Part shown: piece by piece, positions 1 to 64,000 of the stretch
Numbering within the stretch: the first letter of the stretch is position 1
Layout: each line of letters opens with the position of its first letter
Source: Anaeramoeba ignava BMAN
Taxonomy: Eukaryota; Protista; Anaeramoebae
Assembly: GCA_028826165.1 (NCBI GenBank)
Contig: JAPDFW010000083.1
Coordinates: 62,001-126,000, forward strand
DNA length: 64,000 nucleotides
Direction: 5' to 3'
Notes under the pieces: generated by a model
The model's input: only the letters and a program-made list of their open reading frames with translations
Told to the model about the DNA's origin: nothing
The model's database searches: none
Translations under genes and position numbers: made by a program

Positions 1-2801
1 TTAACTGGCATAATTTCTACAACTTCAATAAAAGATGTTTCGTCAAATCGTACTGATCGATCCTTTGTTTTCTTCTTCGGTTTTTTCAGATTCTCAATTT
101 CTTGTCGAAGCTCCTTTTCTTCTTCTTGTGAGAGCTTCAGTTCGTTGTATAATTCAACTATTTTTTCTTCTTGTTGTTTTTCAATTTTTTTCAGTTTTTG
201 GTGAAGTTTTTTGCCCATTTTTTTATGTGGTTCTTGTTCGTTTGAAATATTAGTTAATCGCGAGAATGGCGATATTAATTTACGAGGAGATAATTGATTT
301 TTTGTTTTTGATATTTCTTGAATTTTTTGAGGAATTTCTTTCAACTATAATTTTAATAATTTTAAATAAATATTAAATAATTTTAATAATTTTAAAAATA
401 TTTATATTCATTACTTCATCAATAGTCACAAATTTACTATAAAACTCCGCTAAATAAACTAATATTGATTTTTCATCTATTTTTTTTCGCATTAAATCCC
501 CTCTTTCAATAATTGCAGGGATTCCAAATAATTTCCCAAGCTCAAAAGCATGAGTAAGAGTTTTTTTGGGTTGATTCTATTTGGTTATTATTTTAATAAA
601 TTTTGGTTTTTTTTTTTTTAGAATTTTTTTTTTATTCAACAGAATATTAACAAAAAAATTCAAAAAGAATTTTTGTGATCACTAACTTCTTCCAATATAA
701 CTTGTTCAACTAAACCAGATTTATGACCATCAATAATGCCACAAAAAGCACGACCATCTAAAAAACTAAACGGTTTACAAATATAAAAAAATTTTGTTTT
801 TTTTTTAAATAATAATAATAATAATAAAAATCAAGTATAAAATTTATTCATAAAATTTAAAATATAAAATTATAAAACAAACCCAACAGAAATATCAGAA
901 ATTTCAATATTATAACGTTCTAAAGAAAGATTGCACCACCCAATAATAACATCTTTATAAGAATAATTCCCTTCTGGAACTTGTTTCATTTTAAAAAACA
1001 TTATAATATCCCAAATCATTTGCAAAATTTTTGGTTCTTTATGTTCTAAAATATCTGTTGGATTTATTGTTAAATTTAACCCCAATTTTCTTGCAAAAAC
1101 AAGAGCTTGTCGAATATTTTCGAGTTTATCGTTTCGAGACTTGGGTTTTTTACCTGTTGCTTTCATGCTGTTTATTATAAATATAGATATATTTATATTC
1201 ATTTTTGTTTTTGTTTTTTTTTTTGAATCAATTTTTTTTTATTTAAATAAATTTGATTGAATAAAATTAATACGTTTTTCCACTTAAATTCTCAAGTAAA
1301 TTTATCAAACAAACACCATCTTCAAAGCCTTTTGTAATGCTATGAAAAGAGTTTAATGATTTAGAAAGATTATGTTGTATCCAGAGTATAAAAGTCTTCA
1401 TTTTAATTTTAATTTTAATTTTAATTTTAATTTTAATTTCGAATTGAATTTTAATTTTAATTTTAATTTTGAATTTGAATTGAATTGAATTGAATTGAAT
1501 TGAATTTGAATTTTGAATTTTAATTTTAAATTGAATTTTAATTTTGAATTTTAATTTTGAATTGAATATTGAATTGAATTGAATTGAATTGAATTGAATT
1601 GAATTGAATTGAATTGAATTGAATTGAATTTTAATTTTGAATTGAATTGAATTTGAATTGAATTTTAATTTTAATTTTAATTTTAATTTTGATTTCGAAT
1701 TGAATTGAATTGAATTGAATTGAATTGAATTTTAATTTTGAATTGAATTGAATTGAATTGAATTAAATTAAATTGAATTTTAATTTTGAATTGAATTTTT
1801 CATTGAATTTTTCATTGAATTTTTCATTGAATTTTTCATTGAATTTTAATTTTAATTTTAATTTTAATTTTGAATTGAATTAAATTGAATTTTAATTTTA
1901 ATTTTTAATTTTAATTTTGAATTAAATTGAATTTTAATTTTGATTTTAATTTTAAATTGAATTGAATTGAATTGAATTTTAATTTTAATTTTAAATTGAA
2001 TTGAATTAAATTGAATTGAATTTTAATTTTAATTTTAATTTTAATTTTGAATTGAATTGAATTGAATATTGAATTAAATTGAATTGAATTGAATTTTAAT
2101 TTTGAATTGAATTGAATTGAATATTGAATTAAATTGAATTGAATTGAATATTGAATTTTAATTTTAATTTTTAATTGAATTGAATTGAATTGAATTGAAT
2201 ATTGAATTAAATTGAATTGAATTGAATTAAATTGAATTAAATTGAATTGAATTGAATTTTAATTTTGAATTGAATTGAATTGAATATTGAATTAAATTGA
2301 ATTGAATTTTAATTTTGAATTGAATTGAATTGAATTGAATATTGAATTAAATTGAATATTGAATTGAATTTAATTAATTTTAAATTGAATTTGAATTGAA
2401 TTGAATTGAATATTGAATTAAATTGAATTGAATTGAATTTTAATTTTGAATTGAATTGAATTTTAATTTTGAATTGAATTGAATTGAATTTTAATTTTTA
2501 ATTTTAATTTTAAATTGAATATTGAATTGAATTGAATTGAATTTTAATTTTTCATTGAATTTGAATTTTAATTTTGAATTGAATTTTTCATTGAATTTTA
2601 ATTTTAATTTTGTAATTGAAAAATATAGCAAAATACTTTTCTTTGTATTTTGAGATTCTGATTTATATCAATTAAAAAATCATCTGATTTTTTCGAAACT
2701 ACTAAACTTGAACTTCGATTTCTTTGAACACCTTTTGTAAATTTTTCAACTGGTGTTAAAAGTTCTGCTGAATGAAATAAAGTATTTGTTGGAGTTGACA
2801 T
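1..2801 (-). CDS. Tandem calponin-homology (alpha-actinin/spectrin/filamin-type actin-binding domain) protein with coiled-coil C-terminal part; 3' end runs off the window
   Basis: Spliced exons approx. 2801-2637, 1395-1274, 1168-889, 766-687, 577-415, 344-<1 with GT..AG ends. The joined translation gives QRK|TFILWIQHNL, FEDGVCLINLLENLSGK, KLENIRQALVFARKLG, IIGWCN, FLDGRAFCGII and AFELGKLFGIPAII, which are CH1/CH2 signatures. Confidence 0.85.
1396..2636. repeat. Intronic microsatellite, mixed (GAATT)n/(TTTTAA)n, about 1.24 kb
   Basis: Directly visible; fills intron 1 of the CH gene. Confidence 0.95.
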
Positions 2802-3247
2802 TTTGTATTTTGTTTATTTTGTATTTCTTTTTGTTTTTTTTTGGATTATTTTATTTTTTATTTTTTGATTATTTTTATAAATTATTTTTTTTTTTAAAAA
2901 TTAAGAAAGAAAATAAAGAAAATAAAGAAAAGAAAAATCGAAATTTTTTTTTGTTTTCTTTGGTTCTTTAAATAAAAGGAAAAAAGTGAAAAAAAAAAAA
3001 TGAAAATTTAAAATTGAAAAAAAAAAAGAAAAAGAAAAAGATCTTTTTTTTTTTAATTTAAAAATAAAAGGAGAAAAAAAAAACAATTTTTTTATTCCCT
3101 TTTTTTTTTTTAACGTTTTTTTTTTAATCGTTAAAATTAAAATTAAAATTAAAATTAAAGTTAAAATTAAAATTAAAATTAAAATTAAAATTAAAAATCC
3201 ATTTTTCTTTTTTCTAAATTTTTTCTTTCTTTTAATTTAAAACAAAA

Positions 3248-4527
3248 ATGATTAAATCAAAAAAAATTCATAAAAAAAAAAGTTCAACAAAAGAAATTCA
3301 AGTTAAAAAATCAGAAGCTATTCGTCAAAATAAAGAAAATGTTTCAAACGGAGAAGAATATCACAAGTAAAAATTATGATTATAAATTATAAATTATTTT
3401 TAAATTAAATTTTAATAAAAAAAAAAACAAACAGAAAACAACAAAAACCTCCATCAAAACCACAAAAAATTCAAACAGGAAAAACCAAAAAAAACAAAAT
3501 TCTTCCCAAAAAAAAAGTGGAACAAAATAAAAAAAATAAAAAAAATTCCAAAAATAACAAAAACAACAAAAACCAAGAAAAAAAAGCAAATGAAGAACAA
3601 GAACATTCTATTCAAAATGAATTAAAAAACCCAAGTATAAGCAAAATTTTACGAGAAATACAAGCAGAAAAGGAAAAAAACGAAAAAGTTGAAGAAGAGA
3701 AAAAATTCACAATAAATGATTTTGAGATTGGAAAACCGTTAGGAAAAGGGAAGTTTGGAAATGTGTATCTTGCAAGAGAGAAGAAGAGCCAATACATTGT
3801 AGCATTAAAAGTGCTTTACAAAAAGGAGTTAATAAGAGGAAAAGTGGAACATCAATTAAGAAGAGAAATTGAAATTCAGTCGCATTTAAGACACCCCAAT
3901 GTTCTTCGATTGTATGGGTATTTCTACGATGAAAGAAGAGTGTATCTGATACTAGAATTTGCAGGACAAGGCGAGCTCTACAAAATACTTTGCAAAAAGG
4001 GGAAATTTGACGAAGAAACAGCAGCCAATTACATTGCATCAATTGGATCTGCTTTATCTTATTGCCATTCCAAGCATGTTATCCACAGAGACATCAAACC
4101 AGAAAACCTTCTTCTTGACATCAACGGAAATGTGAAAATTGCTGATTTTGGATGGTCTGTTCACGCTCCTTCAAACAGAAGAAAAACTTTATGTGGAACA
4201 CTTGATTACTTACCTCCCGAAATGATTGAAGCCAAGGATCATGATGAGAAAGTTGATATTTGGTCTCTGGGTGTTCTTATATATGAATTCCTTGTAGGAA
4301 GTCCCCCTTTTGAAGCCACTGGAAATCATGAAACTTACCGAAGAATCACTAATGTTTTGTACCAATTTCCTGATCATGTTTCTCCTTTAGCTCGTGATTT
4401 GATTTCAAAACTTCTTATTAAAAATCCAAAAGATAGACTTCCTCTTCATGATTTATTGAAACATCCTTGGATTACTTCTCATGTTTGTTCAGAAAAATTA
4501 GATAAATTAGCTTCTTTTTTGGTTTGA
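3248..4527 (+). CDS. AURK: Aurora kinase
   Basis: ATG at 3248, one short intron at about 3368-3434. Motifs [40 protein letters not shown] and [27 protein letters not shown]; N-terminal KEN box (QNKENV) and C-terminal [13 protein letters not shown]. Confidence 0.97.
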
Positions 4528-4756
4528 TTATTATTGATCATAATTAATAATTAAATTTGAAAATTTAAATCAGTTGATTTAAAAGGAATCAATTTGTGAA
4601 AGATTTTTCCCTTTTTTTCTTGTTTTTTTCTTGTTTTCTCTTCTTTCATTTTGGGTTAAATAAATTTGATTAATTTTTTGATTTTTCATTTTTGATTTTT
4701 CATTTTTCATTTTTCATTTTTCTTTTTTCTTTTTCTTTTTTTTCTTTTTTCTTTTA

Positions 4757-7700
4757 ATGCAAATTGTCAATCAAAAACCTTCTTTTCCCTTTTTTGAATG
4801 GCTTATTTTTTCTGGTATTGGGAATGAAATTCAAGTATTTGAATCGAAAGAAAAAAGGACAGGTAATTTTTATTCAAAATTTCTTTTTTTTTTTTTAGAA
4901 AAGTGTTCAATACGTGAAATAAAAACTAAAGTTTAGTTTGAAGACTTGAATTTAATTTTTGAAATACGAATTTTACAATAAATTATAAATAAAATTATAA
5001 ATCAAATTATAAATCAAATTATAAATCAAATTATAAATAAATTATAAATTAAATTATAAATCAAATTATAAATTAAATTATAAATTAAATTATAAATCAA
5101 AATATAAATCAAATTATAAATTAAATTATAAATCAAATTATAAATTAAATTTGGATTTTGTTTTTTAATTGATCAAAATTTTTCGAAATTTGAAAATAAT
5201 TTTTGCAAATAATTTTTCCAATTTTACAATTAAATTATAAATTGAATTAAATTTAGAATAAAAATTGGAATTATTTTGACATTCAATTATAAATTAAATT
5301 ATAAATAAATTTATAAATAAAATTATAAATTAAATTATAAATTAAATTATAATTAAATTATAAATTAAATTATAAATAAAATTATAAATAAAATTATAAA
5401 TAAAATTATAAATAAAATTATAAATAAAATTATAAATAAAATTATAAATTAAATTATAAATAAAATTATAAATAAAAATATAAATAAAATTATAAATAAA
5501 ATTATAAATTAAATTATAAATAAAATATAAAATAAATTATAAATAAAATTATAAATAAAATTATAAAATAAAATTATAAATTAAAAATATAAATTAAATT
5601 ATAAATAAAATTATAAATTAAATTATAAATTAAATTATAAATAAAATTATAAATTAAATTATAAATAAAAATATAAATCAAATTATAAATTAAATTATAA
5701 ATTAAATTTGGATTTTGTTTTTTAATTGATCAAAATTTTTCGAAATTTGAAAATAATTTTTGCAAATAATTTTCCAATTTTTTACAATAAAATTATAAAT
5801 TGAATTAAATTTAGAATAAAAATTGAATTATTTTGACATTCAATTATAAATTAAATTATAAATAAAATCATAAATTAAATTATAAATTAAATTATAAATA
5901 AAATATAAATTAAATTATAAATTAAATAATAAATAAAAATATAAATTAAATAATAAATTAAATTATAAATTAAATTATAAATAAAATTATAAATAAAATT
6001 ATAAATTAAATTATAAATAAAATTATAAATCAAATTATAAATTAAATTATAAATAAAATTATAAATAAAATTATAAATAAAAATATAAATAAAATTATAA
6101 ATAAAATTATAAATAAAATTATAAATAAAATTATAAATTAAAATATAAATAAAATTATAAATTAAATTATAAATTAAATTATAAATAAAATTATAAATAA
6201 AATTATAAATAAAATTATAAATAAAATTATAAATTTCTAAATAAATAAAATTATAAATTTCTAAATAAATTAAATTATAAATTTCTAAATAAATTAAATT
6301 ATAAATAAAAAGGTCTTTCAATTCAATTTCTTCCACAAATACTCGCAACTGTTCCTGAAAATAAAGAAAAACTTCCTAAAAAAATAGAACTCTTTCTTCA
6401 ACCTCAAGGAGGAATTCAACTTTTTTCAGAGCATCAAAACCCTTATAATCACGAATTTGTTTTAACTCATGAAGATGGAAGTCAATTATATGGATTTGCT
6501 TTTTCTAGATTTTTTATATTTTCAAAAAAGAAACATTCAAATCTTCAACAACTTTTTAATCACAGAAATTTAGGAAAACTTCCTCCAAATATTTTTGCTT
6601 CAAGAACAATTGCTGTTGTTACTAGATGGCCTTTTCATAGAACATATGAAATTATTTTACGTCGCTTATTAATTGGAGTGAAAAAATTTAATCGTAAATT
6701 TAAATAAAGAAAAGATCCTTTTCCTAAATTTCAAATTAATGGAAAAAAATGAATCAAAAAAAAATAAAATATAGAAAAGACAATCCAAAAATTGGCAGAT
6801 GCATTAAATCAAATTCCTCAACCAAATACTTGGGCTTCTTCATCTAAAATATTTATCGATAATCATAAAATTTATCTTCCTATTGTTCATTCCAAACAAT
6901 TACCAACTGCAGATGTAAATGATTAATATTTTTAATATTTTTAATATTTTTAATATTTTTAATATTTTTAATATTTTTAATATTTTTAATATTTTTAATA
7001 TTTTTAATATTTTTAATATTTTTAATATTTTTAATATTTTTAATATTTTTAATATTTTTAATATTTTTAATATTTTTAATATTTTTAATATTTTTAATAT
7101 TTTTAATATTTTTAATATTTTTAATATTTTTAATATTTTTAATATTTTTAATATTTTTAATATTTTTAATATTTTTAATATTTTTAATATTTTTAATATT
7201 TAGCTATCTTTCTCTGTTCTTTTTTCTTGTCTTGATCCTTCAAATGTGATTGATTTATTTACAGCAATTCTTCTAGAAAGACAAACTGTTTTTATTTCAA
7301 ATAATGCTTCAAAAATCACAACTTGCACTGAAACTATTCGTTCACTTCTTTATCCTTTTGAATGGTTATATCCTTATATCCCAATTCTTCCTCCAACATT
7401 TTCTGGATTTCTTGATGCACCAACCCCATTTATTTTTGGAGGAAATAATAAAATACTTGAAAAAATCGAACTGTCAAGTCAAGTAAAAAAATTAACAAAA
7501 TTTTTTTTTTTACAGTTCTTTGTAATAAATGCAAAAAATATTCAAATTTATAAAATTATATTCTTCGTAGATTATCGTTGCTTATTTGGATATAAACCTT
7601 ATTCTTATAAACGAGCCAATTACTCCTCTCCCAGAAAGATTAAAAGATCGGTTGATTAAATTGATTTTAAAGCATGCGAATGTGTTTACATACTCAAATA

Positions 7701-9154
7701 AGAGAGAAAGAAAAAATGTGGATTCAAAACAAAGATATTCCGAAATTGAGAAATCAGAGACAGAATTTTTATGCACATCATTTTCATCAGAATCATCAGA
7801 AGATGAATCCGATGAGCAACCAAAAGCAAAAAGGTGGGATGAAAAACAACAAGAGAAACGGTTTCGATCTTCTTCCACATTTCGCATTGTCCATAAAAAT
7901 ATAATTGAAAAGCCTGTTAAACTTGCACAAAATTTAGAAAATATAAGCACAGAAGAAAGTGAAGAAACAGACCACAATTTTATGAACAGAATCGGGTTTT
8001 CGAGTAAGCCCACAATGGCCAGATTTGTAATTCCCGAAGAAGTCGAAGAAAAAGAACCAGAAATTAATGTAAAAGAGCTTCGCAAAGGATTTATGAAGAT
8101 ATTTGTTTCTTTATTGAAAAAGTATCCAGAATATATGATTTTTCCAACAAAAGAAAAACCCTCTAATTTCAAAGCTGAGGAGTTTTTAAAAATTGCACCA
8201 GAAGATAGCAGAGTATATTCATAATATTAGAAATAATATTTAAAACAATATTTTTTTTTAATTGAACATCCTTTCATGTAATTAAAAAAAATTTAGACAT
8301 TTTTAAACAAACTTGTTGAAACCCAATTATTCAGCTGCTTTATTGACAACCAATTAATTGGCGACAGCAAAGAGCGTTACTTCAATGAAATCATAATAGA
8401 AAAAATGAAAAGAAGATCCTTAAGATATATACTTCTTCGCGATGCGCAGAAAACAGAATTTCTAGTCAAACGAGGCAAAAGAAGAAAGAATTGGAAAAAA
8501 AGATTTTTCCATTTGAATCAAAACGAACTCAGATATTATCAAAGAAACGAAAACCAAGAGAAAAAACAGAAATTGAAAGGAGTAATCAATCTAGTACAAG
8601 GAGAAACAAAAATCCAGATACCAAAAAACGGACCGCGCAATTTTATGTTCCAAATAGTAACCAAAAAAAGAACATATTCAATCTCTTGTGAAAGTGAAAT
8701 ATCAAGAAGAGAATGGGTTGCAGTACTGAAATCAAGATGCTTCAGTCAATCCGAGTTCAAAAATTGGCAAACCAGACTAGGATCAACATCACTTTCAAAG
8801 CAGATCTTAATGAATAGCACAGTTGGAAAACAAAGGCAAATGAGAAATTCCTTATCTCAAAAAATGGATGAGATTCATCCTGTTACAATAAGTCTTGGAA
8901 GTCTCAAATCAACACCTCAACAAACACCAAAACAAACCCCACGACATTCACCAAGACACTCTCCAAAATATTCCCCTATTCAATCTCCTTTAAGTCCATT
9001 TTCAAATCCAAATGATTTGGAAAATACTAAACCTAATTCAAAAAAATCTGATGATCCAAATCAAAAAGAAAAGGAAACAGAAAAAGAAAAAGGAAAAGAT
9101 CAAGAAACTCAAGAATTATTGGATAAAATTAGTGAATTTTTTGATAAGAAATAG
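4757..9154 (+). CDS. DENN-domain Rab GEF with C-terminal PH domain
   Basis: Exons approx. 4757-4862, 6313-6693, 6775-6914, 7204-7482, 7571-8212, 8297-9154. uDENN (FVLTHEDGSQLYGF), cDENN (LFTAILLERQTVFIS, LLYPFEWLYPYIPILP, FLDAPTPFIFG), dDENN (FMKIFVSLL, FKAEEFL, FLNKLVETQLFSCFI) and PH (FLVKRGKRRKNWKKRFF ... RREWVAVL). Confidence 0.9.
4975..6310. repeat. Intronic (AAATTATAAAT[T/A/C])n 12-mer array containing a ~557-bp tandem duplication with a unique ~135-bp core (5151-5286 and 5708-5844)
   Basis: The core ttggattttgttttttaattgatcaaaatttttcgaaatttg...ttattttgacattc occurs twice. Confidence 0.9.
6923..7201. repeat. Perfect (AATATTTTT)n 9-mer array making up almost an entire intron
   Basis: About 31 uninterrupted units between donor GT (6915) and acceptor AG (7203). 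Confidence 0.95.
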
Positions 9155-9314
9155 AATTGTTTCTTAATTCTGCAAAAGAAAACTTTTTTTTTGTTTTATA
9201 ATTTAGATTTGATCCAATTTAATTTCAATTTTTCATTTTTTTTTTTACATTTTTTTTCTTTTTTTTCTTTTTAAAAAATTAAAATTAAAATTATAATTAA
9301 AAAATACATCATAA

Positions 9315-11315
9315 ATGGAAAGTTTTTTAGAATTTGGAAATATTATAAAAAAAGAAGGTTATTTATATTTAAAAAGTATTTAAATTTTTAAAATTTTCTA
9401 TTTTAAATGAAATTCCAAATTTAAAAATTTTATTATTTAAATTTTATTATTGAAAAACAAACAAGAAAACAATTCGCAAACGATCGACAAGTTTTGGTTT
9501 GTTTTAGTTTCTAAAGTGTTATTTTATTATAAAGACAAAGAGGTTTGAATATTAAATCTTTTCACTTGAAAATGTCAATTATAATTATAATAATATTTAA
9601 TAATATTTTTCTTTTCTTATAGAAAAAAGTTTTTCTTGGAATTATTCCACTTAAACCAAAAGCAAAAACAACAAAAATATTTTCTCAATCAAATCAACAT
9701 AATTTCCAAATTAAAGTTGATTCAAAAGAATTATTTGAATTGGGATTAGATTCAAAAAAAGAACTTGAAAATTGGAAAATGCTTATTGATAATTCAATTT
9801 CAAAAGAAAGTGCAGCAAAACCCAAAAATATTAGTGATTTTACTTTATTCAGTTTAATTGGAAAATCTGCTTTAGGAAAAGTTTGTTTAAATCAAAAAAT
9901 CAAAAAATCAAAAAATCAAAAAAATAAATCAATAAAAATCATAATTAAGGTTTTGAAAGTGAGAACAAATGATGATCAGCGAATTTCTGCATTGAAAATC
10001 ATTTCAAAAAATCGAAATTTTAATAAAGAATTAGTTTTGTCAAATGCAAAAAAATTTATGAGTATTAATCATCCATTTATTATTCCAATTCAAAATTTTT
10101 TTGAAGATGAATCAAAATTGGCAATAAATTTTGAATTTATGGAAGGAGGAGAAGTATTTTTTCATCTTCAAAAAGAATCCAAATTTCCTGAAAAGAAAGT
10201 TCAATTTCTTTGTTCAGAATTGATTTGTGCTTTATCATTTTTTCATCAAAAAGGGATAATTCATCAGTATATTTTATTATTATTTCTTTTTTTCAAATTC
10301 CAAAAAATTTAAATTAAAATTTTTCTATTCAAGATATTTGAAACCAGAAAAGATTTTTTTTGATAGATTTGGACATATTCGTTTGGGTTATCCTTCTTTT
10401 ACTCAATTAGAAACAACATTTGTTGGAACACCTGAATATTTAGGTAAATTAAAAAGAAAGAAAAAAAGAATTATTTTTTTTTCCCGAATCTTAATTTGAT
10501 CAATTAAGAACTTTTTTTTTTCTTTTTAAATTTTAATTTTAATTTTAATTTTAATTTTAATTTTAATTTTAATTTTAATTTTAATTTTAATTTTAAATTT
10601 TAATTTTAATTTTAATTTTAATTTTAATTTTAATTTTTATTTTAATTTTGATTTTAATTTAATTTTAATTTTAATTTTAGCTCCTGAAGTTATATCAGGA
10701 GAGAATACTACAAAAGCTTCTGATTTATGGAGTCTTGGGATTTTAATTTATGAAATGCTTGTTGGTATTCCACCTTTTTATGATGAACATATGATGACAA
10801 TGTTTCACCAAATATTAACACAACCCATACAATTTCCCTCATATGTTTCAACTGTTGCAAAAGATTTAATTTTAAAGGTTTATTTTCTCAAAATCAAAAT
10901 TTATTAAAATTTAATTAAAATTAATCAAAATCAAAATTTAAAAAAATAAAGCTTTTAGAAAGAGATCCAAAAAATAGATACACTATTAATCAAGTTTTCC
11001 AACATCCCTTTTTCAAAGGAATTGATTTTGATTTGGTTTTAGAAAAAAAAATTCAATCTCCATTTACAATTTATTTGGCTTCACCAAGAAGTGGATCACC
11101 TGATATTTTTTTTCCAGAAAAAGATGATCAAGTTGAAAATGAAACAAATGAAACAAATGAGGATCGTTTTCAAGGATTTACTTTTGAATTTAAAGATGAA
11201 AAAAGAAAAAGAAAAAGATAAAGAAAAAGAAAAAGATAAAGAAAAAGATGAAAAAGATGAAGATGAAAAAGATAAAGAAAAAGAAAAAGATGAAAAAGAT
11301 AAAGATGAAAAATGA
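9315..11315 (+). CDS. PH-domain AGC (PKB/Akt-like) protein kinase homologue, predicted pseudokinase
   Basis: Exons approx. 9315-9375, 9465-9542, 9623-9881, 9950-10266, 10334-10443, 10681-10877, 10952-end. PH (KKEGYLYLK, KFWFVL, LFYYKD, ELENW), kinase fold (HPFI, FMEGGEVFFHL, TFVGTPEYLAPE, DLWSLGILIYEMLVGIPPFY) and hydrophobic motif FQGFTF. The stop is at 11221 as written, or 11315 if one A in a homopolymer near 11190 is an error. Confidence 0.85.
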
Positions 11316-11506
11316 TCCAAAAAAAAATCAAATTGAAAAAAAAAAAGAGAAAATGAAAAAAGCAAAAGAAATTCTCTTTTCAAAATTAAAACTTTATTTT
11401 TTTTGGATAATAATGAAAAAAAAACAGAAAATCAAAACAAAATTTTTCTAATTTTTATTGAAAAAAACGATTTTATAATTTGATTTGATTTAATTTGATT
11501 TGAGTT

Positions 11507-13417
11507 TTAAAGCCAAGAAGGAGGTTCTTCAGGGATTTGTACAAGATCTGTATCAAATAATTCTATAAATTGTTCGTTATTTAAACGGACTTTACTTCCT
11601 GCAAATCTACGATATTCTTCAAAAATTGTTGCTAAATTCCATCTTTGAATTTTTCTTAAACAACCTATTAAAGTACCTTTTAAAATTGATTTAAAATTGA
11701 TATAAAATTGATATAAAATTGATTTAAAATTGATATAAAATTGATTTAAAATTGATTTAAAATTGATATAAAATTGATTTAAAATTGATTTAAAATTGAT
11801 ATAAAATTTGATTTAAAATTGATTTAAAATTATTTAAAATTGATTTAAAATTGATTTAAAATTGATTTAAAATTGATTTAAAATTGATATAAAATTGATT
11901 TAAAATTGATATAAAATTGATATAAAATTGATATAAAATAGATATAAAATTGATTTAAAATTGATATAAAATTGATATAAAATTGATTTAAAATTGATAT
12001 AAAATTGATATAAAATTGATTTAAAATTGATTTAAAATAAATATAAAATTGATTTAGAATTGATTTAAAATTGATTTTGATATAAAATTGATATAAAAAT
12101 TAATGGATAATTTTTGGATAAAATTGATATAAAAATAAAGAAAAAATAAATCTGAACGAGTATTTAAAAACCTAATTAAAATTAAAATTCAATAATTTTT
12201 GATCTGCAGCAAAATTGATAGTTCTTTTTATTTTAAAAATTAAAAATGAAAAGATTAAATTATTAAAATAAATTTATATGATTTTATTATAAAAAACTGA
12301 TATAAAATTGATTTAAAGAAATTATTGTTTAAAATTGATAATTTTCAAGAAAGGAAAATTAAGTTCATTTAAAATTGATTTATAAATTGATTTAAAATTG
12401 ATATAAAATTGATTTTAAAATTATTTTAAATTTGAAATGAAAAATGAAAAATGAAAAATGATTTTTGATTTTTCTATTTTTAAAATTTATAAGAATTTGA
12501 TTAAAATTTTAATTTAAAATTTAATTTAATTTTGATTTTTAATTTTGATTTTAAATTTAATTTTGAATTTGATTTTTGAATTTAATTTTGAATTGATTTT
12601 GATTTTAATTTTGATTTAAAATTTTTAGATTTCATTTAAAATTTGATTTAATTTTGAATTTAAAATTGATTTTGATTTTAATTTTAATTTTGATTTTGAT
12701 TTTGATTTTGATTTAAAATTTTTTAATTTTGAATTTAAAATTTTAAAATTATTTTAAATTTAAAATTTTTTAAAATTTGATTTAAAATTTTTAATTTTGA
12801 TTTTAAAATTGATATAAAATTGATATATTTTTGAATTTAATTTTGAATTTAATTTTGAATTTAAAATTTGATTAATTTTGATTTAAAAATTGATTTAAAA
12901 TTGATTTTAAAATTGATTTAATTTTGATAAAATTTTGATTAAAATTTTATAAAATTGATATTTTGATTTAAAATTGATATAAAATTGATTTGATTTTGAA
13001 TTTTGAATTTTGAGTTCCAATAAATTTTGATTTGAATTTAAATTGCACATAACAAGTAATGGATAATTTTTGGATTAAGTATTAAATAAAGAGCAGAAAG
13101 AACTATTTCTTCAGATATAGTTTAATTTTGAGTTTGAATTACTTCAATATTTTGATCCGCAGCAAAATTAGTTCTTTTTATTTTTAAAAATTCAAAATGA
13201 AAAGATTAAATTATTAAAATTTAAATTTTATATGATTTTTATTATAAAAATAATATTTTAATTAACATTTTTGAGGAAGATCTTCAGGTCCTAAAGAAAT
13301 TATTGTTTTAAGTGCTAATTTTTCAAGAAAAGGAAAATTAAGTTCATTTGGAAAACCACTTCTATATAAATCATCTTCAACCATTCCAAAATTAATTGGT
13401 GGAATTAATTTTGTCAT
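11507..13417 (-). CDS. OCA1/SIW14-family (PFA-DSP) atypical dual-specificity phosphatase; middle exon corrupted in this sequence
   Basis: Exon 1 (13417-13267) [34 protein letters not shown]. Middle-exon fragments [27 protein letters not shown] carry frameshifts. Last exon (11676-11507) [46 protein letters not shown]. Confidence 0.8.
11678..12100. repeat. Intronic (AAAATTGAT[T/A]T)n 11-mer array
   Basis: Directly visible next to the last phosphatase exon. Confidence 0.9.
12100..12500 (-). pseudogene. Degraded second copy of phosphatase exon 1, intron 1 and exon 2, interleaved with the 11-mer repeat
   Basis: Fragments taatggataatttttggat, gatctgcagcaaaatt, gttctttttatttt, aaagattaaattattaaaat and tttcaagaaaggaaaattaagttcattt match 13058-13490 in the same order. 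Confidence 0.6.
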
Positions 13418-13905
13418 ATTTTTTTTATTTGAAATGAAAAATGAAAAATGATTTTTGATTTTTGATTTTTTTTCTATTTTTATTTATAAGAATTTGATTT
13501 TAATTTAATTTTAATTTGAATTTGAATTTGAATTTAATTTTAATTTAATTTTGAATTTAATTTTGAATTTAATTTTGAATTTGAATTTGAATTTGAATTT
13601 TGAATTTAATTTTAATTTTGAATTTAATTTTAATTTTGAATTTAATTTTGATTTTGATTTTAATTTTGATTTTGATTTTGATTTTGAATTTGAATTTGAA
13701 TTTGATTTTGAATTTAATTTTGAATTTGAATTTTGAATTTGAATTTTGAATTTGAATTTTAATTTTGAATTTGATTTTGATTTTCAATTCGATTTTGATT
13801 TTGAATTTAATTTTGATTTTGATTTTGAATTTTGAATTTGAATTTTGATTTTCAATTTGAATTTTGATTTTCAATTTGAATTTTGATTTTGATTTTTTTT
13901 GGAAA

Positions 13906-16226
13906 TTATTTGAGTTGATCATCTGTTTCAATATCATCAGATTTTGCCATATCTTTTAATACAGGAAAGGAAAAATTGATTTGTCTTCTATCTCGACATT
14001 CATCAAGTTTACAAGTATATAAACATTGACCATCCAAATCACAACTTTTATTTCTTTTTCTTCCAGGGAATTGATGATAAAATTCGGGCTGAATAGTTGT
14101 TGTATGAATATCATGAGAATGAAAAATAGATTTGATATCTTGAGCAATTTGATGGTAATCAGAATTTGAATCAAGAACAACATGAAGTGTAGCAACAATT
14201 ACTTTTTCTGAGAGTTGCCATAAATGGAAATTATGAATCATAAGCACTCCATTAATATCTTGAATTTTTTTTGTGATTTTTTCAATATTTGCGTTTTCGG
14301 GTGATGCTTGCATTAAAATTTTAAGACTTTGTTTCAATGTTGGATAAGTGTGTTTGAATATGATAATCACTATCACAATTGAGATTGCTGGATCGAAATA
14401 ATATTTTCCTTTGAAATTCCCTTTCCAAATTATTAGTGAGTTTACTATTGCTGCAATTGATGCAAGAAAATCTCCTAATACATGAAGAAATAAAGCATGG
14501 AGATTGAAATCTTCTTTACTTTTTTTTCCTTCTGTTTCTTTGTCGTTGTGTTCGTGTTCGTGTTCGTGTTTGTGCTCTTTTTTGTGTTCGTGTTTGTGTT
14601 CATGACTGTGCCCATGACTGTGCCCATGACTGTGCCCATGATCGTGACCATGACTGTGACCATGATCGTGGCCATGACCTTTATTAATATTGATTTAATT
14701 TTAATTTTAATTTTAATTTTAATTTTGATTTTAATTTTGATTTTAATTTTAATTTTAATTTTAATTTTAATTTTAATATTGATTTTAATTTTAATTTTAA
14801 TATTAATTTTAATGTTGTTTTTAATTTTAATTTTAATTTTAATTTTAATTTTAATATTGATTTTGATTTTAATATTAATTTTAATTTTATTTTAATTTTA
14901 ATTTTAATTTTAATTTTAATTTTAATTTTAATTTTAATTTTAATTTTAATTTTAATATTGATTTTGATTTTAATATTAATTTTAATTTTAATTTTAATTT
15001 TAATTTTAATTTTGATTTTAATTTTGATTTTAATTTTAATTTTAATTTTAATATTGATTTTAATTTTAATTTTAATATTGATTTGAATTTTTACCATGAA
15101 ATATAAAAAGTCCAAGAATATTAACAAGTATTCCAGATGAAGCAACAATTAATAAAAATACTGGATATTTAACTTCTGGTTCTTCAATAAAACGATTAAT
15201 TGATTCAATTACAATACTAAAACAAAGGGCTAACAAAAAAGTAGAATTAACTAATCCACCAACAATTCCAGCTCTTTTCCAGCCATAAGTCATTTTTGTA
15301 CTACATTCCTTTATTGAAATCTATAATAAATTTGAATTAAATATTAAATATTAAATATTAAATTGAATTAGATATTAAATATTAAATTGAATTAGATATT
15401 AAATATTAAATATTAAATTAAATTAAATTGAATTAAATTGAATTAAATATTAAATTGAATATTAAATATTAAATATTAAATTGAATTAAATTGAATTAAA
15501 TTGAATTAAATTGAATTGAATTGAATTAAATTGAATTGAATTGAATTGAATTGAATTAAATATTGAATTAAATTAAATATTAAATTGAATTAAATATTGA
15601 ATTGAATATTAAATATTAAATTTGAATTAAATATTAAATATTGAATTGAATTGAATTGAATTGAATTGAATTGAATTGAATTGAATATTCGAATTTGAGT
15701 TTGAATTAAATATTAAATTAAATATTAAATTAAATTGAATTAAATATTTATTTGGAAATTGAATATTCGAATTTGAGTTTGAATGAAATTGATTTTGAAA
15801 TATTTTATTATTGTTACTTTTGCCATGTAATATCCAATAATAAGTGATAAAAAATCGGATAACATATGAAAAGCATCAGCCATTAAAGCCATTGAATTTG
15901 TAAATATTCCAGTAAAAAGTTCAAGACCAAAAAACAAACCAACTAAAACCATCATAGCAATCATTTTTTTTTTCTTTGCAATAAGTAAAGGATCTGGTTC
16001 TTTTTCTGGTGGTTTTTGAGGAGATTCTGAATCAGATAAATTTTTTGAGTCTAAATCAGAAGCCACTAATTAAAAAAATAAATTAAAATTAAATTAAAAA
16101 AATTAAAATTAAATTAAAAATTAAATTAAAAATTAAATAAAAATTAAATTAAAAAAATTAAATTAAAATTAAAAAAATTAAATTAAAAAATTAACTTGAA
16201 AGTTCAACCCAAGAAGGTGAATCCAT
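13906..16226 (-). CDS. Cation diffusion facilitator zinc transporter (ZnT1/Zrc1/Cot1-like, SLC30)
   Basis: Exons approx. 16226-16196, 16066-15818, 15322-15094, 14679-13906. Motifs SMALMADAFHMLSD, MTYGWKRAGIVGGLVNSTFL, His-rich loop GHGHDHGHSHG.., NLHALFLHVLGD, YFDPAISI, IHNFHLWQLS and IHTTTIQPEF. Confidence 0.93.
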
Positions 16227-16534
16227 TGTAAAAAAAGTTTTAAATGTGTGTAAAAAAAAGTTTTAAATGTGTAAAAGAAAATTTAAGTGTTTGTAAAAAA
16301 AAATTTCGAAAGTTTGTGAAAAGTTTTTAATTGAAAGAAAAACAATATGAAAATAAAAAAAAAGATAAAAAAAAAAATGAAAAAAAAAAATAAATTTTTT
16401 TTTGTTTTTAAAAATGAAATAATAATAAGAAAAATTGTTGTAAAGATTTTCTTGATCAAGAAAATATTCAAAAAAAAAAGAAAAAAAATAAAAGAAGAAA
16501 AAAATGAAAAAAATAAAAGAAAATTGAAAACATA

Positions 16535-19500
16535 TCACCAAAAAGGACACCAACCAATATAACATTGGGATAAATTCTCATAAGAAGTTGCTTGGTCGAT
16601 GAGCCTTTTGATCTGCTCTGAGGTATCAAGAGTTTCATTTGGCTCAAAATCACGACCAGAGAGCTTATTTGAAACTCTTTTAAGAACCTCAAGAGCTTTT
16701 TCGTTAAGAACCTCTGTTTGCTGGAGATGACCAAGTTGATCAAGTTGAGAAGAATCGAAAAAATTAGAAGGATCAGAATTCTTTCTTGGCGAATCAAGAG
16801 GATTAAAAGGTGAAAAATTTGGGGGTTTTGAAGAAAGAATTTCAAGTGGATTTGGGGGTGTATTTATTTGGGGGGATACAGTTGAATTTTTTGAATGGGG
16901 TTGTTGTTGTTGGTTGACAAATTGCCAGGAGAAGAGTGGGTCGTAGACAAAAGCCTCGAGCATTGCCATGAGAGAGTCTTTGTTAGTGCGGAGAATGTCT
17001 AATAGACTTTTGCAGGTGGATTTGAATGTGCCTTCTATACCGGACACTTCCATTGCGTTGACAAGCATTCTTGTGAGACGAAAAGGAATTCTTTCTGGGA
17101 AGATCTGGCGGTGGATGGCAACCTCGAAACAATCGCCGAAATCGATGTGTATGATTTTTCCTGAGAATTTGCTCATCATTATATTTGAAGGATGTCGATC
17201 ACCAAGACCAAGAATATAACCGACCATTGACATGACAGCTAGAGATCTTGTGTAATTTGTCCGCTTGTCAAGCCAGACCTCAGAGTTCTGAGATTTGAGC
17301 CACAGAATGCGGTTGAGATCAAGACCGTTGGTGCTGTGGAGAGCAGAGGAGAAGACTTCGACCTTCTGGATAAGGGAGAGCTTTGTGTAATCAGGAGCCA
17401 TTTGGAGCATAAGTTGGAGTTCGAGATCAGGAACAATATCGTGAGAATCTCGGTACTCTCTGATAAGGTCATGGAGAGTGTCACAATGGGGAACCCAACC
17501 GATCAATCCTGACGAGGGAGAAAGCGGCACAACAGCGTACCGTTGGATCAAGAGATGGCGGGTTGCGTTGGGGAGATCGTGGTGGAGAAGAGTGTTGACA
17601 AGACCGAGAAGTTGCATGACCCGCTCATCTTGGCGAAGATCCTCGTGGCCTTTGAGAAGAAACTGATGCCAGAAAGCATCGCTGCCTTGAAGCTTGAGTT
17701 TGCGTGGTCGTTGCTTTGTTTTGAGAACTGTGATCGATTGCGAAAAACTCTCAATGCGAACCACAGGTGAGTGTATTTTGTATGTTCCTGGAACTGCGAT
17801 TTCTAGATGGTTTGCCGCGTAAAGCTTTGGAGAAACTTGTTTCAGATCAAGTGTTCTCATTGCCGTTATTTCGTCTGTCATTTTTTGCAGAACTTGATAG
17901 AAAAGTTTCCATGATTTTGTCATTACATTTGAATCGTTATTTGATTGTGCCTTTGCGAACCAAGCATGTGCAAACCGCAGATCTGTTCCGTATTCCGCAA
18001 CAAACGCCCGTTCGTGAGGAGTTTCAGGAGGTTTGCGGAGCGCATCTTGGAGTTGTTGGATCAACGACGCAGATTGGTCGTAATCCTCTTCTTCGAAATA
18101 CATTTTTAAAGCCTCATCAATAAATTCTGCTGCTGTTTCTTGCCACAAAACAACAATTCGGATCAATTCCTCGCTTACAAGTTGTGCTTGTTCAACAAGA
18201 TGAGGGAAATGGTGCCGAATTGCTTCCATAATCTTGCTCGCATTGTTGGTAGTGTGCGTGCGAATGCGATGTCGTGTTCGATTATGAATGTTTTCGCTAT
18301 TGCTGTTACTGTCGCTGTTACTGTCACTATCGTTGATTATTATACTAAGATTACTATTAGTATTAGTATTTACATCGGCATTGGCATCGACATTGGCATC
18401 TTGTTGATTGTTCTTGAGTTCGTTGAAATTCTGGAGTTTGCTGCGACTGAGCATCATTCTTGGAGGACTTTCAACCTCGTTGTCATCGCTGAATTCGGAG
18501 AGTGTGTCGTCATTTGGAGGGGAATTGCGCGAGATGGTTGATGAACGCACAGGTGAAATATCGTCTTTGCTTTCGAGAAGAAGAGCATTATCTAGTTGTT
18601 GTTGGTGTCGGATCGCTGTTTTTTCAGCGACTGTGAGAGAATACACAAGACTCTGCGGATGAACCTTGCCAACCTCCACAAGAAGATAGCATATTAGTTC
18701 GTTAACATCGCGTCTAGGGGTATTTATTCGAGCGATTATTTGGGGAATGACTTGGAGCCATGTGTCTATAGGAATTGTGGCGAAGCCCTGTTTGAGAGCG
18801 TGCTTGACATCTGGAATGCGGGCGTAGCGGAACCATAGTGTAAGAAGACGGAGAGTGTCTCTAATTGCCTTTTCGGGGGATGTCAAGGCAATAGCGCGGA
18901 AAAAACCGTTGATGGCAGGAATAAGATGTTTTCTGCGTGTTTCATCGGAAGGAGAAAGTGGCTGAGGATTGTTGCATTCAACAACATCAAAGTGTGCAAA
19001 TGCCCAATAATGCCACGGTTTGGCCCAATCAGGATCCGCTTTTGTGCTCAGCGAGAACGCATGAAGAACCTCGGACATACTGTGTTGAGATGTTCGCGTG
19101 TCAAGAAGTGCAAGTTGCCATTTTCCATGAGTTAAAAAAGCATTTGCTTCCAATCTCCGCAATTTATGTGGTTCGAGAGTGGAATTGTTTGCCAAACTAG
19201 ATATCTGATGTAAACAATGCCGCAATCCAGAGAGTGCTTGATTGTGCTCGTTCGATGACCATAAATGCTCCAAATAACGCAAAGTTGCAAGAGGTTGTGC
19301 TCGAAACGAATTGGAGATTGACGTGCTCCAGCTCTTCATTGAAGACTGAGATGGCATTGATAGAGACATTACCGCTGGCATTGGCGTTGCTTTTGGCTTT
19401 GACAATCCTACAGATGTTAAAACGGATTTTGTCTTCCGCACAACTGATTTTGATTTTGATTTTGTATTTGAATTTGTATTTATATTTAAATTTGTATTTA

Positions 19501-22500
19501 AATTTGTATTTGTATTTGAATTTGTATTTGAATTTAATTTTAAATTTGTATTTAATTTTGAATTTGATGTCAATGTCGATATAAATGTTAAGGATGATTT
19601 TTGCGCAGAAAGATGAAGAGAATCTGGCGGTGATTCTGACAGTGACAAGGAATCAATATTTTTATTGATATTCATATTTGTGTCTGAATGCTCGTTTTTT
19701 GGACCGCGCCAACTATCGGATATTTCCGCAGAGAGATCAAGAATACTTTTGATTGTCTTCTCAGCAAGACGCGGGTTTCCATTCTTCTCGCAGATACGGG
19801 AGAATTTAAGCCAAGCAGAAACATCATCTTTGCGATCCAAAACGGTTGCACGAACAGTAAGGATTCTGAGCCATGCGTCTATGGATTTCTCACAGCCTTT
19901 GAGTCTTTTCTTCCAGGCTCGGAGAATCATTGATCTGCGTGGAGAGCCTTCAGAAGCTTTTTTGAACTCGATAATTTCTTCCAATTCAGAGAGCTGTTGA
20001 ACGCGGACAATTTCTGAATATGCACGAGGATAAGATTCACTGACAAGAGCAGACAGGGAAACAACGAGCATTTCTCTAGCGCGATCGATATGTTTTTGGG
20101 CGAGAACAAATTCGTTACTGTGGACAGCAATAACGGCACGAAGAAAGGCACCTGGAACAGTATTTTCAGAGATGGCGGTTATATGAAGACTCATTTGGTC
20201 CCAATTTCCTGTGACCCAAGCAGCATCTGCAGCAAGAGTGGCGATTGTAACGAGCATTTTTTTATCGGCAATTTTTGATGCTTTATTACTGAGCTCAACA
20301 AGCTTTTCCCATTCACCAAGAGAATGAAGACATCTCATGCGCCCGACCATAAGAGGCACTGAGAGCGGTTCCTCGAGCTGTTTTCGTTCGTAAACCGCAA
20401 GCGCGTCTTCCCATTGGTTGAGTTCTTCGTACCAGCTCTCTTGAAGCTCAATACGGTGGTGTTTTTTTGAGTAGTTGATGATCCCCAATGCCGCGTCTGT
20501 TTGCTGGAGTTTATTCGAGATTGTTACAAGAGCGCCAATTGCGCCTGATGGATCGTTTGCGAACTGGCGTTCTTTATATCTTAATGCTTTTGCATATGCG
20601 TGACATTTTTCGGCAAGTGTTCCAAAAAATTCAATCTTGATCGGCAACGGTCGATCAACATGCTCCATGAATTCTGCGAGATTGAGCAAGGTTTGGAGGA
20701 TGTCTGGTGGGAGTGTTGGTGAGAGAAGCGCAATTTCAAGACTTGCCACAAGCGTGCGTTGTTCCTCTTCGCCAAGCGCGAGCCAGCAACCAAGGAATGC
20801 TGCATTGAAAAGATTTCTTGCCAAAGGATGATGCATTTGTGCGAGTGTTGCGCATGAACGTAGCGCTGGGGAAGGACTTTCTCTGAGAAGTTCAGTGGAG
20901 AATTTTCGTATCCACTCCTCCCAGTCTCCCTTTGTGAGGCAATTCTGGACTTTCCATGCCTCTCTGAGATTATTCTCGTTGATTTTGAGCACAGTGATCA
21001 TTCTTCTGTTAGAAGGCGTTGAATCCACAAATCGCGGATCAACTGCGCCGAGAATATTTTCGCCTAATATTTCAGCATCTGTTGCTGTTGGCCATCCGAT
21101 ATTTGGTTCTTCGGATAAACGTGCAACAATGCTGTCGTGATCTTTGTTTATGATTTGCGAGCGGGAAAGAATGTCTGAAACAACAGGAAGAAAAACTTTA
21201 TAACGATCACCAATTTGTTTTGCAATTTCGCAGAGAAATCTCATCGCCGCATTTTCCACTGCAGTTGTTGTATAAACTGCGAGATGATGATGTGGGACTA
21301 TTTTCTTGGGTTGCAGCACGCGGCATACTGAGTGGATGATCTGCGCACTATAATCTGAGCAATCGAGTCTGCGCGAAATTCTTCGGATGGCATCCGCTGC
21401 GCTGACTCTCACATCTGCAGGTGCGTTTTCATTTTCAAGCACCCCAAGCACAACAGGCACAACAATCTGTAGATACATTTCTAGTGAGTGCCCGAATACT
21501 TCCATGCAGTGCAGAATCTTGTTGGTTGTCTGCAAATTTTCCGATCGATCCGTTTTTATCATGTGAATAAAACGCGGCATTAAACCAGGAAGATATTTCG
21601 AGATTGCGTCCGGAAACGTCAGTGCAATCTCTTCCACAAGAAGAACAATCTGCGCCACAAGTGGTCGCGTCCATTTCTCTGTAATAAGTCCCAGCATCTG
21701 TTCTAGATACGGCTCCACGCGCCGTTTAAATGTATTCACCACTTTGTAAAGTTGTCGAAATACAAACTCCTTCGACATAGAGTCGTATTTTCTAATAACA
21801 CCAAACAACGGCGGCATCACTTGCGGCAAGAATTGTTTTCCATCCTGCTCCAAGTTGCTGAAGATCAGTACCAATGACTGCACCGCTGTCTCGTGGTATG
21901 TACTTCCCAGCGATGGATCTCCAATCACTCGCATCAATGATGTGATCGCAATTTTCGCAAAAAATTCATCTGTTTCCTGCTTTGGAAAGTTCTGCAAAAT
22001 ACTTTGTAACCTCAAATGTATCCTGAATATCTCCCTCATCTTTTTCAGATGGCTTAAATACGTTAGAATGCCAAAATCCAATATATCCCTCATTTGTTTC
22101 TCCATAACCCCCGTAACCCCCAACTGTTACTAATTTCAGTCCCGTTTTGTTTTGTCCTCCGCTTGTTTTATTTGCTTGCTTCTCCTTCTCTTCTCCTCCT
22201 GCGTTTCCTAAATCTTGGCTCTTCTTCAGCGTTTCTTTTTCCTTTTTTCCTTTTATTTTCTCTGCTTTTTCCGGGCTTATAATCATGTTTTCCCGCATTG
22301 TTTCTCCATATCCCATCTTCATTTCTCCACGCATACTCTCTAAAGCAAACTCCCCGCTTTGGATTGTTGTTTTATCTTTTTGTTGGTATGGATCTAGTGC
22401 TCCGACAATACCCATAACTTTTAGTGCTTCTCTTTTGATTCCCATGTCTCTTTCGCTTTTGATTGTTTTGAAAAGTAATGATAATAATCTTGGGAATTTT

Positions 22501-25500
22501 TCGTATGGTTCAACAACGTATCCTGTGCTTTGGATCAGTTGTCCCAATGTGTGAAGAGCAGCCTTTATTTATATTATTTTAAATATTTGATTTAATTTTA
22601 ATTTTAATTTAATTTTAATTTAATTTATTTTGATTTAAATTTAATTTTGATTTCAATTTTAATTTAATTTAATTTTAATTTAATTTTGATTTAATTTTAA
22701 TTTAATTTAATTTAGTTTAATTTTAATTTAATTTAATTTTAATTTTGATTTAATTTTGATTTAATTTTAATTTAATTTGATTAAATTTAATTTAATTTTA
22801 ATTTAATTTTATATATCAAACCTCACGAATTGATAAATTTTGATTTTGTAAAGAATCAAGAAGAAATGGAAAAAGATCATCAACATATTTTTTCAATCTT
22901 GATCCTCCAGCTTCAAATAAAGCCCCAATAACAAGTAATAAATGCTCAGTTACAGTTGGCTCAGAAACATTTAACTGTAATTCTTGATGAAGTTTGGGAA
23001 CAAAAACATTTAAAATAGATTCACAATAAGGAACAACAAGTTGATGAGTTGATTGAATCAAATTAACAATCAAAATAACACTTTGCTCTTTATTAACATA
23101 ATCTTGTGAAAACTCAAATTCTGTAAGTAAAGATATAAGCAATTTTCTTAATACTGGAAGTATAACTCCTGGATTAGATGTCCCAAGTTCTCCTAAAAGA
23201 CGAATTGAGCATTTTCGATTTTTATTTACTTCATCATAAAGTAAAAAGAATAATTTTTGTAATATTTCTGTTTGAAGTAGATGATTATTTATTTCTTGTG
23301 TTCGATATTTGGATAATTTTTTGATTAATCTAGTTCTAATCAAAGGATCTAATTATTTAATTATTATTTTCAAATTTTTAATTTCGAATTTTTAATTTTT
23401 AATTTCAATTTTCATTTTCAAATAATTACCTGGATCTCGAACACAAAGACTCACAATTTCATCTATAATTTCATATAATAACTCAGAATTTTCATTAATG
23501 TTCTTATTAATAACTTGAATACAAACTAAACCTGCCTCTTTTCTTAAAAGTGCATTTTCATGATTAAAAAAAGGTAATATTGAATATCGAAGAAATTTAA
23601 AAAGATCATGTCCTTGAAAATCAAATGTTCTGATTGTTTCAAAAGCAAGGAATGTTTGTTCACTCATATTTTGCTCATTTAAAAAACCAGTTGTTGTGGG
23701 AAGATTTGTTATTTGAGGTTGAATTATCATTTGTTGATCATGAAATAAAGACATGTCATTATATTGTTGCTTTGTAATTATCAAAGAAATCATGTTTAAT
23801 AAACGATGCCGAATTTCAAAAGAAAAAGAAGGCACAAATTGAGCAAGTTCTGATAAAGTATTTGTTAATGTTTGACTTAATGATATTTCAAAAAGGATAT
23901 CTTTTATTTTTGTTTTTTTATTAATAAATAAATTAATAAAAATTAATAAATTAAATTAAAATAAAAAATTAAATTAAATTAAATTAATAAATACCAAGAA
24001 TTTTATATCGACGAATATATTCAGCAATATCGCAAACATGTGATAATTTAGATAAACAAATCATAGATTTTTCGCAATATTGCTTTTTTTTAGGATTCAA
24101 TGAACGCACAATTTTTTTAATAATTTCTTCGGAATATGGTTGGATTTGATTTTCTACAACCTAAATAAATCAAATAACAATTTTAATTTTAATTTTAATT
24201 TTGATTATAATTTTAATTTTAATTTTAATTTTAATTTTAATTTTAATTTTGAATTTAATTATAATTTTAAATTTATTTTTGATTTTGATTTTAATTTTGA
24301 ATTTTAATTTTAATTTTAATTTTAATTTTAATTATAATTATAATTTTAATTTTAATTTTAAATTTAATTTTAATTTTAATTTTAATTTAATTTTAATTTT
24401 AATTTTAATTTTAATTATAATTTTAATTTTGATTTTAATTTTAATTTTAATTTTAATTTTAATTTTAATTTTGATTTTAAATTTAATTTTGATTTTAAAT
24501 TTTAGTTTTTAATTTTAATTATGATTTTTTGAATTTTAATTTTTTTACTTTTAATTTTAATTTTAATTTTAATTTTAATTTTAATTTTTAATTTTAATTT
24601 TAATTTTAATTTTAATTTTAATTTTAAATTTATTTTTGATTTTAATTTTAATTTTGAATTTTGATTATAATTTTAATTTTAATTATAATTATAATTTTAA
24701 TTTTGAATTTTGATTATAATTTCAATTTATTTTTAAATTTTAATTTTTACCAATGTTAATTCTCCAAGTGAATGAAAAATTGTTTTTCGAGAAAGAGTAT
24801 CTCGATTTAATAAAAAGAATAAATGATTGACAGCAGTTTCAAGATATTTCTCAATAAAAAAATTACGTGAAAATTTAGCAAGTAAAGGAATCAAACTTAC
24901 AATAGCCAAACGAATTGATTTTGTTTTTGGAAGTTTTGAACGGAATATTCTTGCGCAAATATCCTCAAAATAACTTTCCATAAAATCACCAGAATGTTTT
25001 AAAAGTTGAGCTAAATTAAAATTAAAATTAAAATTTAAAATTCATTTATAAAATTCATTTATAAAATTTAATTTATTTTTTTTACCAATAACAAGAACAG
25101 AACCATGAATAGAATCAGCATAACTTTGATTAAAATTCTAAAAAATAAAAAAATTTAATAGTAAATCTTATTTAAATTACAAATTCCTTTTTTTTTTTTT
25201 TTTTTTGCAAATTTTTTTGCTTTTTTTTTTTTGATAAAGAAAAAAAAAAAACAAGTGGAAATTTTTTTAATACTTTTTGAACTTCAGAATAAAGAGTAGA
25301 ATAAATTTGAGATCTAGTTTGACTATCACGAGTACTAATCAATTGGAAGCAATTGCCCAAGGACTTTGCAGCAAGTTTCCTAATCTCAATTTTTGGATCA
25401 CTAAGAGCGACCCAAATGACATCAAAATATTCAGAAAGATGAATATTAACAATAGTTGGTGCAGTAATAGACAGTTTTGTAAAGAGAAGAACAGCAGCAT

Positions 25501-25972
25501 ATCTTCGTGATTCGAGCCGATTTTCATGAAGAAACTCGATAGCAAGTCTGATTTGGGAATCAGCAAACTCACTTGACATTGTTCCACCAAATTTTGCCAA
25601 GTTCGAAATAACTTGAGTTGTTTTTTCAATAACCGAAAGTGTGATATTGTGTTTTAATAGAAGATTTTTCAGATGATTCGAAAAACGTGAAACTTTTGAA
25701 GACGGATCTTCATATTTGATTTCTATTAGAACATCAATAAGCAACACTGATATCATCTTGTCAGAATGATCGTTTGAATTAATTAATGTTGATATTATTT
25801 TGTAAACTTCATTCATTAATAAAACAAAGTGTGATCTTGTTGTTTGTTTTTGTTGCCCTTCTATAAAGTGCTTGATTTGTTTTCGTGCTTCTTTCTGTTC
25901 AGATATCGCTTTTTTCTTCAATCCTTGCACCATTTGTGCAATTTTCTCTGATTGATCAGGTTGCAGATCCAT
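16535..25972 (-). CDS. TOR: Target of rapamycin kinase (HEAT-FAT-FRB-PIKK-FATC)
   Basis: Exons approx. 25972-25274, 25138-25086, 25011-24751, 24161-23995, 23901-23430, 23348-22821, 22563-16535. Motifs RRYAAVL, GALDPY, LLRESPSPALRSC, LLNLAEFMEH, FLLKGHEDLRQDERVMQL, YILGLGDRHPSN, HIDFGDCFE and C-terminal CYIGWCPFW. One frame break near 21970. Confidence 0.97.
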
Positions 25973-26399
25973 TTATTTGATTTATATTTATATTTATATA
26001 TTTATATTTATATTTATATTTATATTGGGTTTTTATTTTTTTTTTAAACAAGTTTTGTATTTATTTTTCCTTCTATTTTTGATTTTTAATTTTTGATTTT
26101 TGATTTTTGATTTTTGATAAAATCAAAGAAGGTGTTTTTTTTTTGATTTTGTGTAAAAAAAAAAGTTTATTTAAAAAAAAGAATAAAAAAAAATGAAATT
26201 TTAAAAAATGAAAAAAAAAGTTTTTTTAAAAAAAGAAAAATAAAGAAAAATGAAAAATTCTTATTCTTATTCGTTTTTAGTTTTTAGTTTTTAATTTTTA
26301 GTTTTTATTTTGGATTTGATTAAAGAAAAAAAAATTAAAAATTGTTTGAAATGAGTTATAAAAAAAAAATAAAAGAAAATTAATAAAAAATTGTTGAAT

Positions 26400-27790
26400 C
26401 TAGAAAATAATAACAATAATAAAAATAATAATAAAAATAATAAGAGAAGAATGGAAAAAATTTTTTTTGAGATCATTTTGAAGTTTTTCGTTCTGATTTT
26501 AATCTTTTAAGTTATTATTATTAATGTTATTGTTTTTGGCTTGATCTTTTCAAATTAAATTTTGAAGTTAATATTTTGTGTTTTTTTTTGAAGATCTTTC
26601 AACAATTTTAATATTGTTTTATTTATATTCATCTCAAACTTTATTTTCCTTATTATTTAATTGATCTTTTTCTTCATTATCTTCATTTTAATTATCATTT
26701 GATTCATCTTCTTTATTATCTTGATTTTCTTTATTATTTACTTCATTTTTATTTTCATTATTTACTTCATCTTTATTCTCTTTTTTTTTTCATTTTCATT
26801 TTGATTTTGATTTTGATTTTCATTTTCATTTTGATTTTGATTTTGATTTTCATTTTCATTTTCATTTTCATTTTCATTTTGATTTTCATTTTCATTTTGA
26901 TTTTGATTTTGATTTTCATTTTCATTTTCATTTTGATTTTGATTTTCATTTTGATTTTCATTTTCATTTTGATTTTCATTTTCATTTTCATTTTCATTTT
27001 CATTTTGATTTTCATTTTCATTTTCATTTTGATTTTGATTTTCATTTTCATTTTCATTTTCATTTTCATTTTCATTTTCATTTCATTTCATTTTCATTTT
27101 CATCATCATTTTCATTTTCAGTTTCCATTTCATATTCATTCTCATTTTGACTTTGATTTTGACTTTGATTTTGACTTTGATTTTGATTTTGATTTTTTTG
27201 ATTTTGATTTTCATTTTGATTTTTGATTTTTTTTCATTTTCATTTTCATTTTCATTTTCATTTTCATTTTCATTTTGATTTTCATTTTCATTTTCATTTT
27301 CATTTTCATTTTCATTTTCATTTTCATTTTCATTTTCATTTTGATTTTGATTTTCATTTTCATTTTCATTTTCATTTTCATTTTCATTTTCATTTTCATT
27401 TTCATTTTCATTTTGATTTTCATTTTCATTTTCATTTTCATTTTCATTTTCATTTTCATTTTCATTTTCATTTTCATTTTCATTTTGATTTTCATTTTGA
27501 TTTTCATTTTCATTTTCATTTTGATTTTGATTTTCATTTTCATTTTCATTTTCATTTTCATTTTCATTTTCATTTTCATTTTCATTTTCATTTTCATTTT
27601 CATTTTGATTTTCATTTTGATTTTCATTTTCATTTTCATTTTCATTTTCATTTTCATTTTCATTTTCATTTTCATTTTGATTTTCTTTTTCATTTTCATT
27701 TTCATTTTCATTTTCATATTCATTTTCATTTTTATCTTCTTTTTCATTTGAATCATTTTCATTTTCATTTTATTTTTTTAAATTTTGATT
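26400..27790 (-). pseudogene. Codon-periodic fossil reading frame (E/N/Q/K/D-rich) including an (AAAAT[G/C])n hexamer array at 26790-27770
   Basis: 26780-26400 reads without frameshift as ENKDEVNNENKNEVNNKENQDNKEDESNDN*NEDNEEKDQLNNKENKV*DEYK*NNIKIVERSSKKNTKY*LQNLI*KDQAKNNNINNNNLKD*NQNEKLQNDLKKNFFHSSLIIFIIIFIIVIIF*. Confidence 0.45.
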
Positions 27791-27849
27791 TTTCTTTTTT
27801 TTTTATTATCTTTATTTTGAATTTTTCATTTTTTCACTATTTTTATTTT

Positions 27850-30800
27850 TAATTTTTTTCATCTTTATCATCTTTATCTTCTTTATCACTTGAATCATTT
27901 TCATCATTTTCTTTATTTTTAATTAAATTTTCTTTTTCTTCTTTATCATCTTTATCACTTGAATCATTTTCATCATTTTCTTTATTTTTAATTAAATTTT
28001 CTTTTTTTTCTTTATCATCTTTATCATTTTCATTTTCTTTATCATATTTTTAATCCTTTTTCTTTTTATCTTTATCATCTTTATCATTTTAATTTTCTTT
28101 TTCATTTTCATTTTTTTTTTCATTTTCATCTTTATCATCTTTATCATCTTTATCACTTGAATCATTTTCATCATTTTCTTTATTTTTAATTAAATTTTCT
28201 GTTTCTTCTTTATCATCTTTATCACTTGAATCATTTTCATCACTTTCTTTATTTTTAATTAAATTTTCTTTTTCTTCTTTATCTTCTTTATCACTTGAAT
28301 CATTTTCATCACTTTCTTTATTTTTAATTAAATTTTCTTTTTCATCTTTATCACTTGAATCATTTTCATCACTATCTTTATTTTTAATTAAATTTTCTGT
28401 TTCTTCTTTATCATCTTTTTCATCTTTATCACTTGAATCATTTTCTTTATTTTTAATTAAATTTTCTTTTTCATCTTTATCATCTTTATCACTTGAATCA
28501 TTTTCATCATTTTCTTTATTTTTAATTAAATTTTCTTTTTCTTCTTTATCATCTTTATTATCTTTATTATCTTTATCATCTTTATCACTTGAATCATTTT
28601 CTTTATTTTTAATTAAATTTTCTTTTTCTTCTTTATCATTTTCATCACTTGAATCATTTTCATCACTATCTTTATTTTTAATTAAATTTTCTTTTTCTTC
28701 TTTATCATCTTTATCACTTGAATCATTTTCATCACTTTCTTTATTTTTAATTAAATTTTCTGTTTCTTCTTTTTCATCTTTATCATCTTCCTTTTTAATT
28801 GAATTTTTTGTTTCATCTTTATTATCTTCCTTTTTGATTAAATTTTTTGTTTCTTCTTTATTTTCTTCATTTTTAATTGAATTTGTGATTAAAATTTCTT
28901 TAATTGGACCATTTATTTGTTGAATATCACTTTCACTATCGGTATCATTATCGCTATCACTCGAAGAATCATTTTCTTGACTTTCATCCATTTTTTCAAC
29001 AGATCTATTTTCACTAGATTCATTTCTTTTCAATAAAAAGGATACGGTTTTTGTCTTTTTTGGTGCAAGAAAATTAAGCTGAGAATACAAAACCTCCCAC
29101 ACATATTGCAAAAAGAAAGATTTTGAATTCTCACTTTCCAAATAAGTGAAAATAGGGAATTTGGGCATATTTTCTTCATTTAGCTGATGGAAATCGCCTG
29201 AATGCTCTAAAATACTTTGCAAAATGTCATCGACTGAAAGCGAGAGGATTTTCTGGCTTTCAAAAGTTTCATCTTCCTTCGGAATCAGAAAGTTGAACCA
29301 CGAATTGCTTTGGGATTTTTCCAATTCTTGGTCTTTATTGAGCAATATGCTGTAAAAATGATAACACAATCTTTTAATGTCTTGCAAAAGTGGAATCAAA
29401 GCTTGTCGGTGTTCTGTTGGGATCCATTTCTCGTACGATGCATCCTCAAGCAAATTTGCTTTCTTGTAGTAATACAGCAAGAAATAGATCAGAATCTTGT
29501 TTTTATCGATTCCGTGGTGGATTGTTATGTTTATAATGGAGATGATATTCTCCAAAAATTGCGAATAAATCTTCATCGATGTTTGCAGTTTTTCAATCTT
29601 TTCCAGGCATTCTGAATCGTCATTGGATTGGTCTTGGATATGTTGATCGTCAAGATCAATCTCCACAATTTCCGAATTTTCCAGAAGATTATCCTGTGTG
29701 GGAGTTTTGGAAAGATGAGCCATTTCCTCCTGAATTCGATTGAATGTTTGAATCGATTTACTTTCCAATTTCTCTGTAAGAAGTGCCAGTGTTTTTGATG
29801 AATAAGGATGCAATTCAGGAACAATAATGGCAAGATTGGAAATGATTGCTAAACAATTTGAAATTAAATAAATATCCTTAAAAGAGCTCATATGAACTTG
29901 TGCAAGTTTTAATAAAACACAAATCTCCAGACTTGCAATATTGATTTCCCCAATTTCCCATTCACTGAACCACAACGCTTGTGTTTTTTTGTTGGCTATT
30001 CCCTGGCAAAATGTTTCATCTGAACTCAGAATCAAAAGAAGAACCAAATACATATATATTTCCCGCGATTCGAGTGTTTGCGGTTTGTATAATGTTTGCA
30101 GAATTGGAACAATCAAGGAATCAATATCTGTCCGTGAAAGAAAGAAATCAAAGAAGAAATTATTTTCTCGAAGCAGTAAATAAAGGAAAATATTTGTTTG
30201 TTTTGCAGAAATCAACCTAATCAATCAGTATAAACAGAAGAATTCAAATTAATTTATATCATAAAAAAAATTTTTTTATGCTTTAAATATGAAAAAAAAA
30301 ATACCGATAAATTGATGAATATAGATTCGCCATTGATATTTCTTTGTCAAGTTCTTTGGGATCTTTTTCTAATGCATTATCATTCACTAATAGATTGAAT
30401 TATTGAAGAAGTTTTATTAATTATTAATTAGTATTTATTTAAATATAAAAATTGTTACATGAAATGGGTTGAAATTTTGCAATAGAATTTCGATAAATAT
30501 TAAAATTATTGGTTTTTTCATCAGGAGGTTGATTTTCATTTAAATTTTCATTATTTTCAAATAAAATTTCATTTGGAAATGTATTTGTAAGAACCAAAAT
30601 GAGAAGCAATGAAAGATTTGAAAAAGAATATTCTTCTATAAATGTTTTAGGAGGAATTAATTCACTTTCTTCTTCTAAAAAGTTGAATAAATATCGAATT
30701 GCAATTAAAGGAATCCGAAACAGAAAAGCTTTAAATGAAATTAAATATAAAATAAATTAAATTAAATTAAATTAAATTAAATAAAATTAAATTAAATTAA

Positions 30801-33800
30801 ATTAAATTAAATTAAATTAAATTAAATTAAATTAAATTAAATTAAATAAATTAAATTAAATTAAATTAAATATAATTAAATAAAATTAAATTAAATTAAA
30901 TAAAATTAAATTAAATTAAATAAAATAAAATTAAATTAAATTAAATTAAATATAATTAAATATAAAATTAAATATAATTAAATTAAATTAAATTAAATAA
31001 AATTAAATTAAATTAAATTAAATTAAATAAAATTAAATCAAATTAAATTAAAATAAATTAAATTAAATTAAATTAAATTAAATTAAAATAAATTAAATTA
31101 AAATATATGTACAAGTTGCTTCAATTATTAAATTGCTATCCTTTTGAGTAGTGTCTTTCAGATGATAAAATTGTTCAAAATGTATAAAGATATAAATTAA
31201 TCTCGAAATAAAATCAAATGCATCATCTTCCGAAATTTGAAAGAATGAGTTTGTGAGTAAAAGAATATACTCATCTTGACTTGAGTAACCAAGGGAGAGG
31301 AAGATGATTAACATTTGGATAATATCTTCATGAAGTTCAAAATTTTCTTTTCTTTATATTTGAAAAATTTGGAATATAAATATGATTTTTTAAATGAAAA
31401 AAAAAAATTTCTTAAATACTTTGGTAAAAAAATAGAAACATAAGAAATCATTTTTTGGATCAATTTGGGTAATATATTTTCAGTAATTTTTGTTGTAAAT
31501 GAAACTTGGGTTTCCTCGTTTTTAATAATAATCTCTTTCTCATGTTTTTTCTTGTCTTTGTGAATCTCAAAAAGTTGTCCAATTTGTGAACGAGGAAAAT
31601 CTTTAAGAATAGAAGAAAAAAATACTTGGAAAAGAAACAATTGATTTACAACTTGTTTTGAAGTCACTTCGATATTTTGCTTCAAGGTATTTAAATTAGA
31701 TAAAGAATTGATTAAATGGTTTGTAAATGTTGCGAGATTAGAATTAAGACTTTGTAAATCTGTATTTGAAGAAAAAAAATATTTTTATATTATATTTAAA
31801 TTATTTTTATATTATTTTTATATTTATATTAATATTTATATTTATATTTATATTTATATTTATATTTATATTTATATTTATATTTATATTTATATTTATA
31901 TTTATATTTATATTTATATTTATATTTATATTTATATTTATATTTATATTTATATTTATATTTATATTTATATTTATATTTATATTTATATTTATATTTA
32001 TATTTATATTTATATTTATATTTATATTTATATTTATATTTATATTTATATTTATATTTATATTTTTATTATATTTTATATTTATATTTATAATTATATT
32101 TATATTTATAATTATATTTATATTTATATTTATATTTATATTTATATTTATATTTATATTTATATTTATATTTATATTTTATATTTATATTTTATGTTTT
32201 ATTTATATTTTTATTTATATTTATATTTATATTTATATTTATATTTATATTTATATTTATATTTATATTTTTATATTTAAATTTATATTTATATTTATAT
32301 TTATAATTATATTTATATTTATATTTATATTTATATTTATATTTTATATATTTATATTTATTTTATATTTTATATTTTATGTTTATATTTATATTTATAT
32401 TTATATTTATATTTATATTTATATTTATTATTTTTATTTTATATTTTATATTTATATTTATATTTATATTTATATTTTATATTTATATTTATTTATATAT
32501 TTATATTTATATTTTATTTTTATATTTATATTTATATTTATATATTTATAATTATATTTATATTTATAATTTATATTTTATATTTATATTTATATTTATA
32601 TTTTATATTTATATTTTATTTATATTTTATATTTTATATTTATATTTTATATTTATATTTATATTATTTTATATTTTATGTTTATATTTATATTTATATT
32701 TATATTTTATTTATATTTTATTTTATATTTATATTTATATTTATATTTATATTTATATTTTATATTTTATATTTTATATTTATATTTTATATTTATATTT
32801 ATATTTTATTTTATATTTATATTTATATTTATATTTATATTTATATTTTATATTATATTTATATTTATATTTTATATTTATATTTATATATTTATATTTT
32901 ATATTTATATTTATATTTATAATTTATATTTATATTTATATTTATATTTATGTTTATATTTATATTTATATTTATATTTTATATTTATATTTATATTTTA
33001 TGTTTATTTTATATTTTATATTTTATATTTATATTTATATTTATATTTATATTTTATATTTTATATTTATTTTATTTTATATTTTATTTTATGTTTATGT
33101 TTATATTTATATTTATTAATTTATATTTATATTTATATTTATATTTATATTTATATTTATATTTATATTTATATTTTATATTTATATTTTATATTTATTT
33201 TTATTTTTATATTTATATTTTATATTTATATTTATATTTTATATTTATATTTATATTTTATTTATATTTTATATTTTATATTTTATATTTATATTTATAT
33301 TTATATTTATATTTATATTTATATTTATATTTTATATTTTATTTTATGTTTATATTTATATTTATATTTTATTTATATTTTATATTTATATTTATATTTA
33401 TATTTATATATTTATTTTTATTTTATATTTTTATATTTTTATATTTATATTTTATTTTATATTTATTTTTATATTTATATTTATATTTTATATTTATTTT
33501 ATATTTTTTATATTTTTATATATATTTTATTTATATTTTATATTTATATTTATATTTTATATTTATATTTATATTTATATTTATGTTTATTTTATATTTT
33601 TTTATATTTATATTTATATTTATATTTATATTTTATATTTTATATTTATAATTATATTTATATTTTATATTTTATATTTATATTTATATTTTATATTTAT
33701 ATTTATATTTTATGTTTATATTTATATTTTATATTTATATTTATATTTTATGTTTATATTTATATTTTATATTTATATTTTATATTTTATATTTATATTT

Positions 33801-35069
33801 ATATTTTATGTTTTTTATTTATATTTTATATTTTATATTTATTTTATATTTATATTTATATTTTATATTTATATTTTATTTTTATATTTATATTTATATT
33901 TTTATATTTATATTTATATTTATATTTATATTTTATATTTATATTTTATATTTTATTTATATTTTATATATATATATTTATGTTTATATTTATATTTATA
34001 TTTTATATTTATATTTATATTTATATTTATATTTTATATTTTATATTTATATTTTATTTATATTTATTTTATTTTTATTTTTATATTTATATTTATGTTT
34101 TTATATTTATATTTTATATTTATATTTTATGTTTATGTTTATTTTATATTTATTATTTATATTTATATTTTATATTTATATTTATATTTATATTTATGTT
34201 TTTATTTTATTTTATATTTATATTTTATATTTTATATTTTATATTTTATATATTTTATATTTATATTTTATATTTATATTTTATATTTATATTTTATATT
34301 TATATTTTATATTTATAATTATATTTATATTTATATTTATATTTATATTTTTATTTTTATATTTATATTTATGTTTATTTTATATTTTATATTTATATTT
34401 TATATTTATATATATTTTATATTTATATTTATATTTACATTTATATTTATATTTATATTTATATTTATGTTTTATATTTATATTTATATTTTATATTTTT
34501 ATATTTTATTTATATTTATATTTATATTTATATTTATATTTATATTTATATTTATTTATATTTTATATTTATATTTATAGTATTTATATTTTATATTTAT
34601 ATTTATATTTATATTTATATTTATATTTATATTTATATTTATTTTATATTTATATTTATATTTATATTTATATTTATATTTATGTTTATACTTATATTTA
34701 TATTTATATTTATATTTATATTTATATTTATATTTATATTTATATTTATATTTATATTTATATTTATATTTATATTTATATTTATATTTATATTTATATT
34801 TATATTTATATTTATATTTATATTTATATTTATATTTATATTTATATTTATATTTTAAATATTTATATTTATATTATATCGTTAATTGTTAAACGTATAC
34901 ATAAAGATGTGTATTTCTCAATATCAAAATTATGTGATTGAATTTGCTTTTTGAATTTGGTTTGCGTTAAAGAATTAAATAATTGAATCCAAAATGGATC
35001 ATCAAATGGTATCTCTTTTGTTCCTGAAAAATCTAATAATAAAGATTCAAGTTGTTCAAATGATTCCAT
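27850..35069 (-). CDS. DYM: Dymeclin (Golgi organisation) with acidic tandem-repeat C-terminal tail
   Basis: Exons approx. 35069-34901, 31759-31420, 31351-31113, 30729-30459, 30386-30305, 30216-end. Motifs [70 protein letters not shown] and LHPY. The stop is at 28089 as written, but the tail repeats resume and stop cleanly at about 27850. Confidence 0.9.
27855..28860 (-). repeat. Coding minisatellite, unit about [23 protein letters not shown] (about 60-78 bp), more than 10 copies
   Basis: Visible in the ORF translation and the DNA. Confidence 0.9.
31790..34870. repeat. About 3.1-kb (TATATT)n intronic microsatellite, perfect at both ends and degenerate in the middle
   Basis: Fills dymeclin intron 1 (31760-34900). 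Confidence 0.95.
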
Positions 35070-35374
35070 AATTTTTTAATTTTTTAATTTTTGTAATTAA
35101 ATTTTTGTAATTAAAATTTTTTTTTTTTAATTTTTAAAATGGAAAAAAATGAAAAAAAAATGAAAAAAAAAATTTAGAAAGGAGAAAAAAAAAATAAAAT
35201 TAAAAAGGAGAAAAAATAAAAATTTGTTTTGTTTTTTTGTTTTTTATTATTTGATAACATAAAGATTGGAAGAAAAAAACGTAAGAAAAGAAAAGAAAAG
35301 AAAAGAAAAGAAAAGCAAAAAGATCAAAAAGCAAAAAAAAAAAAACAAAAAAAAAAAAAAATAAATTTTAACAA

Positions 35375-36133
35375 TCAATTTCGTTTGAAAACAAGTGCTC
35401 CTCTTTTATAAGATGTTTTGTTAGTTAATTTGAAAGAACGAGAAAGAAATTTAGAAACACCACGTCTTGCATTAAAAGATTTTTGTTGAAGACTTTTAAT
35501 TACTCTTTGATTTTTATCAGATCTTGCAGAAGCTTTTGCCATTAAAAAAAACAATTCATTATGAATAATAACTTTTTTTGGGATCTTTTTCTTGGTTTGG
35601 AAACGGGAATATGTATTAGGGCCCCAACCTCGAATGTATTCACTGAATAATTCTGCTAGTTTATCAAGTTTCTTGCCTATTCCTGGTCGCGGACGTTGAG
35701 AAAAGAATTGGTTCAATTTTTGCTCTTTTTCGGGATCTAAATTACCGTTTATAAAATATCTTCCAGTTCCTTTTTTAGGATGAGTTTCAATAATTTCGTG
35801 AGTGCTGTCTTCATTTATTATTGAAAGATTTTTTGGATTTTCAAGTGTTAATTTTTCATTTTCAGTTGTTTTTGAATCTTCTTCTGTTTTTTCCAGTTTG
35901 GAATTCGAGAAAGGAAAAGAAATTGCTTTTTCTTGTTCTTTTGGTTCTTGTTGTCTTATCAAATTTGTTAATTTTTCTTCTTGTTCAATAAAAGCAAAAT
36001 TTTTTGGAGTTGGAAAATTAAGTGTGTTTGTAAACTGAAAAGAATCCGGATCATCATATAAAATAGAGAAATCATTCTCATTCAAAAGCTGATCTGGAAA
36101 AAGTGTGTTTGTTGAAAATATATCAAAAGACAT
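35375..36133 (-). CDS. Hypothetical protein, 252 aa, intronless; acidic/aromatic N-terminus and basic C-terminal domain
   Basis: ORF with coding-like composition from ATG 36133 (MSFDIFSTNTLFPDQ); the upstream ORF extension is low-complexity UTR. No family recognised. Confidence 0.7.
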   Translation of the reverse strand: MSFDIFSTNTLFPDQLLNENDFSILYDDPDSFQFTNTLNFPTPKNFAFIEQEEKLTNLIRQQEPKEQEKAISFPFSNSKLEKTEEDSKTTENEKLTLENPKNLSIINEDSTHEIIETHPKKGTGRYFINGNLDPEKEQKLNQFFSQRPRPGIGKKLDKLAELFSEYIRGWGPNTYSRFQTKKKIPKKVIIHNELFFLMAKASARSDKNQRVIKSLQQKSFNARRGVSKFLSRSFKLTNKTSYKRGALVFKRN

Positions 36134-36615
36134 ATGAAGAAAGTAAGAAAAAGAAAAGAAAAGAAAAGAAAAAATGAAAATTAAAGAGAAATAGCAATAA
36201 ATTATTAATTGAAAAATTGTGAAATAAAGATTTAATGATGAGTGTTGCTGAGTTGGTTCAGTAAATGGGTTCTTAAAACAAAAAAACAAAAAAAAAAAAA
36301 TTTTTTTCTTTTAATTAAAATTAATTAAAAAGAAATTAATTAAAATTAAATAATTAAAATTAATTATTTAAATAAAAGGAAACAGTTTTGAACAGCCAAT
36401 TCTTATTCTTATTCTTTTTAAAAATTAAAAATTTAAAAATTAAAAAATTTTTCTTTTTTTTTTTGAAATGAAAAGAGGATTTGATTCTCTTAATTTCTTT
36501 TTGAAGAAATTGAATTGAATTGAAAAAGAAAAATTTGAAAAAAAAAGATTTGAAAAAAAAGATTTGAATTGAATTGAATTGAATTAAAATTGAATTGAAT
36601 TGAATTTGAATGAGT

Positions 36616-38156
36616 TTATTTTGGAAGACCAGCACAAGCACCAGATTCAATACCGCATTCGTTACTTCCTCTAAGGATCCAGAAACTACCTTTCATACCC
36701 CAAGTATATCCCCAAGAGTTATCACAGATCCAGTAAGGAGTTTTAGCATCATCATTAGTAACACCCCAACCACGAATCAAAATAGCATGACCACCTTCTA
36801 ATGCTCCAGATTTATATTGATAAACACCACTAGTGTAATTCATGAAATCAGCATAAACGTTGAAAGTTCCAGTGATTGGTCCATCATTGTAGATTGCTTC
36901 CATCATGCTATCTTGTCCGGAATAATCTTTGGTTGATAAAAGTTTGGCGTGATATTTGGTGAATGATTCAGAATTAACACATTCCTTTAAGCATTTTCCA
37001 TTATCTCCTCCTCCAGAAACATAAGGGAAGCATGTGAGTGTTTCAATTCCACCAACTTCGATAAAATCCCAAGCAAGATGAGGCATTCCACCATTACATC
37101 CTTTTTAAAATGTTGAATAAAATATTTTTAAATTTTAATTTTATTATAATTTTATTATAATTTTAATTTTAATTTAATTTTAATTTTAATTTTAATTTTA
37201 AATTTAAATTTTTAATTTTAATTTTAATTTTAATTTTAATTTTAATTTTAATTTTAATTTTCAAATAAATTTTAATTTTAATTTTAATTTTAATTTTAAT
37301 TTTAATTTTAATTTTATATAATTTTCAATTTTAATTTTCAAATAAATTTTAATTTTAATTTTAATTTTAATTTTCAAATAAATTTTAATTTTAATTTTAA
37401 TTTTAATTTTTGATTTAATTTTAATTTTAATTTTCAATTTTAATTTTCAAATAAATTTTAATTATAATTTTGATTTTAATTTTCAAATAAATTTTAATTT
37501 TAATTTTAATTTTCAAATAAATTTTAATTTTAATTTTAATTTTAATTTTAATTTTATTATAATTTTCAATTTTAATTTTCAAATAAATTTTAATTTTAAT
37601 TTTGATTTTAATTTTAAATTTAATTTTTATTTACCTTGATTTCCTTCCCAATCACAAGAAACAAGGGTTTGTGGAGAGAAAACAAGATTTTCACCTTTAG
37701 CTCTGCAATAACGATGACTGAAAGATTCAGCAGTTCCAAAAGCCCAACAAGATCCACCTAAATTAAAAATTAAATTTAAATTAAATTTAAATTTAAATAA
37801 AATTAAATTAAATTTAAATAAAATTAAATTAAATAAAAATTAAATAAAATTTAATTAAAATTAAATTAATTAAATTAAAAATAAAATTAAAATTAAAATT
37901 AAAATTAAAATTTACATTGTCCTTGATCTAAAATGCCTGTTTTGCATTGAGGATAGCTTTCATAAAAATTATAAGAATCTGGAAGACCTTCTTTTGGTTT
38001 TGAATAAATTGGTGTTTCATCAGAAATTGGTGAACCAAGAAGTGCTCTGAATTCTTCCATTGAAACTCCTTCAAATCGTGGATTTACTCCTGATGTCCAT
38101 GTTGAAGCTCTAATAAGTGTAATAACAAGAAGTGTAACAAAAATAAAAGCTTTCAT
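36616..38156 (-). CDS. CTSB: Cathepsin B-like papain-family (C1A) cysteine protease with signal peptide
   Basis: Exons approx. 38156-37916, 37758-37635, 37100-36616. Motifs DQGQC|GGSCWAF, FSPQTLVSCD, G|CNGG, VYADFMNYTSGVY, GGHAILIRGWG, YWICDNSWG and ILRGSNECGIES. Confidence 0.95.
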
Positions 38157-38393
38157 AATAAGTTTAAAAAAAAAAATGAAAAAAAATTAAAATTAAAAAT
38201 AAAAATAAAAATAAAAATAAACTGACGTTGAATAAGCAAAAAAAATTTAAATAAAAAAATAAATAAAAAATAATAAACCTTCTTTAAAAAATATAAACAA
38301 AAGAAGAATCACAATTAAATACCTATTCAAAACTAATTTTATTTTTCAAATAATTTAATTTAAATAAATCAATAAAAAAATTTTTTTTGATCA

Positions 38394-39495
38394 TTTATTT
38401 TAAAATAATAAATAAAAACAAAATCAAGTTAAATATTAAATTAAAGTATATCTAATTATTGAAATAAATTTAATAAAAATATTTAATTTAAAAATAATAA
38501 TAAATTTAATAATAATTAATAATAAATTTATTAATAATTTATTTTAAAATAATAAATAAAAACAAAATCAAGTTAAATATTAAATTAAATTATATCTAAT
38601 TATTGAAATAAATTGAATAAAAATATTTAATTTAAAAATAATAATAAATTAAATAATAATTAATAATAAATTTATTAATAATTTATTTTAAAATAATAAA
38701 TATAAAACAAAATCAAAGTTAAATATTAAATTAAATTATATCTAATTATTGAAATAAATTTAATAAAAATATTTAATTTAAAAATAATAATAAATTAAAT
38801 AATAATTAATAATAAATTTATTAATAATTTATTTTAAAAAATAATAGAAACAAAAAAGTTAAAAACAAAACCAAGTTAAATATTAAATTAAATAATATTT
38901 AATTATTGAAATAAATTTAATAAAAATATTTAATTTAAAAATAATAATAAATTAAACTATAATTATTGAAATAAATTTATTAATAAATTTATTTTAAAAT
39001 AAATAAAAATAATTAAAATAAATTTAAAATAAAATTTTAAAAATAATAAATTAAATATTAAATTATATCTAATTATTGAAATAAATTTAATAAAAATATT
39101 TAATTTAAAAATAATAATAAATTAAATAATAATTAATAATAAATTTATTAATAATTTATTTCAAAATAATAAATAAAAACAAAACCAAGTTAAATATTAA
39201 ATTAAATTATATCTAATTATTGAAATAAATTTAATAAAAATATTTAATTTAAAAATAATAATAAATTAAATAATAATTAATAATAAATTTATTAATAATT
39301 TATTTTAAAATAATAAATAAAAACAAAATCAAATTAAATATCAAATTAAATCATATCTAATTATTGAAATAAATTTAATAAAAATATTTAATTTAAAAAT
39401 AATAATAAATTTAATAATAATTAATAATAAATTTATTGATAATTTATTTTAAAATAATAAATAAAAACAAAAACAAATTAAATATTAAATTAAAC
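38394..39495. repeat. AT-rich tandem satellite, unit about 144 bp, about 7.5-8 copies
   Basis: The anchor aaa(t/c)caagttaaatattaaattaaattatatctaattattgaaataaa recurs at 38421, 38565, ~38710, ~38868, ~39050 (degenerate), 39182, 39326 and ~39471. Confidence 0.9.
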
Positions 39496-39536
39496 TTATT
39501 CTCGTTTTTTATTAATTTTAAATTTTAATTTTAATT

Positions 39537-41319
39537 TTAATTTTGATTTTTAAATTTCTTAATTAATAAATCAAATAAATTTGGGTTTGTTTGATTTAAT
39601 TGAAAATAATCAATTCCAATTTGAATTTCTTCAATTATTTCTTGTGTAATTTGAATATCTTCTTTAATTTGATTTGAATAAATCCAATATTCAAATATTT
39701 GAAATGATTTATCACTTAATTCACTATAATCTGTAACTTTATTAGAAGTATCATTTGTTACAGATAAAAACATTCCTCGATATAATTCACTTCTCATTAT
39801 TAATATTAATTTAGGGAATTTATATTGTTTTTCTTTTCTTTCAATTATAAAATCCTTTTCATTTTCATTTTCATTCAAATAAATTCTTTTCATTGTTTCT
39901 TCTATTTTTTCATTTGAATTTATAATTTCTTTAATTTCAGAATATAATACTGGATTTATATTAGAATTGTTTGAATAAATCATTTCAAATATTTGATTGG
40001 ATTCTTTAATTGATTTATTTGAAATAATTTCTTGAAGTTTTTCAATTTCATTTTCATTTTGATTTTGATTTAATCTATATTTTAATATTAATTTATGAGC
40101 TTCAATTATTTCTCCATTTTCGGTTTTAAATGAAATATCACAAAATTCTTTTCTTTCAAATAATTTTATCAAATCTTCTTCAAGATTGGAAAAAGGAGGA
40201 GGTAAATAATAAAAAAATGAAGTATAAGAACCACAAAAAATATGATAATTAGAAATATTTTCATTAAATCTTAATTCAGGAAGTTCAATTTGAATGGGAA
40301 TTGATTGATTTCCTGGATCTTCAGTTCCTAATTGACCATAATAATTATTTCCAAATACTATCATCTTATTATTGGAAGTTAGAATCAAATTATGGAAATT
40401 TCCAACAGAAAAATCAACAATATTATCATTTTCATTTTCAAATAAAGATGATTTGATTTCAGTAAATTCATAAGTATTTTCATTTTTACCAAATCCATTA
40501 TATTCAGAATAGCCACATGAATAAAGTTTTCTTTTTGGATTTTGATTTTGATTTTCGATTTTCAATCAACATTATTGAATGATAATTTCCACATTTAATA
40601 TCAATTATTTTACCTTTTGGAATATTTTGGATTTTGGTTAATTTATCGATTTGTTTTTCTTCTTTTCTTGATTCTCCTAATCCAAGTTGACCGTATCCAT
40701 TATCACCGCATACAAATAATTCTTGATTTGAATTTAAAAGGAAAACATGAAATGAAGAATTTCCTGAAAATATTTTAGAAACATTTTTCATTATCAAAAT
40801 TGGTTTTTCTGCCCATTTAAGTGTTTCATAATCATAACCAAGTTGACCATAATCATTTGAACCAAATCCATAAGCATTTTGATTTGAAGTTAATAAGTAA
40901 ATTGAACTAGAACCAGAAACAATATCTTGGATTGTTCTATCATTTTTATCTTCAATTAATGATGAAATATTGATAAATTCTTTTGGATTTTTTGGATTAA
41001 TATCATATCCTTTTGCAAATACATTTCCTTCTATTGTTAAAATAGCTTCATTTCGAAAACTAACAGTTACTTTTTGAATATTTTCAATTTGGATTTTTTC
41101 AGGATTTTGTTTTGAATATTTTTTATTTAAATATTCTATTGATTTTCCATTTTCAAAAAGGAAAATTGTTCCGAAATAACCTGATGAAATTTGTTTAATT
41201 TGTTTTTCATTTTTATTTTCATTTTCAAATTTAAATTGAATTGGTTTTGTTATTTTAATTGGTTCATTTTTGAAAAGAATTGGAAATTGATTTCTTCCAA
41301 AAAATAAACAATCATTCAT
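39537..41319 (-). CDS. RCC1-repeat beta-propeller + tandem BTB/POZ protein, copy A (inverted; +1 frameshift at about 40557)
   Basis: ORFs 41319-40504 and 40565-39537 join into one paralogue. RCC1 motifs GSNDYGQLG and CGDNGYGQLGLG; BTB motifs FCDISF..EAHKLILKYR and KLILIMRSELYRGMF. Confidence 0.85.
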
Positions 41320-41387
41320 TTTTAAAAAGAAAAAATGAAAAAAATGATTTTCTAATTTTTCATTTTTTTTTTAAGTTTTATTTAAAA

Positions 41388-42773
41388 ATGATTTCCCAAA
41401 ATTCACTTTCTTTTAATCAAAAATTATTCACATTTAATACAATGATGCTAATAAGTATTTTTTTTATGTGCATTATTTCACAGTTTACATATTCTGTTTC
41501 ACAAAACAAAAAAGAGAAATCCACACTTGAAGATATAGAAAAAAACGCAAAAAATCAAAATAGAAACATAAAAGAAAATCAAAATATAAACATAAAAGAA
41601 AATCAAAATACAAACATAAAAGAAAATCAAAATATAAATATAAAAGAAAATCAAAATATAAATATAAAAGAAAATCAAAATATAAACATAAAAGAATTAA
41701 ATGAAAATTGGTTTGAAAATTATCTCGATTTTTACAATAAAACACTTGATGAAATAACAACATTTTCAAAGAAAAATGCGAAATTTGTTGTGTTTAGAGC
41801 TGTTGATGGTTTGGGAAATAGATTAATGGGTTTGGTCGCAAGCTTTTTATTCTCCATTTTAACAGATCGTATTTTTATTATTGATTGGCCGTATCAAGAT
41901 GGCCATATCACTCAAGTTTACGACTTAATGAAGCAACCACTTTTTAATTGGGATTTTGACAGTGTTGCGAATTTTTACGATGAAAAAGAAATTTATCAAA
42001 CAGCTGCATACTTCGATTTTGCGGATCATGAAGATATGTCGCTTTTTCTGTGCGAGGATTTCCAGACTAAACTTGATAAATATCAGTTCATTTTCATGAG
42101 AACAAACAACTATTTTTCGCCTGCAATGATGAACAACAAGTTTTTTATTAAGAAATTAGAATCAAAATTTACTCAGAAACAAATACACTCAATGTTTTCA
42201 ACTCTTGGAAATAAAATCATTATTCCCATTGATTCTATTCAGGCAAAAGTGGATGATTTTGTGGAAAAAAATCATTTCCATTCACCGGGAAAATATCCAA
42301 TAGGAATTCATTTAAGAAATCTTTATATACATTCATCGTTAAATAACTCATGGATTTGGAGTTGTGCTAATTCAATTCTGGAAAATAAAATCCAAGAAAA
42401 CCCCGAAATGCAAAATTTGGAACCAATTTGGTTCATAAGTACCGATAATATAAAAGACAAAAAAGAAGCAAAGGCAAATTATCCTGATCGTTTCCTGTCA
42501 AGAGACATTATTCTTGATAGAAATTCAATTGAAGGAAATCAAGAATCATTTGTGGATATGCTTCTTCTTTCACATTGCAATGATATTCTTACTTTATATG
42601 CAAGATCATCATTTACTTATGTTTCTCATGGTCTTGCTGATATTAATCCTTATGTCAAGAAATGCAATCATCTTCCTTCTTCAGAACCTTGTTTTCATGG
42701 ATTTAGGCAATTAAGCAAAACTCAATGTTTCGAATCAACCATTATTAATAATCTCAGAACAGAATGCTCTTGA
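41388..42773 (+). CDS. Type II membrane fucosyltransferase, GT37 (xyloglucan FUT1)-like / O-FucT clan
   Basis: Intronless. N-terminal TM (MMLISIFFMCIISQF) and a stem of NIKENQNI repeats. Motifs GLGNRLMGLVASFLFSILTDRIFIIDW, IGIHLR, FISTD, VDMLLLSHCND..SSFTYVSHGL and SEPCFH parallel the GT37 motifs GLGNR, IGIQVR, EMYLLS, STFGYVAQGL and MEPCFH. Confidence 0.8.
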   Translation: MISQNSLSFNQKLFTFNTMMLISIFFMCIISQFTYSVSQNKKEKSTLEDIEKNAKNQNRNIKENQNINIKENQNTNIKENQNINIKENQNINIKENQNINIKELNENWFENYLDFYNKTLDEITTFSKKNAKFVVFRAVDGLGNRLMGLVASFLFSILTDRIFIIDWPYQDGHITQVYDLMKQPLFNWDFDSVANFYDEKEIYQTAAYFDFADHEDMSLFLCEDFQTKLDKYQFIFMRTNNYFSPAMMNNKFFIKKLESKFTQKQIHSMFSTLGNKIIIPIDSIQAKVDDFVEKNHFHSPGKYPIGIHLRNLYIHSSLNNSWIWSCANSILENKIQENPEMQNLEPIWFISTDNIKDKKEAKANYPDRFLSRDIILDRNSIEGNQESFVDMLLLSHCNDILTLYARSSFTYVSHGLADINPYVKKCNHLPSSEPCFHGFRQLSKTQCFESTIINNLRTECS

Positions 42774-42837
42774 TTTTTTAAAATCCAAAACAATATTTTT
42801 TTTTTCATTTTTTTCTTTTCAAAAAAAATAAAAGAAA

Positions 42838-44655
42838 ATGAATCAAAATCAAAATCAAAATCAAAATCAAAATCAAGAAAATGATTGTTTATTTTTTGGT
42901 TTAAATCGAAAACCAAAACTTATCAAAAATAAATCAAACGAAATAACAAAACCAATTCAATTTAAATTTAAAAATGAAAATGAAAATGAAAATGAAAAAC
43001 AAATTAAACAAATTTCATCAGGTGATTTTTCAACAATTTTCCTTTTTAAAAATGGAAAAGCAATAGAATATTTAAAAGACAAATGGTTAAAACAAAATCC
43101 TCAAAAAATCCAAATTGAAAATATTCAAAAAGTAACTGTTGGTCTTCATAATGAAGCTATTTTAACAATAGAAGGAAATGTATTTGCAAAAGGAAAAGAT
43201 ATTAATAGAAGAAATCAATACAAATTTGCTAATATTTCATCATTAATTGAAGATTCAAATGATAGAATAATTCAAGATATTGTTTCTGGATTAAGTTCAA
43301 TTTACTTATTAACCTCAAATCAAAATGCTTATGGAATTGGTTCTAATAAATTTGGTCAACTTGGTTATGACTATAAAACACTTAAAAAAACAGAAAAACC
43401 AATTTTAATGATGAAAAATGTTTCTAAAATATTTTCAGGAATTTCTTGTTTTCATGCTTTTCTTTTGAATTCAAATCAAGAATTATTTGGATGCGGATAT
43501 AATAAATATCACCAAATCGGGTTAACAGAATCAATAAAAGAAATGAAACTCACACAATTAACCAAAATCCAAAATATTCCAAAAGGCAAAATAATTGATA
43601 TTCAATCTGGGTTTTCTTTTTCAATAACGTTGATTGAAAATGAAGATGAAAATCCAAAAAGAAAACTTTATTCATGTGGCTATTGGGAATATAATGGACT
43701 TGGCAAAAATCAAGATACTTATGAATTTACTGAAATCAAATCATCTTTATTTGAAAATGAAAATGATAATATCCTTGAAATTTCTGTTGGAAATAACCAT
43801 CTTTTGATTTTAACAACAAAAGGGAAATTGATAGGATTTGGAGATAATACCTTTGGTCAGTTAACTTTCGAAAACCTTGATGATTACCAGAGTCAGATCG
43901 TACAAATTGAACTTCCTAAATTAAGATTTAATGAAGATATTTCCAATTATCATATTTCTTGTGGAGAATTCAGATCATTTCTTTATTATTCTCCTTTTTC
44001 TTCTTTTTCCAATCTTGAAGAAGATTTAATAAAACTATTTAGAAGAAAAGAATTTTGCAATATTTCATTTAAAACCGAAAATGGAGAAATAATTGAAGCT
44101 CATAAATTAATATTAAAATATAGATTAAATGAAAATCAAATTGAAAAACTTAAAGAAATTATTTCAAATAAATCAATTAAAGAATCAAATCAAATATTTG
44201 AAATGATTTATTCAAACAATTCCAAAATAAATCCAATATTATATTCTGAAATTAAAGAAATTATAAATTCAAATGAAAAAATAGAAGAAACAATGAAAAG
44301 AATTTATTTGAATGAAAATGAAAATGAAAATGAAAAAGATTTTATTATTGAAAGAAAAGAAAAACAATATAAATTTCCAAAATTAATATTAATAATGAGA
44401 AGTGAATTATATCGAGGAATGTTTTTATCTGTAACTGAAGATACTTCCAATAAAGTTACAGATTATAGTGAATTAAGTAATAAATCATTTCAAATATTTG
44501 AATATTGGATTTATTCAAATCAAATTAAAGAAGATATTCAAATTACACAAGAAATTATTAAAGAACTTAAAACAGGAATTGATTATTTTCAATTAAATCA
44601 AACAAATCCAAATTTATTTGATTTATTAATTAAGAAATTTAAAAATCAAAATTAA
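42838..44655 (+). CDS. RCC1 + tandem BTB protein, copy B
   Basis: Intact 605-aa ORF, paralogous to copies A and C-F. Confidence 0.92.
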   Translation: MNQNQNQNQNQNQENDCLFFGLNRKPKLIKNKSNEITKPIQFKFKNENENENEKQIKQISSGDFSTIFLFKNGKAIEYLKDKWLKQNPQKIQIENIQKVTVGLHNEAILTIEGNVFAKGKDINRRNQYKFANISSLIEDSNDRIIQDIVSGLSSIYLLTSNQNAYGIGSNKFGQLGYDYKTLKKTEKPILMMKNVSKIFSGISCFHAFLLNSNQELFGCGYNKYHQIGLTESIKEMKLTQLTKIQNIPKGKIIDIQSGFSFSITLIENEDENPKRKLYSCGYWEYNGLGKNQDTYEFTEIKSSLFENENDNILEISVGNNHLLILTTKGKLIGFGDNTFGQLTFENLDDYQSQIVQIELPKLRFNEDISNYHISCGEFRSFLYYSPFSSFSNLEEDLIKLFRRKEFCNISFKTENGEIIEAHKLILKYRLNENQIEKLKEIISNKSIKESNQIFEMIYSNNSKINPILYSEIKEIINSNEKIEETMKRIYLNENENENEKDFIIERKEKQYKFPKLILIMRSELYRGMFLSVTEDTSNKVTDYSELSNKSFQIFEYWIYSNQIKEDIQITQEIIKELKTGIDYFQLNQTNPNLFDLLIKKFKNQN

Positions 44656-44710
44656 AATTAAAATTCCAAAAAAATTTTTTTTCATTTTTTCATTTTTTTT
44701 CTTTTCAAAA

Positions 44711-46496
44711 ATGAATGATTGTTTATTTTTTGGTTTCAATAAATATCCAAAACTTTTCAAAAATGAACCAGAAAAAATAACAAAACCAATTCAATTTAAA
44801 TTTAAAAATGAAAACGAAAATGAAAATGAAAATGAAAATGAAAAACAAATTAAACAAATTTCATCAGGAAATTTCTCAACAATTTTCCTTTTTGAAAATG
44901 GAAAAGCAATAGAATATTTAAATGAAAATGATTCAAATCAAAATCCTTCAAAAATTCAAATTGAAGAAAATATTCAAAAAGTAACTGTTGGTGAGCAAAA
45001 TGAAGCTATTTTAACAATAGAAGGAAATGTATTTGCAAAAGGAATTAATCCAAAAAATCCAAAAGAATTTATCAATATTTCATCATTAATTGAAGACACA
45101 AATGATAGAATAATTCAAGATGTAGTTTCTGGATACAGTTCAATTTACTTATTAACCTCAAATCAAAATGCTTATGGAATTGGTTCAAATCAAGATGGTG
45201 AACTTGGTTTTGATTCTGAAACACTTTATAAAACAGAAAAACCAATTTTAATGATGAAAAATGTTTCTAAAATATTTTCAGGAAATGATTCAAATCGTGT
45301 TTTTCTTTTAAATTCAAATCAAGAATTATTTGTATGTGGTGATAATGGATACGGTCAACTTGGATTAGGAGAATCAAGAACAGAAGAAACAAAAACCCAA
45401 AAATTAACCAAAATCCAAAATATTCCAAAAGGTAAAATAATTGATATTCAATGTGGAGGGATTCATTCAATAATGTTGATTGAAAATGAAGATCACAAAT
45501 GAAAATCCAAAAAGAAAACTTTATTCATGTGGATTTTATTTATATAATGGACTTGGGAAAAAATATCAAAATACTTATGAATTTACTGAAATCAAATCAT
45601 CTTTATTTGAAAATGATAATATTCTTAAAATCTCTGTTGGAAATTTCCATAATTTGATTCTAACTTCCAATAATAAGATGATAGGATTTGGTGCTAATTT
45701 TTCTGGTCAATTAGGAACTGGAGATACAAAATATCAATTAATTCCAATTCAAATTGAACTTCCTAAATTAAGATTTAATGAAAATATTTCTAATTATCAT
45801 GTTTCTTGTGGCTCTGCTAAATCATTTCTTTATTATTCTCCTCCTTTTTCCAATATTGAAGAAGATTTGATAAAATTATTTGAAAGAAAAGAATTTTGTA
45901 ATATTTCATTTAAAACCGAAAATGGAGAAATAATTGAAGCTCATAAATTAATATTGAAATATAGATTAAATCAAAATGAAGATCAAATTGAAAAACTTCA
46001 AGAAATTATTTCAAAAAAATCAATTAAAGAATCAAATCAAATATTTGAAATGATTTATTCAAACAATTCTAAAATAAATCCAGTATTATATTCTGAAATT
46101 AAAGAAATTATAAATTCAAATGAAAAAATAGAAGAAACAATGAAAAGAATTTATTTGAATGAAAATGAAAATGAAAATGAAAAAGATTTTATTATTGAAA
46201 GAAAAGAAAAACAATATAAATTTCCTAAATTAATATTAATAATGAGAAGTGAATTATATCGAGGAATGTTTTTATCTGTAACTGAAGATAAATCTAATAA
46301 AGTTACAGATTATAGTGAATTAAGTAATAAATCATTTCAAATATTTGAATATTGGATTTATTCAAATCAAATTAAAGAAGATATTCAAATTACACAAGAA
46401 ATTATTAATGAAATTAAAACAAGAATTGATTATTTTCAATTAAATCAAACAAATCCAAATTTATTAGATTTATTAATTAAGAAATTTAAAAATTAA
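44711..46496 (+). CDS. RCC1 + tandem BTB protein, copy C (+1 frameshift at about 45496)
   Basis: ORFs 44711-45502 and 45480-46496 join into one full-length paralogue. Confidence 0.85.
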
Positions 46497-46749
46497 AATT
46501 AAAATTAAAATTAAAATTAAAATTAAAATTAAAAATTAAAATTAAAATTAAAATTAAAATCAAAATTAAAATTAAAATTAAAATTAAAATTAATATTAAA
46601 ATTAAAATTAAAATCAAAATTAAAATCATAATTTAAAATTAAAATCAAAAATTAAAATTAAAATTAAAATTAAAATTAAAATTAAAATTAAAATTAAAAT
46701 TAAAATTAAAATTCCAAAAATCATTTTTTTCATTTTTTTCTTTTCTAAA

Positions 46750-48528
46750 ATGAATGATTGTTTATTTTTTGGTTTAAATCTATATCCAACTCTTTTCAAA
46801 AATAAACCAAATAAAATAATAAAACCAATTCAATTTAAATTTGAAAATGAAAATGAAAATGAAAATGAAAATGAAAAACAAATTAAACAAATTTCATCAA
46901 GTTATTTCTCAACAATTTTCCTTTTTAAAAATGGAAAAGCAATAGAATATTTAAATGAAAATGATTCAAATCAAAATATTCAAAAAATCCAAATCGAAAA
47001 TATTCAAAAAGTAATTGTTGGTTCTGATAATGAAGCTATTTTAACAAAAGAAGGAAATGTATTTGCAAAAGGAAGCGATATTGATTTAGAAAATCCAAAA
47101 GAATTTATCAATATTTCATCATTAATTGAAGACACAAATGATAGAATAATTGAAGATATCGCTTGCTGTGCTAGCTCAATTTACTTATTAACTTCAAATC
47201 AAAATGTTTATGGATTTGGTGACAACTTTTATGGCCAATTTGGTTTTGATTCGTCAAATATCTCACAAAAACCAATTTTAATAATGAAAAATGTTTCTAA
47301 AATATTTTCAGGAAATACTTCTTATCATGTTTTTCTTTTAAATTCAAATCAAGAATTATTCGGATCAGGATATAATGGATACGGTCAACTTGGATTAGGA
47401 GATTCAATAAATGAATACATCAAAAAAATAACCAAAATACAAAATATTCCAAAAGGCAAAATAATTGATATTCAATCTGGATATTCTCATTCAATAATGT
47501 TGATTGAAAATGAAAATCAAAAACCAAAAAGAAAACTTTATTCATGTGGAGATTATCGAAATAATGGACTTGGCAAAAAAAATCAAAATACTTATGAATT
47601 TACTGAAATCAAATCATCTTTATTTGAAAATGATAATAATATTCTTGATTTTTCTGTTGGAAATGCTCATAATTTGATTTTAACATCAAAAGGGAAATTT
47701 ATTGGATTTGGAGAAAATTCTTATATTCAATTAGGAAACGGAAATAAAAAAATCAAATTAATTCCAATTCAAATTAAACTTCCTAAATTAATATTTAATG
47801 AAAATATTTCTAATTATCATATTTCTTGTGGAGTTGATAAAACATTTCTTTATTATTCTTCTTTTTTTTCCAATCTTGAAGAAGATTTGATAAAATTATT
47901 TAGAAGAAAAGAATTTTGCAATATTTCATTTAAAACAGAAAATGGAGAAATAATTGAAGCTCATAAATTAATATTGAAATATAGATTAAAAGATGAAAAT
48001 GAAATTGAAAATGAAATTGAAAATGAAATTGAAAAACTTCAAGAAATTATTTCAAAAAAATCAATTAAAGAATCAAACCAAATATTTGAAATGATTTATT
48101 CAAACAAAATAATAAATCCAAAATTATATTCTGAAATTAAAGAAATTATAAATTCAAATGAAAAAATTGAAGAAACAATGAAAAGAATTTATTTAAATGA
48201 AAATGAAAAAGATTTTATTATTGAAAGAAAAGAAAAACAATATAAATTTCCTAAATTAATATTAATAATGAGAAGTGAATTATATCGAGGAATGTTTTTA
48301 TCTGTAACAAATGATACTTCTAATAAAGTTACAGATTATAGTGAATTAAGTAATAAATCATTTCAAATATTTGAATATTGGATTTATTCAAATCAAATTA
48401 AAGATGATATTCAAATTACACAAGAAATTATTAATGAAATTAAAACAAGAATTGATTATTTTCAATTAAATCAAACAAATCCAAATTTATTTGATTTATT
48501 AATTAATAAATTTAATAATCAAAATTAA
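46750..48528 (+). CDS. RCC1 + tandem BTB protein, copy D
   Basis: Intact 592-aa ORF. Confidence 0.92.
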   Translation: MNDCLFFGLNLYPTLFKNKPNKIIKPIQFKFENENENENENEKQIKQISSSYFSTIFLFKNGKAIEYLNENDSNQNIQKIQIENIQKVIVGSDNEAILTKEGNVFAKGSDIDLENPKEFINISSLIEDTNDRIIEDIACCASSIYLLTSNQNVYGFGDNFYGQFGFDSSNISQKPILIMKNVSKIFSGNTSYHVFLLNSNQELFGSGYNGYGQLGLGDSINEYIKKITKIQNIPKGKIIDIQSGYSHSIMLIENENQKPKRKLYSCGDYRNNGLGKKNQNTYEFTEIKSSLFENDNNILDFSVGNAHNLILTSKGKFIGFGENSYIQLGNGNKKIKLIPIQIKLPKLIFNENISNYHISCGVDKTFLYYSSFFSNLEEDLIKLFRRKEFCNISFKTENGEIIEAHKLILKYRLKDENEIENEIENEIEKLQEIISKKSIKESNQIFEMIYSNKIINPKLYSEIKEIINSNEKIEETMKRIYLNENEKDFIIERKEKQYKFPKLILIMRSELYRGMFLSVTNDTSNKVTDYSELSNKSFQIFEYWIYSNQIKDDIQITQEIINEIKTRIDYFQLNQTNPNLFDLLINKFNNQN

Positions 48529-48927
48529 AATTAAAATTAAAATTAAAATTAAAATCAAAATAAAAATTAAATTAAAATTAAAATTAAATTCAAATTAAAA
48601 TTAAAATTAAAATTAAAATCAAAATCAAAAATAAAATTTAAAAATCAAAATTAAAATTAAAATTAAAATTAAAATTATAATTTAAAATTTAAAATTAAAA
48701 TCAAAATTAAAATTAAAATTAAATATAAAATTAAAATTCATTTTAAAATTAAAATTAAAATCAAAATTAAAATTCAAAATTAAAATTAAAATTAAAATTA
48801 AAATTAAAACTAAAATTAAAATTAAAATTAAAATTAAAATTAAAATTAAAATTAAAATTAAAATTAAAATTAAAATTAAAATTAAAATTAAAATCAAAAT
48901 CATTTTTCATTTTTTTCTTTTTCAAAA

Positions 48928-50712
48928 ATGAATGAAATTTTATTTTTTGGTTCAAATGAATATCCAAAACTTTACGAAAATAAACCAAATAAAATAATAA
49001 AACCAATTCAATTTAAATTTGAAAATGAAAATGAAAATGAAAATGAAAATGAAAATGAAAATGAAAATGAAAAACAAATTAAACAAATTTCATCAGGAAA
49101 TTATTCAACAATTTTCCTTTTTGAAAATGGAAAAGCAATAGAATATTTACGATTTTGGAATGAAGAAATTCAAATTGAAAATATTCAAAAAGTAACTGTT
49201 GGTGAGCAAAATGAAGCTATTTTAACAAAAGAAGGAAATGTATTTGCCAAAGGAAAAGATATTAATCCAGAAAATCCAAAAGAATTTATCAATATTTCAT
49301 CATTAATTGAAGATACAAATGATAGAATAATTGAAGATGTTGTTTCTGGATCTAGCTCAATTTACTTATTAACTTCAAATCAAAATGCTTATGGAATTGG
49401 TTCAAATTATTCTGGTCAACTTGGTTTAAAATATCAAACACTTAAAAAAACAGAAAAACCAATTTTAATGATGAAAAATGTTTCTAAAATATTTTCAGGA
49501 AATTCTTCAGGTTCTGTTTTTCTTTTAAATTCAAATCAAGAATTATTTGGATGCGGATGGAATTATTATGGTCAACTTGGATTAGGAAAATTTGTGGCTC
49601 AAAGAATCAGACAATTAACCCAAATCCAAAATATTCCAAAAGGCAAAATAATTGATATTCAATCTGGAGATTCTCATTCAATAATGATGATTGAAGAAGA
49701 AGATGGATATCGACAGCTTTACTCATGTGGAGATTCTCTATATAATGGACTTGGCAAAAAATCAAACCAAAGATTATTTACTCAAATTAAATCATCTTTA
49801 ATTATAAATCAAAATCCTATTGATTTTTCTGTTGGAAATAAACATACTTTGATTTTAACTCCAAAAAGAAAATTAATTGGATTTGGAGATAATTATTATG
49901 GTCAATTAGGAAAAGAAACACGAGATAATCCAAAAGATCCAATTCAAATTAAACTTCCTAAATTAAGATTTAATGAAGATATTTCCAATTATCATATTTC
50001 TTGTGGAGTTGATAAAACATTTCTTTATTATTCTTCTCCTTCTTTTTCCAATCTTGAAGAAGATTTGATAAAATTATTTAGAAGAAAAGAATTTTGTGAT
50101 ATTTCATTTAAAACAGAAAATGGAGAAATAATCAAAGCTCATAAATTAATATTAAAATATAGATTAAATGAAAATCAAAATCAAATTGAAAAACTTCAAG
50201 AAATTATTTCAAAAAAATCAATTGAAGAATCAAATCAAATATTTGAAATGATTTATTCAAACAATTCCAAAATAAATCCAAAATTATATTTTGAAATTAA
50301 AGAAATTATAAATTCAAATGAAAAAATTGAAGAAACAATGAAAAGAATTTATTTAAATGAAAATGAAAATGAAAATGAAAAAGATTTTATTATTGAAAGA
50401 AAAGAAAAACAATATAAATTCCCAAAATTAATATTAATAATGAGAAGTGAATTATATCGAGGAATGTTTTTATCTGTAACTGAAGATAAATCTAATAAAG
50501 TTACAGATTATAGTGAATTAAGTAATAAATCATTTCAAATATTTGAATATTGGATTTATTCAAATCAAATCAAAGAAGATATTCAAATTACACAAGAAAT
50601 AATTAATGAAATTCAAATTGGAATTGATTATTTTCAATTAAATCAAACAAATCCAAATTTATTTGATTTATTAATTAACAAATTTAATAATCAAAATCAA
50701 AATCAAAATTAA
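48928..50712 (+). CDS. RCC1 + tandem BTB protein, copy E
   Basis: Intact 594-aa ORF. Confidence 0.92.
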   Translation: MNEILFFGSNEYPKLYENKPNKIIKPIQFKFENENENENENENENENEKQIKQISSGNYSTIFLFENGKAIEYLRFWNEEIQIENIQKVTVGEQNEAILTKEGNVFAKGKDINPENPKEFINISSLIEDTNDRIIEDVVSGSSSIYLLTSNQNAYGIGSNYSGQLGLKYQTLKKTEKPILMMKNVSKIFSGNSSGSVFLLNSNQELFGCGWNYYGQLGLGKFVAQRIRQLTQIQNIPKGKIIDIQSGDSHSIMMIEEEDGYRQLYSCGDSLYNGLGKKSNQRLFTQIKSSLIINQNPIDFSVGNKHTLILTPKRKLIGFGDNYYGQLGKETRDNPKDPIQIKLPKLRFNEDISNYHISCGVDKTFLYYSSPSFSNLEEDLIKLFRRKEFCDISFKTENGEIIKAHKLILKYRLNENQNQIEKLQEIISKKSIEESNQIFEMIYSNNSKINPKLYFEIKEIINSNEKIEETMKRIYLNENENENEKDFIIERKEKQYKFPKLILIMRSELYRGMFLSVTEDKSNKVTDYSELSNKSFQIFEYWIYSNQIKEDIQITQEIINEIQIGIDYFQLNQTNPNLFDLLINKFNNQNQNQN

Positions 50713-51068
50713 AATTAAAATCAAAATTAAAATCAAAATTAAAATTAAAATTAAAATTAAAATTAAAATTAAAATTAAAAATTAAAATTCAAAATTAAAA
50801 TCAAAATTAAAATCAAAATTAAAATCAAAAACAAAATTAAAATCAAAATTAAAATTAACAAAATTAAAATTAAAATTAAAATTAAAATTAAAATTAAAAT
50901 TAAAATTAAAATTAAAATTAAAATTAAAATTAAAATCAAAATCAAAATCAAAATTAAAATTAAAAAATGAAATTAAAATTAAAATTAAAATTAAAATTAA
51001 AATTAACAAAATTAAAATTAAAATTAAAATTCCAAAAATCATTTTTTTCATTTTTTTTCTTTTTAAAA

Positions 51069-52874
51069 ATGAATGATTGTTTATTTTTTGGTTTAAATCA
51101 ATTTCCAAAACTTTTTAAAAATGAAACAGAAAAAATAACAAAACCAATTCAATTTAAATTTGAAAATGAAAATGAAAATGAAAATGAAAATGAAAATGAA
51201 AATGAAAATGAAAAACAAATTAAACAAATTTCATCAGGAAATTTCTCAACAATTTTCCTTTTTAAAAATGGAAAAGCAATAGAATATTTAAATGAAAAAG
51301 ATCCAAATCAAAATCCTTCAGAAATCCAAATTGAAGAAAATATTGAAAAAGTAACTGTTGGTTTTTGGAATGAAGCTATTTTAACAATAGAAGGAAATGT
51401 ATTTGCCAAAGGAAAAGTTATTAATCCAAATAATCCAAATCAATTTATCAATATTTCATCATTAATTGAAGATACAAATGATAGAATTATTCAAGATATT
51501 GTTTCTGGATACAATTCAATTTACTTATTAACTTCAAATCAAAACGTTTATGGATTTGGTTCAAATGATTATGGTCAATTTGGTTTTTATTCTAAAACAC
51601 TTTATAAAACAGAAAAACCAATTTTAATGATGAAAAATGTTTCTAAAATATTTTCAGGAAATACTTCATTTCATGTTTTTCTTTTAAATTCAAATCAAGA
51701 ATTATCTGGATGTGGATATAATTATTATGGTCAAGTTGGATTAGGAGAATCAAGAAGAAAAGAAAAAAAAATCAAAAAATTAACCAAAATTCCAAATATT
51801 CCAAAAGGCAAAATAATTGATATTCAATGTGGGCACGCTTATTCAATAATGATGATTGAAAATGAAAATAAAAATCCAAAAAGAAAACTTTATTCAACTG
51901 GAGATTATGAATATAATGGACTTGGCAAAAATGGAGATGAAAATACTTATGAATTTACTGAAATCAAATCATCTTTATTTGAAAATGATAATATTCTTGA
52001 ATTTTCTGTTGGGAATGCTCATACTTTGATATTAACATCTCATAATAAGATGATAGTATTTGGAGATAATTTTTATGGTGAATTAGGAACTGGAAATACA
52101 AAAAATCAATTAATTCCAATTCAAATTGAACTTCCTAAATTAAGATTTAATGAAAATATTTCTAATTATCATATTTCTTGTGGAGTTGATAAAACATTTC
52201 TTTATTATTCTTCTCCTTCTTTTTCCAATCTTGAAGAAGATTTGATAAAATTATTTAGAAGAAAAGAATTTTGTGATATTTCATTTAAAACCAAAAATGG
52301 AGAAATAATTGAAGCTCATAAATTAATATTGAAATATAGATTAAATCAAAATCAAATTGAAAAACTTCAAGAAATTATTTCAAATAAATCAATTAAAGAA
52401 TCAAATCAAATATTTGAAATGATTTATTCAAACAGAATTATAAATCCAAAATTATATTTTGAAATTAAAGAAATTATAAATTCAAATGAAAAAATAGAAG
52501 AAACAATGAAAAGAATTTATTTAAATGAAAATGAAAATGAAAATGAAAAAGATTTTATTATTGAAAGAAAAGAAAAACAATATAAATTCCCAAAATTAAT
52601 ATTAATAATGAGAAGTGAATTATATCGAGGAATGTTTTTATCTGTAACTGAAGATAAATCTAATAAAGTTACAGATTATAGTGAATTAAGTAATGAATCA
52701 TTTCAAATATTTGAATATTGGATTTATTCAAATCAAATCAAAGAAGATATTCAAATTACACAAGAAATAATTAATGAAATTCAAATTGGAATTGATTATT
52801 TTCAATTAAATCAAACAAATCCAAATTTATTTGATTTATTAATTAAAAAATTTAATAATCAAAATCAAAATTAA
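51069..52874 (+). CDS. RCC1 + tandem BTB protein, copy F
   Basis: Intact ORF. The true start MNDCLFFG at 51069 is assigned by homology to the paralogues; the upstream extension is (TTAAAA)n. Confidence 0.92.
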   Translation: MNDCLFFGLNQFPKLFKNETEKITKPIQFKFENENENENENENENENEKQIKQISSGNFSTIFLFKNGKAIEYLNEKDPNQNPSEIQIEENIEKVTVGFWNEAILTIEGNVFAKGKVINPNNPNQFINISSLIEDTNDRIIQDIVSGYNSIYLLTSNQNVYGFGSNDYGQFGFYSKTLYKTEKPILMMKNVSKIFSGNTSFHVFLLNSNQELSGCGYNYYGQVGLGESRRKEKKIKKLTKIPNIPKGKIIDIQCGHAYSIMMIENENKNPKRKLYSTGDYEYNGLGKNGDENTYEFTEIKSSLFENDNILEFSVGNAHTLILTSHNKMIVFGDNFYGELGTGNTKNQLIPIQIELPKLRFNENISNYHISCGVDKTFLYYSSPSFSNLEEDLIKLFRRKEFCDISFKTKNGEIIEAHKLILKYRLNQNQIEKLQEIISNKSIKESNQIFEMIYSNRIINPKLYFEIKEIINSNEKIEETMKRIYLNENENENEKDFIIERKEKQYKFPKLILIMRSELYRGMFLSVTEDKSNKVTDYSELSNESFQIFEYWIYSNQIKEDIQITQEIINEIQIGIDYFQLNQTNPNLFDLLIKKFNNQNQN

Positions 52875-52970
52875 AATTAAAATTAAAATTAAAATTAAAA
52901 TTTAAATTCAAAATATTTTTCATTTTTCATTTTTCATTTTTCATTTTTCATTTTTCATTTCAAAAAAAAA

Positions 52971-53570
52971 ATGTCTTTTGAAACATTATTCAATCTTCGA
53001 TTTACAGCTAAAAGATTACACAAAGATTCAATACGAGAAGAAAAGAAAAGCGAAAGAGAGAAAAAGAAAGTATTAGCAGCATTAAAAAGCGGGAATAAAG
53101 AAAAAGCCGAAATTCTAGCAGGAAACGCAATTCGAATGCACAAACAATCAATTCAATTACTTCATTTATCATCTAAAATCGATGCAATTCGTGAGAAAAT
53201 TGAGCAACAAAAAACAATGGGACAAATTAATAAAGTTCTTCAAAAATCAGCAATTGCAATGAATAAAGAACTTTCCAAAGAATTGAATCCTCAAAAACTC
53301 ATGCAACTTATGCAAAAATTTGGAGAGCAAGAAGAGGATTTAGAAGTTAAAAGTATGTTTATTGATGAAATGATTTCCCCAAATGCTCAACCTATTCTTG
53401 ATTCAGAAGTCCAAGACTTAATTGCTCAAGCTACTAATGAAACTTCTCAAAAATTACCTGAAGTTCCTAATCTTCCTGAATTTCCTTCTCTTGATGGTTT
53501 GCCTGAAATTGATGAAAAAGCTAAAAATACTGAGAAAAAACCTGTTCAAGAAGCTAATCAACTCAAATAA
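52971..53570 (+). CDS. CHMP1: ESCRT-III subunit CHMP1/Did2/Vps46-like (divergent)
   Basis: LFNLRFTAKRL, EKKKVLAALKSGNKEKAEILAGNAIR, LSSKIDAI and LMQKFGEQEEDLEV match the CHMP1 core. Confidence 0.85.
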   Translation: MSFETLFNLRFTAKRLHKDSIREEKKSEREKKKVLAALKSGNKEKAEILAGNAIRMHKQSIQLLHLSSKIDAIREKIEQQKTMGQINKVLQKSAIAMNKELSKELNPQKLMQLMQKFGEQEEDLEVKSMFIDEMISPNAQPILDSEVQDLIAQATNETSQKLPEVPNLPEFPSLDGLPEIDEKAKNTEKKPVQEANQLK

Positions 53571-54106
53571 TTTTTTTTAATTTTGATTTTGATTTTGAAT
53601 TATTTTTTCTTTTTTTGGATTAAAATCACAATTATTTTTAATTTTGGATTTTAATTTAATTTTTAATTTTAATTTTAATTTTAATTTTAATTTTAATTTT
53701 AATTTTAATTTTAATTTTAATTTTAATTTTAATTTTAATTTTGAATTTTTTAAATTTGATTTTTAATTTTGATTTTAATTTTAATTTTAATTTTTAATTT
53801 TTAAATTCTCTTAAATTTTAATTTTTATTTTAAATTTAAATTTTAAATTTATTTTGAAAATGAAAATTTTTAACAAACATTGCCAAATTTTAATTTAATT
53901 TTAATTATTTTAATTTTGAAAAATTTTGATGCTCTTTGCCAATCATATTTTTTTTAAATTTGATTTTGGTATTTTGAAGGTAAAAATCTATTTTATTGAT
54001 TTTTTTGAAATTAAATTTATTTTGAAATTGAATTTTTATTTTGAAATTTTTTGAATTTTTATTTTTTAATTTTTAATTTTTAAATTTTTCTCTTTTTGAA
54101 TTAAAA

Positions 54107-57100
54107 ATGTCAATTTATTAAAATTTCTTTTAATTCTGTTTTGCAACAAAAGAATTTACAAAATTAAAGATTTTGTTTTAAAATCACATTAAATTTATTT
54201 TTGAAAATGAAACATTTCGAGCATTTCTTGAATTAAATTTATTTTGAAACGTGCCAGTTTAAATTTATTTTAATTTGAAGTTAATTTCCAAAAATTAAAT
54301 TTATTTTCAAGTAAATTTATTTTGAAAAAAATTTTTGATTATTTTTTAAATTTATTTTTGAAAACAATAGATATTTATTTTGGCCATTGATTTTTGAATT
54401 TTTCTTTTTGAATTTTGATTTTCAATTTTTTCAAATTTTCAAAAATCCTGAATTAAATTTTTGTTGTTTATAAATTTTCTTAAAAACTCCAATAACTGAG
54501 AAGGTAAAAATCTATTTTGAATTAAATTTATTTTTTAAATTTATTTTGAAATTAAATTTATTTTGAATTAAATTTATTTTTTGAATTTATTTTGAATTAA
54601 ATTTATTTTTTGATTTATTTTGAATTAAATTTATTTTGAAATTGAATTTAATTTGAATTAAATTTATTTTGAAATTAAATTTATTTTGAATTAAATTTAT
54701 TTTGAAATTAAATTTATTTTGAATTAAATTTATTTTGAATTAAATTTATTTTGAAATTTTTGAAATTAAATTTATTTTGAAATTGAATTTATTTTGATTT
54801 TGAAATTGAATTTATTTTGAATTAAATTTATTTTTGAAATTGATTTAAATTTATTTTGAATTAAATTTATTTTGAAATTGAATTAAATTTATTTTGATTT
54901 GAATTTATTTTTGATTTAAATTTTGATTTTAAATTTAATTTATTTTGAATTAAATTTATTTTTTGATTTAAATTTATTTTGAATTGAATTTATTTTGAAT
55001 TAAATTTATTTTGAAATTGAATTAAATTTATTTTGAAATTGAATTAAATTTATTTTGAAATTGAATTAAATTTATTTTGAATTGATTTAAATTTATTTTG
55101 AAATTAAATTAAATTTATTTTGAATTAAATTTGAAATTGAATTTATTTTGAAATTAATTTTGAATTTAATTTTGATTTTTATTTTGATTTTGATTTTGAT
55201 TTTGATTTTCCTTTTAAAAAGATCCAAATAAAAGTTCATTTGGAACGTGATTTTACAGGTGAAAAAAGTCAAGTTTTATTATCAGCTGGAAATGATATTA
55301 TAATTGAAGAAATTATTTGCAGAATTTCTTATAGAAGAAAAGTAGATCCAACTACCATTCAATTATTTATAAAATTTCAAGAAGAAGGTAAAAAATTTTT
55401 TTTCAACTTAAAATTTATCAATTCAATTAAATTCAATCCAAATTTTTTTTTTAAAAATAGGAAAAGAAAAGAAAATTCAGCTCCAAGATCAAGAGAAATT
55501 AGTAGATGTTCTGAAAAGAGATATTTCTCGATCCTCTTTTTATTTTTATGCAAAAGAAAAAAATCAAAACTTACTTATTGAAGAACAAGAAGTCAAACCC
55601 AAACATAAAAAAGATTCAAATTCAATTTCATCAAGTATTTCATCTTCTTCTCTAAATTCCTTTTATGAAGACATGGAAAACTCACAAGACGAAGATGAAG
55701 ATGAAAATGAAAAAAATCCGTTGGATTCGTTTCCAAGTGAAATCAATATTGATGAGTTAGACATTCCTTTACCGAATGAAATTCTTGAGCAAGATTGGAA
55801 TGAATCCAAATTTTTAAATAGCGCAAATATTCCAGATCCTGATTTTGTTATTGATAATGAAAAAATCGAACAAGATGCAAAAAAACTTGAAAATATTTAC
55901 ACAAAAAATTTGGAAAACGATCAAGAATTTCAAAATACAAATCAAAAACCCAAAATTTTACCAAAAAAACATTCAAAAGATGAAAAAAATCATAAGACGA
56001 GCGAGAATATTAATAAAGAACATCATCATAATCAAAACAAAATTGAATCACAGAAACAAAAATTCAACCGAATGGACAATAATTCGGAAAATTATCAACA
56101 AGAAAAATTCACTGATTTAAAAAGATTATCATTAGCAAATTTACCGAAAAATTTCTTCGAGATTTTAGTATCCAAAAACATATCAACAGACTCACAAAAC
56201 ATTTACACTGATAACATTATTGATGATTTCCTGGAAGTAAACTTCACATTTCTGAAGCTGAACAATTATATCAAACTAAAAGAGTATGAAAGTAACATCG
56301 AAGATTCGGATTCCGAAGCTGATGAACTATCAGATTTTGGTGATTTTGATGAATATTACAACGAGAGTTTGAACGGAGTCAACGATATACTTGAAAATAT
56401 CTTGATGCCTCATGACGATCCAAATCTGTCGCAAGAAATGGAGCTGAAAAATATGGAGGACACATCCGAAATTTATTCAATGAGCGAGAACGAAAGTGAA
56501 ATACATAAATCAAGCACAACAACCGAACAAACTCAAGTTTCTGAAGATGAATCACACAAGTTGGTCATGTCAGAAAAAACGGATACAGAAACACATGACC
56601 ATGATTTAAATGAAATCTCCGATCCAAATTGGAGCGACATTAGTTTTATTCATCATGAAGAAACAGAAATAATTATTCCAATTGAAAAAAACGAAATCAA
56701 AGAAGAACAACAACAGAAAATACCTCTTGTTCCAACTCCGCCCATAGAACCTCCTCCTCCATCGGATGACGAGGTCGAGGACGATACTCCAAAAGAAAGT
56801 CCGCAAATTATTTTCACTCAGAATCCCAATTCCTCAATTCCGCTCCGCAAATCATCTGGCGGACCCCAAATATCTTATGATTTCCCTCCAAAATTTGCTT
56901 TTAAAACTTCCCTTGTCGATTTTAATGAATTCAACAGAAATATTATGGATTTTATTGTTGAATTGAACACTAAATATCTTATTGAATCTGGTTATTTTCT
57001 TGAAACTAATGGCCAACTTGCTAAAATTCAAAAAAATATGGCCATTTTAGAAACAATTAAATCAGAAATGGAATATATTGGCTCGAATTTTAAGAACCAT

Positions 57101-60100
57101 TTAGCCAATTTAACTCGAGTTTGTGAAAATGAAATTTATCTTTTTCTTGATTTCGCAATTCCTTTTATTTGCAAAGTATATATATATATATATTTGATCT
57201 TTTCCAAAAAAAAAAAAAAGAAACGAATTGATTATTTATTATTAATTATTATTATTTATTATTTATTATTTATTATTTATTATTTATTATTTATTATTGA
57301 TTATTAATTATTTATTATTTATTATTTATTATTTATTATTTATTATTTATTATTGATTATTTATTATTGATTATTAATTATTTATTATTTATTATTTATT
57401 ATTAATTATTAATTATTAATTAATTATTATATATTATTTATTATTTATTATTATTTATTATTTATTATTATTTATTATTTATTTATTATTTATTATTTAT
57501 TATTTATTATTATTTATTATTATTTATTTATTATTTATTATTTATTATTATTTATTATTTATTATTATTTATTATTTATTTATTATTTATTATTTATTAT
57601 TTATTATTATTTATTATTTATTTTTATTATTTATTATTAATTATTTATTATTAATTATTTATTATTATTTATTATTTATTATTAATTATTTATTATTTAT
57701 TATTTATTATTTATTATTATTTATTATTTATTTTTTGAAATATTTTTCAATAGCAAAATAATATTAAACAAGATTTTAAAGGAAAAGATACAAAAACACT
57801 ATTAGAAATGATCCAAAAAAACCAAATTAAGTTAACAAATGATAAGAAAGAGGAAATTATTTCATTATTAAAAAATCTAATATCTTTATCAGAATTTGTT
57901 TCTTCAGCCAATAGCGTAATCAAAGAAAAGAAAAGAAAAGAAAATTATAATATTCTTAGAATATTTATTTTGGTTGTTTTGATTATTATTAGGGAGTAAT
58001 TGAATTAATTAAACAAGATTTAGGAGTTTATTATTTTGATACTAATAATGAATTAGAAATGGCAAGTGGAAAAGTGAGCGAATCAACATTAGGAGGTAAA
58101 ATTTTTTTTTTACAATCGAATATTTTTTTGTAAATTTTTAAAATCAACTCCATTTAGTTCAATTTAATCTTCGACCTGTTAATGTTGGATCACTTGAAGT
58201 TAAAATTCACTCAAAAAGATTGCCAGCGTATCTTGCATTAACTGCATCTTTTTTGCATATCTTTTTATTAGATAAACATAAACCAAATAATATCACTGAA
58301 AAGCTTCGAACAGGAATTCCTGATCAAAGTTTCCCAATTAACATGATTAGAGTTCATAAACATCTTGAAATTCAAGGAAAGGAAAATTTCTTTTCTTCGA
58401 AATTAACTTGTGGAGATGATGAGATTGAAATTATAAGCAATGATGAATTAGTTATTGAGAATTGGAGTCGGATGCTTACAATCATGCATTCCAGATTAGA
58501 AGCTCATCAAATGATTCGGTAAATTAAAAATATTAATAAAATATTTAATAAAATATTTAAATATTTAAAATATAAATAAAATATTAATAAAATATTAATA
58601 AAATATTAATAAAATATAAAATATTAATAAAATATTAATAAAATATAAAAAATATTCATAAAATATTAATAAAATATTCATAAAATATTAAAAATATAAA
58701 AAATATAAATAAAATATTAATAAAATATAAAAATATTAATAAAATATAAAAATATTAATAAAATATTAATAAAATATTAATAAAATATTAATAAAATATT
58801 AATAAAATATTAATAAAATATTAATAAAATATTAATAAAATATTAATAAAATATTTATAAAATATTTATAAAATATTAATAAAATATTAATAAAATATTT
58901 ATAAAATATTAAAAATATAAAAATATTAATATAAATAGTGTCAATCCTGTTTCCTCAAAATATAAATATTCATACACAGTTATCATCCATGAATATGTTG
59001 AAGATGATGGTTCTTTCTCTTTTGATGTTCGCTCATTTAGTTCAATGTGGTCCATTTCCAAAACATTTTTAGAATTTATTGATTTACTTGAAAATTTAAA
59101 GCAAAAATTTAGCACACACATTTTTCCTAAAATGTCGAAAATATTCGACAAATTAATTAAACTCACGCGAACAAAATCAGTTCAGAATGAAGTTATCCAA
59201 GATAATATAAAGCTATTCACTGTTGCACTCTATTATACAGAAGCAACACTTCGCGAATTACTTGGAAATCCCGAAGTTGCACATTGCTCAGAAGTTATTC
59301 ATTTTTTCCAGATTGATAATATTTTCCATCCAATTGCAATGCAAGATGTTGAATATATCAAGTTTCTTTGTGTTGAAGAGCCAAAATCATTGAATTCATT
59401 CACCGATAATGGCGATTCACTACTTCATTATCTTCTTCTCAATTACGATAATTCTGATGTTATTCAAATGGTTTTGAAATCAAATCCTGATCTTTTTAAA
59501 ATTCCAAATGGAGAAGAAATCACACCAATTTTACTTGCAGTTAAACTAGGACAAATTGAGATTTTGAAAATATTTTCTCAAATTGAACAAGTTGATCTTA
59601 ATTTTGTTCATGAAAACTTTCGCGGAATAACTCCGTTTTTATTTTCAATTGAAAACCGCAATTTAAAAGTTGCTGAATTTCTTATTTCGCAAAAATGTGA
59701 TTTGAATGCACAAGAAACTCAATCAAAAAAATCTGCACTTCATTATGCAGTTGAATTTCAAGATTTGGAAATTGTTTTATTTTTGTTGAATAATTCGATT
59801 AATCTTGAATTGAGAAATTCTGATAATTTCACATCTTTACATCTTGCAATTCAGAAAGGATGTAAAGATATTGTTGATAACCTTTTAAAATTTGGAGCTG
59901 ATCCAAATGCACAAACATTAAATGGATTAAATTGGTAAAAATATTTAGCAAATTCAATTAAAATCAAAATTCATTTTCAATTTAAATTTAAAATCAAAAT
60001 TCATTTCAAAATTAAAATCAAAATCAAAATTCATTTCAAATTTAAAATTAAAATCAAAATTAAAATTCATTTTCAATTTAAAATCAAAATTAAAATCAAA

Positions 60101-61648
60101 ATTAAAATCAAAATTAAAATCAAAATTCATTTTCAATTTAAAATTCATTTTCAATTCAAAATCAAAATTTAATATATTTTTAAATATTTTTCAAATAGTT
60201 TGCATTTAGCAGCAAATTCAAAAAATAGTGAAATTCTAAAATTGGTTCTTAATACAAAAAAAGTGGATATCAATTCTTTTGATAATACTCATAAAACACC
60301 ATTACTTTATGCTGTTGAAACTGGGAATATTCAACTTGTTTCGTTATTAATTCAACAAAAAGCAAAACTAGATTTAAGTGATGATTCTTCTTTTACAATT
60401 TTTCATAAAAGTATTTTGATGAATAATGAAGAGATGTTCTTTTATTTAGCAAAACAAGCAAATTCTGAAGAAGAATTAAATATTAATTCAGGATCACCTT
60501 CTGGAGATCTTCTTATTCATTCAGCTATTATAATAAGAAATTTCAATATTTTAAAATTTATTATTGAACATGAAGGATTAATAAATGCACAAAATCATAA
60601 AGAAGAGACACCACTTCATTTAGCAGCTTATACTGGTATTAAAAAAATATTTAATTCAATTCAAAATGAAAAAATTAAAAAAATATTTAATTCAATTCAA
60701 AATGAAAAAATTAAAAAAATATTTAATTCAATTCAAAATTAAATTCAAAATGGAAAAATTAAAAAAATATTTAATTCAATTCAAAATGAAAAAATTAAAA
60801 AAATATTTATATTTATATTTATTTTTAAAAAAAAAGGCAACTTTGAAATTATAAAACTCCTTCTTGAAAAAGGAGCTGATCCAAAAATTCAAGATTTAAA
60901 AAATCAATTCCCAATTTTTATCATTTGTGATTGTGCAACACTTTATGGAGTAAAAATAACAAAATTAATCACTCTTTTATTAAGTAAAGGAACAGATATC
61001 AACTGTAAAAATGGAGAACTAAAACAAACATGCCTTCATTTAGCAGTTCAAAAAAAGAATATGAAATTAATAAGATTTTTTATTGAAAAAGGAGCAGATA
61101 TGAATATTCAAGATTCAAATGGATCAACTTGTTTGCATTATGCAATCAAAACAGATGATATTGAAATCATGAAATATCTCTGTAAAAATGGAGCTTATAC
61201 TGAGATTCAAGATCGGGATGGAAAATCACCATTAAATTATATGCAACCCAAAAAAAGAAAGCAAATCAAAGACTTAATTACAAAGTGGCAAGAAAAATTA
61301 TTATTGAAAAAAACAGAACAAGTTAAACAAATCAAAATGAAAGAAAGAGCAGAACATTTTAAAATTGTTTGTCATGAACAAAATTCATTGAAAGTTATGT
61401 CCACTTCAATATTTTCAGTTTCAAAAATGGAAAAATTTTCGGATTTAAAAGAAGCAATTAAAAAAAAATTTAAATTTCCAAATGATGATTTTGTTTTGGT
61501 TTGTGAAGATAAATTTGGAAATTTAATTTATTTTGATGATGATTCTGATATTAATAATATTTATTTTCCAAATGTTGTTGAGATTCATTTGTATTTTATT
61601 CAAGATGCTGAAAAATTATTTGAGTTTGGATTTTTTTTCCAAAAATAA
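54107..61648 (+). CDS. Large multidomain protein: ubiquitin/RA-like fold, acidic linker, helical region, PH, PX, ankyrin repeats, PB1; first exon corrupted
   Basis: Exons approx. (54107-54503 garbled), 55222-55387, 55461-57175, 57754-57916, 57993-58095, 58157-58519, 58939-59934, 60198-60635, 60837-61648. PH (ENWSRML), PX (WSISKTFLEFIDLLENLKQKF..ELLGNPEVAHCSEVIHFF), ankyrin (SALHYAV, TSLHLAI, TPLHLAA, TCLHYAI) and PB1 (FSDLKEAIKKKF..EDKFGNLIYFDDDSDI). Confidence 0.75.
54520..55165. repeat. Intronic (AATTAAATTTATTTTG[A])n 16-17-mer array
   Basis: Directly visible. Confidence 0.85.
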
Positions 61649-61755
61649 TTTAATTTCGAATTCCAAAGAAAAAAGGAATTTAATTTAATTTAATTTGATT
61701 TGATTTTCAAAAAAAAGGAAAATAAATATCAATTTTTCTTTTTAAATTTTTCTTT

Positions 61756-62595
61756 TTAATTTTTATTATTTTGAATTGGTGAAGAAAGAGGTGAAGAAGA
61801 AGTTGAAGATGAAAAAGAATAATTTACAAGTTTTTTTTGTGTTTTTTCTTTTAAATTTTCTTTTTCTTTTGAAATTCGACTTCTTTTTAAATCATCTAAA
61901 TTTTTTTCTTTATTTTCAACATTTTTTCCCAATGATTTAATTTGAATTCGAGATGAAATTAATTCATTTTGAGATTTTCTTTTTTTATTTTTATCTTTTT
62001 TTGAATTATTTATAACCGAAAAGAAAGTTGGTTCAATTTCATCAGAATCTGAATTATTTTTTAAAGAAAATTTTTGATTTTGATTTTGATTTTGATTTTG
62101 TTTTTGATTTTGATTTTGATTTTGATTTTTGATTTTTGCATTTTGATTTTGATTTTGATTTTGATTTTGATTTTGATTTTGATTTTGATTTTGATTTTGA
62201 TTTTGATTTTGATTTTGATTTTGATTTTGATTTTGATTTTGATTTTGATTTTGATTTTGATTTTGAATTTGTTTTTGATTTTGAATTTGTTTAAATTGTT
62301 CTAATTCTTTGTTTTCTTTTTCTTTTTGAATTCTTTGTTCCTTTCTTTTTGCAATTTCAATTTCACTCAAAAATTGAATTTCTTCTGAATCAAGTGTTTT
62401 TTGAGTTGGAAATGGATTGTGTTCAAGTTTCCATTTTTCTTCTTCTACTTGTTTATTTGCAACAAGTTGTTCATATAAAGGTTTTGATGATGTATTTTTT
62501 GATGTATTATTTTCATCTTTTTCTTTTGGTTTTTCTGTATATTTTCCGTTATCTGAAACTAAAAGAACATTTCCACTTACAAAAGAAAGTGACAT
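61756..62595 (-). CDS. FAM192A: FAM192A/PSME3IP1 (NIP30, Fyv6-like) with poly-QN insertion
   Basis: MSLSFVS, KPLYEQLVANKQ..EEKW and TLDSEEIQFLSEI match the Nefa_Nip30_N pattern; C-terminal LVNYS. Confidence 0.8.
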   Translation of the reverse strand: MSLSFVSGNVLLVSDNGKYTEKPKEKDENNTSKNTSSKPLYEQLVANKQVEEEKWKLEHNPFPTQKTLDSEEIQFLSEIEIAKRKEQRIQKEKENKELEQFKQIQNQKQIQNQNQNQNQNQNQNQNQNQNQNQNQNQNQNQNQNQNQNQNQNAKIKNQNQNQNQKQNQNQNQNQKFSLKNNSDSDEIEPTFFSVINNSKKDKNKKRKSQNELISSRIQIKSLGKNVENKEKNLDDLKRSRISKEKENLKEKTQKKLVNYSFSSSTSSSPLSSPIQNNKN

Positions 62596-62907
62596 TTTTT
62601 TTTAATAACAAAATTGAAGAAAAAAAAAATGAAAATCAAAAAAAAAAACAATTTTTGTTTGAATGAATTTATTATTTTTTTTTTTGGTTCCAAATCAAGA
62701 AAAGTAAAAACCATTTTTGTTATTTTTTGGAAAGAATAGAATTTGAAGTAAAAAAAAAAATCTTTTTCGTAAAATTGAAAAATGCATAAAAAATTATGCA
62801 ATATTCGAATCAACAAGAAAAAAGAATCAAAAAAGAAAAAGTGGAATTTCTTGTTGGCTGAATAAATTTTAAGCTTTTGCAATATTGCAGCAGCTATTTT
62901 TTTGCAG

Positions 62908-63940
62908 TATTTATTAAATTTATTATTTTATTTTTAAATTACAAATTAAAATTATTATTAAAATTATTATTAAAATTATTATTAAATTTATTATTAAATT
63001 TATTATTAAAATTATTATTAAAATTATATTATTAATTATTATTAAATTTATTATTATTATTAAAATTTTAGTTTTATTATTAAAATATTATATTATTATA
63101 TTTATTATTTTAATTTATTATAAAAAAATTATTATTAAATTTATTATTAAAATTATTATTAAAATTTATTATTAAAATTTATTATTAAAATTATTATTAA
63201 AATTATTATTAAAAATTATTAAATTAAATTAAAATTATTATTAAATTTATTATTAAAATTATTATTAAAATTATTATTAAAATTATTATTATTATTATTA
63301 AATTATTAAAATTATTATTAAATTTATTATTAAATTTATTATTTAAATTTAATTATTATTTATTATTAAAATTATTATTAAAAATTATTATTATATTTAT
63401 TATTAAAATTATTATAAAAAATTATTTATTATTAAAATTATTATTAAAAATTATTATTATTAAATTTAAAATTATTAAAATTATTATTAAAATTATTATT
63501 ATATTTATTATTAAATTTATTATTAAAATTATTATTAAAAATTTATTATTAATTTATTATTAAATTTATTATTATTATTATTTTATTATTAAATTTATTA
63601 TTAAAAATTATTATTAAAATTATTATTAAATTTATTATTATTAAAATTATTATAAAAATTATTTTATTATTAAAATTATTATTAAATTATTATTAAAATT
63701 ATTATTAAAATTATTATTAAAATTATTATTAAATTTATTACCCTTTGTAAATTTATTATTAAAATTATTAAAAATTTATTAAAATTAAATTTATTATTAA
63801 AATTATTATTAAAATTATTATTAAAATTATTATTAAAATTATTATTATATTTATTATTAAATTTATTATTAAATTTATTATTAAATAATTATTAAAATTA
63901 TTATTAAAATTATTATTAAAATTATTATTATAATTATTAA
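62908..63940. repeat. (AAAATTATTATT)n-type microsatellite, about 1 kb, probably intronic
   Basis: Directly visible; preceded by a possible GT donor at about 62907. Confidence 0.85.
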
Positions 63941-64000
63941 GAAAAGAGTAATGAGTCAGGGATTTCTTTTCTTTTTTTTTTGGTTTCTTCAAAAAAAGTG

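Follow-up and report, generated by a model that had tools for sequence, protein, structure and literature searches.

Animals and plants are known to have repertoires of variable intracellular receptors. Constant cullin-binding domains joined to positively selected substrate-binding domains were reportedly described by Thomas in 2006. The clustered F-box and MATH-BTB cullin adaptors of nematodes and plants number in the hundreds, turn over quickly by birth and death, and have been speculated to act in innate immunity (Thomas 2006, as cited in PMC12951971). The zebrafish NLR-B30.2 proteins carry hypervariable patches shaped by gene conversion and positive selection (PMC4852459), and their approximately 400 genes lie mostly on one chromosome arm. 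Human RCBTB1, RCBTB2, and IBTK consist of an RCC1 propeller followed by tandem BTB domains and are single-copy, conserved proteins with host substrates; IBTK is a demonstrated CRL3 receptor (PMC4447969). Parachlamydiaceae have massively expanded BTB and F-box ubiquitination adaptors in an amoeba-bacterium arena, acting as bacterial-side effectors (PMC4209131). Finally, diversity-generating retroelements vary ligand-binding residues on a fixed scaffold, using Asn/Tyr/Asp/Ser-type codons.

How does the RCC1-BTB-BTB family of the protist Anaeramoeba ignava BMAN compare? Like the nematode and plant expansions, it appears to comprise many clustered cullin adaptors, but its host is unicellular, its sensor is an RCC1 propeller, and it forms one young subfamily of ~1,200 copies rather than old, diverged clades. 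It resembles zebrafish NLR-B30.2 and the finTRIMs as a large intracellular family with exposed hypervariable patches, whereas its domains differ and its ~1,200 genes are single-exon, lie genome-wide, and carry a BTB effector. RCBTB1/RCBTB2 and IBTK share its architecture and are the nearest named Atlas clusters, although the A. ignava phi-x-E motif is atypical. Unlike the Parachlamydiaceae adaptors, those of A. ignava belong to the host side. The likeness to diversity-generating retroelements lies in the fixed scaffold and codon types, yet here A and T vary at all three codon positions and over ~1,200 genes.

The window analyzed is a 64,000-nucleotide stretch of contig JAPDFW010000083.1, and six RCC1-BTB-BTB copies were found at 39537-52874, as the original prediction claimed. 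They do not form the plain tandem array it described: copy A, with a seven-blade RCC1 domain (39537..41319, minus strand), is inverted relative to B to F, and a GT37/NodZ-like fucosyltransferase ORF from outside the family (41280..42773, plus strand; Pfam XG_FTase, E=2e-22) separates A from B. Copies B (42838..44655; 605 aa), D (46750..48528; 592 aa), E (48928..50712; 594 aa), and F (51069..52874; 601 aa from the family start codon at 51069) are intact on the plus strand and are indeed intronless single ORFs of ~600 aa. Copies A, present as two ORFs, and C (44711..46496, plus strand) are split in the assembly. Each carries one extra C (at 40557 and 45496) in the same hexamer-microsatellite linker, situated in blade 5 in copy C, which produces a +1 frameshift; with it removed, A and C have 594 and 595 codons and no internal stops. 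Base 45496 is absent from the contigs of two runs and supported by none. The extra C at 45496 is likely an assembly error, and the frameshifts of A and C probably have this origin. Introns at the breaks were rejected, since one base restores the family frame. The typical spacer (46497..46749) consists of an AT-only hexamer microsatellite and, directly before the ATG, a T/C-rich leader; similar spacers occupy 48529-48927 and 50713-51068, with a shorter one at 44656-44710. The T/C-rich leader is not family-specific and also occurs upstream of other window genes.

Copy F is the reference for residue numbering and for the AF2 model. Its RCC1 propeller covers aa 1-380 (51069..52208, plus strand). 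Pfam RCC1/RCC1_2 scores above cutoff in the copies, the model (pLDDT 87.9) has the strand pattern of seven blades, and its Foldseek matches are RPGR, RCC1, and HERC2 RLD2 (TM(target) 0.75-0.81). Hypervariable a-b turns and c-d loops lie at aa 9-12, 58-59, 99-100, 116-117, 148-149, 165-168, and 199-201 in the N-terminal half and at aa 217-220, 256-257, 279-282, 316-317, 333-336, and 373-375 in the remainder, all on the same face. The eight loops that had been listed earlier agree with the sequence, copy by copy, though that inventory was incomplete, overlooking the equally variable 9-12, 58-59, 116-117, 148-149, and 316-317 as well as 233-236 and 345-348 on the rim. Because the 32 motif-loop positions were picked after the entropy profile had been seen, a face test based on AF2 secondary structure is less circular. 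Of 42 fast-evolving propeller sites, 35 fall among the 111 residues of face-1 loops and none among the 68 of face-2 loops (Fisher p=6e-9); the other 7 are at strand ends adjoining face 1. The expected confinement to one face thus held on the seven-bladed model, in which 14 variable loops rich in Tyr, Ser, Phe, Asn, and Asp occupy the counterpart of the UVR8 dimer-interface face.

Variability is sharply partitioned along the protein. Across the six window copies, the 32 motif-loop residues are 33% identical, while the remainder of the propeller reaches 79% and the BTB tail 94%; in the main set of 57 full-length paralogues, amino acid identity is 26%, 83%, and 94%, respectively, a pattern replicated in 61 neighbor copies that were not picked as best hits. 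The original prediction of near-identical tails and strands was therefore right for the tail and too strong for the propeller scaffold (79-83%). Its statement that loop residues are rich in Y/W/F/S/D/N was borne out, these six making up 69% of loop residues versus 31% of the remaining propeller. Tyr reaches 24% and Ile 1% in the loops, where ~8% and 15% are expected from base composition. Aromatic residues at some variable positions are a general trait of RCC1 repeats, as in UVR8. Each loop site has ~13 codon alleles, many of them singletons.

The window holds only 6 of ~1,200 copies (1,246 and 1,069 motif matches genome-wide; none with reversed patterns as a control) and so is not the whole repertoire. 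Members are single-exon genes in small clusters, dispersed genome-wide, and make up roughly 5% of the genome. The young subfamily of ~1,200 copies has ~91% nucleotide identity and is in linkage equilibrium. Copies B, D, E, and F are mutually 87-90% identical and no closer to each other than to copies on other contigs; recent local tandem duplication was rejected as the origin of the cluster. Variants are reshuffled among paralogues: r2 falls to ~0.02 (=1/56) beyond 10 nt, four-gamete violations reach 95%, and no pair exceeds 94.3% identity. Loss of linkage beyond ~10 nt, together with neighbors that are not closest relatives, points to family-wide gene conversion as the probable cause, and a small, noisy simulation of a neutral conversion pool reproduced the decay. 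As an example of concerted evolution, spanning ~1,200 dispersed loci, the family is unusually clean. No relatives were found in metagenome and viral contigs, and no transcriptome-derived entry for the young subfamily appeared among the best 240 matches listed. Of the public runs that contain the window copies, none is recorded as RNA. A word-limited search with an A. flamelloides RCC1-BTB fragment brought up no young family, which does not imply absence.

Does the tail look like a cullin adaptor? PF00651 scores above cutoff, in two stretches in most copies, and purifying selection acts on the BTB tail (omega 0.1-0.35), in keeping with the constant tail originally proposed. In copy F, BTB1 (52227..52478, plus strand) is degenerate and lacks the alpha3/beta4 segment bearing the CUL3 motif; BTB2 with one further helix occupies 52539..52868 (plus strand). 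CUL3 adaptors have a phi-x-E motif in the alpha3/beta4 loop (PMC3616122). The best PDB sequence match of the BTB is KBTBD4, and an ungapped alignment puts T-[E/N]-D (T-E-D in copy F, 52647-52655, plus strand) opposite its L-K-E, with the Asp invariant in 57/57; one residue earlier, V-T-E fits phi-x-E in 39/57. In the AF2 model, a single helix (587-600) follows BTB2 where CUL3 adaptors carry a 3-box/BACK helical hairpin, so a 3-box is at most partial. The A. ignava genome has about 8 genes of the cullin family, and 17 of 113 members (~15%) end in CaaX.

On balance, and by a narrow measure, we consider it probable that the family is a germline-encoded repertoire of ~1,200 intracellular RCC1-BTB-BTB adaptors with a near-constant tail, a diversified binding face, and ubiquitination as a candidate output. 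Frequent short-tract gene conversion would homogenize the scaffold and recombine loop variants, while diversifying selection would keep the binding face variable. From what is known of the family, BTB2 may dock on a cullin-3-type ligase so that the propeller-bound protein is ubiquitinated, and the CaaX-ending subset could do the same at membranes. Least certain are the targets, perhaps non-self proteins that evolve fast, for instance effectors from bacterial symbionts, prey, or pathogens, or proteins of giant viruses. The constant effector module and variable binding face originally proposed stood up in their computational predictions; family size and the gene-conversion pool had been overlooked. 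Counted against the repertoire reading are the atypical phi-x-E and at most partial 3-box, an omega of 1.3 at free theta, neutral-like loop allele spectra, the negative transcriptome result among the best 240 matches, frameshifted copies, and the general occurrence of aromatic residues in RCC1 repeats.

Is the loop diversity a product of selection or of local mutation? The M1a/M2a site test gave 2dL=1590 with omega2=5.0. Tree-based PAML/MEME tests are unreliable here because, with a gene-conversion pool and linkage decay, every site follows a genealogy of its own. For this reason the M1a/M2a and FUBAR-like site models, which are tree-based, were not relied on alone, and a site-independent Dirichlet-multinomial model was added. 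A recombination-tolerant mixture gave 2dL=387 and omega2=8.6, with no selected BTB sites, and non-synonymous loop diversity is 5-8x background silent diversity. NG86 restricted to the window's four intact copies (loop pN/pS 0.94) is uninformative through saturation. The predicted dN/dS above 1 at loops thus holds against the background silent rate (omega 5-9) and weakens when the loops have their own mutation rate: with free theta at the 32 loop codons, omega is 1.3 (not significant) and theta 4.6x background, a better fit than high omega at background theta (2dL=16). This favors targeted local hypermutation, in which an error-prone or templated process raises the mutation rate of loop codons, gene conversion distributes the resulting variants, and selection does no more than filter residue types. 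So does silent diversity, raised ~3-4x at loop codons and the next codon and back to background 2-3 codons away (four-fold sites), as do allele frequencies no more even than neutral (Ewens-Watterson) and the ~13 alleles per site, nearer to hypermutation (k 10-11) than to frequency-dependent (k 5.5-8) simulations that were small and noisy. However, silent diversity next to the loops also rises when selection shields them from conversion. Invariant Asn/Gly codons between variable ones are unchanged at positions 1-2, and their silent diversity, like that of adjacent four-fold sites, is 0.19, well below the 0.5 at loop positions 1-2, where patch hypermutation predicts similar values. A diversity-generating retroelement was rejected: A and T positions vary alike, not A specifically, and the window ORFs scanned yielded neither a template repeat nor a reverse transcriptase. 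We regard hypermutation as unlikely, and still more so a dedicated system in which codon-focused hypermutation of the 14 loops plus family-wide conversion would build an anticipatory, antibody-like repertoire coupled to ubiquitination. Very improbable is a multicopy family that is selfish or neutral, has been amplified between microsatellites, and has surface loops free of constraint. Microsatellite spacers and the many frameshifted or truncated copies (frameshifts in about 18 of ~60 partial neighbor copies) would suit it; strong purifying selection on the tail and conserved opposite-face loops (omega 0.24-0.31) would not. Relaxed constraint was rejected, since it should leave the loops about as diverse as the silent background (0.07-0.1), far from the 0.5 observed.

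A recognition repertoire with another output or other targets is possible, though rather doubtful: it might tell self or kin from others, suppress selfish elements (inteins, homing nucleases, toxin-antidotes), or provide BTB scaffolds that act without cullins at the membranes of symbiosomes or phagosomes. The atypical CUL3 motif and the CaaX subset lean this way, as do the 45-103 inteins per Anaeramoeba genome (PMC10710043) and the tie of nematode adaptor expansions to hybrid incompatibility as well (PMC12951971). Tail residues near the cullin-binding segment are nearly invariant, however, and RCC1-BTB proteins such as IBTK are demonstrated CRL3 receptors (PMC4447969). Might the mosaic instead be an artifact, with short-read (Pilon) polishing of a Nanopore assembly scrambling paralogue variants? 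The pipeline (ABruijn, Racon, Nanopolish, and Pilon), frequent single-base insertions, and three read differences in the single-copy fucosyltransferase give this some footing, yet public-run contigs of 64-130 nt at single-copy depth are identical to B and C across variable loops, and linkage is lost equally fast in uniquely mappable propeller and tail. We find such an artifact scarcely credible.

No repertoire at such a scale was found described for a free-living protist, nor any published RCC1-BTB-BTB repertoire; the main texts of the genome and intein papers do not mention RCC1/BTB, and their supplements give PANTHER counts only. The host farms bacterial symbionts while devoting ~5% of its genome to one family, and its genus is reported to have both NCLDV-linked inteins and a symbiont of the Legionellales (PMC10710043; 10.64898/2026.04.11.717937). 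Given this setting and the size of the repertoire, cell-autonomous recognition in a deep-branching eukaryote becomes testable copy by copy. As a binding scaffold the family is also of interest, since it amounts to a natural library of Tyr-rich binders that use one face and are fused to a likely E3 adaptor.

The RCC1-BTB-BTB family of Anaeramoeba ignava, six members of which (copies A to F) lie at 39537-52874, combines a constant module with one variable face. Among 57 aligned full-length coding sequences, amino acid identity falls from 94% in the BTB1-BTB2 tail to 26% at 32 motif-loop codons of the RCC1 propeller, the remaining propeller standing at 83%, which bears out the original observation that variation is concentrated in the propeller loops; 61 neighbor copies, picked without regard to score, give the same pattern. 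AF2 models copy F as a seven-bladed RCC1 propeller followed by two BTB domains (pLDDT 87.9), and Foldseek matches the propeller to RPGR, RCC1, and HERC2 RLD2. Faces were assigned from blade topology, in which a four-stranded blade puts the a-b turn and c-d loop on one face. The M2a sites with posterior above 0.95 number 44, with 35 in a-b/c-d loops, 7 in adjoining strand ends, and 2 in the tail; opposite-face loops contribute 0 of 68 positions (p = 6e-9). Alignment, site model, and blade topology together place the variable sites on a single face, as had been predicted. By profile alignment, F217, F256, F279, F316, and F333 (copy F numbering) correspond to UVR8 W198, W233, W250, W285, and W302 (native UVR8 numbering deduced from motifs), residues lining the dimer interface of that protein (PMC7455749). 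The tail is modeled as leaving the propeller from the face opposite the variable loops. Tyr makes up 24% of loop residues, Ser 14%, Phe 10%, Asn 9%, Asp 9%, Trp 2%, and Ile 1%, where base composition would give about 8% Tyr and 15% Ile; the aromatic bias is in part a general trait of RCC1 repeats.

What generates the loop diversity? Relative to background silent change, the loops have an omega (dN/dS) of 5.0 in a tree-based analysis (2dL = 1590) and of 7 to 8.6 in a site-independent, recombination-tolerant model (2dL = 387); it is 0.1 to 0.35 in the tail and 0.24 to 0.31 in opposite-face loops. Silent diversity is itself raised about 3-fold at loop codons and the adjoining codon (0.19 to 0.22 versus 0.04 to 0.10), and a model that frees theta, the mutation-rate parameter, for the loop codons gives a nonsignificant omega of 1.3. 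A loop dN/dS significantly above 1 thus holds against the background rate, and against the local rate the excess is not significant. This last result speaks for hypermutation, a locally raised mutation rate at the loops, as do allele frequencies no more even than neutral and a hypermutation simulation closer to the observed allele counts than one of frequency-dependent selection. Simulated patch hypermutation, however, takes adjacent silent diversity to about 0.44, the level of the loop sites, versus the 0.19 observed, while simulated frequency-dependent selection raises it modestly. Selection is favored, with a locally raised mutation rate a less likely possibility. Two further candidates were rejected: simple relaxation of loop constraint, and a diversity-generating retroelement, for which the window ORFs scanned yielded no reverse transcriptase.

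The framework points to exchange among copies. The family tree is star-like, pairwise nucleotide identity has a mean of 90.9% and a maximum of 94.3%, and the window copies are as distant from one another as from copies on other contigs. At common framework variants, r2 is at the independence level past about 10 nt, with four-gamete violations at 95%, and the linkage decay is replicated in the neighbor-copy set. The 80 four-fold sites show either no variation (48 sites) or polymorphism at intermediate frequency, and 11 have at least 8 variants. This pattern fits a coalescent rather than a star burst, which would yield 4.7 and 0.7 such sites. When short tracts are converted at random in a simulated pool of a few hundred copies, the same linkage decay results. 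Polishing is an unlikely source of the mosaic, since public-run contigs at single-copy depth are identical to the assembly for 64 to 130 nt spanning loops. From linkage loss, four-fold spectrum, simulation, and exact contig matches, gene conversion across the whole family is therefore the best inference.

How large is this family? Homologues of the window copies are A. ignava proteins. In the BMAN genome (42,843,398 bp, 147 contigs; PMC11550330 Table S1), a BTB2 22-mer has 1,246 matches and a propeller 22-mer 1,069, versus 0 for reversed-22-mer controls. Copies occur in clusters of about 1 to 6 on most contigs and, at 1.8 kb each, make up about 5% of the genome. A. ignava also has older paralogues (27 to 42% identity), some present in its transcriptome, and A. 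flamelloides has a related fusion; the viral and metagenome contigs searched held no relatives. More than 100 annotated members (P0273 to P0392) are propeller-only or truncated, at 300 to 525 aa, and may be frameshift errors, pseudogenes, or BTB-less variants. The 728-aa member P0115 is annotated with an extra Rho-type GTPase domain, either a real fusion or a gene-model artefact.

The loop residues originally listed for each window copy match the sequence exactly. The description of six copies of about 600 aa stands for B, D, E, and F, unbroken ORFs of 592 to 605 aa, but A is on the minus strand, separated from B by another gene, and both A and C are frameshifted. Each has one surplus C (at 40557 and 45496) in the same hexamer-repeat linker; with it removed, they become stop-free at 594 and 595 codons. 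All public-run contigs spanning 45496 lack it. Because the assembly is Nanopore based and Pilon polished, and frameshifts recur in about 18 of about 60 neighboring partial copies, assembly error is likely for A and C, with genuine pseudogenes a possibility for frameshifted copies. The gene between A and B encodes a GT37/NodZ-like fucosyltransferase (41280-42773, plus strand); its repeat at 41567-41664 is 96 nt shorter in reads, which also differ from the assembly by 3 substitutions. Immediately after copy F lies a Snf7/Did2-like ESCRT-III gene (52971-53570, plus strand), preceded by a T/C-rich leader similar to that of the family genes.

The BTB tail would serve as a cullin-3 adaptor, a role played by other RCC1-BTB proteins, IBTK among them (PMC4447969), and in keeping with the 8 cullins encoded in the genome (versus more than 33 in A. 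flamelloides; PMC11550330 Supplementary Data 4 and 5C). Tempering this reading, BTB2 has T-x-D at the position of the KBTBD4 L-K-E (cullin-binding motif defined in PMC3616122), and only one helix is predicted after BTB2. Of 113 members, 17 (P0006, P0009, P0012, and others) continue beyond the stop position of the other members and acquire a lysine-rich tail with a CLIF, CSIF, or CFIF end, a CaaX prenylation signal that implies membrane targeting for some members; none of the window copies has such an end. The symbiosome, NCLDV-linked inteins, and a Legionellales symbiont of A. pumila make bacterial or viral proteins, as first proposed, plausible targets; the propellers may instead recognize self or keep selfish elements in check.

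The A. ignava repertoire is real, and nematode F-box/MATH-BTB expansions (PMC12951971) and the zebrafish NLR-B30.2 family, in which conversion and positive selection act jointly (PMC4852459), work like it. Unlike these, it has a different domain pair and scale and forms a single, young, well-mixed pool in a unicellular metamonad. No description of the family was found in the literature searched outside subscription journals, and neither RCC1 nor BTB occurs in the text of the genome paper (PMC11550330); in its supplement (Supplementary Data 4 and 5C), BTK-binding/RCC1/claret annotations rank with the most frequent of the lateral-transfer table.

Elsewhere in the window, ORFs of 304 aa (35375-36289, minus strand) and 544 aa (55673-57307, plus strand) have no Pfam match, and a nearly GC-free simple repeat of about 3 kb (32000-35000) gives rise to spurious long ORFs. 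A TOR kinase ORF with FAT, FRB, PI3K, and FATC domains (16535-22123, minus strand) has a GC content of about 44%, far above the roughly 20% of the surrounding genome.
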